Assembly (NCBI GenBank): GCA_013180585.1
Contig: QBUM01000251.1
Coordinates: 1-54,525 of the forward strand
Direction of reading: 5' to 3'
DNA length: 54,525 bases
DNA from: Candidatus Methanophagaceae archaeon GoMg2
Lineage (GTDB): Archaea; Halobacteriota; Syntropharchaeia; Alkanophagales; Methanospirareceae
Shown here: one piece after another, positions 1 through 54,525 of the stretch
Position numbering within the stretch: the stretch's first letter is position 1
How the letters are laid out: every line of letters begins with the position of its first letter
Position numbers and translations under genes: made by a program
Notes under the pieces: generated by a model
What the model was told of the DNA's origin: nothing
Databases searched by the model: none
Seen by the model: only the letters and a program-made list of their open reading frames with translations

Positions 1-178
1 AAAAAAGACATCTAAAACCATCACACAAAAACATATTCCTAAAAATGGTCGAAGTTACGGATTAACACAAGAAGATGGTACGTGACGCAGGATATCGGTT
101 AGTTTTGCATTTTATACCTTACAGCGTCATATTTTATCGTGAAAATCTGCGAAATCTTGTGGTTAGCTAAACAATTAC
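1..178 (+). mobile_element. MITE-like repeat family 1, divergent and possibly window-truncated copy (R1)
   Basis: The right terminus cgtgaaaatctgcgaaatcttgtggttagctaaacaattac (138-178) matches the right end of the copies at 14655, 18716 and 35134. The left part is only loosely similar (attaacacaagaa at 61-73). It is followed by ctttttg. Confidence 0.55.
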
Positions 179-189
179 CTTTTTGTATT

Positions 190-1320
190 TTATTCTGTCA
201 CCGAATGCTGCACCCGCAACCATTCCAAAATATACTCGGGTAGCATGAATCCCCTTTGATACAGCCTTTCGACTAAATGCAATGGAAGTGGGCTAAGAGC
301 AAACGCTGCACGCTCGTAGAACGTGTCAGGTGTGCTCTCTATGGTGAAACTATCTGATTTTTTCGATAGGGTAGATTCCCTGCCCACGATAGAATAAACA
401 TGCCCTCCAAATTTCTTCTGCTCCTTGCACCAGCCCAAAAGGGGTTCGGTCTCTCCCGACAACGAAATCAGAAATAAAATATCACCAGCACGTGGTCTTG
501 GTGCAAAAGTCCCGGATAAATAAGCCTCATCGCCAAGCGCTCTCTTAACATGCTGCAAACGTATCGCCGCCATCTTCGCAACGTGCCTCGCAGGTCCCAC
601 CCCGCCCATAGTTATTCGACTTCTCGTCTCCAGATTGTCAATTGCATCTTCGTAAATATCAGAACTGATAAACTTATTCACAATCTTGCCGACGACCTTT
701 GATTCCGTCTCTATCTTCCTAAATACGATTTTATAATCTTTATTTCCGTTTATTGCTTCCTTCATTTTCTGAAATAGCAATAGAGAACCTAATTCATAGA
801 CATCGTTCATTATGCCGTGTTTGAGAAAGCCATTAGTGGTCTCAGATTTTGTATCACGCCCTGTCAGTTCGACTACGTGACCATAATCTCGCTCTCCTAT
901 CTGTCCTATCGAGGATTTCGTGTTCGATACAAGAGCGTTTATAGTGAATTTATCGCTCTTCGTACGCTCGATATAATCCGCAAGTTGTCTAACCATTATT
1001 TTAGGAGTTGAGGTCTCGCCACTGCCGGAATTGACGAGCAGTGCTATCTTATCGTACTTCTTCTCCAAGACCGGCGCTGCATCCCGTATGTTGCTACCCG
1101 GAAAATCAATGTCAACCACCGTTCTCACATCCTTATCCATTTGCCCTAGCCCTATATACAATGCGCTTTGTGACCTTCCCTCCCCAGCGAGAATGATACA
1201 GTCTGCTTCGTGGAGGGCATTGTAAAAGGGCTTAAGCTCCCTCCTCTTAATATTACGGACGTTTCTTATAACGCCATTGATATACCGGGTCCCTCCTGTG
1301 ACTATATTACTTCGTGCCAT
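190..1320 (-). CDS. Tandem SIS-domain protein (sugar-phosphate isomerase/binding family)
   Basis: 376 aa ORF with two SIS-like motifs, NSGSGETS and SLSGETEP, each preceded by a glycine-rich nucleotide-fold segment (ILAGEGRS, MGGVGP). Confidence 0.55.
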   Translation of the reverse strand: MARSNIVTGGTRYINGVIRNVRNIKRRELKPFYNALHEADCIILAGEGRSQSALYIGLGQMDKDVRTVVDIDFPGSNIRDAAPVLEKKYDKIALLVNSGSGETSTPKIMVRQLADYIERTKSDKFTINALVSNTKSSIGQIGERDYGHVVELTGRDTKSETTNGFLKHGIMNDVYELGSLLLFQKMKEAINGNKDYKIVFRKIETESKVVGKIVNKFISSDIYEDAIDNLETRSRITMGGVGPARHVAKMAAIRLQHVKRALGDEAYLSGTFAPRPRAGDILFLISLSGETEPLLGWCKEQKKFGGHVYSIVGRESTLSKKSDSFTIESTPDTFYERAAFALSPLPLHLVERLYQRGFMLPEYILEWLRVQHSVTE

Positions 1321-1561
1321 AAGCTACGCGAACAAAGAACGACACCGACAACCTTGCTTTCGAAAAGAAAGCGTAACCAAAGATTTATTATTTCCCATCC
1401 CTTCTCGTCTTTCACCCCCTCTTCTTTCAGTGAAGATTTTTAGTGGAATGCTAAGTTAAACCTTTCGCTTTTAACGTCAATGTGAACAACCAAAAACGTT
1501 ATAAGGTGAAAAAACAGGCAAGGGAACCGGTTTTTCGTTATGAAAGGGGCATTAGATGTGT

Positions 1562-3040
1562 TCAATATGCCCTTGCAACATATACCCTTCTGGCTTTGCT
1601 CGAACAAATAATGCATTTGCCTTCGCTTTTCTCTTGCACTTCATATATTGGCTCGCCTAACACACTCGCTTCAAGACGTTCCTCTAAATCCTTACCGCAT
1701 CTTTCGCTATCACACAGGAATAAAGAAACGATGCCTTGTTCTACCTTCTTTTTCAGCGTTATCATCTCCTCCTCGCTTCCTGCATCGTTACCTTTACTTT
1801 CATAAATATTGGCGAATAAAGTCTTGGATGCTCGTTCTTGGATACAAGACTGGATTTCTTCCAGTGTTCTCTTCGCTTCTTGTGTGACATCGCGAAGAGG
1901 AACTTGCGCCTTATTGGAGTCATCTCTTCTTACGAATACACAGCTATTGTTTCTCAAATCACGAGGGCCTATCTCTATCCTCAAGGGTACACCTTTCATC
2001 TCCCACCGGTAATACTTTGCACCCGGCCTTTCTTCAGAATCATCCAAAAGCGCTCTTATTCCTGCCTTTTCCAATTCTTCATAGACTGCAGCACAAGCCT
2101 TGTTTACTTCGCCGCCCCCTTCCTGACTCGAAAATACAATAGGCACGATAACGACCTGAATGGGCGCGACTTTCGGGGGTAGCACCAAACCATGCTCATC
2201 ACCGTGAATAGAAATCACGGAGGCAACGCACCTTTCCGAGATGCCATAGCAGGTCTGATTCACGTACTGTAACGAGCCATCTTTATCCTCATATTTTATA
2301 TCAAAAGTTCTCGCAAAGCTCTCGCCAAGTAGGTGAATAGTCCCGATTTGCATCGTCCTACCATCAGGCATGAGTGTATCAAAGGCAAGCGTATAGTCAG
2401 CACCGGGGAATTTGTCCCATGCCGGTCTTCTCGTGATTATATAGGGTACGTCAAGCAGGTCAAAGAAGTTTTGGTATATTGCCATAGCAGTTCTTACCTG
2501 CTCCTCGGCATCCGTACGATTTGCATGTGCCGTATGCGCCTCTTTAAACGAGGTTATCTCACGCAGGCGAATGAGCGGTCTTGTATGCTTCGTTTCGTAT
2601 CGAAAGGTATTTACAATCTGGTATATCCGAAGAGGCAGGTCGCGATGCGATCTTATCCAGACTTTAAATACGGGGTATATCGCGGTCTCTGAAGTGGGGC
2701 GTAAAGCAAGAGGAATATCCAGGTCTGTGCAGCCCCCCTTTGTCACCCAGAAAACTTCCGCCTCAAACCCTTTTATGTGCTGCTCCTCCTTCATCAACTC
2801 GTCTTTCGGTATCAACATGGGGAACAGCACCTCTTCGTGCTCCTTATCCATAAGAGACCTTAAAATCGTGTAGATAATATTCCTCAGTCTGAATCCATAC
2901 GGGTACCATACATATACTCCTTTTACAGGATACCTGATGTCTAATATCTCGGCACGCTTCAGTATCTCGCTATACCACTCGCTGAAGTTGCCTTCCTTCG
3001 GTAAGGTGGTCTTGCTTTCTGTTTTGGTCTGCATCATCAA
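1562..3040 (-). CDS. proS: Proline--tRNA ligase (archaeal type)
   Basis: 492 aa. FSEWYSEILKRAEILDIRYPVKG and a class II aaRS core (TFRYE..RPLIRLREF-like) are typical of archaeal ProRS. The track start at 3040 is TTG. ATG codons at 3037 and 3034 are more likely starts. Confidence 0.93.
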   Translation of the reverse strand: MMMQTKTESKTTLPKEGNFSEWYSEILKRAEILDIRYPVKGVYVWYPYGFRLRNIIYTILRSLMDKEHEEVLFPMLIPKDELMKEEQHIKGFEAEVFWVTKGGCTDLDIPLALRPTSETAIYPVFKVWIRSHRDLPLRIYQIVNTFRYETKHTRPLIRLREITSFKEAHTAHANRTDAEEQVRTAMAIYQNFFDLLDVPYIITRRPAWDKFPGADYTLAFDTLMPDGRTMQIGTIHLLGESFARTFDIKYEDKDGSLQYVNQTCYGISERCVASVISIHGDEHGLVLPPKVAPIQVVIVPIVFSSQEGGGEVNKACAAVYEELEKAGIRALLDDSEERPGAKYYRWEMKGVPLRIEIGPRDLRNNSCVFVRRDDSNKAQVPLRDVTQEAKRTLEEIQSCIQERASKTLFANIYESKGNDAGSEEEMITLKKKVEQGIVSLFLCDSERCGKDLEERLEASVLGEPIYEVQEKSEGKCIICSSKARRVYVARAY

Positions 3041-3112
3041 AGCCGCTGGTGGGATTTGAACCCACGATCTGCTGATTACGAATCAGCCGCTTTACCCCTA
3101 AGCCACAGCGGC
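3041..3112 (-). tRNA. tRNA-Thr (anticodon CGU)
   Basis: The minus-strand sequence GCCGCTG-TG-GCTT-AGGGGTA-AAGC-G-GCTGA-TTCGTAA-TCAGC-AGATC-GTGGG-TTCAAAT-CCCAC-CAGCGGC-T folds as a canonical cloverleaf. No CCA is encoded. A TATA-like ttaatat lies about 24 nt upstream. Confidence 0.9.
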
Positions 3113-3246
3113 CTATACTGATGTCTATTTGGGGATATTAATACTTAAGCATTTGTAGAAAAACAGAAAACATGGTGACCTGTTGTCAACACATGTTGAC
3201 GCTACATAAACATTTAAATAGGTATAATGTATAGGTATATGTAACC

Positions 3247-3474
3247 ATGAAAAAAGAAGAGTTGGTACATCTACATTTGTTATTGGCTCAATTAAAGAAG
3301 TATTGTGAGGAAAACGAGTTGTCTTGTAATTTCGCGAAGTACAATGAGTTGGGCATTTCCCCTTTTCAGGTGCATCGAAGTAAAGAAGAGCACAAACAAG
3401 CTGTTTTCGTTCTCGGCACCGAGCTTGCGTCGTTAATGGTGAGGTCAAACAACCATTTGGTGTCAACCAGATAG
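3247..3474 (+). CDS. Small conserved archaeal protein, UPF0058-like
   Basis: 75 aa. The pattern KEELVHLHLLL...YNELGISPFQVHRSKEEHKQAVFVL resembles the methanogen UPF0058 family. A TATA-like tttaaata lies about 30 nt upstream. Confidence 0.5.
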   Translation: MKKEELVHLHLLLAQLKKYCEENELSCNFAKYNELGISPFQVHRSKEEHKQAVFVLGTELASLMVRSNNHLVSTR

Positions 3475-3623
3475 ATATCAGCAGGGGAGACAAAAGAGGA
3501 AGCTTTTTTCCTTAGTACAGCTCTTATTGTAGCTTGGTTCATGTATGTAGCAAAAACCGAAATCGCTGTTGCGTTTTGTGTTGGCAATGATAGGATAAAT
3601 ATAACTATTTAGAGAACGGAGAC

Positions 3624-4340
3624 CTACTTGTAGCGAAGAGATCGAATGGACTGATATGCTTCTACTATCTCTTTCCCTTCAATGAAAACGGTGTCTCGCT
3701 CTGATGCAAAGGTTATTGCATCTGCCTTTGAGAGTGCAGCTCCAGATTCGGTGTCCAGCATTTCACAGATTACCATTGCAGGAGATATGCCCGCAAGCAA
3801 CGCCAGAACTACGGAAAGCTCTGTCTGACCTCTTCTTTCATCAAGCAGACCATCTGCAGCTTTCAATATTGAGACATGCCCCGGTGTTCGGAATTCCGTG
3901 TGAAAATCGCAGAATTTACCGTTCAGTACATTCTCCACCGCTTCTCCAGTCTTCTTTATCGTTAAAGCTCTGTCCATATCTGTTATCCCCGTGAAGGTGT
4001 CTCGATGATTCACCCAGAGGGAAAAGGAAGAGCGTTTATCATATGAAAGGTCGCCCTTTTCTTCCACCATTCTTCTTAGAGGAAAGAACTCTCCAGTCGC
4101 ATTTCTCAAAATATCACTTATCAGTGGTAGCCCAAGCTTATCAGCCGCAAGGGGATGAATAGCAACGCATATAAGCCCTCCTCCTTCATTTCTATAATAA
4201 GCAATGTCTTTGGGCGTCACTGCAGAAGCGTGCATTACAAAGTCAGTCTCGCCTTCTCTATCCGCTGCATCGTATATTAATACGATTTTACCCCTTTTTA
4301 CGTATTCTATACCCTGTTCTACCGACTCTGGAATCTTCAT
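3624..4340 (-). CDS. ribB: 3,4-dihydroxy-2-butanone 4-phosphate synthase
   Basis: 238 aa. DREGETDFV, GGLICVA and TPGHV motifs are typical of DHBP synthase. Its start overlaps the ribK stop by 4 nt. Confidence 0.88.
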   Translation of the reverse strand: MKIPESVEQGIEYVKRGKIVLIYDAADREGETDFVMHASAVTPKDIAYYRNEGGGLICVAIHPLAADKLGLPLISDILRNATGEFFPLRRMVEEKGDLSYDKRSSFSLWVNHRDTFTGITDMDRALTIKKTGEAVENVLNGKFCDFHTEFRTPGHVSILKAADGLLDERRGQTELSVVLALLAGISPAMVICEMLDTESGAALSKADAITFASERDTVFIEGKEIVEAYQSIRSLRYK

Positions 4341-5017
4341 ATCGCCACCTTCGTCTTTATCTCATCCCCGTCAATTAATTTGAGTTCACATCTCAGGAAA
4401 ATAGGTGATATTATCTCCAAGACATCTTCTGGATAATGCGTGCGGTCGGGAATGATAACCGCGCTTTTGATCCCTTCCGCTTGGCCACTCAATATCTTAC
4501 ACGGGAAGCACTTGCCACCGCCAAATGTTCTATCTGCGGCTTCAAAACTTTCTATTTTCACGCCTCTTTGCCCATCCAGCTTCTTCCTCGTTTCTATACT
4601 CTGTGAGTCCAGCCGTAGATTTAAGGTACCAGGAAAAGGATTAAAGCCCAACTTAGACGCGAATTGTTTCTTATAGCCCATAAGAGTCGTATAATATTGC
4701 CCTTCTCCAAGACCTGTAATCAAGCGACCCGTGATTTCCACCTCGGCGATAGGCGAGGAAAAAAATATCTCCTGATATTCATAGCATTCACTCCTCAGTC
4801 GTTCTATTCCGTTGTTCGTCAGTATTATCCACTGACCATCCGCGATTATTCTTCTATGCACAAGTCCCGCTCTATCAAGCTCTTGGAGTCGCCTCGCAGC
4901 GGTCTGTACACTCGATTTAATCGCCCCTGCGAACTGCCCGGAAGATAACTTAATTGGTTGTGCAATCGCACCTAACAAAGCGAGCTTTTTTAACGAAACT
5001 ATTATGTCCCCAGTCAT
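4337..5017 (-). CDS. ribK: CTP-dependent riboflavin kinase fused to an N-terminal winged-HTH domain (RbkR-like)
   Basis: 226 aa. The C-terminal half carries GFNPFPGTLNLRLD and PDRTHYPEDVLEII, typical of archaeal riboflavin kinase. The N-terminal ~90 aa look like a wHTH (TAARRLQELDRAGLV). Confidence 0.8.
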   Translation of the reverse strand: MTGDIIVSLKKLALLGAIAQPIKLSSGQFAGAIKSSVQTAARRLQELDRAGLVHRRIIADGQWIILTNNGIERLRSECYEYQEIFFSSPIAEVEITGRLITGLGEGQYYTTLMGYKKQFASKLGFNPFPGTLNLRLDSQSIETRKKLDGQRGVKIESFEAADRTFGGGKCFPCKILSGQAEGIKSAVIIPDRTHYPEDVLEIISPIFLRCELKLIDGDEIKTKVAI

Positions 5018-5096
5018 ATTTACTCTTCACCTCTACAACATCAATTTTGAGATACACCTCATACATAGGAAAGATGAATATAAAAAGGTTGAGTAT

Positions 5097-5939
5097 TCAC
5101 TCTCGTTTTAAACTCAACCCGGCAAGAAAACCGAATAGAATGCCGGATAGATGTGCTATATGTGCTATCCCGTCTGGAGAACCCATTAGAACCGGTAATA
5201 CGTCAAAGAATAGTGGTAAAAGAAAAACTACCATCCATATCTCCAGCGGTATAAAAAAGAATAGATAAACTCGCAGCTTGGGCATCAGCACCGCAAGCGT
5301 AGCCAATATCCCGTATATTGCGCCACTTGCTCCCACTATGGGAACAACAGAGGCTAAACACCAGCCAAGCCCTGCAAAAATGCCAGAAAGGAAAAATATG
5401 AGTAGAAATTTGGTACTTCCTACTTTACGCTCTAACACCGGAGCGAAGAAGACAAATACGAGCATATTGAAAATGAAGTGTTCGAAGCCGCCATGAAGGA
5501 AGATATGCGTTATCAACGTCCAGGGCCTTTCTATTAGATCTGGCGGATATAATATAAAAAACTTAGTATAACCCGGAATGAGCAATTGCAAAAAGAAAGA
5601 GAGAGAAATGATGAACAAGATCAAATAGGAATAATTATGAGAGAAAAGGCTGAAGATGTTAGCATCAATGTTCTTTAGCCGCTCCACTGTAGGCATCGCG
5701 GTGGGTCGTCCCTTCTCAAGGTCGCTTTTATATTTTTCTGATCCAACGCACCAGTGCATTCCTGGTGGAAGATGCTCCTTGCAAAGGGTATCCCCGCAGT
5801 AGTTGCATCTATACAATGCTTGTTTGCCGCAGATTGTGCATCGTGCACGTGTCATGTAAGTGAAAGGAGAAGATACAAACTTAAAGGTTATAGGTGCCCT
5901 CGCATCCGGAAGTGGCTTAAAGCATATTCCATCAGGCAC
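5097..5939 (-). CDS. Rhomboid-family intramembrane serine protease with an N-terminal zinc finger
   Basis: 280 aa. It has a CTICGK..CNYCGDTLCKEH Cys/His cluster, then multiple TM helices with GASGAIYG (catalytic Ser) and AHLSG (His). The likely start is the internal Met (MTRARC). Confidence 0.8.
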   Translation of the reverse strand: MPDGICFKPLPDARAPITFKFVSSPFTYMTRARCTICGKQALYRCNYCGDTLCKEHLPPGMHWCVGSEKYKSDLEKGRPTAMPTVERLKNIDANIFSLFSHNYSYLILFIISLSFFLQLLIPGYTKFFILYPPDLIERPWTLITHIFLHGGFEHFIFNMLVFVFFAPVLERKVGSTKFLLIFFLSGIFAGLGWCLASVVPIVGASGAIYGILATLAVLMPKLRVYLFFFIPLEIWMVVFLLPLFFDVLPVLMGSPDGIAHIAHLSGILFGFLAGLSLKRE

Positions 5940-5955
5940 TCATGTTTCTCATTCC

Positions 5956-7185
5956 TCAAATGTTTTGAACTTCCCCCAATAAGTATGTGCTTCTCACTTC
6001 CTTCACCCACACCGTACAAGAGGTACCAAGGGGCAAATCCTTTTTTATTACTGTCGTGCGGTACGATGAGTCCCGGGCTATCACGCCTCCTTTCTTACCC
6101 TTCCCTGTTACTAAAACAGGAATAGCCTTGCCTTCCAATTCCTTGTTCGTTGCGAGAGCAAGCTTGTGATACGCGGCGGAGATCATTCTCGACCGCCTTT
6201 TTTTCTCGCGCTCCAGCAAATCCTTCTGCTTTGATGCTTCCGTCATGGGCCGTGGCGAGAACCGAGTTATATTCACTTTTTCCGGCTTCAGTTCTTCCAA
6301 TAGGTTCAGCGAGGAAATGAAATCGCTTTCCGTCTCGGTAGGGAATCCAATGATAAAATCGGTGGATATCGTGCTGTATTCGAATCTGGCCCTTATACTC
6401 TTTACTATCTCGAAGAAATCGGCAATTTTGTAATTCCTTCTCATATCACTCAGCACCCGGTCAGAGCCAGATTGCACAGGCACATGGAAGAATTTGAAGA
6501 TTTTTTCGGACTCAAAAGCATCCAGAAGGTCATCTAATACAGGAAGCAGAGTAAACGGGTTCATCATGCCCACTCTCACACGGAAATCGCCACGCACGGA
6601 TGTTACCATCTTTAGCAATTCGGGAAGCTTTGTACCAGAGCGGTCGAAGCCGTATGCACTGCAGTCCTGTGCAGTAATTCTTATCTCTTTTGCACCTCTG
6701 TTCACAGCACTTTTTACGGATTCGCATATCTTTTCGTGTTCGTAGCTTTTTAGTTCTCCTCTCGCTCGTTTCACGATACAATAAGAGCAGTTTCCGACAC
6801 AGCCCATTGATATGGGAATTATACCAATCAAGCCATCAAGATCAAACTCTTGCTCATTACTGCGGCAAATATCATCAGGGGTTATCATTGTTACATCATT
6901 GCCCAGAGTGCTTCTTACAAGGTCAGGCTGTGCCGCAGCCATACAACCCGCTACGATCACCTCTTTTCCCTGCTGTTTCAACTCATTCAGCCGCTTCAGC
7001 ACATTTAATTCCGTTCTCTTCGTTACGGTGCAGGTATTCACGATAACAACATCGGCTTCGTTTTCTTCTACTATCTTATGACCCGATTTTCTTAAAATCG
7101 CACGCATCTTCATCGTGTCACCCGCATTTGCGGTGCAGCCGAAAGTTTCTATAAAAGTTTTTGTTCCCGGTGTGAGTAGGTTCAT
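5956..7185 (-). CDS. MiaB-like radical-SAM methylthiotransferase (archaeal tRNA t6A37 MtaB/CDKAL1 type)
   Basis: 409 aa. It has an N-terminal GCTANAGD UPF0004 domain, a CVGNCSYC radical-SAM cluster and a C-terminal TRAM-like domain. Confidence 0.85.
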   Translation of the reverse strand: MNLLTPGTKTFIETFGCTANAGDTMKMRAILRKSGHKIVEENEADVVIVNTCTVTKRTELNVLKRLNELKQQGKEVIVAGCMAAAQPDLVRSTLGNDVTMITPDDICRSNEQEFDLDGLIGIIPISMGCVGNCSYCIVKRARGELKSYEHEKICESVKSAVNRGAKEIRITAQDCSAYGFDRSGTKLPELLKMVTSVRGDFRVRVGMMNPFTLLPVLDDLLDAFESEKIFKFFHVPVQSGSDRVLSDMRRNYKIADFFEIVKSIRARFEYSTISTDFIIGFPTETESDFISSLNLLEELKPEKVNITRFSPRPMTEASKQKDLLEREKKRRSRMISAAYHKLALATNKELEGKAIPVLVTGKGKKGGVIARDSSYRTTVIKKDLPLGTSCTVWVKEVRSTYLLGEVQNI

Positions 7186-7270
7186 TTTTGATAAAGTTAT
7201 TTTAGTTAGAGTTGTATTTGTTATTATTCACGTTGGTGTGATGATAGAAGGAAAGAGGAAATAAGGAAAA

Positions 7271-9037
7271 ATGACGATAAAAGAGGAGTTACCACCCGGT
7301 GAAGTACCGCCGGAGGAAATTCAGGAGACGAATATGCTGGTTTCGGCCAGTTTTTCTGATATGTTCAAGCCGGTTATCGGCCCTTTTGGGTCTAAAGTAT
7401 TGATAACACAGGGAGCAACGAAGATAGAAGCTGCGGACCTTATAACCAGTAACGCGCTTAGCTTGGTGAAAGAACTGAAGTATCAGCATCCTACTGCGGA
7501 TATATTGATAAACGCAGGGTTAACACAGGGAGAAAGAGTGGGGGACGGCATAGCTACGGTTATGATTCTCATAGGCGAGCTGGTGAAGAGAGGGTATGAT
7601 TTGAAGACCGAGGGCGTGCATCAAAGTATGGTAATAAAGGGTTATGATAAGTCGCTTACGGTTGTTAGAGAGGTTTTAGAAGAGATAGCATCGCCAGTGG
7701 ACGTAAGAGGCGAAGGAAGCGATGAGATTTTGAGGGCTGTGGCGAAGACCGCATTAAAGAAGGGTGATTTTGGTGAACAGGATATACTGGTGGATGCGGT
7801 AGTAGAGAGCATAAAGCGGCTAAGCGACAGCGATGAGAATGAGCCAATAGACGTAGATGACGTAGCAATAGAAACGAAGAGTGGGAGCCGAGTACAAGAG
7901 ACGAGCTTTATAGAGGGTGTTGTTATAGACCGAGAAGTGCTGGATGCGCTTCCAACAGAGATAGAGAATGCGCGTGTAGCACTGCTTGATTTCCCGATTG
8001 AACATAAGGAGCCGAAGGTAAAGGGTCGGAAGGAGCTACAGACGGGAACAGGCGCGAGAGAACGAAGTAAAGCAGGAGATACGCTTGGTGCACTCGGTTT
8101 TTACGTGAAATTCTCAAAGGCTTCTCATTTCAGGGAGTTCCGGGAGGCAAGAGCAAAACTCTTTGATGAAGTCGTGGATCCCGTAGTAAACTGTGGTGCA
8201 AACGTGATTTGCTGCCGGTGGGGAGTGGATGACGATGCGCTGGGCAAGTTCCGGGAGGCGGGCATCATGCTGATAAAGCGTGTAAAATTAACGGATTTGA
8301 GGAGGTTGGAGCGGTCTACAGGCGGTAAGATCGTGAAAGACATAAGTGCCTTAAGCGAAGATAAATTTGGGTTTGCAGGAAGAGTGGTGCAGCGAAAGAT
8401 AAGTGGTAATAACTTTGTGTTCATGGAAGACTGTGCACGTAAGAAATCGGCTACGATACTTATAAGAGGTACGACACTCCGCGTTTTGGAGGGGTTGGTA
8501 GGCGAGATAAGAAGCGCTTTGCATGCTGTTGCGCAATTGTATGAGGACGGCAGAGTGGTGCCGGGTGGCGGTGCGGTGGAAGCGGAATGTGCATATCGGC
8601 TGAGGAAGGCAGCAAAGAAGGTTTCGGGCAAGGATCAGTTAGCAATGGAGGTGTTTGCTGACGCGCTTGAGTCTATACCGAAGGCAATAGCAAAGAACTG
8701 TGGAATGGATCATATTGATACAATAACGAAGCTCAGGTCAGAGCATTTCGCAGGCAACAAAAATGCAGGCATATCTGGACAGGCTAAACGCATAAGCGAT
8801 GTGATGTCAGAGGGGATATTAGAGCCGTTGTCGGTGAAGTTACAGGCGTTCATCGCAGCTACCGAAGCGGCATCGGGGATGATGAAGATAGATGATTTGC
8901 ATATTGCGAAGAGTGCGGCACGGGAGGAAGCGGAGGATATTGAAACGCAGATCGCTGGTAGGACACGAGATTTGATAGATACTGAGAGGCAATCGGATGA
9001 GTTCAAGTCGGTTAGAGGTGGTAGGGTGAACTATTAA
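7271..9037 (+). CDS. Divergent thermosome/group II chaperonin-like protein
   Basis: 588 aa, colinear with thermosome subunits (GPFGSK.., QHPTADIL, VPGGGAVE, ILEPLSVK). The nucleotide motif reads GDGIATV instead of GDGTTT. The lid/apical insert and the C-terminal tail are atypical. Confidence 0.75.
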   Translation: MTIKEELPPGEVPPEEIQETNMLVSASFSDMFKPVIGPFGSKVLITQGATKIEAADLITSNALSLVKELKYQHPTADILINAGLTQGERVGDGIATVMILIGELVKRGYDLKTEGVHQSMVIKGYDKSLTVVREVLEEIASPVDVRGEGSDEILRAVAKTALKKGDFGEQDILVDAVVESIKRLSDSDENEPIDVDDVAIETKSGSRVQETSFIEGVVIDREVLDALPTEIENARVALLDFPIEHKEPKVKGRKELQTGTGARERSKAGDTLGALGFYVKFSKASHFREFREARAKLFDEVVDPVVNCGANVICCRWGVDDDALGKFREAGIMLIKRVKLTDLRRLERSTGGKIVKDISALSEDKFGFAGRVVQRKISGNNFVFMEDCARKKSATILIRGTTLRVLEGLVGEIRSALHAVAQLYEDGRVVPGGGAVEAECAYRLRKAAKKVSGKDQLAMEVFADALESIPKAIAKNCGMDHIDTITKLRSEHFAGNKNAGISGQAKRISDVMSEGILEPLSVKLQAFIAATEAASGMMKIDDLHIAKSAAREEAEDIETQIAGRTRDLIDTERQSDEFKSVRGGRVNY

Positions 9038-9065
9038 CGGCTATTCTTAAAACTTACTACAGCAG

Positions 9066-10412
9066 TTATGAGGACGCTACAGCCAACCCCCTATATATCC
9101 TATCCAGAATTTCATTATCCGACGGATACGGGCAATCCACAATTTTCTCGAGCTTCAAAGGAACCCCATCCATTCTGTACGCGATCCCCTCCGCTTCGAC
9201 ACCTGTAATTGCAGTAGGAAACACGACAGAGGAGATTAACGTGGTCGGCGTTTCAAACGGGTCTATCAAGATAATAGGCATATCACACAATTTCTTCGCT
9301 TTAGCTACAGGAAACGAAGAAAAAGGGTCGGCACCCACGATTAACGCTGCATCCACTTCGTCTAACACATCCAGAACCGTTGTCTTGCCTGGTTCGAAAA
9401 TTTCGTCACGAGAGAAGTCCAGACCAAATGGATAGCCGGTCTCACGCAACAGAAGCTGCACAGCGCCCATCACATTAAAATGACCCTTCATGGGAAACAG
9501 CACGAATTTTACGCCTGCTTTGTTAAGCGCATCAACTAGGGCAAAAATAGCTTCGATATTTTGGGGGGCGTCTTCGCTCGATAAAACGCCGAGACCCACG
9601 AAGATAACGCCGTAGAATGCTTTCTTTAGCCTGTCGGTTATTTTTACGATGCTGTCAAAGTCTATTTCATCATCTACAAGTTCTCTTAACCCGCTCGTCT
9701 CTCCTTTTACCAATCGTGTCATAACCTCTGCTATTTTTGCATCCTCGCCTGGGTTCAACCGTAAGAACCACCTTGAAATCTTCTTCAACTCGCTGTCAAC
9801 CACGTCAATAGTAATAATCTCCCGATCCATCACGCCTTTCAGTGCGTATCGTCCAGTAGGATATACAGAATACCGGGAAAGATGTCTTGGATGCGACACG
9901 ATTGGATTAGCGCCCCAGTAAATGATAACATTGGCGTTGTCTCTTATCTCGTCCAGCAGAGCATAGTAAAACGGATATTTGCCTTTTAGCAGTTCGGAAT
10001 ACAGAAGACTATGGCAAATTGATTCCGATGTGTCGTACACGCCTTTTTTGTGTTTTGCTATTTCCAATGCCACACGTTGAGCGTTGTAGCCGCTATTGCT
10101 CAGCCCGTATATAAGGGGCTTCTTCGCATTCCTTAGTATATCCACCGCTTTTTGTATCGCAGCTTCGTAATTGGTTTCTTTGCCGTCTATTCTGGGATTA
10201 CGTATCCGTCCTTTGTTTTGTGTCGAAAGGAACTTTTGCACACCAATAGTGCAAGCGTTTCTTATGCCCGTTATTTTGTTCCCCTCTGCATCTACGGAAA
10301 TGACCACGTCATCACAGAGGCATGCGCAGAATGGGCATACCGCTGATTCTATTATACGTTCTGTCTCTTCTTCCATCGTTTTATAAAGGGTGTTTGAATA
10401 GCGTATAACCAC
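9066..10412 (-). CDS. fwdB: Formylmethanofuran dehydrogenase subunit B-like molybdopterin/tungstopterin protein
   Basis: 448 aa. The N-terminal CPFCACLCDD Fe-S motif and overall length are typical of FwdB/FmdB. A Cys in SESICHS sits at the expected metal-ligand position. The track start at 10412 is GTG and an alternative ATG lies at 10376. Confidence 0.78.
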   Translation of the reverse strand: MVIRYSNTLYKTMEEETERIIESAVCPFCACLCDDVVISVDAEGNKITGIRNACTIGVQKFLSTQNKGRIRNPRIDGKETNYEAAIQKAVDILRNAKKPLIYGLSNSGYNAQRVALEIAKHKKGVYDTSESICHSLLYSELLKGKYPFYYALLDEIRDNANVIIYWGANPIVSHPRHLSRYSVYPTGRYALKGVMDREIITIDVVDSELKKISRWFLRLNPGEDAKIAEVMTRLVKGETSGLRELVDDEIDFDSIVKITDRLKKAFYGVIFVGLGVLSSEDAPQNIEAIFALVDALNKAGVKFVLFPMKGHFNVMGAVQLLLRETGYPFGLDFSRDEIFEPGKTTVLDVLDEVDAALIVGADPFSSFPVAKAKKLCDMPIILIDPFETPTTLISSVVFPTAITGVEAEGIAYRMDGVPLKLEKIVDCPYPSDNEILDRIYRGLAVASS

Positions 10413-10477
10413 AAGAGTTTACACAATCTTTCTTTTAGAAAAGTTTATAATCTTCCTTCCATTATCGTGAATGTGAT

Positions 10478-11698
10478 ATGAAAGATTATACAGTAGAGTG
10501 CATAAGGTGTGGCGCAAGTTACCCTAAGGACGAGATAGTATATACATGCAGTAAATGCGGCGGGTTGCTTAGTATAACCTACGATTATGCTAAGATAGAT
10601 AAGGACAGGATACTAAATGCAAAAGGTGAAGGCGTATGGAAATATTCCGTGTTACTGCCCTTTGACGAACACACGATAAAGCCTGTAACGATAAACGAAG
10701 GGAACACGCCCATGTACAGGAGCGATAGACTCGCGAAGTTAATCGGCGTTACGGATTTATGGGTAAAGCACGAAGGGCTGAATCCTTCCGGGTCGTTCAA
10801 AGACAGGGGAATGACCGTAGGCGTAACAAAAGCGATGGAACTGGGCGTTAAAGGCGTGGCATGTGCGTCAACAGGTAATACGTCCGCCTCGCTCGCTATA
10901 TTCGCGGCAAAAGCCGGTATTCCAAGTTATGTTCTGTTGCCAAAGGGTAAAGTAGCTTTAGGAAAAGTAGCGCAGGCGATGATGCACGGTGCGCAAGTAT
11001 TCTCGATACGCGGCAATTTTGACGATGCTTTACGGGTTGTTCGTGTGTTATGCGAAGAGGAGAAGCTTTATTTGTTGAATTCCGTTAATCCGTACCGACT
11101 GGAAGGTCAGAAGACAATCGCGTTTGAAGTTGCCGAGAAGTTAGGCTGGCAGGTACCGGATAGGCTCATTTTACCGGTTGGGAATGCGGGTAACATAAGT
11201 GCGATTTATAAAGGCTTTTTGGAGTTGAAGACCCTGGGTATTACCGATTCCGTGCCGAAGATGACTGGCATTCAGGCAGAGGGTGCCAGACCCGTGGTAA
11301 AAGCGATAAAGGAAGGCAAAGCAGAGATAACGCCAGAGCCTAAACCCGAGACCATAGCTTCTGCGATAAGAATAGGGGACCCGGTGAATGCAGAAAAGGC
11401 ACTACTCGCTATCAGGAATTCCGGCGGTGTTGCCGAGTCGGTGACTGACGATGAGATAACAGAAGCGCAGCTACTTTTAGCGAGACAGGAAGGCATAGGC
11501 GTAGAACCAGCAAGTTCGGCTTCCATTGCGGGACTGCGTAAATTAGTTGATATGGGTGTGATACAAAAAGATGAAAAAATCGTGTGCATCACTACCGGGC
11601 ATCTATTGAAAGATCCGGAACGTGCAATAGCGATTTCGGAAACGCCAAAAGAGGTGGATGCGGATATAGATGCGTTGAGGCAGGTTTTGAAGTTGTAA
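10478..11698 (+). CDS. thrC: Threonine synthase
   Basis: 406 aa. It has an N-terminal CxxC..CxxC zinc ribbon, a PLP lysine motif SFKDRG and the GNAGN loop. Confidence 0.9.
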   Translation: MKDYTVECIRCGASYPKDEIVYTCSKCGGLLSITYDYAKIDKDRILNAKGEGVWKYSVLLPFDEHTIKPVTINEGNTPMYRSDRLAKLIGVTDLWVKHEGLNPSGSFKDRGMTVGVTKAMELGVKGVACASTGNTSASLAIFAAKAGIPSYVLLPKGKVALGKVAQAMMHGAQVFSIRGNFDDALRVVRVLCEEEKLYLLNSVNPYRLEGQKTIAFEVAEKLGWQVPDRLILPVGNAGNISAIYKGFLELKTLGITDSVPKMTGIQAEGARPVVKAIKEGKAEITPEPKPETIASAIRIGDPVNAEKALLAIRNSGGVAESVTDDEITEAQLLLARQEGIGVEPASSASIAGLRKLVDMGVIQKDEKIVCITTGHLLKDPERAIAISETPKEVDADIDALRQVLKL

Positions 11699-12008
11699 CC
11701 GGAAGGCGGGGGTGTAGTTGGGGTGGATGTTAAAGATCGGAAAGCTTTTACAGCCTGTGATAAATAGGCAGTTTATGTTATAGGCACTTGTGCTTAAAGG
11801 CAGGCTCCTAAGCACGAGCGACTATGACTTACAAAGTGGTTTATCATAGCTTTACATAAGCTTTTCGGTTGCTTTTACTCTTGGAAATGTCAAATACTAC
11901 TCTATTCTCAAGATAAAGCAAAAAGTCCGGATAAGACAAGAAAATAAGACAGTATAAGAGAAATCGCTATCGAAAATTCACAACGACCTCTAAAACAAAA
12001 AAGAAAAA

Positions 12009-12166
12009 GTATTTGTTTAGCTAACCACAGATTACAAAAATTTTCACGAGAAATATTAATAGGGATCAGGCTTAAGCACTTTATTGGTTTTTTATCCCCT
12101 GCTAACCCCTAATTCTTGTGCTAATCTCGTGGAATCTCGTGGTTTTTTAGAGTAGCGAACAACTAC
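12009..12166 (-). mobile_element. MITE-like repeat family 1 (R2)
   Basis: Sequence runs gtatttgtttagctaaccacagattacaaaaattttcacgagaa ... attcttgtgctaatctcgtggaatctcgtggttttttagagtagcgaacaactac. It is full length, in reverse orientation relative to 35134..35285. No clear target duplication. Confidence 0.85.
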
Positions 12167-12444
12167 GTTTTTTGGTGTGAAATGTCTCTTTTCAAAATTG
12201 AGTTTTATTTGTGCTCGGTTTTTGTTTTATCTTTTAATGCTATCCCTCTCTTCACTCTGCTCACGATCTTCCATACCCGCTCCTTGATTAGAACATAGCG
12301 CTCGAACTCTGTTACGTTTTTCCCCTCGGTTCTCGGCACCCCCCAAAAAATCTATGCAGCAGAAAAGATATATCGCTGCCTGAAGTCCTGATATAGCGGA
12401 AGAAGCTTCAAGTTCACTGTTGAAAAAAGAAGGTCTTTTTACCC

Positions 12445-13710
12445 TTACCTCTTGATTCTACTCAACGCGACAAGAACTAACAAACCCACAAGTGCTATTA
12501 TTCCAACCGGCATTAGCGTTGGTATTTGTGCGTGTGGCGCCGCAGCCACATTCCATATCCATATCCGCATATCCATGCCGTTTGGATTCGCAGCGATTGC
12601 CGAAACATTGTGTTCGCCAGCTACTTTGGCATGTAGCGTGCATTTAGCATCCGTTACGCTTCTATTCGTAAACAACAGCGAATCATTCAGATACCAGCTT
12701 ACGTTTACCGTTTGATTTACGGTTACGGTGAACGTTGCCCAATTACCGGTGGTATCGCTAACAGGTGAAGCAGGTACAAAGAAAGTGATGTTTGGTGGTG
12801 TCGTTAGCGAGATAAGCCGTATAGTCGTAGTGTTATAAATTTCCATTCTGTATGCTTTAACCGTCACCGTACCGGATGTTAGACCGGATGTTAAAGTGCT
12901 ATACGCATATCCATTCACGTCCGTCTTGTCCCACACTGCTATATCCGCGACTCTCCCCCCGTCCAAGTCTGGATTCAGCCCCACATCATCAGGACCTTCT
13001 TCTATCATAAATACAAGTATGTAGCCACTACCGGCTTCACCATCACTCATTGCGCGAGCCGTTATGTTGGATATTGAAGACCCATCTGCAGGTATGCTTG
13101 TTGGATCAGAGGTCACGATAATCTCGGTTGGTCCCGGCGGTGGTGGTGGTTGCTGTTGTTGCTGTTGCGCACTTACCGATGCTGCAAAAGATGCACCCTG
13201 TGGCCACTCTATCCAGTATCCGTTGCCTCGTTGCAGTGTGTCACCTTTGCCAAGTGTAATCCATTTATCCGCTACTACATCCCAGCCCACAACTTCTACA
13301 TCGTCCTCAATCGTAACATCGGTGTCGCCTATACCAACCAGGTTCCATCCTGATTGTAGATTTGCCATGATTGTTGCCCATGTGAGACCATCCACAGTTG
13401 TTCCATACACATCCACTGTTTTTGGCTCAAGACATCTGATGAGGTATCCTTTTCCTCCTTCTAATACCGTTGGCGTAAAGTATCCAGTTGCCGGTTCATA
13501 GCTGAATATCTCTACATCAATACCAAATACAGCATCAGGATTCGCATCATCTGGAATTACTGGCATTGAGAAGTAGTCCACTCCTTCCTCCATATGGATC
13601 CTCCATCCGTATTCCATGGGTTTAACGACAGATGCCTCCGCTATAAACGGTAGCATAGCCACCAAAATTGCAATCGCAACCAAACAACTCAACACTTTTC
13701 TCGTTACCAT
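12445..13710 (-). CDS. Secreted/cell-surface glycoprotein with Ig-like domains and a C-terminal membrane anchor
   Basis: 421 aa. It has an N-terminal signal/TM segment, a QQQQQQPPPPPGP linker and a Big_1-like segment (IIVTSDPTSIPADGSS). A sequon-rich domain (NITFF..NVSWYLNDS..NVSAIAANPNG) resembles the pre-PGF domains of methanogen surface proteins. The tail is hydrophobic plus basic (GIIALVGLLVLVALSRIKR). Confidence 0.7.
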   Translation of the reverse strand: MVTRKVLSCLVAIAILVAMLPFIAEASVVKPMEYGWRIHMEEGVDYFSMPVIPDDANPDAVFGIDVEIFSYEPATGYFTPTVLEGGKGYLIRCLEPKTVDVYGTTVDGLTWATIMANLQSGWNLVGIGDTDVTIEDDVEVVGWDVVADKWITLGKGDTLQRGNGYWIEWPQGASFAASVSAQQQQQQPPPPPGPTEIIVTSDPTSIPADGSSISNITARAMSDGEAGSGYILVFMIEEGPDDVGLNPDLDGGRVADIAVWDKTDVNGYAYSTLTSGLTSGTVTVKAYRMEIYNTTTIRLISLTTPPNITFFVPASPVSDTTGNWATFTVTVNQTVNVSWYLNDSLLFTNRSVTDAKCTLHAKVAGEHNVSAIAANPNGMDMRIWIWNVAAAPHAQIPTLMPVGIIALVGLLVLVALSRIKR

Positions 13711-13952
13711 CTTCTTCCTCTTTTTATCTCCTTGGCTGATGTTTTATCTGACTTTTAACGTATTAAAACTTATTTACGCATTACCTCTCTCTGCCTTATT
13801 ACGTTTTACTCTTTCTGATACGCTCATAAAAATGATTTCCCCCTACGTTACAAATCTTCTCTTCTTTCTCCTTCGAGAGCCTTGATAGTGAATAAACGTT
13901 TAAAGCCTAACACATCTAATTTTAAAGACCAATGTAATAAGGAGTATTAAAG

Positions 13953-14192
13953 ATGTCAAAAGTAAAAGCGGCGAAGAAGGCGCAGAAAGCAGGGAAGAAA
14001 GAAGGTGGGGGTGGCAGCGGCGGAAGAGGCGAAGAGCGAGGGCTTATGTCCTCCGCGGGCTTGATGCGATATTACGATGTGGAGGAATCAGCGGTTAAGT
14101 TCTCACCGAAGACGATAGTGATCATAGGCGTGTCTTTGGCTGTCGTTGTATTAGGATTAGAGATATATTTCGGTGTATGGCCACTATCTTGA
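13953..14192 (+). CDS. Preprotein translocase subunit Sec61-beta
   Basis: 79 aa. SAGLMRYYDVEES..KFSPKTIVIIGVSLAVVVL is the Sec61-beta signature plus its TM helix. The N-terminus is Lys/Gly-rich. An aaggag RBS lies upstream. Confidence 0.8.
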   Translation: MSKVKAAKKAQKAGKKEGGGGSGGRGEERGLMSSAGLMRYYDVEESAVKFSPKTIVIIGVSLAVVVLGLEIYFGVWPLS

Positions 14193-14201
14193 GAAAGAAT
14201 A

Positions 14202-14651
14202 ATGCAGCGGTATGACATGCACATGGTGGACATAAGCGAGAAAAAAGACGTAGTGCGGATAGCAGTAGCTTCGGGCAGGGTAAAATTGAAAAGCAGCACG
14301 ATTGAGCGAATAAAAGCAGGAACTATAAAGAAAGGAGATGTGCTTGCGTGCGCCGAGACCGCAGCGATATTAGCAGTGAAAAAAACGCCTGAAATGATTC
14401 CGTTATGCCATTATATCAGTATTGACGCGGTAAACGTTGAGTTCTCAATAGGAGAAGAGGAGATAAAAGCGGCGGTATCTGTGAAGTCGGTTGGTAAGAC
14501 GGGTGTAGAGATGGATGCACTGTGTGGTGTGAGCGTGGCACTGCTGACGATATGGGATATGGTGAAATCGGTAGAGAAGGACGAAACGGGGAATTATCCG
14601 CATACGGGGATAGTAGAGATACGAGTAGATAAGAAAGAGAAGCGAGCTTAG
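14202..14651 (+). CDS. moaC: Cyclic pyranopterin monophosphate synthase accessory protein MoaC
   Basis: 149 aa. [32 protein letters not shown] and GVEMDAL motifs are typical of MoaC. Confidence 0.88.
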
Positions 14652-14654
14652 GTT

Positions 14655-14806
14655 GTATCTGTATAGCTAATATGAAAAACCACGAGATTCCACAAGATTA
14701 ACACAAGAAATAGGGATTAATGTGGACTATGGTATACTAAAATCAAGTTACTATCCTTCTATTCTTGTGGAAATCTGTAAAATCTTGTGGTTAGCTAAAC
14801 AATTAC
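14655..14806 (+). mobile_element. MITE-like repeat family 1 (R3)
   Basis: Sequence runs gtatctgtatagctaa..aaaaaccacgagattccacaagattaacacaagaa ... ttcttgtggaaatctgtaaaatcttgtggttagctaaacaattac. It starts 4 nt after the moaC stop. No clear target duplication. Confidence 0.85.
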
Positions 14807-14842
14807 GTTAAATTTATACCGATTGCGTATTTCTAAATTTTA

Positions 14843-15595
14843 ATGACAATAATTCCAGACTTGCACCCAAGATATAAATCGTTAATGACACGAGATAAGC
14901 TCGTAGCAGGTGTAGAAGCGGGGATAACTTCCCAGCAGGGTTTGATAGCTCATGGTCGAGGCGAAGCTTTTGATTATTTGATTGGAGAGCAGACTTTAAA
15001 GTCGGCGAGAAGGGCGACGGAAGTTGCCGCTGCTATGCTATTGGCTGCGAAGAAGCCGGTGCTTTCCGTGAATGGTAATGTCGCTGCGCTGGTAGCGAAA
15101 GAGATGGTAGAGCTGAGTGAATTGCTAAACGCACCTTTAGAAGTGAATATCTTTTACCGAACCGAGAAGCGAGCTAAACGGATAAAAGCGCTGTTAGAGA
15201 AACAGGGTGCTAATAAAGTACTTGGTGACCTGCGAAATGCGGTAATCCCTGGTATAGAGCATTCACGTGCAAAGGTTGACCGCGACGGTTTATACAGCGC
15301 GGACGTTGTTCTTGCACCTCTGGAAGACGGTGATAGATGCGAAGCACTTGTTAATATGGGCAAGAAGGTGATAACAATTGATTTGAACCCGTTATCGCGA
15401 ACTTCTAAACAAGCATCCGTGAGCATTGTGGATGATATAGAGCGGGCACTGCAGAATCTTATTTTGGCGGTTAAAGAAGATAAGAAGGCAAAAAATGATT
15501 TAGCTGCTTTGTCAGAGAGTTACGATAACAATGAGAATTTGAAGGCGGTTATTAAAGAGATAGTGAGTCGGTTAAAGAAGGAGGATTTAAGATAA
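14843..15595 (+). CDS. 4-phosphopantoate--beta-alanine ligase (archaeal phosphopantothenate synthetase)
   Basis: 250 aa. HPRYKSL..R..L..G...GI.SQQGLIAHGRGEAFDYLIGE and SVNGN motifs are typical of the archaeal COG1701 family. Confidence 0.8.
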   Translation: MTIIPDLHPRYKSLMTRDKLVAGVEAGITSQQGLIAHGRGEAFDYLIGEQTLKSARRATEVAAAMLLAAKKPVLSVNGNVAALVAKEMVELSELLNAPLEVNIFYRTEKRAKRIKALLEKQGANKVLGDLRNAVIPGIEHSRAKVDRDGLYSADVVLAPLEDGDRCEALVNMGKKVITIDLNPLSRTSKQASVSIVDDIERALQNLILAVKEDKKAKNDLAALSESYDNNENLKAVIKEIVSRLKKEDLR

Positions 15596-15659
15596 GAGAG
15601 TGATTTTTTAGTACGCAAAACATTTACTAAAAATATAAAATTCTTAAACGAGCGGAAAA

Positions 15660-17207
15660 ATGGTGATTACCGAAGTAGCGGAACTGACAACATCCGAAAA
15701 GCGAGTCCTGCTTGCTCTCAACGAAGAAGCGAAAGCGTGTGACCCGAGCACCTTATCCGAGAAGACAGACATAAACGAAGATGCAGTGATGCAAACTGCT
15801 TTTATGCTTGCCCAGCAGGAACTTTGTGAAGTAAAAGAGACGGAAAGAACTTATTATCATCTAACCGTGGAAGGAAAGGCTTATGCCGCGGAAGGGTTGC
15901 CCGAACGAAGAGCACTGGAGTTTTTGATAGCCCGGAAAGAAGCAACCATTGATGATTTGAAAACCGCGTTTGGCAAAACTGCTAATATAGCAATAAATTG
16001 GCTATTAAAGAAGAACTGGGCGAGAATTAAACGAAAAGAAGGTGAGAATCTTTTGATCCCTGTGGCTCAAGCCGGAACTGATCCGGATATTGACGAGCTA
16101 ATACTGAAAAAGCTGGCTGAAGGGAAATCCGAGTTGACTTTTCTGCTGGAACAAGTGGCAAACGCATTACCTGTGGACGAAGCAGAACTAAACGACTTTT
16201 TGAGCCGATTGATGTCGAGGAAATTAGTAGAGCAATACACACGTGTAGAGCGCAAAATAGCGATTACCGAATCGGGCAAAGAGCTTTTATCGCGTGGTGT
16301 CTCGGTTGAGGAAGAGATAGCACAGCTCACACCCGAACTCATAAGAACAGGGTCCTGGAAAGAGCATAAATTCAAGCGGTATGATGTGAATATATCATCA
16401 AAAGAAGTATTCGCTGCGAAGATACATCCGTATCAGCGTATTTTAGACCGTATGCGGCGAATATTCACGGATATGGGCTTCACGGAGATAAAAGGAGCGC
16501 TTGTTCAGAGTGCGTTCTGGAATTTCGATGCGTTATTCGTGCCACAGGATCATCCAGCACGTGAGATGCAGGATACGTTCTATCTGACAACGCGAAAGCC
16601 GATAGACGCGCCCGATGAATTGATAAAGAACGTAAAAGAGATGCAGGAGCATGGCGGCTCGTTGAATTCTTCGGGTTGGGGCGGAGAATGGCGAAAAGAG
16701 TTAGGCGAAAGGCTGCTTCTGAGGACACATACCACTGCGGTTACGTTAAAATACTTGGCTTCGCATCCCGAGCCACCGGTGAAAGTCTTCAGCATTGACC
16801 GCGTTTACCGGCGTGAGACGATTGACCCGACACACCTCCCGGAGTTCGACCAGTTAGAGGGAATCGTTATGGATAAAGGCGTGACATTCAGTAATTTGCT
16901 GGGCTGTCTTGCAACATTCTACCGTAAGATGGGTTTCCCTTCTATACGATTTCGACCCGGGTATTTCCCTTATACCGAGCCGTCCGTGGAGGTAGAAGTG
17001 TACCTGCAAGAGCGAGGGTGGATGGAATTAGGCGGTGCGGGCGTGTTCCGAGAAGAGGTGACGACTCCGGTGGGTCTGAAATACCCGGTTTTAGCCTGGG
17101 GACTCGGTATTGGACGATTGGCTATGCTTAGCCTGGGACTGACGGATATACGGGATTTGTATCACTCGGATATAGACTGGTTACGGAAAGAACGAGTATT
17201 TCGGTAA
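15660..17207 (+). CDS. pheS: Phenylalanine--tRNA ligase alpha subunit
   Basis: 515 aa. It has a long archaeal N-terminal wHTH region and a class II core (HPAREMQDTFY, LRTHTT, FRPGYFPYTEPS, GAGVFR). Confidence 0.92.
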   Translation: MVITEVAELTTSEKRVLLALNEEAKACDPSTLSEKTDINEDAVMQTAFMLAQQELCEVKETERTYYHLTVEGKAYAAEGLPERRALEFLIARKEATIDDLKTAFGKTANIAINWLLKKNWARIKRKEGENLLIPVAQAGTDPDIDELILKKLAEGKSELTFLLEQVANALPVDEAELNDFLSRLMSRKLVEQYTRVERKIAITESGKELLSRGVSVEEEIAQLTPELIRTGSWKEHKFKRYDVNISSKEVFAAKIHPYQRILDRMRRIFTDMGFTEIKGALVQSAFWNFDALFVPQDHPAREMQDTFYLTTRKPIDAPDELIKNVKEMQEHGGSLNSSGWGGEWRKELGERLLLRTHTTAVTLKYLASHPEPPVKVFSIDRVYRRETIDPTHLPEFDQLEGIVMDKGVTFSNLLGCLATFYRKMGFPSIRFRPGYFPYTEPSVEVEVYLQERGWMELGGAGVFREEVTTPVGLKYPVLAWGLGIGRLAMLSLGLTDIRDLYHSDIDWLRKERVFR

Positions 17208-17623
17208 TCCTCAAGCGCAGCTTTTAACGTATTTATAGCAAGTACAGGACAATGAAGATTATCCGCGGGTAAGTCGCCCAAAATAGCTAAGACATCATCC
17301 GCAGTGAGCTTTGACGCTTCTTCTATCGTCTTACCCTTCACGAGTTCTGTAACCACACTTCCAGATGCGATTGACGGACCGCAACCATCGGTTATGAATT
17401 TGCAATCGCTAATTATATCGCCTTCGACTTTTAGATGTATCTGTATTGTATCGCCGCAGGGACCTGTTACCTTGCCGACAGCACTGGGCTCTTTCAACTC
17501 ACCAACGTTTTTGGGGTTGTACGCTTCCTCAAGTGTCTTCTCGGTATATATTTCCTTCTCGTCTTTCTGTATCGCGCCTTCTATCTCTCCGACCAGGGCA
17601 TCGAAATCATTATTCTCCGACAT
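17162..17623 (-). CDS. iscU: IscU/NifU-like Fe-S cluster scaffold protein
   Basis: The GPCGD..., ITDGCGPSIASGS and HCPVLAINTLKAA cysteine motifs are present. The start is placed at the ATG at 17623 (MSENND) because a ctttttatat TATA-like box lies about 25 nt upstream. The track ORF extends to 17698. Confidence 0.8.
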   Translation of the reverse strand: MSENNDFDALVGEIEGAIQKDEKEIYTEKTLEEAYNPKNVGELKEPSAVGKVTGPCGDTIQIHLKVEGDIISDCKFITDGCGPSIASGSVVTELVKGKTIEEASKLTADDVLAILGDLPADNLHCPVLAINTLKAALEDYRNTRSFRNQSISE

Positions 17624-18009
17624 TCCGTATCTAAATAATTTGCCTCGCATATAAAAAGTTGAGTGTTTGCATCGCGCGGAAAGGCACCGCCGCCGCAAGG
17701 AAACAAAAAGAAGGTTTTTTGTGGTTTTTTTCTTGTATGCTAAAAATTTGGTGATATGTTAAATATTTTTTACCGCATTTGCAAATAAATTTTAGGTGTG
17801 GTCGCTAAGGAACTGTTCTAATAGCTTAAAACACGAATAGAAGTTTAGTAAATCGGCTATTTGTTAAAACAACAGGTAAAAACCGAAAGTCAGTTATAGG
17901 GTTACCATATAATGTATCTTTCAATGATGCCACAAATAGAGCGATGCCGAAGAAAGCGGTGACTTCTGACTGGTGGTTACTAAAAATAGGAGGTGAAACG
18001 AAAAGAAAG

Positions 18010-18615
18010 ATGAAAACAAAAATGATAGGTACATTGGCGATAGCAGGTCTGATAGCAATGGCGGTATTCGTGGGCACCGCCGCGGCAGATGGGGGTGCTA
18101 ATATCTTCGCGAGCAATAGCGGCAGTTACAATCAATATACAACTAATTTTTTAACGACTGAAAATGTTTTTGCCTGGGGGTACCTCGGTCCTGAATCTGC
18201 TCCTAATACTACTTTATGTGGTTCAGCGGGTTGTGGTGGAAGGATCTATGTCGTGAATCACAGCGACACATGGACTAACGGAACTCTCCTGGATGATAGA
18301 AGTGGTGGGTATGAGATTGTTACTTGGGGTGCTGCTGGGTACTTCAACGGCAAATTGGCATGGCCGAAAGACCTCACACCTGGCGAATACGACCTCATAC
18401 TCGACTTGAACTGTACCGGATACAACGGTGAGTGGACCAATATCTCGGATCCACGACCGGCAAAGACAGGTTATCTAACTGATCCTATATGGCCTTTTAC
18501 TGTAAAAGGCGATGAGCCGGAACCGATACCAGAATTCAGCACGATGGCCATACCGGTCGTTTCGATACTGGGACTGCTGTTCTTGTTCAACTATCGAAAA
18601 CATAGGAGACACTAA
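18010..18615 (+). CDS. PEF-CTERM-anchored secreted protein
   Basis: It has a ggaggtga RBS, then MKTKMIGTLAIAGLIAMAVFVGTAAA as signal peptide. The C-terminus PIPEFSTMAIPVVSILGLLFLFNYRKHRRH has PEF motif, TM helix and basic tail. The track ORF starts earlier, at 17944. Confidence 0.75.
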   Translation: MKTKMIGTLAIAGLIAMAVFVGTAAADGGANIFASNSGSYNQYTTNFLTTENVFAWGYLGPESAPNTTLCGSAGCGGRIYVVNHSDTWTNGTLLDDRSGGYEIVTWGAAGYFNGKLAWPKDLTPGEYDLILDLNCTGYNGEWTNISDPRPAKTGYLTDPIWPFTVKGDEPEPIPEFSTMAIPVVSILGLLFLFNYRKHRRH

Positions 18616-18715
18616 TATTTTTATTTGTTTACCGCCCAGATCACGGCGAGCGCAGAGATGAGATAATGAATTCTCTGTGCTCTTTGCATGCTCCGCGGTA
18701 AACAACTACTTTTTT

Positions 18716-18876
18716 GTATTTGTATAGCGATTTTTTAAAACCACGAGATTCCACAAGATTAACACAAGAAATGGGGATTAATGTGGGATAATGTGGTCTA
18801 TGTATACTAAAATCTGGTTACTATCCTTCTATTCTCGTGGAAATCTGTGAAATCTTGTGGTTAGCTAAACAATTAC
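18716..18876 (+). mobile_element. MITE-like repeat family 1 (R4), flanked by ctttttt direct repeats
   Basis: Full-length copy. ctttttt at 18709-18715 and at 18877-18883 directly abuts both termini. Confidence 0.9.
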
Positions 18877-18976
18877 CTTTTTTATCAATGTAATCTTACG
18901 TTCAGAAAGTAGCTGAACTAACTGAATCCATTTCGATCTGTGGTTAACATTTTTAGCGTTTGTAATTACAATCCTA

Positions 18977-19213
18977 CTATGGCAGCTCTTTCAACGCCTT
19001 GATGTATCTTTCCTTATCAAAAGGCTTTTTATTGCTTAAAACTTCGTATATATCTGTAGCAACCGCTCTTCCTATTAATTTCATTGCATCGTCCTCTGAA
19101 TAGCCCTCTCGCAATAGCCGGTCAAAGGTCTGCTTAGTCTCTGGTGGATCATCCGCTCTAAGTTGGTTCTCCACCGCTTCAAGAATTGCCTTTTGTAGCC
19201 GCAGGTTTGCCAT
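18977..19213 (-). CDS. Small hypothetical protein (DUF1841-like by pattern)
   Basis: 78 aa. ENQLRADDPPETKQTFDRLLREGYSEDDAMKLIG...PFDKERYIKALKELP resembles the DUF1841 pattern as I remember it. Not verified. Confidence 0.4.
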   Translation of the reverse strand: MANLRLQKAILEAVENQLRADDPPETKQTFDRLLREGYSEDDAMKLIGRAVATDIYEVLSNKKPFDKERYIKALKELP

Positions 19214-19237
19214 TTTTCCATTCCTATTTTTTGTGCG

Positions 19238-19579
19238 TTACGAAAACTTAGTAGCCACAAGGTCAGCGATGATTCCATACACAACACCAAATGCTATAAG
19301 TACCAAACCACCCGCAGTGTCGCCGTCAACGATCGTAAATATGCTCATCGCCATCGTTATCCCCGCTCCGATGAGCGCGCCCCTCAGGACAGGATGAAGT
19401 TTTATGTCTTCTCCTATTCCAACAACAAATCCGATTAACACGCGGTTATAAACAATGGCGGCCAGGAGTCCGGTTGTAACCACAAAATTCGGATCTTCTA
19501 ATGTTAACGTCCCGTGTGCGCAAAACAGCCCGCATAATAAACCTATCACGGTTGCGATTGCGACTCGTTTGCCGTTCAT
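19238..19579 (-). CDS. Small integral membrane protein (about 4 TM helices)
   Basis: 113 aa, hydrophobic throughout. It is tightly spaced with the flanking small genes on the same strand. Confidence 0.5.
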   Translation of the reverse strand: MNGKRVAIATVIGLLCGLFCAHGTLTLEDPNFVVTTGLLAAIVYNRVLIGFVVGIGEDIKLHPVLRGALIGAGITMAMSIFTIVDGDTAGGLVLIAFGVVYGIIADLVATKFS

Positions 19580-19590
19580 TTTTAACTACC

Positions 19591-20052
19591 CTATTTACTA
19601 ATGGTCATCTTGCAGCCTTTATCTCTGAACTCCACGTCCAGTGTAAAGCCTAAATTCTTTGCTACCCGTTTGAAATAGCCATCAATGCAGCCGGAACAGT
19701 GCTGCTCCTTTGTTATTGGCATACCCTTCTTCGCGAATTCCAATGCGGCTTCCAGGTTGCTGCACTTCTTCGTATCAAGTATCGCTCTTTCCGGGGTTCC
19801 TTCGACTTCCACGTCACTGCCAAATACGTTCTTGTTTATGACCCCATAACTCATTGCAAATTGCAATGGATCGTTAACGCCACGCCCTTTCATATCAGTG
19901 GCACAACCTTTCGCCGCTTCGTCATTCAACTCTTCCAACGCTTCCGGGCCCAATTTCCGCATGATGAACCCCAATGAGCCCATCATCGAGCCAAGCCACA
20001 TTTCTGTAAATATCTTCTGTTTCTCTTCTTCCGGTAAAGTTGGTATCTCCAT
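19591..20052 (-). CDS. Hypothetical cytoplasmic protein with conserved-looking cysteines
   Basis: 153 aa. The C-terminal half has C..(x)..CSGC..(x)..GC spacing. No confident family assignment. Confidence 0.4.
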   Translation of the reverse strand: MEIPTLPEEEKQKIFTEMWLGSMMGSLGFIMRKLGPEALEELNDEAAKGCATDMKGRGVNDPLQFAMSYGVINKNVFGSDVEVEGTPERAILDTKKCSNLEAALEFAKKGMPITKEQHCSGCIDGYFKRVAKNLGFTLDVEFRDKGCKMTISK

Positions 20053-20121
20053 TTTTAGTTCACCACAATTTATGTAATATGAGGGGGGTTTATAAAATTA
20101 TTGGACTAATTTTTATTATAG

Positions 20122-21117
20122 ATGAAAATAGAACAGCTCGGCGAGATAGGTTTAATAGAACGCATAACGAAAAAATACAAGGCGGACGCAGAGAGCATCG
20201 CAGTGGGTGTCGGCAAGGACGACTGCGCGGTCATAGACATAGACAAAGCACGATCAAGCTACAAATATCTCGTTGTCACTACGGACACGCTGCAAGAGTC
20301 AACGCACCTGCCCGAAGGCATCTCCCCTTCCCAGATAGGTTGGAGTGCCATTGCCGTTAATCTAAGCGATATTGCAGCGATGGGTGCTCGTCCCTATGCT
20401 TTCACAATCGCAATGGGCATTCCCGCACACACCGATACTGCGTTTGTAGATGCGATAGTAGAAGGGATAGAAGAATGTGCCTCGTCCTATAATACAGCGG
20501 TGGTTGGTGGCGATATAACGAGGAGTAAAGAGCTTATCTTAACCGGTACATGTTTCGGGTTTACAGATAAGCCGGTGATGCGAGCAGGAGCCAAAGTCGG
20601 TGATTTAGTATGCGTGACCGGCTCGGTTGGCAATGCCGCGCTTGGCTTAAAGATAATAAAAGAAGGGTTGACCGTGCCGAAAAAAGTAGATAAAACAGCG
20701 AAAAGAGCACTGTTCCAGCCTGTGCCAAGAATACAGGAAGGCATTAGTCTCGCTGACTCCGGATTAGTTACCTCAATGCTTGATATTAGTGATGGCCTAG
20801 CGCTTTCTCTTGCCGAACTCGCAAAAAGTAGTAAAGTTGGGTTTGAGATATACGAGGATAAAGTGCCGGTACTGAGCGATGAGATAAAGACTCCGTTGCG
20901 TGGCGTTAATCTTCGTAACCTCGCATTCTTTTACGGTGGTGACTATGAATTGCTGTTTACCGTTGATGCGAACGTATTAGAAAGTGAATTAGAAAGGTTG
21001 CGAAAAGAGGTTGGAATAAGTGTTATAGGTAAAGTAATGCCGTCGGAAGAAGGTATTTACTTTAAAAAAGGTGATAAGAAGGAAAGGATAAAGATAAAGG
21101 GGTATCAGCATTTTTAA
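20122..21117 (+). CDS. thiL: Thiamine-monophosphate kinase
   Basis: 331 aa. GEIGLIERI, GKDDCAVI, VVTTDTL.E.TH, NLSDIAAMGARP and VVGGDIT are the ThiL/PurM-fold signature. Confidence 0.82.
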   Translation: MKIEQLGEIGLIERITKKYKADAESIAVGVGKDDCAVIDIDKARSSYKYLVVTTDTLQESTHLPEGISPSQIGWSAIAVNLSDIAAMGARPYAFTIAMGIPAHTDTAFVDAIVEGIEECASSYNTAVVGGDITRSKELILTGTCFGFTDKPVMRAGAKVGDLVCVTGSVGNAALGLKIIKEGLTVPKKVDKTAKRALFQPVPRIQEGISLADSGLVTSMLDISDGLALSLAELAKSSKVGFEIYEDKVPVLSDEIKTPLRGVNLRNLAFFYGGDYELLFTVDANVLESELERLRKEVGISVIGKVMPSEEGIYFKKGDKKERIKIKGYQHF

Positions 21118-21130
21118 AATTTGACACATA

Positions 21131-21257
21131 GTGTTTCTATAGAGCAACCACGAGATTCCACAAGATTAGCACGAGAATAGGGGAAAAATAGCCAAAAATA
21201 CTGGAACCTGATTACTATAATAGTCCTCTTGTGAAAATCTGTGTAATCTTGTGGTTA
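21131..21257 (+). mobile_element. MITE-like repeat family 1, right-end-truncated copy (R5)
   Basis: Sequence runs gtgtttctatagagcaaccacgagattccacaagattagcacgagaa ... cttgtgaaaatctgtgtaatcttgtggtta. The terminal agctaaacaattac is missing. Confidence 0.75.
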
Positions 21258-21270
21258 TGAAAAAACCAGT

Positions 21271-22473
21271 TTAACACCCGCAAATCTCCATAATCTTCTC
21301 TTCGCCTTCTCTTGGACCCCGCATGATTAACAAATCGCCTTCTTTCAACACTGCATCACCCGCAGGATTGTACACCCACCTGCCGGTCGCCCTGCGAATC
21401 ACCAGTATAAACATCCCGGTCCGAGTTTCTATTTTCAAATCCTTCAGCGTCTTATCGAATATATCCTCGTTCTTTACTTCCATCTTTAATATTACCTCGT
21501 CTGACTCTTTTATAGACGCTAAAAAAACAGGATGCAGCCGAATATCACGAATCACCACATCTGCGATCTCGTACGCCGCATCTGATATTATTTCCGATGA
21601 GATAGCAATGTGCAGTAAACCCCGGAACTCATCAAAAGTACTCCTCTTTGTTATACCCTTCGCCGCTTTTATCACTAATATCTCCAGCTCATCCTTCATC
21701 CGATCCATTGTCTCTTCCAGCTCTTTCACCTCCGTCGCTATCTCTTTGCTCTCAAACATGACTGCGGAATACGCAAGACCCACCATCAGTTCTGACATGT
21801 TTTTCATATCTGCCATGAGGTCGGCTATCTCTTCTGTTATCTTTCTTCCCACTACATCTGGCGGCTCTTCTGCCTCCTTCTCCTTATACTCCTCGCCTGT
21901 TGCCAACTTACAGAACACGGGTATTCCCTCGGTTGGCCCTGAAATGATAATCAAATCGCCTTCGCCCAACCTCTCGTCGCCATCCGGTAAATATATCCAC
22001 TTAGAACCACGTTTTATTGCTGATACGCTCATGCCCGTTTTTGTCTCGAGCTGTAAGCTATCCAAAGTCTTATCTTTAAGCTCTGATGCCGACTTTATCG
22101 TTACGTTCACCACTGCCTCTTCAAAATCACTACGGTCGAGATAACGAGTTATATCCACCGACTCCGCTATTTTTGCTATATCGCCCGCGGCACTGGATAT
22201 TTTCTCCGCCGCAGATGCTATTTGCAATATTCCTGAGAATTCAATCGCATCCTCCAAGTTCCTCGCACCTAACATTATCGCTATTCGCATCTTATATAAC
22301 AGCGAGTGCATCCGCTCCTCTAACTTGAATACCTCTTTTGCTATCTCCGGGTTGCTGTACAGCACTGCGGAGTACGCGAGGTCTAACATCGAGCCTGAGA
22401 GGTCCTTCATCTCCACGAGCACGTCCTTTACATTAAAAGTACCTAGTTCTAACATATTCTCGCCTCTAACCAT
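21271..22473 (-). CDS. Regulatory protein with duplicated PhoU-like plus TrkA-C (RCK_C) domain pairs
   Basis: 400 aa with an internal duplication. Two helical PhoU-like segments (LAYSAV..) are each followed by a TrkA-C-like beta domain (..GDLIIISGP / GDLLIMRGP). Confidence 0.7.
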   Translation of the reverse strand: MVRGENMLELGTFNVKDVLVEMKDLSGSMLDLAYSAVLYSNPEIAKEVFKLEERMHSLLYKMRIAIMLGARNLEDAIEFSGILQIASAAEKISSAAGDIAKIAESVDITRYLDRSDFEEAVVNVTIKSASELKDKTLDSLQLETKTGMSVSAIKRGSKWIYLPDGDERLGEGDLIIISGPTEGIPVFCKLATGEEYKEKEAEEPPDVVGRKITEEIADLMADMKNMSELMVGLAYSAVMFESKEIATEVKELEETMDRMKDELEILVIKAAKGITKRSTFDEFRGLLHIAISSEIISDAAYEIADVVIRDIRLHPVFLASIKESDEVILKMEVKNEDIFDKTLKDLKIETRTGMFILVIRRATGRWVYNPAGDAVLKEGDLLIMRGPREGEEKIMEICGC

Positions 22474-23189
22474 TTTTTTGCACGTTTAAGTGCATCACGA
22501 TCCGTAGATAACAGTTTTATACGTGATTTGTAGCCTTTTACCTCGCCTTTCTTATCTAAGTAGGGATATGATCCTATGCTTACATCTGCAAACCTCTTTA
22601 CCGCTTCGTTCAACACATCCAATATCTCATCTTCTGGTTTATCGGTCATTATCCATTCTTCTGCTCTTATCGCGTTCTCATCAAGGAAAGACGAAGCAAT
22701 GCCTTCAAACATAGCTTTCATCTCTTCTGGCACCCCGGGCATAACAATAACGTTATCAACCCAGAAACCAGGCGCTGCACCTACGGGATTCACTACAACC
22801 TCAGAGCCCGCGGGCATATCCGCCATCTTTAATAGTGAATCATTCAGTCCATATTTAGCTTTTAACACACTCGCCGCTTCTTCGTTCCTCACTAATGCCT
22901 TGCCTACACCTTTTGCCACGCCTTCCCGCGTTATATCATCATGCGTTGGCCCTAACCCGCCCATGACAAACACGAAATTTGAATTACAGGTTTTTAACGC
23001 TGCACTTATCGCGTCCACATCGTCCCCTATGACCATTATCTTCTCAACGCCAACACCCTGTGTTGACAGCCTCTTTGCAAGCCACGCAGAATTGGTATCC
23101 ACAACATCCCCACTTAAAATCTCATCCCCAACGCTTATTATCGTAGCGCTTTTGGCTTTTGCGCTTGCCCTATTGCCCATGTTATACAT
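22449..23189 (-). CDS. CinA-like/molybdopterin-binding (MoCF_BD) domain protein
   Basis: 246 aa. ATIISVGDEILSGDVVDTNSAWLAKRL and GGLGPTHDDITRE are the CinA N-terminal/MoaB-fold signature. The 3' end overlaps the next gene's start by 7-25 nt. Confidence 0.75.
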   Translation of the reverse strand: MYNMGNRASAKAKSATIISVGDEILSGDVVDTNSAWLAKRLSTQGVGVEKIMVIGDDVDAISAALKTCNSNFVFVMGGLGPTHDDITREGVAKGVGKALVRNEEAASVLKAKYGLNDSLLKMADMPAGSEVVVNPVGAAPGFWVDNVIVMPGVPEEMKAMFEGIASSFLDENAIRAEEWIMTDKPEDEILDVLNEAVKRFADVSIGSYPYLDKKGEVKGYKSRIKLLSTDRDALKRAKKWLEARIC

Positions 23190-23275
23190 TATCTTCTAAT
23201 TTTATTAAGTTTTTTTGTTATTATAATTTTCGGTTTTATCACGACACACTTCGGATCTCGTTCTTTCTTAAGCTG

Positions 23276-23491
23276 TTACTCCAGTCTAATGGCAGGTATC
23301 CAATCATAATGTACCTTTCCATTCGCGTCTATAAATTTATCGCATCTGATTGCTCCATCATCTACTTTTAATTCGTGTGTATGATGTATTTGCGGATATG
23401 AGCCGGTCATAATAGAGTAGTTGTACTTTTTGTTTGCTACAAGCGTGAAGGGTTCATTAAGAGTTGTTACAATCTTCTCCTTTGTATCCAT
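23276..23491 (-). CDS. Hypothetical small protein (weak call)
   Basis: 71 aa ORF in an otherwise gene-poor 0.7 kb stretch. No recognisable motif and no obvious RBS. Confidence 0.25.
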   Translation of the reverse strand: MDTKEKIVTTLNEPFTLVANKKYNYSIMTGSYPQIHHTHELKVDDGAIRCDKFIDANGKVHYDWIPAIRLE

Positions 23492-23899
23492 CCCATTTTG
23501 CTGTTACATTCAGTGTAGAGTTCCATATTCCGGGATATTCACTATGTCCTCCAGTTCAAGCATAGGTGTATAATCTGCTAAAGTTGATGTTGCACGAAGG
23601 CTTTATCGTCCTATTGTCTACGTGCCGGCTCCGGTATCAAAGACGGAATACCGGAGAGAGGGAAGGAGGTTAGGCCCCGGTTAACCCCGTCTTCCAAATA
23701 TATATAACTTCTGCCAAACCAACCCACCGGATTGATCCTGCAATAGTGTAATTCCGACAACTCCTGAATTTGCTGTTGAAAATCGTGAACGAATTGCGGC
23801 TTGAGCATCTGAATCGGACCTTGTGGGCAAAGCTTACAGGGATATTTATTCCTACTGGAATGTCTCGCCATTATTCAGGCACCCATACCAGTTTTGTTT

Positions 23900-25210
23900 T
23901 CATTTTACAATTATATCGGCACCCAAACTGCACATATCATCAAAAAACATAGGATACGACACTTTTGCACATTCCGCATCTGCTATGACCGTTTCTCCAG
24001 GTGTGCAAAGCGCAGCAAGGGTCAACGCCATTGCTAACCTATGATCGCCGTGAGAATGTACCTTCGCTGCTTTTAACTCCGTGCCTTCTATTCGCAGCCC
24101 ATCTTCCTTCTCTTCTATTCGTGCATCCAGCTTCCTCAGTTCTTCCGTCACTAATCTCAATCTATCGGTCTCCTTATATCTCAGATGTGCAACATCCGTT
24201 ATTTCCGTAGTGCCGTCCGCAACTGCCGCTAACACCGCAATTGTAGGCACTAAATCAGGATTCGCTCGCATATTCATCTTCATGCCTCTTAAACCGTCGC
24301 CTTTAACCCCTTTCACAGTCACAAGCCCTTTTTCTTTAGCCCAGCTTATATCTGCACCCATATCGTCCAACAGTTCCACAATCCTGGAATCACCTTGTGC
24401 AGAAGGGAACAAATTGCCTACCGTTATCTCAGAATCGGTGAGTGCCGCCGCGGCTAAGAGATAGGACGAGGACGAAAAATCGCCGGGCACCGTAAACTTC
24501 CGTAACTCGTAGCTTTTTCCACCCGCCACATCGAAAACATAGTCGTTCTCGCCAGTATCGTATTCAAAACGCGAAATAGGTATTTCTACTCCGGCTTGCG
24601 CCAGCACCTCCATTGTCATCTGCATATAAGGCACTGATGCAAGATTGTTTGCACGGATGCATGAATCTTTCTCGATGAGCGGGCATGAGATGAGCAATGC
24701 CGATATGAATTGAGAGCTAATGGATGCGTCCATCACAGCTTCACCGCCTTTTAGCTTGCCTTTTACCACTATCGGTGGAGTACCATCCCCTTTTGTCGAA
24801 AACGCTTCCGACCCGAGGTCATTCAAAGATTTCAGTAATGGCGTGTTTGGTCTCGTTCTTAACGATGCGTCACCTGTTAAAACAGTAGCACCGTCACATA
24901 AAGCAGAAATAGCAGTGAAGAACCGCAGCGTGGTACCCGAGTTTTCGGCGTTTATTACATCTTCGGGCGTATCCGGTGCCCCATCCACACCCTCTATCGC
25001 TATTTTGTTGCTGCCCTCTTCATGCTCTATGAGAGCACCCAGGCACTTAGCAGCGTTAATTGTAGCTCTTGTGTCTTCAGAGATAAGCGGATAGAAAATG
25101 TCGCTCTTGCCCGCCAGCGATGCGATTGCAATAGCTCTATGCGTGTAGCTTTTCGATGGAGGCGCGATTAGTTCGCCTTTTAGCTTTGACCTTTGTACTA
25201 TTGCTTTCAT
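23900..25210 (-). CDS. aroA: 3-phosphoshikimate 1-carboxyvinyltransferase (EPSP synthase)
   Basis: 436 aa. PPSKSYTHRA, LRTRP and KETDRL motifs are present. Confidence 0.92.
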   Translation of the reverse strand: MKAIVQRSKLKGELIAPPSKSYTHRAIAIASLAGKSDIFYPLISEDTRATINAAKCLGALIEHEEGSNKIAIEGVDGAPDTPEDVINAENSGTTLRFFTAISALCDGATVLTGDASLRTRPNTPLLKSLNDLGSEAFSTKGDGTPPIVVKGKLKGGEAVMDASISSQFISALLISCPLIEKDSCIRANNLASVPYMQMTMEVLAQAGVEIPISRFEYDTGENDYVFDVAGGKSYELRKFTVPGDFSSSSYLLAAAALTDSEITVGNLFPSAQGDSRIVELLDDMGADISWAKEKGLVTVKGVKGDGLRGMKMNMRANPDLVPTIAVLAAVADGTTEITDVAHLRYKETDRLRLVTEELRKLDARIEEKEDGLRIEGTELKAAKVHSHGDHRLAMALTLAALCTPGETVIADAECAKVSYPMFFDDMCSLGADIIVK

Positions 25211-25287
25211 GGCATGTTTTACAAAAGAACTTCGTGGGAAATATACGTTTCTTTGAGCACTCTTTCTTTTTCAAAGGAAGTTTGTTA

Positions 25288-25359
25288 CGGAGTCGCTGGG
25301 ATTCGAACCCAGGTCGTCAGGTCCGGAACCTGACAGGATATCCTCTACCCTACGACCCC
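25288..25359 (-). tRNA. tRNA-Arg (anticodon CCG)
   Basis: The minus strand reads GGGGTCG..TCAGG-TTCCGGA-CCTGA..CTGGG-TTCGAAT-CCCAG-CGACTCC-G. The acceptor, anticodon and T arms all pair. Confidence 0.85.
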
Positions 25360-25395
25360 TTCTCGAATCGTTTCTCAACTTGCGTTATAATATTG

Positions 25396-26619
25396 TTAGT
25401 GCCTCTTCAACACCTCTATCCCCGGCAGACCCTTCTCTAAGAGATATTGCAAGAATGCACCTCCTGCCAAACTGACATGAGTATGCTCGGTTTTATTTAT
25501 ACCAAGCGTGCTCATCGCCGCCGATGTATGCCCGCCACCGATAAGCGAGAAGGCATCAGAATCAGAAAGGGCATGCAGTAGCTCTCCGGTTCCCTTACTG
25601 AACGCTTCGTTTTCATATAACCCTGCAGGGCCTTTCATTATCACTGTCTTCGCCTCTTTTATAGCTTCTGCATATCTTTTACTCGTCCTTTCCCCTATAT
25701 CGTATATTTCCTGCTTTGGATTCAGGACACCCACCGGAATCTCCTCCCGTTTGCCCTCTACCGCCACTGCAACGTCGTCGGGATACATTATCTTATCGCC
25801 ACCCAATTTCAGGATTTTCTTGGCTCTCGCCAGATTTGCCATAAACTGTTTATCTGCCTTTTTTTCTTCACTCGGTTTAATTATACCGCGTGCATACAAA
25901 AAGATAGTGCCAACATTGCCAGTTGTGAGTATACGATTTACTTTTTTACGCTTTAGTGTGAATTCCATTATATCAAACACTTCTTCGGGTTTCACACCGC
26001 CAAGAACGTAAATACACGGACTTTTTATGTTGTGGACTGATCTTCTAAGACTCCTCAGCTCCTTCTCCACTAATCGCCCTATTCCCGCATCCATCACCAT
26101 CGGGAAGCCAACCACTGATGCGTGCGACCGGTGAGCTACCGAGAAGGCATCATTTATGTAAATATCAGCAAGAGGAGAAAGCTTTCGCACGAAAAATGAC
26201 TTCGCATGTTCCTCCGGTGACTTTGAAAGGGTCTCCTCCGCAAGCATCCTCACGTTATCAAGCAACAAAACTTCCCCCTCCCGAAGCTTTTTTATTGCCT
26301 CCCTCGCAGCAGGTCCTATTATGTCATCAATGTACTGCAAGTCAAAGAAATTCCGGAGCAGTTCCGCATGCTGCTCTAAAGGAAGAAAGTCCACTCTACC
26401 AGCACGACCTTGATGCGCGAGAATAACAACCTTCGCTTTTTTATCCGATAGCTCGCATATCGTCTTCGCGTTCTCCACTATCCGCTCCTTCATCTGTACT
26501 TTACCGTCTATAACCACCGAGTTTATGTCCGCCCGGAAGAGAACTGTTTTACCTTTTACATCGAAATCATCTATCGTCAGGAAGTCTTCCAAGTTTTCGC
26601 TTATCGTCCCGCCCATCAT
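25396..26619 (-). CDS. pgk: Phosphoglycerate kinase (archaeal type)
   Basis: 407 aa. KTVLFRADINS, ILAHQGRAGR and IGGGHT motifs are present. Confidence 0.9.
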   Translation of the reverse strand: MMGGTISENLEDFLTIDDFDVKGKTVLFRADINSVVIDGKVQMKERIVENAKTICELSDKKAKVVILAHQGRAGRVDFLPLEQHAELLRNFFDLQYIDDIIGPAAREAIKKLREGEVLLLDNVRMLAEETLSKSPEEHAKSFFVRKLSPLADIYINDAFSVAHRSHASVVGFPMVMDAGIGRLVEKELRSLRRSVHNIKSPCIYVLGGVKPEEVFDIMEFTLKRKKVNRILTTGNVGTIFLYARGIIKPSEEKKADKQFMANLARAKKILKLGGDKIMYPDDVAVAVEGKREEIPVGVLNPKQEIYDIGERTSKRYAEAIKEAKTVIMKGPAGLYENEAFSKGTGELLHALSDSDAFSLIGGGHTSAAMSTLGINKTEHTHVSLAGGAFLQYLLEKGLPGIEVLKRH

Positions 26620-26633
26620 CTAACTCCTCTATT

Positions 26634-27641
26634 CTACAAACCCTTCTCCTCAATCTTCTTTATCGTGTCCACCACCCTGCAGGAGTAGCCCCACTCGTTG
26701 TCGTACCACGCAAGCACTTTCGCTAAGCTGCCGCCCGTTACATTTGTATACTCGGCATCAACAATAGCCGAATAGTTCGAGCCAATGTAATCTGTGGATA
26801 CGAGAGGCTCATGAGAAACGTCGAGAATACCGTTCAAAGAAGTTTTTGAGGCCTCTACAAAAGCGTTGTTCACCGCTTCACGGGTGACTTCGCTCCCCAG
26901 TTCTGCCACGAGGTCAACGACCGAGACGTTAGAAGTAGGAACTCGCAAAGATATACCATCCATTTTACCCGCCAGTGAGGGCAATACTACTCCTATCGCA
27001 GCAGCCGCACCTGTTGACGTCGGCACTATTGACATGGCAGCGGCACGAGCTCGTCTCATGTCTTTATGCCGTCCATCTAAAAGCTTCTGGTCGCCTGTGT
27101 ACGAATGTACCGTAGTCATGAACCCCCGATTTACGCCAAACTCGTCGTTCAAGACCTTCACCACCGGGGCTAAGCAATTGGTGGTGCAAGATGCAAGCGA
27201 AATTATATTATGTGTAGCGGGGTCGTACATCTCTCCATTCACACCCGGAACAATCGTTACGTCAGGGTCCTTTGCCGGTGCGGTTATTATTACTTTTTTG
27301 CAGCCGGCATCCAGATGTTTCGATGCGTCTTTCCTGTCCCGGAACATACCTGTTGATTCTACTACCACGTCCACGCCTAAATCACCCCACGGTAACTTTC
27401 CAGGGTCGTTCTCCGCGAATATCTTTAGCTCTTTGCCATTTACGACCAAGCTATCTTCCCCCGCTCTTATATCTCCTTCCTGGATACCATGTACTGAATC
27501 ATATTTCAGTAGGTGTGCCATCCAGGAAGCGTCCGCAGCATGACTGTTTATCGCTATGAACTCTAAATCGTTTTTTTCTTGCAACGCAGCTCTGAAGACA
27601 ATCCGCCCAATTCTACCCCAGCCATTTATTGCTACTTTCAT
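26634..27641 (-). CDS. gap: Glyceraldehyde-3-phosphate dehydrogenase, type I (bacterial/eukaryotic class)
   Basis: 335 aa. INGWGRIGR, ASCTTNCLAP and WYDNEWGYS are class I GapA signatures, not the archaeal type II enzyme. Confidence 0.92.
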   Translation of the reverse strand: MKVAINGWGRIGRIVFRAALQEKNDLEFIAINSHAADASWMAHLLKYDSVHGIQEGDIRAGEDSLVVNGKELKIFAENDPGKLPWGDLGVDVVVESTGMFRDRKDASKHLDAGCKKVIITAPAKDPDVTIVPGVNGEMYDPATHNIISLASCTTNCLAPVVKVLNDEFGVNRGFMTTVHSYTGDQKLLDGRHKDMRRARAAAMSIVPTSTGAAAAIGVVLPSLAGKMDGISLRVPTSNVSVVDLVAELGSEVTREAVNNAFVEASKTSLNGILDVSHEPLVSTDYIGSNYSAIVDAEYTNVTGGSLAKVLAWYDNEWGYSCRVVDTIKKIEEKGL

Positions 27642-27722
27642 TTTATAATGATATTTGCTATTCTCATATATAAATTATGTCATATTACAGTGCTTTGGAC
27701 TATTACAAGATTTAACGGTTAG

Positions 27723-27881
27723 GTATTTGTTTAGTTAACCACAGATTACACAGATTTACACGAGAAATATTAATATGGATCCGGTTTAAGCACTCTATTG
27801 ATTTTTTATCCCCCGCTAACCCAAAATTCTTGTGCTAATCTCGTGAAATCTCGTGGTTTTTTCGATTAGCTATACAAATAC
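27723..27881 (-). mobile_element. MITE-like repeat family 1 (R6), flanked by an 8 bp duplication acggttag
   Basis: Full-length copy. acggttag at 27715-27722 and at 27882-27889 abuts both termini exactly. Confidence 0.92.
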
Positions 27882-27950
27882 ACGGTTAGAAATGCCGAAT
27901 ATGTTTATTGCCGAAGAGAACAGAAAGGATAATGAGAGGTTGCAGATGGT

Positions 27951-28415
27951 ATGGATCTAAGAGAAGGGAAGGAAAAAACGGAAGGAAATAGAATACCATG
28001 GGACGAATACTGGATGAACATTGTAAGTGACGTGGCATTGCGTTCAACATGCTTGAGAAGGCAGATAGGAGCTTTGGTGGTTAAAAATAACGTCATAGTA
28101 TCTACGGGTTATAACGGTGCACCGCGAGGTTTTACACATTGTCTCGAGACTGGATGTCGGCGTGACAAATTGAATATCCCATCAGGCGAGCGGCATGAGG
28201 AGTGTGTTGGAGTCCATGCAGAGCAAAATGCGCTTTTACAGGCGGGCCGGGACGCAGGCGGTGCTACACTCTACGTAAATGCTTTTCCGTGCAAGATATG
28301 TGCTAAGCTAATAATAAATGCAGGTGTAAAGCGAGTGATGATGACAGGTGAATACAGCGATACGGAAGGATTGGAATATTTAAGGCGGGCGGGTATAGAG
28401 TGCGTTCATCTTTGA
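27951..28415 (+). CDS. dCMP deaminase (ComEB family)
   Basis: 154 aa. HAEQNAL and PCKICAKLIINAGV zinc-ligand motifs are present. Confidence 0.85.
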   Translation: MDLREGKEKTEGNRIPWDEYWMNIVSDVALRSTCLRRQIGALVVKNNVIVSTGYNGAPRGFTHCLETGCRRDKLNIPSGERHEECVGVHAEQNALLQAGRDAGGATLYVNAFPCKICAKLIINAGVKRVMMTGEYSDTEGLEYLRRAGIECVHL

Positions 28416-28460
28416 GTTTCGTTTTTATTTAAATATTTTGGGTCCCTATATACGTTTACT

Positions 28461-29570
28461 ATGTCTGGCAACTCTTTTGGAAAGCTATTCGGGATGACCA
28501 CCTGGGGCGAGTCGCATGGCGCCGCGATAGGAGTCGTTGTAGATGGCTGTCCTGCAGGGCTTGAACTCTCAGTAATGGACATACAGCACGAACTGGACCG
28601 GAGGAAGCCGGGCGTTAGTGAAATAACGACAGAGCGGAAGGAAGCGGATGAAGTTAAGATATTGTCAGGCGTGTTCGAAGGGAAAACACTTGGCACTCCT
28701 ATTTCTATGCTCGTCTGGAATAAAGATGTGGAGTCAAGTCCTTATGAGCCCCTAAAAAACATTGCAAGACCCGGTCAGGCTGATCTCTCTTATCAGATGA
28801 AGTATGGGATAAGGGACTATCGTGGAGGCGGAAGAGCATCAGGACGAGAGACCGTTGCGAGAGTAGCCGCGGGTGCCATAGCAAAGAAAATCTTAGCGGC
28901 GCGAGATATACAAATTATCGGGCATGTGGTGGAAGTAGGCGGCATAAGAGCGAGAGAAGTAGGATTTGAAGAAATAAAGAAGAATGCGGAGCGAAATGCA
29001 GTACGGTGTGCAGACTCAGAAGCTGCGAGTCGAATGGAGCAGTTAATAAAAGAAGTGAAGGCAGAAGGAGATAGTGTAGGCGGCCTCGTGGAAATAATTG
29101 CAACGGGGGTTCCGGCTGGTTTGGGCGAACCGGTATTCGATAAACTGGATGCCGAACTTGCGAAGGCATTGATGAGCCTCGGTGCCGTGAAGGGCGTTGA
29201 AATCGGTGCGGGGTTTAAAGCTGCGGGTATGAAAGGAAGTGAGATGAACGATGAATTCTATATGTATGAAGGTAGGATAAAAACGAGAACGAACAACGCA
29301 GGTGGTATTTTAGGTGGCATCTCGACGGGTGAGCCCGTGATATGCAGAATAGCAGTGAAGCCTACTTCTTCTGTTGCAAAGCCACAGAGAAGTGTGGATA
29401 TGGAGAAGATGGAAGAGGTGGAAATAGAGATAACGGGCAGGCATGACCCCTGTATATGCCCCCGGATAGTTCCGGTTACGGAAGCGATGGTTGCTTTAGT
29501 ATTAGTGGATTGTTTGATGATAACCCTTACCAGCAGAAATCAAGATAAATACTTGCTCACTGCCTTATAA
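28461..29570 (+). CDS. aroC: Chorismate synthase
   Basis: 369 aa. TWGESHG, RPGQADL and GRHDPC motifs are present. Confidence 0.92.
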
Positions 29571-30640
29571 TCAAATTCCTCTGCATCGAGCACATTACGT
29601 ATAAAGTTGAACAATTTCTTTCGTGTACGCAGCGAAATAGTGGGATACCATACAGGAGAAGCAACCACAAGCCCTCGAAACGCATAAAACGGTTGTATCA
29701 CCTTCAACAACTCGTAATCGCCGGTCTTTTCAAGATACACGTCGAAAAACAGCTCATACAGTCGCTTAAAATCAGCGTCAATCTCTGCACCATCGGTTTT
29801 GAGCAGCCCGAAGAAGAGATAATTTATGGTCATTGCGGTAACATCGTCCGCAGCTTCGCCCCATTCACCACGACTGCGGTCAAGCACCGTAAAATCCGTT
29901 CCTTTACGGAACATAATATTCCAGGGATGGAAATCGCCATGAACCATACACAACCGTTTCGTTCGCTCTTTCAATCGCCATCGCCAGTCTATGCACTTCT
30001 TCTCTATTTCCGCCAGCTCTTCGCCGGTTATGAACTCATTTTGAGATGGATAACTGTCCGTAAGCCCGAATATGCACTCGCTATGCCCCACTAACTCACG
30101 TATCCTCCGTACATAAAGCTGTGCATCATCATTCTTAACTGCGTGTATATCAGCCAAATAAGAAGCCAAGGCAGATACTCTCGCTTCATCCTCTTTCCTT
30201 AACGCACCTCCGTCTTTTAACCTGTTCAGGTCATTAACGTACTCCTTGCCTTCCACTTTATCGCATACAATGAAATATTCCGCAGCATCACTTGCGGATT
30301 CCATCTGTCCGTCTTTCGTAAAATAGCCGACATCAACACTCTTTACGTGTTTCGGCAGCGTATTGAACGCATGATACTGCCATATCAATATCTGTGCACG
30401 GTCAGAGAGATGGTCATGCCCGAATCCATCCCCCCGCATCGAAGAGATGACAACCTCTTTTTGTTCACCTTCTCTGGTCTCAAACACCACGAGGTAGGGT
30501 TTGCCATAGCCAAACCCCTTTATTTCTTGCTCTTTTTCCTGCTCTGACGCCAGCCCCAACTCCTTTACGTTCCGTATTTTTAGCGGACTGCCAAACTTAT
30601 TTGCTAAGTAGTTTCGTATTTCTTCTTCCATGAACTCCAC
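29540..30640 (-). CDS. Aminoglycoside-phosphotransferase-fold (APH/protein-kinase-like) protein
   Basis: 366 aa. [13 protein letters not shown] is the catalytic loop and [15 protein letters not shown] is DFG-like. The 3' end overlaps the aroC 3' end by 31 bp. Confidence 0.7.
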
Positions 30641-30687
30641 CTATAAGGTATATATTTTAGTTGCCTTTGTTTATATTGGTAATTACA

Positions 30688-31725
30688 ATGATAGGGATAG
30701 TCTCGTATGGCGTGTATGTACCGGTGTATCGAATAAAAGTGGAAGAGATAGCAAAACAGTGGGGCGAGAATGGTGCGAGTATAAAAGCGGGCCTGATGGT
30801 GGCAGAGAAATCAGTGCCCGATCTGGACGAAGATACAGCGACAATGGCTGTAGAAGCCGCACGAGCTGCTATTCTTCGTGCAAACCTCGACCCGCAAGAT
30901 ATAGGTGCCATATACGTGGGAGCGGAAAGTCACCCTTACGCCGTAAAGCCTACCGCGACCATCGTAGCTGCAGCGATAGACGCATCGAATTCGATCACTG
31001 CTGCGGACTTTGAGTTCGCATGCAAAGCCGGAACTGCAACAATACAATCTTGTATGGGTCTTGTCGCGCTGAATAAAATAAAGTATGGACTCGCAATAGG
31101 TGCTGACGCTTCGCAGGCAAGCCCGGGAGACGCATTAGAGTACACCGCTGCCGCGGGTAGTGCTGCGTTTGTCATCGGGCAAGACCGGGTAGTCGCCGAG
31201 ATAGAGGATTTTGCGTCCTTTACTACGGATACACCCGACTTCTGGCGAAGAGACCTGCAAAAGTACCCATCACACAGTGGGCGCTTCACTGGCGAACCTG
31301 CTTATTTCCGACATACGATATCAGCTACTAAAGCATTGCTGGAAAAAACAGGGCTCCAACCTGCCGACTTTGACTTTGCCGTATTTCACCAACCTAACGG
31401 AAAGTTCCCACTAAAAGCAGCAAAAAGTCTTGGATTTACATCAGCGCAAGTAAAACCCGGCCTGATGGTAACTAACTTTGGTAACACGTACTCGGCTGCT
31501 TCGATGATAGGGCTCGCAGCCGTTCTTGATAAGGCATCACCCTCGCAGCGGATTTTGCTGACCTCCTTCGGCTCCGGTGCGGGTTCTGACTCATTTGCTT
31601 TCCGTGTTACAGACCTTATCGGAGAGGTGCAAGAGAAAGCGAGGAAGGTAGAGCACTTTCTTAGTTCAAAGAAGTATCTGGATTACGCGGCGTATGCGAA
31701 ACATCAAGGAAAAATAAGGATGTAA
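30688..31725 (+). CDS. Hydroxymethylglutaryl-CoA synthase (archaeal)
   Basis: [16 protein letters not shown].., the catalytic EFACKAGT segment, and FHQPNGKFP are present. The start is set at the ATG at 30688. The track ORF begins at a TTG at 30661. Confidence 0.88.
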
Positions 31726-31726
31726 T

Positions 31727-32890
31727 ATGAGAGAAGTAGCGATAATAGGTGTGGGAACCACAAAATTTGGTGAACTCTGGGATAGGTCTTTCCGGGACAT
31801 AGCGGTAGAAGCGGGGTTAAAAGCGATAGAAGATGCAGGGATAAGCGGAGAGGAGATAGATGCGTTATATGGCGGGAACATGTCAGCCGGCAGATTTGTG
31901 GAGCAGGAGCATATCGGTGCGTTAATATTAGATCGTGCCGGATTATCTGGATTACATATTGCCTCGACACGAGTGGAAGCCGCTTGTGCCTCAGGCGCGC
32001 TCGCATTGCATTTAGCGGTTCTTTCTGTGGCTTCCGGGTGGTACGACCTCGTGATAGCGGCAGGCGTGGAGAAGATGACCGATGTAGATGATGATATAGC
32101 CAGCGATTTGCTCGTTTCCGGCGTAGATCGGGAGTGGGAAGCGTTTTGTGGCGCAACGCTCCCGTCCTTGTTTGCTCAGATGGCGCGGGCACACATGCAA
32201 CAATATCATACTACGGGCGAGCAAATGGCAAAGGTAGCGGTAAAGAACCATTTGAATGCCACTCAGAACCCCCTTGCACAATACCGGCGGGAGATCTCAA
32301 CAGATGCCGTACTTGGCTCTCCTATGGTCGCCGACCCGCTTCACATGCTGGATTGCTCTGGCATAGCAGATGGGGCGTCTGCGGTTGTTGTATGCGCCGC
32401 CGAGGATGCGAAGAAACATACTGATTCGCCTATTTACGTTAAAGCGTCCGCACAGGCAAGCGATACCCTCTCGCTTCATGACCGGAGGGACATAACAACG
32501 ATGGATGCAACGGTGTTTGCAGCAAAGAAGGCGTATCAAAAGGCGTCCCTTGAGCCGTCGCAGATAGACGTCGCGGAAGTGCATGATTCATACACGATTG
32601 CGGAACTAATAGCAATAGAAGATTTAGGCTTTTTTGAAAAGGGTAGTGGAGGCACTGCCACGGGTGAAGGAGAGACAGAAATAGGTGGTAAAATACCTAT
32701 AAACCCATCTGGCGGACTAAAAGCATGTGGGCACCCGCTCGGTGCAACAGGTGTACGGCAGGTGACCGAGATAGTGCAGCAGCTCAGAGGAGAAGCCGGA
32801 AAAAGGCAGATACCCAACGTTGAAGTTGGACTGACACATAACATAGGTGGGACGGGAGGCACAGCTATCGTCCATATATTCTCCAACTGA
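31727..32890 (+). CDS. Acetyl-CoA C-acetyltransferase (archaeal thiolase)
   Basis: 387 aa. VEAACASG (catalytic Cys), GHPLGATG and NIGGTGGT motifs are present. It starts 1 nt after the HMGCS stop. Confidence 0.88.
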
Positions 32891-33027
32891 TAGAGCCATA
32901 AAAGCATCATTTTTGGGATATAAAACTCGGATATTAGAGGAAATACCCAAAGGAAGATTGCTATCCTACGTGAAAAACTCGCTATTATTAAGTATGCAAA
33001 AACATTTTTACATCGAGGTATTTTTTA

Positions 33028-34257
33028 GTGACAGAGATGGATAACCTATTCGATGACCTGATATATGAGGGGCGGATATTTGCAAACAAAGAGGTACTTC
33101 GCCACGCATATATTCCCGAAAAACTGCCGCATCGGGAGAGGCAGATAAAGAGTTTAGCCGACATTTTGTCTGCGGCGCTAAAGGGAGAGACCCCGTCCAA
33201 TGTAGTAATCTATGGTAAGACAGGGACGGGAAAGACAGCTACGGTGAAATATGTAAGTAAAGAATTAGAAAGGATGGGGCGGAAGATGGGCAGTAAATGC
33301 TTCATGATATATATCAACAACGAGGTGTTTGATACGCAATATCGTGTTTTCGCCTATCTCGCACGGATATTCAATAAGAAGGTCCCGTTAATAGGTTGGC
33401 CAACAGATATGGTATATTCAGAGTTTAAGGCGGGGATAGATACGGATGATAGATGCGTAATCGTGATATTAGATGAGGTGGACAGGTTAGCAACCAGAGG
33501 TGACGGTGCGTTGTATAACCTCTCAAGGATAAACAGCGAGCTAAATAATGCACGGGTAAGCATGATAGGCATTTCAAATGACCTGACATTCACGGAGCTA
33601 TTGGACCCGAGGGTGAGGTCATCCTTGAGCGAGGAGGAGATAATATTTCCGCCTTACGATGCCGCTCAGTTGCAGGATATTTTGGGTGAGAGAGCGCGGA
33701 TGGCTTTCAATTATTCTGCGCTTAATGATGCGGTAATACCACTATGCGCCGCTTTCGCCGCTCAGGAGCATGGCGATGCGCGGCGTGCTCTTGACCTGCT
33801 GAGAGTATCAGGTGAAATTGCCGAGCGCTCGGAGTCCAAAACGGTAACAGAGGAGCACGTGAGGCAAGCAAGTGAAAGGATAGAAGCAAACAGCATTGTG
33901 GAAGTGATAAAGACGCTACCGCCACAATCAAAAATAGTGCTAAGCAGTGTGCTTTTATTACGCAGGGAAAGGAACAAGAGACGATTCTCCAGCGGTGAAG
34001 TCTATAACATGTATCGAAGGTCATGTAACCATTTGGACATGGAACCGTTAACACAACGCCGCGTTAGTGATTTAGTTGCAGAATTGGACATCTTAGGGCT
34101 GGTAAGCGCCGTGATAGTGAGTAAGGGTAGATACGGGCGTACAAAAGAGATATCGCTAAGTGTACCGGAAGGTTATGTGCAACCAGTCTTGTTTGAAGAT
34201 TATAAGCTTAAAGCATTAGTGAGTAATATAAAAGTAAAAGCGCAGATGACGCTGTAA
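33028..34257 (+). CDS. cdc6: Orc1/Cdc6 replication initiator
   Basis: 409 aa. It has Walker A IYGKTGTGKT, Walker B VILDEVD, sensor GISND and a C-terminal winged helix. An alternative ATG lies at 33037. Confidence 0.9.
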   Translation: MTEMDNLFDDLIYEGRIFANKEVLRHAYIPEKLPHRERQIKSLADILSAALKGETPSNVVIYGKTGTGKTATVKYVSKELERMGRKMGSKCFMIYINNEVFDTQYRVFAYLARIFNKKVPLIGWPTDMVYSEFKAGIDTDDRCVIVILDEVDRLATRGDGALYNLSRINSELNNARVSMIGISNDLTFTELLDPRVRSSLSEEEIIFPPYDAAQLQDILGERARMAFNYSALNDAVIPLCAAFAAQEHGDARRALDLLRVSGEIAERSESKTVTEEHVRQASERIEANSIVEVIKTLPPQSKIVLSSVLLLRRERNKRRFSSGEVYNMYRRSCNHLDMEPLTQRRVSDLVAELDILGLVSAVIVSKGRYGRTKEISLSVPEGYVQPVLFEDYKLKALVSNIKVKAQMTL

Positions 34258-34268
34258 AGGGATGAAAG

Positions 34269-34649
34269 ATGACCAAGGAAGAGAAAAAAGGATATGTCAA
34301 GTTTGAAGTGCCAGAGGAATTGCAAAGCAAGTCGTTAGAGGCATTGGATTTGGCGAGAACTACGGGCAGCATAAAGAAGGGTACAAACGAGACTACAAAG
34401 GTTATAGAACGAGGGATGGCAAAGCTGGTGCTTATTGGCGAGGATGTTACTCCTGTGGAGATAGTGATGCATATACCTCCACTGTGTGAAGAGAAAGGCA
34501 TTCCTTACGTGTATGTGAAGAGCCAGAAGGATTTAGGGGCTGCGTGTGGTATAAAGAAGGGCTGCGGCTCTGCTGCTATCGTAGATACCGGCAAAGCAGA
34601 AGAAGCGATTGGTACGATTACAGGGGAATTGGATAAGATAAAAGCGTAG
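34269..34649 (+). CDS. rpl7ae: 50S ribosomal protein L7Ae
   Basis: 126 aa. [34 protein letters not shown] is the L7Ae signature. Confidence 0.93.
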
Positions 34650-34672
34650 GTAATATAAGGAGAAAGGAAAGC

Positions 34673-34885
34673 ATGTACGATGACAGGGGGACACCATCAG
34701 AGGTGATAGAAGTCGTAGGAAGGACAGGGATGCACGGCGAATCAACGCAGATAAAGTGCAGAGTACTGGACGGCGAGAATAAAGGCCGAATCATAACAAG
34801 GAATTGTAGAGGTCCGGTAAAGACAGGCGATGTTATTGTGCTGTTAGAGACAGATAGGGAAGTGCGGAAATTATTGAGAAGATGA
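34673..34885 (+). CDS. rps28e: 30S ribosomal protein S28e
   Basis: 70 aa. [32 protein letters not shown] are S28e motifs. Confidence 0.92.
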
Positions 34886-34910
34886 TTTTATAGCAAGGCG
34901 AGGAAAGAAG

Positions 34911-35096
34911 ATGGAGAAGAGATGCTCTTTTTGTGATTTACCCATAGAACCGGGAACCGGAATGATGTTCGTGAAACGCGACGGAACTGTTTTGTATTTC
35001 TGCAGTACCAAGTGTGAGCGAAACATGGTGAAGCTAAGGCGGAAAAGGAGAAAGGTAAAATGGGCGGCGGAAGCAAAGATTACCCGTGAATCTTAG
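34911..35096 (+). CDS. rpl24e: 50S ribosomal protein L24e
   Basis: 61 aa. CSFCD..IEPGTG.MFV..DG....FCS.KC zinc ribbon. Confidence 0.92.
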   Translation: MEKRCSFCDLPIEPGTGMMFVKRDGTVLYFCSTKCERNMVKLRRKRRKVKWAAEAKITRES

Positions 35097-35133
35097 CTTC
35101 CCCACTCAAATGTAGTTGTTTATTAAAAGGGAA

Positions 35134-35285
35134 GTATTTGTATAGCGAATTTTTAAAACCACGAGATTAACACAAGAAAATGGGATTAATGTGGGGTAAT
35201 GTGGCCTATGGTATACTAAAATCTGGTTACTGTCCTTCTATTCTCGTGAAAATCTGTGAAATCTTGTGGTTAGCTAAACAATTAC
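35134..35285 (+). mobile_element. MITE-like repeat family 1 (R7, reference copy), flanked by an 8 bp duplication aaagggaa
   Basis: aaagggaa at 35126-35133 and at 35286-35293 abuts both termini. The termini gtatttgtatagcgaatttttaaaaccacgagattaacacaagaa and ttctcgtgaaaatctgtgaaatcttgtggttagctaaacaattac are imperfect inverted repeats. Confidence 0.92.
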
Positions 35286-35345
35286 AAAGGGAAAGGTAAT
35301 AGACTGTTTCTATTTTGTATGCAACCAGATAGCTCAAATTGCGAT

Positions 35346-36368
35346 TTAAAGCCTTGGATGTCTTTCTCTCATCTTTATTATATCGTATTCATCATATATG
35401 CTACCCACAATTACCTCCAGAAGGTCTTCTAAACTAACTAACCCCTTTGTTCTGCCCTCTTCGTCCACTACAATGGCGATATGAACTCTACCACGCTGGA
35501 ACTCGTCGAGTAGGTCATCTACCCGCTTCGCCTCAGAAACGAAAAAAGGTTTTTTCATTAGCTCTTTTACCGGAAGTGTACCTTCATTCGCTTTGATTAA
35601 CAAATCCTTCGCATATAAAACGCCGACGATGTTATCCTTAGTCCCGTCAAAGACGGGAATTCTTGAGTAGCCACTGCTCTTTATTACGTCCACAGCGGAG
35701 TCACCCGTTTGACCTACTTCCAGACAAACCATCTCATCCTTTGGTCGCATCACACTCTTCACCACGATTTCGTCAAGCTTCAGCACACCCATCATCATCT
35801 CCTTCTCGTCCTCTTCTATCGCCCCCTCCTCTTCGCCTATGTCCAGCATCGTCTCTACTTCCTCTTCTGTCATCACCTGCTTACGATGCAGTTTTATGCC
35901 CAAAATCCGCACAAATGCAGCGGTAATCAGAGAAAACACTTTTATAACAGGTAGAAAAACGGAAGCCATGAGCTTCATGGGTCTGGAAACCAGAATGGAA
36001 ACACCTTCTGCATGATGAACTGCAATCGTCTTGGGCATGATTTCAGCAAACGTGAGGATTAAAAGAGTCATTACCCCGATTGCAATCGCCTCACCGTAAC
36101 CGCCAAAGAACTCTATGGCAATAGATGCTGCTATTACCGATGCTGCGATGTTTACTATATTATTCCCGATAAGCACGGCAGTGAGCACAGCTTCGGGCTC
36201 GCGTGTCATCTCATCAATGATCTCCGCGCCTTTTACACCCCGCTTCACTAACGTTCGCGCTTTTATCTTCCCGATTCCAACCAGAGCGGTCTCAGAGCCC
36301 GAGAAGAACCCGGACAGGAGTAATAACACAAAAAGTAGTATAATTTTTAATGTTAGGAGCGATAACAC
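35346..36368 (-). CDS. CNNM/DUF21 transmembrane domain plus CBS-pair protein (putative divalent-cation efflux, CorB-like)
   Basis: 340 aa. It has an N-terminal 4-TM DUF21 region (FFSGSETAL) followed by two CBS motifs. There is no CorC_HlyC C-terminal domain. Confidence 0.78.
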   Translation of the reverse strand: MLSLLTLKIILLFVLLLLSGFFSGSETALVGIGKIKARTLVKRGVKGAEIIDEMTREPEAVLTAVLIGNNIVNIAASVIAASIAIEFFGGYGEAIAIGVMTLLILTFAEIMPKTIAVHHAEGVSILVSRPMKLMASVFLPVIKVFSLITAAFVRILGIKLHRKQVMTEEEVETMLDIGEEEGAIEEDEKEMMMGVLKLDEIVVKSVMRPKDEMVCLEVGQTGDSAVDVIKSSGYSRIPVFDGTKDNIVGVLYAKDLLIKANEGTLPVKELMKKPFFVSEAKRVDDLLDEFQRGRVHIAIVVDEEGRTKGLVSLEDLLEVIVGSIYDEYDIIKMRERHPRL

Positions 36369-36442
36369 CTTGTTCCTTTTCCTCCTCCAGTTAAATATAT
36401 GTTATACCGCTTTAAAAGGTTATCGCACTTTTTTGGCTATAC

Positions 36443-37336
36443 TTGTTTTATATTTGTAATGGGCGATTTGATTTTAGTATGCTCCGACTAAATATGATGG
36501 TTATACCAGCGGAAACCCTGGATACCCTCACTACCTTTATTAAAATAGCAATTACGATTGTAGCTACAGTCATAATCGCAGTGCTTATAAACCGCGCTTT
36601 GGTCGCTTACTTCAAATTCGCAAGCGGGAAGCTCAAAGTGGATGAAACTACTTATACGGTTGTTAGAAGACTAATAATTCTCACGATTTACATAATAGGC
36701 GGTGTAGTTGTGATTGAACTCATCCCCGGTCTTCCAGGCTTAATGCTCGGCATGGCAGCCGGTGCAGGCATCGCTGCTATCGTTATAGGTTTTGCAGCAC
36801 AGAAAGTACTTTCTAACATATTTGGTGGTATTTCTATTGCTATTTTTCGCCCTTTTCGTGTCGGCGATGTCGTGGAGATGGAAGATGAATATGGAACCGT
36901 AGAAGATATAACACTCCGGCATACCGTGATAAGAACATGGCAGAACAAGAGGCTGATCATTCCTAACACACGTATAAGTGAAGAATCTATAATAAACTGG
37001 ACGATAGAGGACCTTGCGGTGCTATGGGCGGTAGATTTCGGGATTAGTTACGATTCTGATATAGACATTGCCAGATCAATAATCCTTGATGAAATAGACA
37101 AACATCCGGATGTGATGCACGAAGAAGATAAAGAAGTGAATGTGCGGGTTACGGAGCTCGGCGATTTTGCTGTTAAGCTAAGAGCAACTTTTTGGGTCTC
37201 GGACAGGTCCACGGCGTGGAGCACCGGGGCGGAAATACGAGAATCGGTGAAGAAGAGATTTGATAGTGAGGGCGTTGAGATTCCTTTCCCGTATCGAACT
37301 GTGGTGTACAAAAAAGATATGAGGCGAGCGGGTTAA
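36443..37336 (+). CDS. Small-conductance mechanosensitive channel (MscS family)
   Basis: 297 aa. It has three TM helices, then the NIFGGISIAIFRPFRVGDVVE.. beta-domain signature. The first ATG is at 36479. Confidence 0.8.
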   Translation: MFYICNGRFDFSMLRLNMMVIPAETLDTLTTFIKIAITIVATVIIAVLINRALVAYFKFASGKLKVDETTYTVVRRLIILTIYIIGGVVVIELIPGLPGLMLGMAAGAGIAAIVIGFAAQKVLSNIFGGISIAIFRPFRVGDVVEMEDEYGTVEDITLRHTVIRTWQNKRLIIPNTRISEESIINWTIEDLAVLWAVDFGISYDSDIDIARSIILDEIDKHPDVMHEEDKEVNVRVTELGDFAVKLRATFWVSDRSTAWSTGAEIRESVKKRFDSEGVEIPFPYRTVVYKKDMRRAG

Positions 37337-37587
37337 GTCGGCAAAGCTGCGATTGAAAATCCAAATCGAAAGGATAAGAGAATCTTTCGCAACGATTCTC
37401 ATGAAGTCTAACGTCTCTTGTTGTGAAACGGAATCAGCGTGTGAAATGCGAGAGTCCCAGGCGGGGTACCGCCTTCAGACCACTTAAAGGTTTGATTGAA
37501 GACAGCTATTAAGGTGCAAAAAAAAGACGGAGAGTGATCCTGTTAACAAAGAATCGTTCCCCGCCATAACTTTTGCGATTATCTTAT

Positions 37588-38265
37588 TTATTCCTCTTTT
37601 TTTCCCTCTTTCAGTTTCTCTTTCACGTACTCGGCAACGACGTCTTTGAGTCCCCAGCCCAGAGAGATTCCCATAGCGATTGCAATACCTGCTGCAATTC
37701 CCCACGCTAACGGAACGAGGAACGTGTATATTACTGTTGTCTCGATGAGTAGTTGGTCCAATGCAAATACGATCACCACCAGATAAAAGATTACCCTCAA
37801 TACCGATGTTATTATCTCCGAAAATTCAACTTCCCTGGCTGTTAACTGCATTTCTAGCTGATCAAGGAAGAAGTCAGCCACTATCAGACCCACTACTAAT
37901 ACTATGACACCTAAGATCAGATGCGGAATATACAAAACGACCTGCTGCACGAAGCCTGCTAACATCGGGATGTTCAACACGTTTATGGCTGCCATAATGA
38001 AGACGAGGTATATGAACCATCTAATCAGTGCATCAAAGCATCCCACGGTGGTCATGCCCGATTTCTTAATCGTATCACCAATAGCTGTTTTCTCTACTGC
38101 GTCGTCTACACCTATCTTATCGAGCACTTTTGATATGACTTTTCCACCGATACGACCTGCAAACAATCCTATTATCAGGATTATTATCGCAACAATTATC
38201 GCAGGTAGATACCCGACCATTGCTCCAATGGCATCAGCAAAACTTGCCTTTATTGTTTCTATCAT
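37588..38265 (-). CDS. Membrane protein with conserved-TM-helix repeats (PF05552-like)
   Basis: 225 aa with repeated units of the type YLP.IIVAIIILIIG...A..V...V...L..IG.D. Confidence 0.6.
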   Translation of the reverse strand: MIETIKASFADAIGAMVGYLPAIIVAIIILIIGLFAGRIGGKVISKVLDKIGVDDAVEKTAIGDTIKKSGMTTVGCFDALIRWFIYLVFIMAAINVLNIPMLAGFVQQVVLYIPHLILGVIVLVVGLIVADFFLDQLEMQLTAREVEFSEIITSVLRVIFYLVVIVFALDQLLIETTVIYTFLVPLAWGIAAGIAIAMGISLGWGLKDVVAEYVKEKLKEGKKEE

Positions 38266-38413
38266 CTTTTTTTTATCACCTCCTTTTTGTTTATTGCGAC
38301 ACTTATGTCATTGCACACTACCTAACGCTCAGACACAAGAACTATAGCAAGAAGGCATTGTGAGTATATATAGTTTGCGTATGCCCTAATTCAGAACTGA
38401 TTCATAAGAATAT

Positions 38414-40045
38414 CTATTTTAATCGTTGCACTATCCTTCTTACCGTCTCGTCTGCCGTCAAGTCCACGGTTTCAAATTCCATGAACTTCGTTATCACGTG
38501 CTCTTCTATCTTTCGCAGTCCGTCCTCAGTCTTCGCCTCCATCCGCAGGATAATCACCGGTGAAGTATTTGAACGGCGTACCAAAGCCCAGCCATTCTCC
38601 GCCAGAAACTCTATCTTCACACCATCTATATCGTTACCCGCTTCATCGGTTCTTCGCCGGTATTTCTCAGGCTGATTCGACACAAGCTTCCGGTAGTAGT
38701 TCTCTATCACATCGCTAACCCGCTCCTTCTCCTCGTCGCTTACCACGGGTATCCGTATCTCCGACGTGTTCACGTATCGTGTCAAGAAGTCCTCGAGCAT
38801 CGCATCAACTGTGCTCGTATCGCGTCTGAGCTGTAATTCTTTAGCAGTGAGTAGTAAAAGCTCAGAGAATGCGAATACAGCATCGTCCGCGCGATTGTTC
38901 TTTTGGAAATATACATGCCCTGACATCTCACCTCCGGCAACCGCACCAACAGCATCCATCTTTGACTTTATAAACGAGAACCCCGTCTTCCACTCTACCG
39001 GTACGCCCCCATTCTCTGTTATTATCTCCTTTATTGCGTCTGAACATTTCGTATCGTACACGATTTTGGCATTAGGATGCTCTTTTAATACGTGTTTACA
39101 GAGCAGAGCCAGAATCTGTTCACCGATTATCAGCCGTCCATCCGGTGATACCGCACCTGCACGGTCACCGTCACAGTCAGAGGAAAGCCCGATATGTGCA
39201 TTTTTACGCTGAACTTCAGCATGTAAATCTTTTAGGAAGCGAGGTATCGTGGGGTCCGGCAGGTGATGTGGGAAATTACCATCTGGCGCACAGTACAGCT
39301 CGAATACGTCAGCACCCAACTCACGGAAGATAGGAGGTGCGATTACACCTGTGGTGCCATTACCGGCATCATAGACGATTTTTAGGCCGCTTAACGGTTT
39401 CCTTCGGTCTTCCGGCAATTTTTTTATCTCGTGTACAGCGGTAGAAAGTGCAGCCTTTAGCGAACTCTTACCGGAAAGGGCGTGTAACGCCAGTTCTTCC
39501 CATCTATCACGCAGAATAACGTTCGCCGCTATCATCGAATGATATTCTTTCAGAATGTCCACTTCTTCAAGCGTGCCTTTCGCCGTGCTGTGCCAAGATT
39601 CAAACGTATCTTCGAGTTTCTTCGCAGTCTGAAACATCTCACGTATGTGATTCTCTTTGGCGCTTTCCGAACCAACACAGGGCTTGAACCCGTTCCATTC
39701 CTTGTCCAGGTGGCTGCCCGTGACTTCAACGCCGCCGTCTGTATTGAATAGCCACGTAGCGAAATACATCAGCGGTGTGGAGCTCACCTTCGCCCCAGGT
39801 GCGATGTCTATCACATGGACGCCCATACTCACGAGAGCTTCGGCAAAAGCGGTTTTTAGTCGTGGCGAGCTGTTCCTGACGTCTTTTCCTACTACTACTC
39901 TTAGCTCTTGAGGTTCCTTACGGCGGTATTTGCGTAACAGCTCTACGTACGCCAGGCCAGCCAAAGTACAAAATTCGTTAGTAAGCTGGGAGTCTGCAAT
40001 ACCCCTTATGTCGTTCGCCCTATACGTGGTTTTGTCTATTTTCAT
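38414..40045 (-). CDS. Phosphohexomutase family protein (phosphoglucomutase/phosphomannomutase-like, long form)
   Basis: 543 aa. It has an active-site loop TGSH (followed by LDKEWNG rather than NP), the metal loop SSDCDGDRAG and the sugar loop GGEMSGH. Confidence 0.78.
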   Translation of the reverse strand: MKIDKTTYRANDIRGIADSQLTNEFCTLAGLAYVELLRKYRRKEPQELRVVVGKDVRNSSPRLKTAFAEALVSMGVHVIDIAPGAKVSSTPLMYFATWLFNTDGGVEVTGSHLDKEWNGFKPCVGSESAKENHIREMFQTAKKLEDTFESWHSTAKGTLEEVDILKEYHSMIAANVILRDRWEELALHALSGKSSLKAALSTAVHEIKKLPEDRRKPLSGLKIVYDAGNGTTGVIAPPIFRELGADVFELYCAPDGNFPHHLPDPTIPRFLKDLHAEVQRKNAHIGLSSDCDGDRAGAVSPDGRLIIGEQILALLCKHVLKEHPNAKIVYDTKCSDAIKEIITENGGVPVEWKTGFSFIKSKMDAVGAVAGGEMSGHVYFQKNNRADDAVFAFSELLLLTAKELQLRRDTSTVDAMLEDFLTRYVNTSEIRIPVVSDEEKERVSDVIENYYRKLVSNQPEKYRRRTDEAGNDIDGVKIEFLAENGWALVRRSNTSPVIILRMEAKTEDGLRKIEEHVITKFMEFETVDLTADETVRRIVQRLK

Positions 40046-40111
40046 GTTTAGTACAAATATAAAGATTTTAAATATCTAAAGTAAAAAATATGGGGGCGTT
40101 AAGCCCCTTAA

Positions 40112-40226
40112 ATCTTTTTTCCCTCTCATCCTGAGATACCGCGCAAGCATCACCAATCCTACACACAACAGTAATACCGTTGGCAGTTCAGGAATCGGTG
40201 CGCACTGATCTGCTGGAATAGTATAT
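40112..40226 (-). pseudogene. Orphan PEF-CTERM tail remnant (no protein body, no start codon)
   Basis: The minus strand translates to ..IPADQCAPIPELPTVLLLCVGLVMLARYLRMRGKK.. The DNA is roughly 75% identical by eye to the 3' end of the 1252 aa gene (41071-41165). The upstream frame hits a stop inside the adjacent MITE. Confidence 0.65.
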
Positions 40227-40236
40227 AGTAAACATC

Positions 40237-40516
40237 CATAGGTGTTCGGTTAAGTACGACTCAACATAAATAATGACCCATAAAATAATATAACAACGCA
40301 TTTCCGACACAGATTTACACAGATTTACACGGATTCATCTTTTTTGTCTTTCATACGATTTTTTACCGTCACAGAACAGAGCAGAGCACCCAAAATTAAT
40401 TAGAAGTTTGTGATTTCCATCTGCGTTAATCTGCGTTAATCTGTGTTCATAAAATACTTTTTGTATGTCTTTTATTTTGGTTTTGTGGACCATAATTACT
40501 TAACCGAACACACATG
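40237..40516. mobile_element. 280 bp MITE (family 2, related to family 1) with about 20 bp TIRs and a perfect 10 bp target-site duplication
   Basis: The TIRs are cataggtgttcggttaagta (40237-40256) and tacttaaccgaacacacatg (40497-40516). agtaaacatc at 40227-40236 and at 40517-40526 abuts both ends. Subterminal 10 bp tandem repeats lie at 40308-40332 and 40421-40447. Confidence 0.88.
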
Positions 40517-40524
40517 AGTAAACA

Positions 40525-40725
40525 TCATAAAACCATCTCTTTCTTGAGCTCTTCGTGCGATGTTAATTTACCTTCGGATTTTTCTATGTTATACTCTTGC
40601 AGTGCTTTATAATCATCTTCCGTCATTATGCTGTCTATATCCACCATATGCGCTTTCATCTCCCTCAATTCACTCTTTACAAATTCCAGATCTTTGTGTA
40701 TTGTTTCCAATGTTACGGGGGCCAT
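40525..40725 (-). CDS. Small coiled-coil protein, archaeal antitoxin-like (RelB-style) with no adjacent toxin
   Basis: 66 aa. An N-terminal heptad-like helix (KDLEFVKSELREMKAHM) and the C-terminal ..EKSEGKLTSHEELKKEMVL resemble small archaeal antitoxins. This is weak pattern recognition only. Confidence 0.35.
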   Translation of the reverse strand: MAPVTLETIHKDLEFVKSELREMKAHMVDIDSIMTEDDYKALQEYNIEKSEGKLTSHEELKKEMVL

Positions 40726-41067
40726 ATTCTCTCACATCCTGCCACATTTTTCTGCTCCATCATTCGCCACCTTATTTCTTTTTACTTTTTGTTTCTTATA
40801 AAATTTTTGCCGCTATTAGCCCGTTCGCGCCATCACTTACAATAGTCAAGTATTTCCACGGTGTCTCGAGCAAACATGTAAAAGACCCTCTATCGTTTCT
40901 GTACCAGGAGTGTCTATTGTAACCTCATTGCCCGTTGAATCTATTTCCTTGATGTACTCTCTTCCCGCTCTTGATTTCGTAGGTTCTTCAGGAGTCTGCG
41001 TAATCCCTGGAGTCAATCAGGAATAGACCTCTGCTACTCAGGAAGCAATAACAGTACATTTCGCCAC

Positions 41068-44000
41068 TCACCCTTTCCTTCTTATCCGAAGATACCCCGC
41101 AAGCGTCAGCAACCCCACGCCCAACAGCATCACAGTCGAGAGTTCAGGAATCGGTGCACAAATATTCGGGTCTTTTTTGAATGGATAGTACGTCACGTTG
41201 CTGCAATTGACCGGATCGTCCTGCCAATCGTATATGCTTGCATTTATCGTAGCGTTATCCATTACCGCACCCCAGTAATTGTTCTTTGCTTCTACCGCTT
41301 CTTTCTGATCGTTGTAGAACTGCCATTCCCAAGCTGTACCGTTCGGCACACCATTCGCCACGATATTATTGCAACTGATATTGTTGCCGCTGCTGCCTCC
41401 CGTCAAGTTGAATCCCGCACGTGTGTTGTGGTGCACCCAGTTGCAAGTGATGTTGTTATCATCTGCGTTCCCGAGATAAATACCGTTGTAGTTCAATTTC
41501 ACCGTGTTATTCGTGATATTGCAGCTATTCACACCTACACCCAGGTATATACCCGCCTTTCCGTTTGCCGTGGCATTTTCCAGTGTGAATCCACTTATGT
41601 TCACGTAATTTGCAGTCACCTCGAAGACATGATCCGATGCCGAAGCAGCAGTTACATTTACAACATACGCGCCTTCGCCTTCCAGCGTGAGCCGCTTGTT
41701 CACGTTCACGTTCTCGGTGTAGCTGCCGTTCCACACATAGATCGTCTCGCTCGCAGTCGCGTTATCAACCGCCGCCTGTATCGGCGTGCCGTTGCCATTG
41801 ATCACGCCGCCGTCTCGCCACCAGCCGTTCTCGTTGACGCAGATGTCGCCGCAGGTGCAGGTTAGGCCCGCAGTAAAAATCGAATTTTCTGCTATTATCC
41901 GGGAGACGTTCCGAGAACCGGCTCTTGTAAAATGCACCTCGTCCGCGTCATACCATGATTTCCCACTAGCATAGTTGTCCTTCGTTTTATTGTAAAGCGC
42001 AGTAATCAATCGAGTGCCCAGGTTGCTTGCAACATTATCAATATTATCAAGATAACTTAATACATCACCATTAGGCGTGTAGGTAGGATAAAGCAGAGTT
42101 ATGTTTTCATAAGCTATGCTATGGTTATGAATATCTGTGACAACTAAAGTTAAATTCGCTTCATAATCTGCATCAATAAACCCACCGTTTTTGTCATTTA
42201 TACCAAGCATCACATATGCGTGAGTTGGTCCGAACAAATCAGAGTTGCTGATATTTCCATCTAATGAAGTGAATCTATCCGCATAGCCGTTAACGTTGGC
42301 TATGAACTTGTCATGTGTTCCCTTAGCAGTTATACCGCTCTTCGCCTCGTTATTGCTGTAAACCCAGGTACCATAAAAATCCTTGATATAATCAGAATAA
42401 AAGATATGGATGCCGTTGCAATAACATCTATGGGGGGTGAGGTTATCCCAACAGGGAAGTTCCAGTAAATTCTCACTGGTAACTGCATTGCCGTCACTTA
42501 GAGCATCTGTGAGATTAAGAACGTCTCCATCAGTAACATCTACATAAGAGATGGTGATGCTGTCGCCCACAAACTGGATGAGGTAAGACTGTATCCAGAA
42601 AGGGTCAATGCTTACTGTCTGATTCTCTCCGGAAAGAGCGTCCAGAGTTTCATTCAGTATAATAATATCCAGAGTATGGTTGCCGTATGAAAGACTGGTA
42701 AATTGCGCGTTGAATAACGTATCAGCGATATTGAGGTCATTGACGATTGTCTCGTTTACCCGTCCTTGATCAACAATAAACCGAACTCCGCCAACTTTTT
42801 CGGGCGAAGACAAAGTAGCAGAAGCATTTAGAGTTCTGGATTTTTGTAGATAGGGATAACTCTGTTTGTAGCTTGTGCCTCGTTCATCTTCAATCTGCAG
42901 TTGTTGCGCGGGTGTATAATTGGAAATCACTGCTTGACAGGATTCGGTAGCTGCCATCGGTGCAAACACACTGAAACTCGTGATGTTTACGCCAACAACG
43001 TTGTTTGTCGTGTCCAGATACCGTGTTCCATTCCAGCCGTCCTCAACCCACGCAGTACCGTTGTGCTTCCAGACCTTCAAACTCGATTCGTCCAGACCAC
43101 TGAGATCCGAGTCCGAATAACTGAAGTTCATTAATATCCATGCACCAGCACTATGATTAGTGGCGTTTATGGACTTGCTGATGTTGTTTCTGCCGGGTGG
43201 ATCGCTTGGCTGTGAAGTCACACCTCTTAACGACACATCTCCGCTGTAAGTAAAATCAATCGTTGTGCCGTTGAGTGTGTTGTTTGTGAAGGCAGATGTC
43301 GAACTCGCAATACGGAGGTCCCATGTATTGTCCGATACTGTGTTATTCGTAAACATGTTGTTGCTCGAAGAATTCAGGTAAATGCCGATGGTGTTGTCCG
43401 AAACGTTGTTATCAGAAATGTTGCAGTGATTCACGCCGCTACCGATGTAAAACCCCGCATTCATAGTTCCTCTCGCCCCGGTCACATTGAACCCTGAGAT
43501 GTTCACGTAATCAGCGGTCACCTCAAAGACGTGATCTGATGCCGAAGCCGCGGTTACATTCACCACATCCATGCCCTCGCCCTGTAGAGTGAGCTGCTCG
43601 TCCACGTTCACGTTCTCGGTGTAGCTGCCGTTATACACGTAAATCGTATTACCTGCAGAAGCGTTATTAATCGCATCCTGTATCCGTGTACCGCTCGCAT
43701 TAAAAGTGCCGCCGTCACGCCACCAACCGCTTGCGTTTACGCAGAGGTCGCCAAAGGTGCAGTTAAGCCCGTTTGGGTCACCAAGCGGCTTGAGGCTGAG
43801 CCCGTTTGGGTCACCAAGCGGCGCGATTATATTAAAATCCGTAATATAAGCATACACATAGTTCTCAGCCGTATTAACTCCTGTTGTACCGGTAACTTCT
43901 ACCCAATCCGTGCCGGTATGCACCCACATTCTTAAACTATCTTCTGCCACGTTCCCTAAATCCGCTTCGTCATAACTAACGTTCAAGAACAGCCACGAAT

Positions 44001-44826
44001 CTGCACATACTTTCGTGGCATCCACGTATTTACTTATGTCCATCTTACCAGAAGGTTCGGATGGAGCGGTATCCACGCTTTTTAGCCCCACGCCGTTGTC
44101 GTATGTAAACGAGACCGTAGTGGGGTAACCACATAGCAGGAGGTCTTCGACTGTATTGTTATGCGAATGTTCGGCTGAGTAGAAGTCGTATCTGGTGTTG
44201 TTAGATACGCTGTTCTTCGTGAACGTGTTGTCACTTGAAGAATCTAAGAAGATACCTTCCCAGTTATTGTTCGCAATTGTATTGTTCGCGATCGTGTTGC
44301 CGTTCGAAAGTTCGAGGTAGATACCGTCATAGTTGTTGTCCGCAACCATGTTGTTCGCAACCAAATTGCTGTGCGAATTAAGTATAGAGATACCATCACC
44401 GTTGCTCGTGACGTTGTTACCCGAAATGTGGCAGTAGCTTGCGTCAAGAAGACATACTCCAGCAAATCCAAATGCTGATGCACCACGCATCGTGAACCCG
44501 CTTATGGTCACGTTGTTTTCCGATACAAAAAAGACATCCAGGTCTTGTTTTGCGGCTTTCACAATACAGTTTGCCGAGCCGTTCTCGGACCTTATAGTTA
44601 ATTTAGCCACGTTTACATGCACATTCTCGTTGTATGTACCATCGCGCACGTGGATAGTATCGCCGGCGCGGGCGTTATTCACCGCCTGCTGAATCGTCTG
44701 GATACCGCCTTCTGACACATAAATATCCGCTGCACTCGTAACCGCAACACAAAAGGCAGTAAAAAATAAAACCAGCAACGCTGCGACTAAAACCATCTTC
44801 CCTAACCCGCAATTTCTTTTTCCCAT
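41068..44826 (-). CDS. Giant PEF-CTERM cell-surface protein: three right-handed beta-helix (PbH1/NosD-like) modules plus an embedded SGNH/GDSL hydrolase-like domain
   Basis: 1252 aa. After a signal peptide there are three modules of the type G.IQ.A.NNA.AG.TI.V..G.Y.ENV.V...L.. with N-rich beta-helix rungs. The central region carries FVGDSIT, MLGINDKN and DEVHF (SGNH blocks I, III, V). N-x-S/T sequons are very numerous. The tail is ICAPIPELSTVMLLGVGLLTLAGYLRIRRKG. Confidence 0.85.
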   Translation of the reverse strand: MGKRNCGLGKMVLVAALLVLFFTAFCVAVTSAADIYVSEGGIQTIQQAVNNARAGDTIHVRDGTYNENVHVNVAKLTIRSENGSANCIVKAAKQDLDVFFVSENNVTISGFTMRGASAFGFAGVCLLDASYCHISGNNVTSNGDGISILNSHSNLVANNMVADNNYDGIYLELSNGNTIANNTIANNNWEGIFLDSSSDNTFTKNSVSNNTRYDFYSAEHSHNNTVEDLLLCGYPTTVSFTYDNGVGLKSVDTAPSEPSGKMDISKYVDATKVCADSWLFLNVSYDEADLGNVAEDSLRMWVHTGTDWVEVTGTTGVNTAENYVYAYITDFNIIAPLGDPNGLSLKPLGDPNGLNCTFGDLCVNASGWWRDGGTFNASGTRIQDAINNASAGNTIYVYNGSYTENVNVDEQLTLQGEGMDVVNVTAASASDHVFEVTADYVNISGFNVTGARGTMNAGFYIGSGVNHCNISDNNVSDNTIGIYLNSSSNNMFTNNTVSDNTWDLRIASSTSAFTNNTLNGTTIDFTYSGDVSLRGVTSQPSDPPGRNNISKSINATNHSAGAWILMNFSYSDSDLSGLDESSLKVWKHNGTAWVEDGWNGTRYLDTTNNVVGVNITSFSVFAPMAATESCQAVISNYTPAQQLQIEDERGTSYKQSYPYLQKSRTLNASATLSSPEKVGGVRFIVDQGRVNETIVNDLNIADTLFNAQFTSLSYGNHTLDIIILNETLDALSGENQTVSIDPFWIQSYLIQFVGDSITISYVDVTDGDVLNLTDALSDGNAVTSENLLELPCWDNLTPHRCYCNGIHIFYSDYIKDFYGTWVYSNNEAKSGITAKGTHDKFIANVNGYADRFTSLDGNISNSDLFGPTHAYVMLGINDKNGGFIDADYEANLTLVVTDIHNHSIAYENITLLYPTYTPNGDVLSYLDNIDNVASNLGTRLITALYNKTKDNYASGKSWYDADEVHFTRAGSRNVSRIIAENSIFTAGLTCTCGDICVNENGWWRDGGVINGNGTPIQAAVDNATASETIYVWNGSYTENVNVNKRLTLEGEGAYVVNVTAASASDHVFEVTANYVNISGFTLENATANGKAGIYLGVGVNSCNITNNTVKLNYNGIYLGNADDNNITCNWVHHNTRAGFNLTGGSSGNNISCNNIVANGVPNGTAWEWQFYNDQKEAVEAKNNYWGAVMDNATINASIYDWQDDPVNCSNVTYYPFKKDPNICAPIPELSTVMLLGVGLLTLAGYLRIRRKG
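41588..41870. repeat. Intragenic duplicated segment (module 3 N-terminus), paralogous to 43489..43770
   Basis: The two segments align over about 280 nt, including an identical 30-mer cacgttcacgttctcggtgtagctgccgtt (41701-41730 and 43604-43633). Confidence 0.85.
43489..43770. repeat. Intragenic duplicated segment (module 2 N-terminus), paralogous to 41588..41870
   Basis: See the partner feature. The protein segments are CTFGDLCVNASGWWRDGG...VNVTAASASDHVFEVTADYVNISGF and CTCGDICVNENGWWRDGG...VNVTAASASDHVFEVTANYVNISGF. Confidence 0.85.
43767..43822. repeat. In-frame 33 bp tandem duplication inside the surface-protein gene
   Basis: gcccgtttgggtcaccaagcggc occurs at 43767-43789 and again at 43800-43822 with a 10 nt spacer. 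It encodes PLGDPNGLSLK-PLGDPNGLNC. Confidence 0.9.
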
Positions 44827-44944
44827 TTTTCAGCCTCAGTGTTATCATAGGATGAATAGGGTATATAAAGCTTTCGGTGGAAAGGTGACGGCCGTGCCGA
44901 TATAAAAGTTATAACCTATACCCATATATTTAAGAGAAGAGGCG

Positions 44945-46669
44945 ATGAAGATGGGAGAAACATTACGTGTAGAAGGACTGAGTAAGACATATAAACTGCC
45001 AAAAATAGGCAAAGAAGTAGTAGCACTGGATAATGTATCATTCAAGATAGAAAAGGGCGAGACTTTAGGGATAATCGGGAGGAGCGGTGCAGGAAAGACG
45101 ACTTTACTTCGTATGCTTCGTGGTTACGAGACGTTTACCAAGGGAAGTATAGAGATAGACGGCGTTAAAGTAATGGCTGATTCCCCTTACTCGGAGTTCA
45201 GAACGCTACGAAAAAAGACGGCTTATCATCTTCAACGTTCTTTTGCACTTTGGAACCAGTCAGTGTTGAATAATATTATTTTACGGCTTCGCGCGATCCA
45301 AACGGGATTTGAAGAGATACCGCAGTTGGAGGACGAATACGAGGAGTTAAAGGAACAAGCGCTTGACATACTTGACCTCGTGGACCTGCGAGAGAAGCAT
45401 AAATATTTTTATCCAATCTTGAGCGGTGGCGAGAAGCAAAGAGTTTTACTTGCACGTCAGCTTGCGAAATCGCCTTCGTTGTTGCTACTGGATGAGCCCG
45501 GCACGATGTCTGATCCGATATCACGGGGTGATTTACTCGATAGTATAAAAAGGATAAATGACGCTACGGACATCAGTGTTCTGGTCGTATCGCACATGGC
45601 CGAAGTGCATAAACACCTCTCTGACCGGTTGATCTGGATGGAGAAAAGCAAAATAATAGATGACGGTGGGGTAGATGAGATAACGGATAAGTTTTTAGCC
45701 CAACTCGACCCGGTTAAGCCTCTGGTTCCTATAAAGGACAAGAAAGACATAATGATTGATATTTACGGTGTATGGAAGAAGTACGTAATATACACGAGCA
45801 ACACGTTGATAAAAACGATAGAGATGCCGAATATAAACTTAAAGATTCCAAGAGGCGACATATTAGGCATCATTGGTCCTTCGGCAATGGGTAAGACCGT
45901 ATTGATGCGATTACTTTCAGGTCTTGAGCAGCCGGATAAGGGCTGGGTATTGTACCGGATAGGCACTGTGGACTTTGCTAATATTGGTGCACTTGGTAGC
46001 GATAGAGCAATGGAGGCGAGGAGCAAATTGGGTATCTTGCATCAGGAGTTCACGCTTCCGCCATATCAACTCGTTCAGGATAGCTTTGCGCAAAAGCTGG
46101 GTATAAAGAAGCTCGATATGGTGCGAGATGCGATGGATAGAGCGAAAGAGCAGGGGATAAGCAACGTAAAACTTGATGCGCTACTCAGGATTGCGGACAT
46201 GCCGGAGTCAGAGGCGATGCAGAGGCTCGAAGAGTTGGGTCTCAGTAGGGATACGTTTGAAGAGCTTTTTCCCAAGTTCCCGGCATCCGAGACCTTTAAA
46301 GCTGCTAAACCATACCTCGATGCGCTTGACCTACCGGAAGAGATATTCAGACGCTACAACAGCGAAACAAGTGCGGGAGAGCATGTCAGGCTGGCAATCG
46401 CCACGCTTATGGCAGCAGAACCCGAAGTTCTGCTTTTAGATGAGCCTTTTGGCGACCTCGACCCGATCTCGATGCGTAAAATCGCGAACTCAATTAAAGA
46501 TCTGAATCGTAGATTTAATACTACTATATTAGTCGTAAGCCACCAGCTCGATATAGTTCGAGAGCTTGTGCACGAAGCTATAATGATAGACGAAGGCGAG
46601 ATAGTGATGCGTGGCGACCCGAACGAGGTATGCGATGCTTTTATCGCTCTTGGCAAACCGGAACAGTAA
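44945..46669 (+). CDS. atwA: Duplicated ABC ATPase, methyl-coenzyme M reductase component A2-like
   Basis: 574 aa with no TM domain. Cassette 1 has GRSGAGKT, LSGGEKQR and LLLLDEP. Cassette 2 has GPSAMGKT, a degenerate signature TSAGEHVR, VLLLDEPFGDLDP and a long insert. This architecture recalls AtwA. The assignment is from memory. Confidence 0.55.
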   Translation: MKMGETLRVEGLSKTYKLPKIGKEVVALDNVSFKIEKGETLGIIGRSGAGKTTLLRMLRGYETFTKGSIEIDGVKVMADSPYSEFRTLRKKTAYHLQRSFALWNQSVLNNIILRLRAIQTGFEEIPQLEDEYEELKEQALDILDLVDLREKHKYFYPILSGGEKQRVLLARQLAKSPSLLLLDEPGTMSDPISRGDLLDSIKRINDATDISVLVVSHMAEVHKHLSDRLIWMEKSKIIDDGGVDEITDKFLAQLDPVKPLVPIKDKKDIMIDIYGVWKKYVIYTSNTLIKTIEMPNINLKIPRGDILGIIGPSAMGKTVLMRLLSGLEQPDKGWVLYRIGTVDFANIGALGSDRAMEARSKLGILHQEFTLPPYQLVQDSFAQKLGIKKLDMVRDAMDRAKEQGISNVKLDALLRIADMPESEAMQRLEELGLSRDTFEELFPKFPASETFKAAKPYLDALDLPEEIFRRYNSETSAGEHVRLAIATLMAAEPEVLLLDEPFGDLDPISMRKIANSIKDLNRRFNTTILVVSHQLDIVRELVHEAIMIDEGEIVMRGDPNEVCDAFIALGKPEQ

Positions 46670-46710
46670 ACATTATTAAAACATAAAGAAGAAAGTGAAG
46701 ACATAATCGA

Positions 46711-46785
46711 GCTCCGCTGGTGTAGTTCGGCCAAGCATGCGGGCCTCTCGAGCCCACGACCGGGGTTCAAATCCCCGGCGGAGCA
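46711..46785 (+). tRNA. tRNA-Glu (anticodon CUC)
   Basis: GCTCCGC-TG-GTGTAGTTCGGCCAAGCAT-G-CGGGC-CTCTCGA-GCCCA-CGAC-CGGGG-TTCAAAT-CCCCG-GCGGAGC-A. It closely resembles canonical archaeal tRNA-Glu. There is one C-A mismatch at the top of the anticodon stem. Confidence 0.88.
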
Positions 46786-46795
46786 TTACTTTTTT

Positions 46796-46956
46796 GCTAT
46801 TTGTTGAGCTAACCACAGATTACACAGATTTTCACGAGAAGATAATACTTATAATCCGGCTTAAGTGCACTATTGGTTTTTTTTATCCCTTGTTAACCCC
46901 AAAATCTTGTGCTAATCTTGTGAAATCTCGTGGTTTTACCCCTGCTATACAAATAC
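46796..46956 (-). mobile_element. MITE-like repeat family 1 (R8), 10 nt downstream of tRNA-Glu
   Basis: Full-length copy. The flanks are ctttttt (46789-46795) and ctctttt (46957-46963), matching at 6 of 7 positions. Confidence 0.88.
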
Positions 46957-46973
46957 CTCTTTTGCTATTATCG

Positions 46974-48356
46974 CTATCTGCCCCGCGCCTTCATGAACTG
47001 TTCCACAGCGCTCTCGACAGCATCAACCATAACATCTCTGTGCAATGAAATATACGGGTCAAAGCTCTTCTCCATCCTGCTTAGTTCCTTCGCAGTCATA
47101 TCCTGTCTTATAGCGTTGTAGAGCCCGTCTATCCTATCCGCAACCATCTCCTCTGAAATAATCTGCGCCCCTATCAACCGTTCTGAATAAGCATCAAAAA
47201 GTAATTTCACCGCCATTGACTTCCTGCCATGATAGAATCTTGCTTTCGTGGGCTTCTCCTTTTTACCGCTTATTACTTCTATCCCGTGCCTCTCCGCAGT
47301 TGCCGATGTGATTCCCACAGAACCCACTTGAAAATTAGAAATAGTCGCAACCGCAGGACTCAAGGCGGGTTCGAGCGAGTAGCTGCCACCCAATAAATCG
47401 TTTACAACCACTTTAGCCTGCACCAAAACGGTAGAAGCAAGCAGGCTCAGTCGTGGCCGAAGCGTAATTGCATCTATCATCTCTACACAATCGCCAAGCG
47501 CATATACATTACTCAGATACCTACCCCCTTTATTAACGTGTAAAAACTGGTCTGTTACTATTCCGCCCGTTTCGCCTATTTTTATGCCCGCCTTTTCTGC
47601 TAAATCCGTATTCGGAAGCATACCGCGTGAAATCACAACTATATCCGCGGGAATTTTCTCACCGCCCACCACAACTGCCCTTACCTTTGCTCCTTCTCCA
47701 TTTATGGAATCCACACTTTTTCCTACGATGAACTCGAGTCCGTCTTTTACCAGCTTTTCATGTACTATTGAGCCCATATCGGGATCTAATATACTGGATA
47801 GCGGCGTTGGATGCCCCATCACTACGGTGGTTTTCAAACCTTTTTTCGAAAAAGCAACCGCCACTTGTATGCCAATCGGACCACCACCGATAACCACAGC
47901 GTTCTTCGCTTCTGGTGCATTCATGGCAGCCTCTATCTTCTCACCGTCTTCCACCGTGCTCATTGTGCAAACACCTTCTAAGGCAGTACCTTCTATATCG
48001 GGAATCCGCGGCTTTCTGCCTGTTGCTATCACCAAATATTCGTACTTTAGCTTCTCCCCCGTGTTAAGACTTACAGCGCTATCTTCCAAATTGATGCCCG
48101 TTACTTCTGTACCGGTCCGATAATCAATACCATGTCCAATGAAAGCCTCCGGTGGCTCTATCTCGGTAACATCCTTCATATCGAAAACCCCTTGCAGAGC
48201 AAGAGGCACCGCACAAATAGAAGCGGAACCACCCTTTTCTTTCTTCACCAGCGTTATGTCAAACTGCTTGAGTGCTTCTGCTCCTTTCTTAAATATCGCT
48301 TCCAATGTGTATGTCCCCGCATCACCACCACCAATTATCACTACTTTTTTTGCCAT
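46974..48356 (-). CDS. FAD-dependent pyridine nucleotide-disulfide oxidoreductase (CoA-disulfide reductase/NADH oxidase family)
   Basis: 460 aa. It has VVIIGGGDAGT (FAD), a single redox Cys in SASICAVP, a second dinucleotide fold VVIGGGPIGIQ, and YALGDC. Confidence 0.8.
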   Translation of the reverse strand: MAKKVVIIGGGDAGTYTLEAIFKKGAEALKQFDITLVKKEKGGSASICAVPLALQGVFDMKDVTEIEPPEAFIGHGIDYRTGTEVTGINLEDSAVSLNTGEKLKYEYLVIATGRKPRIPDIEGTALEGVCTMSTVEDGEKIEAAMNAPEAKNAVVIGGGPIGIQVAVAFSKKGLKTTVVMGHPTPLSSILDPDMGSIVHEKLVKDGLEFIVGKSVDSINGEGAKVRAVVVGGEKIPADIVVISRGMLPNTDLAEKAGIKIGETGGIVTDQFLHVNKGGRYLSNVYALGDCVEMIDAITLRPRLSLLASTVLVQAKVVVNDLLGGSYSLEPALSPAVATISNFQVGSVGITSATAERHGIEVISGKKEKPTKARFYHGRKSMAVKLLFDAYSERLIGAQIISEEMVADRIDGLYNAIRQDMTAKELSRMEKSFDPYISLHRDVMVDAVESAVEQFMKARGR

Positions 48357-48437
48357 TTTTATCGTTTTGATATTCTTGGTTTGAACATAAGAATTTTTCT
48401 GTTTTGAACCCTTTTCTTAGAAAAGACGAGTTGTTCC

Positions 48438-49019
48438 ATGATGATACAATGTGCAGAAGCAATAGTAGAACTAAAAGGCGACCTCGTGTACAAACGTAGA
48501 ATAGAAAAGCGGTACCGGGTGAGGGAGATAGACGAGCGGATACGAAGGGAAAGAACGAGGAGCGAAGCGAAGATAATCTCAGAAGCGAGAAGAAAAGGTG
48601 TGCCTACACCAATCATCTTTGATGTTCACGATTACGAATTGGTGATGGAGCGAATAGAAGGTGATTTAGTGCGTGAAGTGATAAACGAAGCAATAAGTGA
48701 GAGAATAGGCGAGTTCGTTGGCATATTGCACAAAAATAGTATAATTCATGGTGATTTAACCACTTCCAATATTATTTTGGGTAAGGATAATATTTTATAT
48801 CTGATAGATTTTGGGTTATCGTTTGTGGAATCGAACATAGAAGCAAAAGGCGTAGACGTACATGTATTTTTACAAAGCCTTTGCGGCACGCATGATGCCC
48901 ATGAACAACTAAAAGAGGCTTTTATAAAAGGATACCTGAGCACTTTTCCAGATGCCGCACAAATATTGAAAAGAGTAACAGAGATAGAACAGAGAGGACG
49001 ATATATAGAGCGTAAATGA
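48438..49019 (+). CDS. bud32: Kae1-associated kinase Bud32 (stand-alone)
   Basis: 193 aa. It shows AEAIVEL.., KRYRV.EIDERIRRERTRSEAKIISEARRKGV, the catalytic loop HGDLTTSNIIL, and LIDFGLS. Confidence 0.85.
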   Translation: MMIQCAEAIVELKGDLVYKRRIEKRYRVREIDERIRRERTRSEAKIISEARRKGVPTPIIFDVHDYELVMERIEGDLVREVINEAISERIGEFVGILHKNSIIHGDLTTSNIILGKDNILYLIDFGLSFVESNIEAKGVDVHVFLQSLCGTHDAHEQLKEAFIKGYLSTFPDAAQILKRVTEIEQRGRYIERK

Positions 49020-49022
49020 AAT

Positions 49023-49157
49023 GTGTTTGTTTCGCTAACCACAGGTTTCCACGAGAAATATTAATATGGCTTAAGCACTCTATTGGCTTTTTTAGCCCCT
49101 GCTGACCAAAAATTCTTGTACTAACCTCGCGGTTTTTTCGATTCGCTATACAAATAG
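49023..49157 (-). mobile_element. MITE-like repeat family 1, shorter copy (R9), flanked by aatgaaa direct repeats
   Basis: aatgaaa at 49015-49021 and at 49158-49164. The left copy contains the bud32 TGA stop (49017-49019). Confidence 0.85.
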
Positions 49158-49167
49158 AATGAAACAA

Positions 49168-49212
49168 ATCAAAGTAAAAAATAAAAGAGAGGCTATAAAA
49201 AAGCTATAGCCT
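49168..49212 (-). terminator. Hairpin plus T-tract terminator candidate downstream of the TRAM gene
   Basis: An 8 bp stem aggctata/tatagcct (49190-49197 and 49205-49212) has a 7 nt loop. On the minus strand it is followed by ctcttttattttttacttt. Confidence 0.5.
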
Positions 49213-49253
49213 TATTCTAAAGATGTAGTATATATTAGAAGCGTAATGAACTT

Positions 49254-49472
49254 TTACTCTTCCGTGACTACTTCTCCAAATCCAACTCTCCGCGAGACTT
49301 TAGCTATTTTGATCTTTACACTGTCCCCTTTTTTCGTATTGGGTACAAAGACCACAAAACCTTCCACTCGCGCTATTCCATCTCCTTCTCTGCCTACATC
49401 CTCTATCTTTACGTCATAGACGTCGCCAACATTCAGCGGGGAATTTATTCCCCCTCTTTCTCTATATTGCAT
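49254..49472 (-). CDS. TRAM domain-containing small protein
   Basis: 72 aa. VGDVYDVKIEDVGREGDGIARVEGFVVFVPNTKKGDSVKIKI is the TRAM fold signature. A strong aaggaggt RBS lies upstream. Confidence 0.82.
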   Translation of the reverse strand: MQYRERGGINSPLNVGDVYDVKIEDVGREGDGIARVEGFVVFVPNTKKGDSVKIKIAKVSRRVGFGEVVTEE

Positions 49473-49640
49473 ACCTTAAATACCTCCTTTCTTTGGTGAT
49501 GCTCTTTACTCTTCCGCATCACCTGTCATTTATATCTTCGCTCTCTATATAAAGGTTGGCGACGTAAAGCAGTTATAACCACACAAAAAGCACATTTTCC
49601 TGCACCTGTTGTCTTGGCTATCCGTAAAATCTTGCAGCAA

Positions 49641-50204
49641 TTATCTCGCTGCCTTTGCCATCCGCTCTTTCTCTTCCTTCTTATTTATCGAATAGCATTT
49701 CGCGTTCTTCGCCGCATTTGTTATCTCATCGGCAAGGCACTTCTCCATACTCCTCTTGCTCTTGAATGCGCATTTCTGCGCTCCGTGTGCGATGAAGAGT
49801 AACGCCTGATCTACCTTTCGCTGTGAAGTTACATCCACGGGTTTAGGAACTAATATACCACCAAATCTCAATCTGATTGTATCCTCTCTCGGTCCCGCGT
49901 TTTGTATGGCATCCACGAGCATCTGAACCGGATTCTGTTTCGTATTCTCGTATATCAAATCAAAAGCGGCTTTTACTATTTTATATGCCTTCTGTTTCTT
50001 GCCCGTGTTCCTCTCGGACATCATCAATTTATTGATGAGCCGCTCCACCACGCAAACTTTTGATTGCTCAAACTGCTGTTTTGCATGTCGCCCTCCACTA
50101 TGCAGTGCCGAGACCGACCGGAGACTGATATGCCGCTCTACACCCATATCAGCCACCGTTACATCATTAATGTCCCATTTATCAAATATCTTATCAAATG
50201 CCAT
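49641..50204 (-). CDS. rps7: 30S ribosomal protein S7
   Basis: 187 aa. Archaeal S7 pattern (..RLINKLM....NTGKK..A..IV..AF..I). Confidence 0.92.
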   Translation of the reverse strand: MAFDKIFDKWDINDVTVADMGVERHISLRSVSALHSGGRHAKQQFEQSKVCVVERLINKLMMSERNTGKKQKAYKIVKAAFDLIYENTKQNPVQMLVDAIQNAGPREDTIRLRFGGILVPKPVDVTSQRKVDQALLFIAHGAQKCAFKSKRSMEKCLADEITNAAKNAKCYSINKKEEKERMAKAAR

Positions 50205-50630
50205 TTACCTCAGAACCTTCTCCTTCTTTCCCTTTATCAATTCATGCAGTGAAATATCAGTTACCGCCACCACCTTGAATCTGACACCAGATAGATCCCC
50301 GTATGACCTACCTTTCCTTCCACCCATTCCTACTATCAATACCTCATCGTGCTCGTCTATAAACTTTATAGCACCGTCACCAGGGCAAAAAGCAGTTACC
50401 TGCTTCCCATTCTTTATTAACTGGACACGAACACATTTTCTTATCGCTGAGTTTGGTTGCTTTGCCTCTATCCCCACTTTTTCTAGGACAATAGCCTTGC
50501 CCATATGCGCACCTTCCAGCGGGTCGCTCCTTTTAGCAGAATATATTCTCCGTGCATAGCTCGCATCTCGCCGCCGGAACTTCCGCCTATTCTCCTTCGC
50601 CTTTCTTGCTGCGTATATTCCTTTTCCCAT
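50205..50630 (-). CDS. rps12: 30S ribosomal protein S12
   Basis: 141 aa. [27 protein letters not shown] motif. Confidence 0.93.
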
Positions 50631-50701
50631 CGTTACTGAAACTCTTCCTTTTTAATAGGAATTACTTATTCAATAAAACTTTACGTTCAAAAATGTCTTT
50701 C

Positions 50702-51136
50702 TTATTTGATTATCACATCGTCTATATCTTGAAGCCGGTTCACCAATAATTTCACTTTTTTTATCTTCTCCCCACCCTTGCCGATTGCAATACCCTTGTC
50801 TTTATTCGGAACCACCACATAGACTACACTTTTGTCGTCTTTCGTCTGCATCTCCACGCTCTTCACAGAAACCGGGCGGAACAGATTCTCTATGAATTCA
50901 TTTATATCGGGTGAGTGTTCTACAACCTCCACATCCCGCCTTAACATATCTTTTACTTTAGTTATGTTAGAACCGCCTTTGCCTATGGCTAATCCCATAT
51001 CTCCCTTCTTAACCACCAGTATCACTTTATTTGCTTCGTTATCCACTATACAATCCATGGCGCCGGCACCTGTAATCCTCTCGAATACGCCTATGCACCT
51101 TATATCCTCAGTATCCAGCTTCACCGTCATTTTCAA
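50702..51136 (-). CDS. nusA: Archaeal NusA-like protein (two KH domains)
   Basis: 144 aa. It has two GxxG KH motifs (IGKGGSNI and IGKGGEKI). It sits in the conserved position between L30e and S12. Confidence 0.88.
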   Translation of the reverse strand: MKMTVKLDTEDIRCIGVFERITGAGAMDCIVDNEANKVILVVKKGDMGLAIGKGGSNITKVKDMLRRDVEVVEHSPDINEFIENLFRPVSVKSVEMQTKDDKSVVYVVVPNKDKGIAIGKGGEKIKKVKLLVNRLQDIDDVIIK

Positions 51137-51166
51137 TCACTTTTTCCCTTCGTTTATACCCGTTAG

Positions 51167-52884
<1,718 letters not shown>

Positions 52885-53597
52885 CTATGCACTCTCCTCT
52901 ATCTCTTCTCTTATTATCTCGTCTATATCTACAACTTTCCCACCTTCTGTTTTTGATGGGTCAACACCATCTTCACCGTATTTGAATTGTACGATGGTAT
53001 CCCTTGTTTCTCGGACTGTTCCATCATACTTCACTTCAAGGTCCTGTAAAGCGTTAATGAGCCGCCTCTGGAAGTATCCGCTCTGAGAAGTACGGACAGC
53101 GGTGTCCACCAATGCTTCCCTGCCTCCAACTGCGTGGAAGAAGTATTCTGTTGGAGATAATCCATCCTTAAATGACGCTCTCACGAAGCCACGCGCATCT
53201 GCACTACGGTCACCGGGTCTAAAGTGAGGCAACGTTCTCTGCTGGTAGCCCCGCCTTATCCGTTCCCCACGGACAGATTGCTGACCCACACACGCAGTCA
53301 TTTGCGTTAAATTGAGCATAGAACCGCGTGCGCCCGATTTTGCCATCAGCACCCCCGGGTTCTTTATGCCAAAATACTTTTCCGCAATATTCCCGGCCTC
53401 ATCTCTCGCACGGCCAAGATTCTGCATTATCAACAGCTCCAGCGACTCCTCCACTGTCCGCCCTGGTAAAGCCTCCAGCTCTTCTGCATCGTACGCCCTT
53501 ATCAACAAATCAACATTCTTCTCTGCTTCACGCACCGCCTCTTCTCTTATCTGCTCTTTCCCTTCCTTTGGTATATCCTCATCGCTTATCCCGAAGC
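52885..53597 (-). CDS. rpoA1: DNA-directed RNA polymerase subunit A', C-terminal segment only (gene interrupted at about 53597)
   Basis: The minus frame reads FGISDEDIPKE...SGARGS.LNLTQMTACVGQQSVRGERI...FFHAVGGREALVDTAVRTSQSGYFQRRL.., the bridge-helix region of A'/Rpb1. The track ORF start at 53622 (GTG) is a junction artefact. Confidence 0.88.
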
Positions 53598-54525
53598 ATA
53601 TCGCAAAAGAGTTAACCATCACCGTTAATGTGACTGAACGAAACCGTAAACTATTGAGCGAGACCGTGCAGAGGGGAAAGAACCATCCGGGTGCTAATTA
53701 TGTGCGAAGAGCAGATGGTAAAAAGGTAAAAGTAACGGATATCAATTACGAGACGTTAGCAGAAGAGTTAGGCATAGGGTGGAAGGTGGAAAGGCATCTT
53801 GTAGATGGCGACCTCGTTTTGTTCAACAGGCAGCCCTCTCTGCATAGATTAAGCATAATGGCGCATTATGTGCGTGTGATGCCCGGTAAAACGTTCAGAT
53901 TAAATCCGTCCGTATGTCCCCCATACAATGCCGATTATGACGGTGATGAAATGAACCTGCATGTGCTGCAGACAGAGGAAGCGAGGGCTGAGGTTAAGAT
54001 TCTGATGGCGGTGCAGCGAAACATAATATCACCCAGATTTGGCAGACCTATTATCGGTGGCCTTCACGATTACATCACGGGGATGTTCTTACTTACACAA
54101 GGAGTGAAGAACTTTGAGAAGGAGGCAGTGCTGGATATATTGGATAATGTGGATGTTGATGATTTGGGCGAGCCTGCGGGGACATACACATCAAGCGTTT
54201 ACGAGGAAATCCCGTATTGGCCCAACAAGCAAATATTCAGCCTGATCTTACCTAAGGATCTGGATTTGCAATTTCGTGCTACGGTATGCGAGAAGTGCAT
54301 TGAGAAAGGCTTGACGTGTGAGAAAGAGAAATGCCCCCATGAAGCGTATGTTTTAATAAAAGGGGGGAAATTGATATGTGGAGTAATAGATGAGGCAGCG
54401 GTAGGGTCGTTCAAAGGGCGAATAATAGACAGAATATTCAGGCACTATGGGGAAGTACCAGCAAAAGAGTTTATAAGAGATGTTTCTCGGCTCGCTATTA
54501 ATTATATTCTGCAAAGTGGTTTCAG
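53588..54525 (+). CDS. rpoA1: DNA-directed RNA polymerase subunit A', central catalytic segment on the opposite strand, running off the window
   Basis: The plus frame has no stop and reads IPKHIAKELTITVNVTERN..HPGANYV..VERHLVDGDLVLFNRQPSLHRLSIMAHYVRV..CPPYNADYDGDEMNLHV..AINYILQSGF. It is colinear with Rpb1 VPRSIAKTLTYPE..NADFDGDEMN..LLHNGF. It is absent from the ORF track because it lacks both a Met start and a stop. Confidence 0.88.
   Translation, partial: MPKHIAKELTITVNVTERNRKLLSETVQRGKNHPGANYVRRADGKKVKVTDINYETLAEELGIGWKVERHLVDGDLVLFNRQPSLHRLSIMAHYVRVMPGKTFRLNPSVCPPYNADYDGDEMNLHVLQTEEARAEVKILMAVQRNIISPRFGRPIIGGLHDYITGMFLLTQGVKNFEKEAVLDILDNVDVDDLGEPAGTYTSSVYEEIPYWPNKQIFSLILPKDLDLQFRATVCEKCIEKGLTCEKEKCPHEAYVLIKGGKLICGVIDEAAVGSFKGRIIDRIFRHYGEVPAKEFIRDVSRLAINYILQSGF

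Follow-up and report, generated by a model that had tools for sequence, protein, structure and literature searches.

A recently mobile, MITE-like repeat family in the core genome of an ANME-1 archaeon

Results

Genomic setting and copies of the repeat

The window, i.e. the whole stretch of 54,525 nt analysed here, belongs to the core genome of an archaeon and has genes for Orc1/Cdc6, L7Ae, S28e, L24e, an archaeal PheS and Bud32, together with RNA polymerase A'/A'', a PEF-CTERM protein, the thermosome, GAPDH, PGK, EPSP and chorismate synthases, ProRS and S7. Nine copies of one repeat family are found in this housekeeping genome, which corresponds to about one copy per 6 kb within the window. 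The flagged copy (c7, Table 1) is located in the spacer between the genes for L24e and CNNM. Two ORFs adjacent to copies have no Pfam match; on reading, one looks like a secreted surface protein and the other like a SIS-like enzyme. A cyanobacterial origin, first suggested by the GC content, and a Nezha-type MITE were rejected on account of the Orc1, L7Ae, archaeal PheS, Bud32 and RNA polymerase A'/A'' genes.

The family was recovered in the window, in both orientations, by repeat finding and by an alignment of the nine copies. An nhmmer profile was built from eight of the copies (E = 1.9e-44 to 6.2e-27), and the truncated ninth was then recovered with the same profile (2.9e-10). The nine copies listed in an earlier note on this DNA are therefore all matched, essentially at the coordinates given there. 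Its statements that copies occur in both orientations (five on the plus and four on the minus strand) and that all of them are intergenic are likewise borne out. For the first copy, which had been drawn at 1-178, the assignment holds for 60-178; bases 1-59 are unrelated sequence.

Table 1 Family copies in the window, parts of the flagged copy c7, and two further small elements
Feature	Position	Strand	Core	nhmmer E	Remarks
c1	60..178	+	third (C-type)	2.9e-10	5'-truncated, model positions 42-161; stop of gene 190-1320 (-) 11 nt away
c2	12009..12166	-	B-type	5.2e-42	between convergent genes; left terminus degenerate; TSD not visible
c3	14655..14806	+	A-type	3.2e-38	MoaC stop 3 nt upstream; phosphopantothenate synthetase gene start 36 nt beyond
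c4	18716..18876	+	A-type	1.9e-44	CTTTTTT on either flank
c5	21132..21257	+	divergent	6.2e-27	outer termini degenerate; occupies the whole thiL / PhoU-TrkA convergent spacer
c6	27723..27881	-	B-type	6.9e-44	perfect 8-bp TSD CTAACCGT; between the divergent genes for GAPDH (start 81 nt off) and a deaminase (start 69 nt off)
c7 (flagged)	35134..35285	+	A-type	2.9e-39	152 bp
c8	about 46797..46956	-	B-type	3.2e-42	TSD CAAAAGAG/CAAAAAAG (7/8); begins 11 nt past tRNA-Glu
c9	49023..49157	-	B-type	3e-29	TSD 7/8 (xTTTCATT); one sub-repeat missing from each arm
c7 left TSD AAAGGGAA	35126..35133	.			from sequence; 8-mer single in 8 aligned relatives
c7 left 13-bp terminus	35134-35146
c7 spacer	35147-35156
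c7 left arm	35157-35178				two sub-repeats, one lost
c7 core	35179-35240
c7 right arm	35241-35271				three sub-repeats
c7 right terminus	35273-35285
c7 right TSD AAAGGGAA	35286..35293	.			from sequence and alignment to relatives
Sibling palindromic element	18622..18708	.			87 nt; similar termini TTATTTGTTTACC...GGTAAACAACTAC, CGCAGAG-type arms
Different MITE	40238..40516	.			~280 bp; outer TIR CATAGGTGTTCGGTTAAGTA, flanking direct repeat AGTAAACATC

The earlier note had distinguished two core subtypes, which is too few: the window holds at least three core types, and the third core, that of c1, recurs in other loci (L004, L040 and L048; loci collected from public data carry L numbers throughout). 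In the window, all A-type copies are located on the plus strand and all B-type copies on the minus strand (4 vs 4, c5 grouped with A). Given the few copies, this split may be due to chance.

Several other features of the window were recorded. An 87-nt repeat is found at 40118-40204 and 41074-41160 (78% identical), the second copy being the 3' end of the gene for a 1252-aa beta-helix surface protein. Read on the reverse strand, 40118-40204 would give ...IPELPTVLLLCVGLVMLARYLRMRGK, which resembles a PEF-CTERM anchor and is not joined to a long ORF; this stretch, next to the MITE at 40238, may be what is left of a gene. The same 1252-aa NosD/beta-helix surface-protein gene contains a 283-nt internal repeat (41586-41868 and 43488-43770, 77% identical). 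ARAGORN calls a tRNA-Arg(tct) at 2161-2245, inside the well-supported ProRS ORF (1562-3040); the call is not reproduced with Rfam and is probably a false positive.

Anatomy of the element

The flagged interval, 35126-35293, consists exactly of c7 and both of its 8-bp target duplications (TSDs) and reads AAAGGGAA-GTATTTGTATAGC...GCTAAACAATTAC-AAAGGGAA. The termini of the family are GTATTTGTATAGC ... GCTAAACAAWTAC, and the end sequences that bound the element are GTAWTTGTWTAGC...GCTAWACAAWTAC. Each end is composed of a 13-bp terminal inverted repeat (TIR) with the consensus GTA(T/A)TTGT(A/T)TAGC, a spacer of 0-10 nt and three direct CACRAGATT sub-repeats, followed by the variable core. In the alignments, consecutive sub-repeats start at intervals of 10 and 11 bp in the left arm and of 10 bp twice in the right arm. 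The termini and the CAC sub-repeats phased at 10-11 bp in both arms are as the earlier note had described them, and with this spacing the sub-repeats would share one face of the DNA helix.

The terminal inverted repeats (GTATTTGTATAGC / GTAWTTGTTTAGC) and the ~30-nt arms are conserved over 46 diverse copies. In their alignment, the 13-mers and arms are nearly invariant and the cores fall into several unrelated types. A proper multiple alignment had been named beforehand as a test of the terminal similarity, which survives in this alignment of 46 sequences. Copies are 99-220 bp in size, with about 100-165 bp as the length of an element of this family and about 150-160 bp as that of the flagged repeat; the minimal copy of 99 nt (L134) consists of the ends only, without a core. 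The element has no coding capacity, and the ORFs of 45-74 codons within longer copies look spurious.

Sub-repeats can be lost. Both c7 (35134) and c9 (49023) are short of one or more 10-nt units, and the alignments show that such units disappear through deletions of 10 nt. A left arm with two sub-repeats is found at two loci with different TSDs, namely c7 and L042 (AAAGTTTG/AAACTTTG). Since this variant was inserted at two or more different sites, two sub-repeats in the left arm would suffice for movement.

Target duplications, empty and occupied sites

Target duplications were analysed in 52 full copies with both termini located, which were taken from the window and from public genomes. The 8 nt on each side were compared, and the chance level was obtained by random re-pairing. 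Identical flanking 8-mers are found in 16 of the 52 copies (chance 0.36), and a match at seven of eight positions in 9 (chance 0.26). A recognisable TSD is absent from about half of the full copies, which may reflect age or recombination.

For the flagged copy, contigs encoding an identical L24e protein were collected (n = 10, SB_Co_68 included). The L24e-CNNM spacer is ~90 nt long in all ten related contigs vs 249 nt in the window. In the eight relatives that were aligned, the target 8-mer is present as a single copy and the element is absent; the 8-mer is AAAGGGAA in three relatives and a one-base variant of it in five. The relatives read ...GTTTATTA AAAGGGAA GAGTAATAG..., and the window reads AAAGGGAA-(152-bp element)-AAAGGGAA.

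The c9 site, by comparison, is filled in L199-L202 with identical flanks. The orthologous copies in these loci retain three or two sub-repeats, the window copy being short of one per arm, and c9 is, judged by this alignment, an old insertion common to relatives. As young strain-specific copies and old shared copies are both present, the family has long been active. A mixture of shared and unshared sites is what would be expected of a transposon family, and such an age distribution is supported by the sites compared here.

The earlier note had proposed a non-autonomous, MITE-like mobile element and had opposed this to a conserved regulatory element. The 8-bp TSD far above chance, the empty site at c7 and the many contexts support the former, the term non-autonomous being based on the lack of an ORF within it. 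A site that is empty in relatives at c7 and occupied at c9 likewise supports mobility over conserved regulation. The family is non-coding and smaller than ~500 bp, has TIRs and a fixed TSD length of 8 bp, shows insertion polymorphism and occurs in dispersed copies, all of which are criteria for MITEs. The flagged repeat is thus confirmed as real, and its reading as a recently mobile miniature transposon is supported.

It is very unlikely that the element is instead selected by the host as a functional unit (3'-end hairpin, terminator, insulator or structured RNA), its mobility being incidental. Such a function could be suggested by the neighbouring genes in the window, where 3' ends account for 14 of the 17 gene ends that border a copy and many of the stop codons are 3-20 nt away, and by the long hairpin that is formed when c7 is folded as RNA (-40.1 kcal/mol, z -3.65). 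Over 56 full copies, however, the preference for 3' ends is not significant (52 3'-ends vs 38 5'-ends, p = 0.17), and no target preference is therefore claimed. The hairpin follows from the TIRs of the element, and RNAalifold shows no conserved structure with covariation. Rfam 15 gave no match at gathering thresholds in the whole window and none for 35100-35320 at E <= 1. The copy c7 is also dispensable, since its site is empty in the eight aligned relatives, which have identical neighbouring genes.

The location of c7, ~875 bp downstream of orc1/cdc6 (Orc1-type gene at 33028-34257), could point to ORB-like repeats of a replication origin, and the TTCCACAAGA motif of c7 loosely resembles an ORB core. 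This origin reading is effectively refuted by the empty site, as the eight aligned relatives have the orc1-L7Ae-S28e-L24e locus without c7. The other eight copies are scattered over 54 kb and behave as insertions, and the arm is also found in bacteria, which have no Orc1. Its probability is negligible. An integron attC site was rejected as well. The RYYYAAC...GTTRRRY core sites of attC close ORF cassettes in arrays, and insertion occurs without a TSD; the element described here is found singly between housekeeping genes and duplicates 8 bp on insertion.

Host range

One genome per species was scanned with the right-end pattern, which is present in at least 94 contigs. Among the matches listed, nearly all are ANME-1/Methanophagales MAGs, and ~30 contigs belong to the isolate SB_Co_68. 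The family occurs in at least 26 species-representative archaeal assemblies and in many different genomic contexts. Confinement of the copies to the window, which had been raised as an argument against a mobile element, is thereby contradicted.

Two apparent hosts from other phyla were rejected. The contig of a "Desulfuromonadales bacterium" (L016, MAXT01000262.1) encodes archaeal Cbf5 and RpoD and is mis-binned. The contig of a "Nitrosotalea sp." (L039, DYFG01000018.1) carries genes that look unlike this genus (MetF-like, Ta0216-family radical-SAM and NiFe-hydrogenase) and looks mis-assigned.

Rearrangements and assembly breaks at family copies

The contig L002 of SB_Co_68 is 94% identical to the window over 14762-21118, which places the window in ANME-1 (Methanophagales), and synteny between the two is broken exactly at c3, c4 and c5. 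The left half of c3 differs in L002. At c4, L002 contains half a B-type copy in reverse orientation with an identical right junction, and the PEF-CTERM gene (17944-18615) is absent (window 17731-18831 vs L002 3165-3183). The half copy at the c4 junction and the loss of this gene point to recombination between copies as a probable explanation for the change.

Assemblies are affected at the same positions. The locus L001, from a public short-read assembly, begins within c3 and terminates within c4, and several MAG contigs start or stop inside family copies.

A 446-bp segment of the window, 19608-20054, is precisely missing from the 94%-identical L002 and is unrelated to the MITE. It carries a 153-aa ORF of no assigned function (19591-20052), which adjoins an ORF at 19238-19579; there is no Pfam match for either of them.

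Search for a transposase and proposed mechanism

No transposase is encoded among the 40 ORFs of the window by Pfam or NCBIfam scan or by direct reading, in agreement with the earlier note. In ~1.2 Mb of loci, no transposase gene was found within a longer element bounded by these ends: searches for inverted 13-mers 300-5000 bp apart, arm pairs 0.3-5 kb apart, ORFs after solo ends and ORF clusters gave housekeeping genes only. Neither the plasmid collection nor the viral contigs contained a match to the family.

Several candidates for a partner were rejected. An apparent long element in L070 consists of two half copies around a gene that was read by eye as ribosomal protein S6e, and the candidate in L167 has bacterial genes inside. 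A composite transposon formed by c2 and c3 (12009-14806) lacks a flanking duplication, its cargo being a surface protein and MoaC. In L026, an unrelated IS with its own TIR lies beside a solo MITE end: it spans 3603-5005, encodes a 421-aa DDE-like ORF, has a ~40-bp TIR (TACAAACCTTAACTCCGCC...) and is 14 nt away from the solo end. In L145, an IscB-like ORF adjoins an arm; it is located at ~700-2100, about 650 nt downstream of the arm motif at the contig start, and PLMP, RuvC and HNH were recognised by eye. This could be an IS200/605-type element beside a MITE fragment.

The body of observations is very probably best explained by a family of non-coding MITEs that insert with an 8-bp stagger and would depend on a DDE-type transposase acting in trans. 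The transposase would be encoded elsewhere, attach to the phased sub-repeats and cut at the 13-mers, and insertion via an 8-bp staggered cut would generate the 8-bp target duplication. Copies would be tolerated only in short intergenic spacers. Once in place, they would give rise to rearrangements by recombination with each other and would break short-read assemblies.

IS families with 8-bp duplications include ISL3, IS6, IS66/ISBst12 (ends GTAA), IS1595, IS256/ISM1 and ISH6. All of these are compatible as the source of a partner by the 8-bp TSD only. The terminus GTA(A/T) of the family shows a possible likeness to IS66-type ends. Neither IS-family members bearing the family termini nor a linked transposase were found in the loci examined.

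Related palindromes and arm-only occurrences

Two further small elements of the window (Table 1) are missing from the list in the earlier note. The sibling element at 18622-18708 is directly abutted by c4. The inner palindrome of the MITE at 40238-40516 consists of three CACAGATTT units per arm, and its flanking repeat is 9-10 bp long. A copy with 88% identity is found in L029 (SB_Co_68), and the inner arms of three CACAGATTT units recur independently in many loci.

Palindromes of this kind are also nested within each other. Where family copies reach 200-350 bp, the extra length is due to other small palindromes nested in them. L183 has a perfect GGAAGAGG duplication, and L161 and L020 hold a ~112-nt "CACAGAG" element with an 8-bp duplication of its own, in which a terminal ...GTATAAC and a spacer accompany three CAC sub-repeats in each arm. 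GC-rich mini-palindromes (e.g. AAGCCCTTACAGGGCTT, GGGGCAGAGCCCCAC) are located within MITE arms in L047 (660-710), L013, L011 and L037 and form a further layer of nested small repeats.

Metagenomes were scanned with the 32-nt left arm AACCACRAGATTNCACRAGATTARCACAAGAW, with a filter against the common cores. The arm is found in 93 metagenome contigs with 84 distinct contexts, in 63 of which it lacks the adjoining 13-mer (loci among L106-L198, including L113, L149 and L164). The arm is often immediately next to a stop codon, and a long ORF ends no more than 6 nt upstream of it in 13 of these 63. Some of the arm-bearing contigs are clearly bacterial, as they encode Adk with a type I MetAP, FabZ or RuvX. 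On bacterial contigs, the arm occurs amid patchworks of palindromes from other units (CACAGAG, CACGAAAG and CACGGAT). The identical 32-nt arm on bacterial contigs hints at an exchange of a transposon lineage between domains that live together in methane-seep sediments.

A picture of one IS and one MITE leaves the arm without 13-mers on bacterial contigs unexplained. We consider it possible, at rather low probability, that the ANME-1 MITE is a branch of an undescribed cross-domain superfamily or that its arms are an independent mobile module. Such a superfamily may be defined by a short terminus and three helically phased sub-repeats of the CAC type, with units that vary across the related palindromes (CACRAGATT, CACAGATTT, CACAGAG, CGCAGAG, CACGAAAG and CACGGAT). 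Its members may nest in one another, may occur in ANME-1 and in co-occurring sediment bacteria, and may be mobilised by a transposase family so far unlinked to them.

The module could also account for the ANME-1 element itself, which would then be composite: an independent and far more widespread AACCAC...GTGGTT arm module of bacteria and archaea, nested in a tiny MITE with 13-bp TIRs. The arms would be a passenger, and the transposase that moves the ANME element would not have its binding sites in them. The exact 32-nt arm without the 13-mer in 63 distinct metagenome contexts, some of them bacterial, is consistent with this, as are the MITE at 40238-40516, in which a palindrome of three CACAGATTT units is enclosed by other outer TIRs and the flanking repeat is longer, the recurrence of that inner palindrome on its own at many loci, the sibling element at 18622-18708, which pairs similar termini with different arms, and the common nesting of palindromes inside copies. 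A composite origin nevertheless appears improbable. The "CACAGAG" element in L161 and L020 has the same plan and its own 8-bp TSD, and terminus and arms therefore travel together. The 99-nt copy in L134 is made up of termini and arms only, conservation across the core subtypes is highest in the arms, and the arm-only unit yielded neither a TSD nor a clean empty site. Since the sister "CACAGAG" family keeps terminus and arms together, a superfamily would be favoured over a separate mobile arm module.

Discussion

The uncultured ANME-1 archaea play a key role in marine methane oxidation. MITEs in archaea have long been known; to our knowledge, the mobile DNA of ANME-1 is almost unstudied. In the literature searched, no paper joins ANME with MITEs, and none contains the terminal or arm sequences. 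The family thus appears to be undescribed so far. The element itself is of an ordinary kind and a MITE by every testable criterion except for a partner IS. What gives the family weight is that it is dense, still active and coincident with synteny breakpoints between 94%-identical genomes. It ends short-read contigs and thereby directly limits MAG quality for ANME-1. For an organism without genetic tools, the ends of the family provide a defined, functional transposon end.

Among archaeal elements, the closest parallel considered is that of SM1-SM4 of Sulfolobus (Redder, She and Garrett 2001); for several of the Sulfolobus MITEs, a partner IS has reportedly been proposed from shared TIRs. Both groups are small, non-coding and present in multiple copies, have TIRs and TSDs, and are presumed to be mobilised by an IS in trans. 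In contrast to SM1-SM4, the ANME-1 family has an 8-bp TSD and three phased sub-repeats per arm, and a partner IS was not found.

The Correia elements (NEMIS) of Neisseria have a TA duplication, an IHF site and promoter elements. They resemble the ANME-1 family in their size of ~100-155 bp, long TIRs, intergenic density, core and length variants and hairpins, and in being without a known transposase. The ANME-1 family, in which 8 bp are duplicated, differs from them in this respect and is not similar to them in sequence. The eukaryotic hAT elements and their MITEs (e.g. Ac/Ds, Hermes) have an 8-bp TSD, short TIRs and subterminal repeats that are bound by the transposase. The 8-bp TSD, short TIRs and multiple subterminal repeats are alike in the family described here, a likeness that may be one of architecture only. 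We know of no hAT transposase in this setting, and none was found in the loci examined.

REP/BIME elements with RAYT transposases (PMC3733652), too, are abundant intergenic palindromes, and the family was considered as a member of this group. REPs are 20-40 bp long, tagged by GTAG or CGTC and without a TSD. The identification was rejected, as the elements of the ANME-1 family measure ~150 bp and are flanked by 8-bp TSDs.
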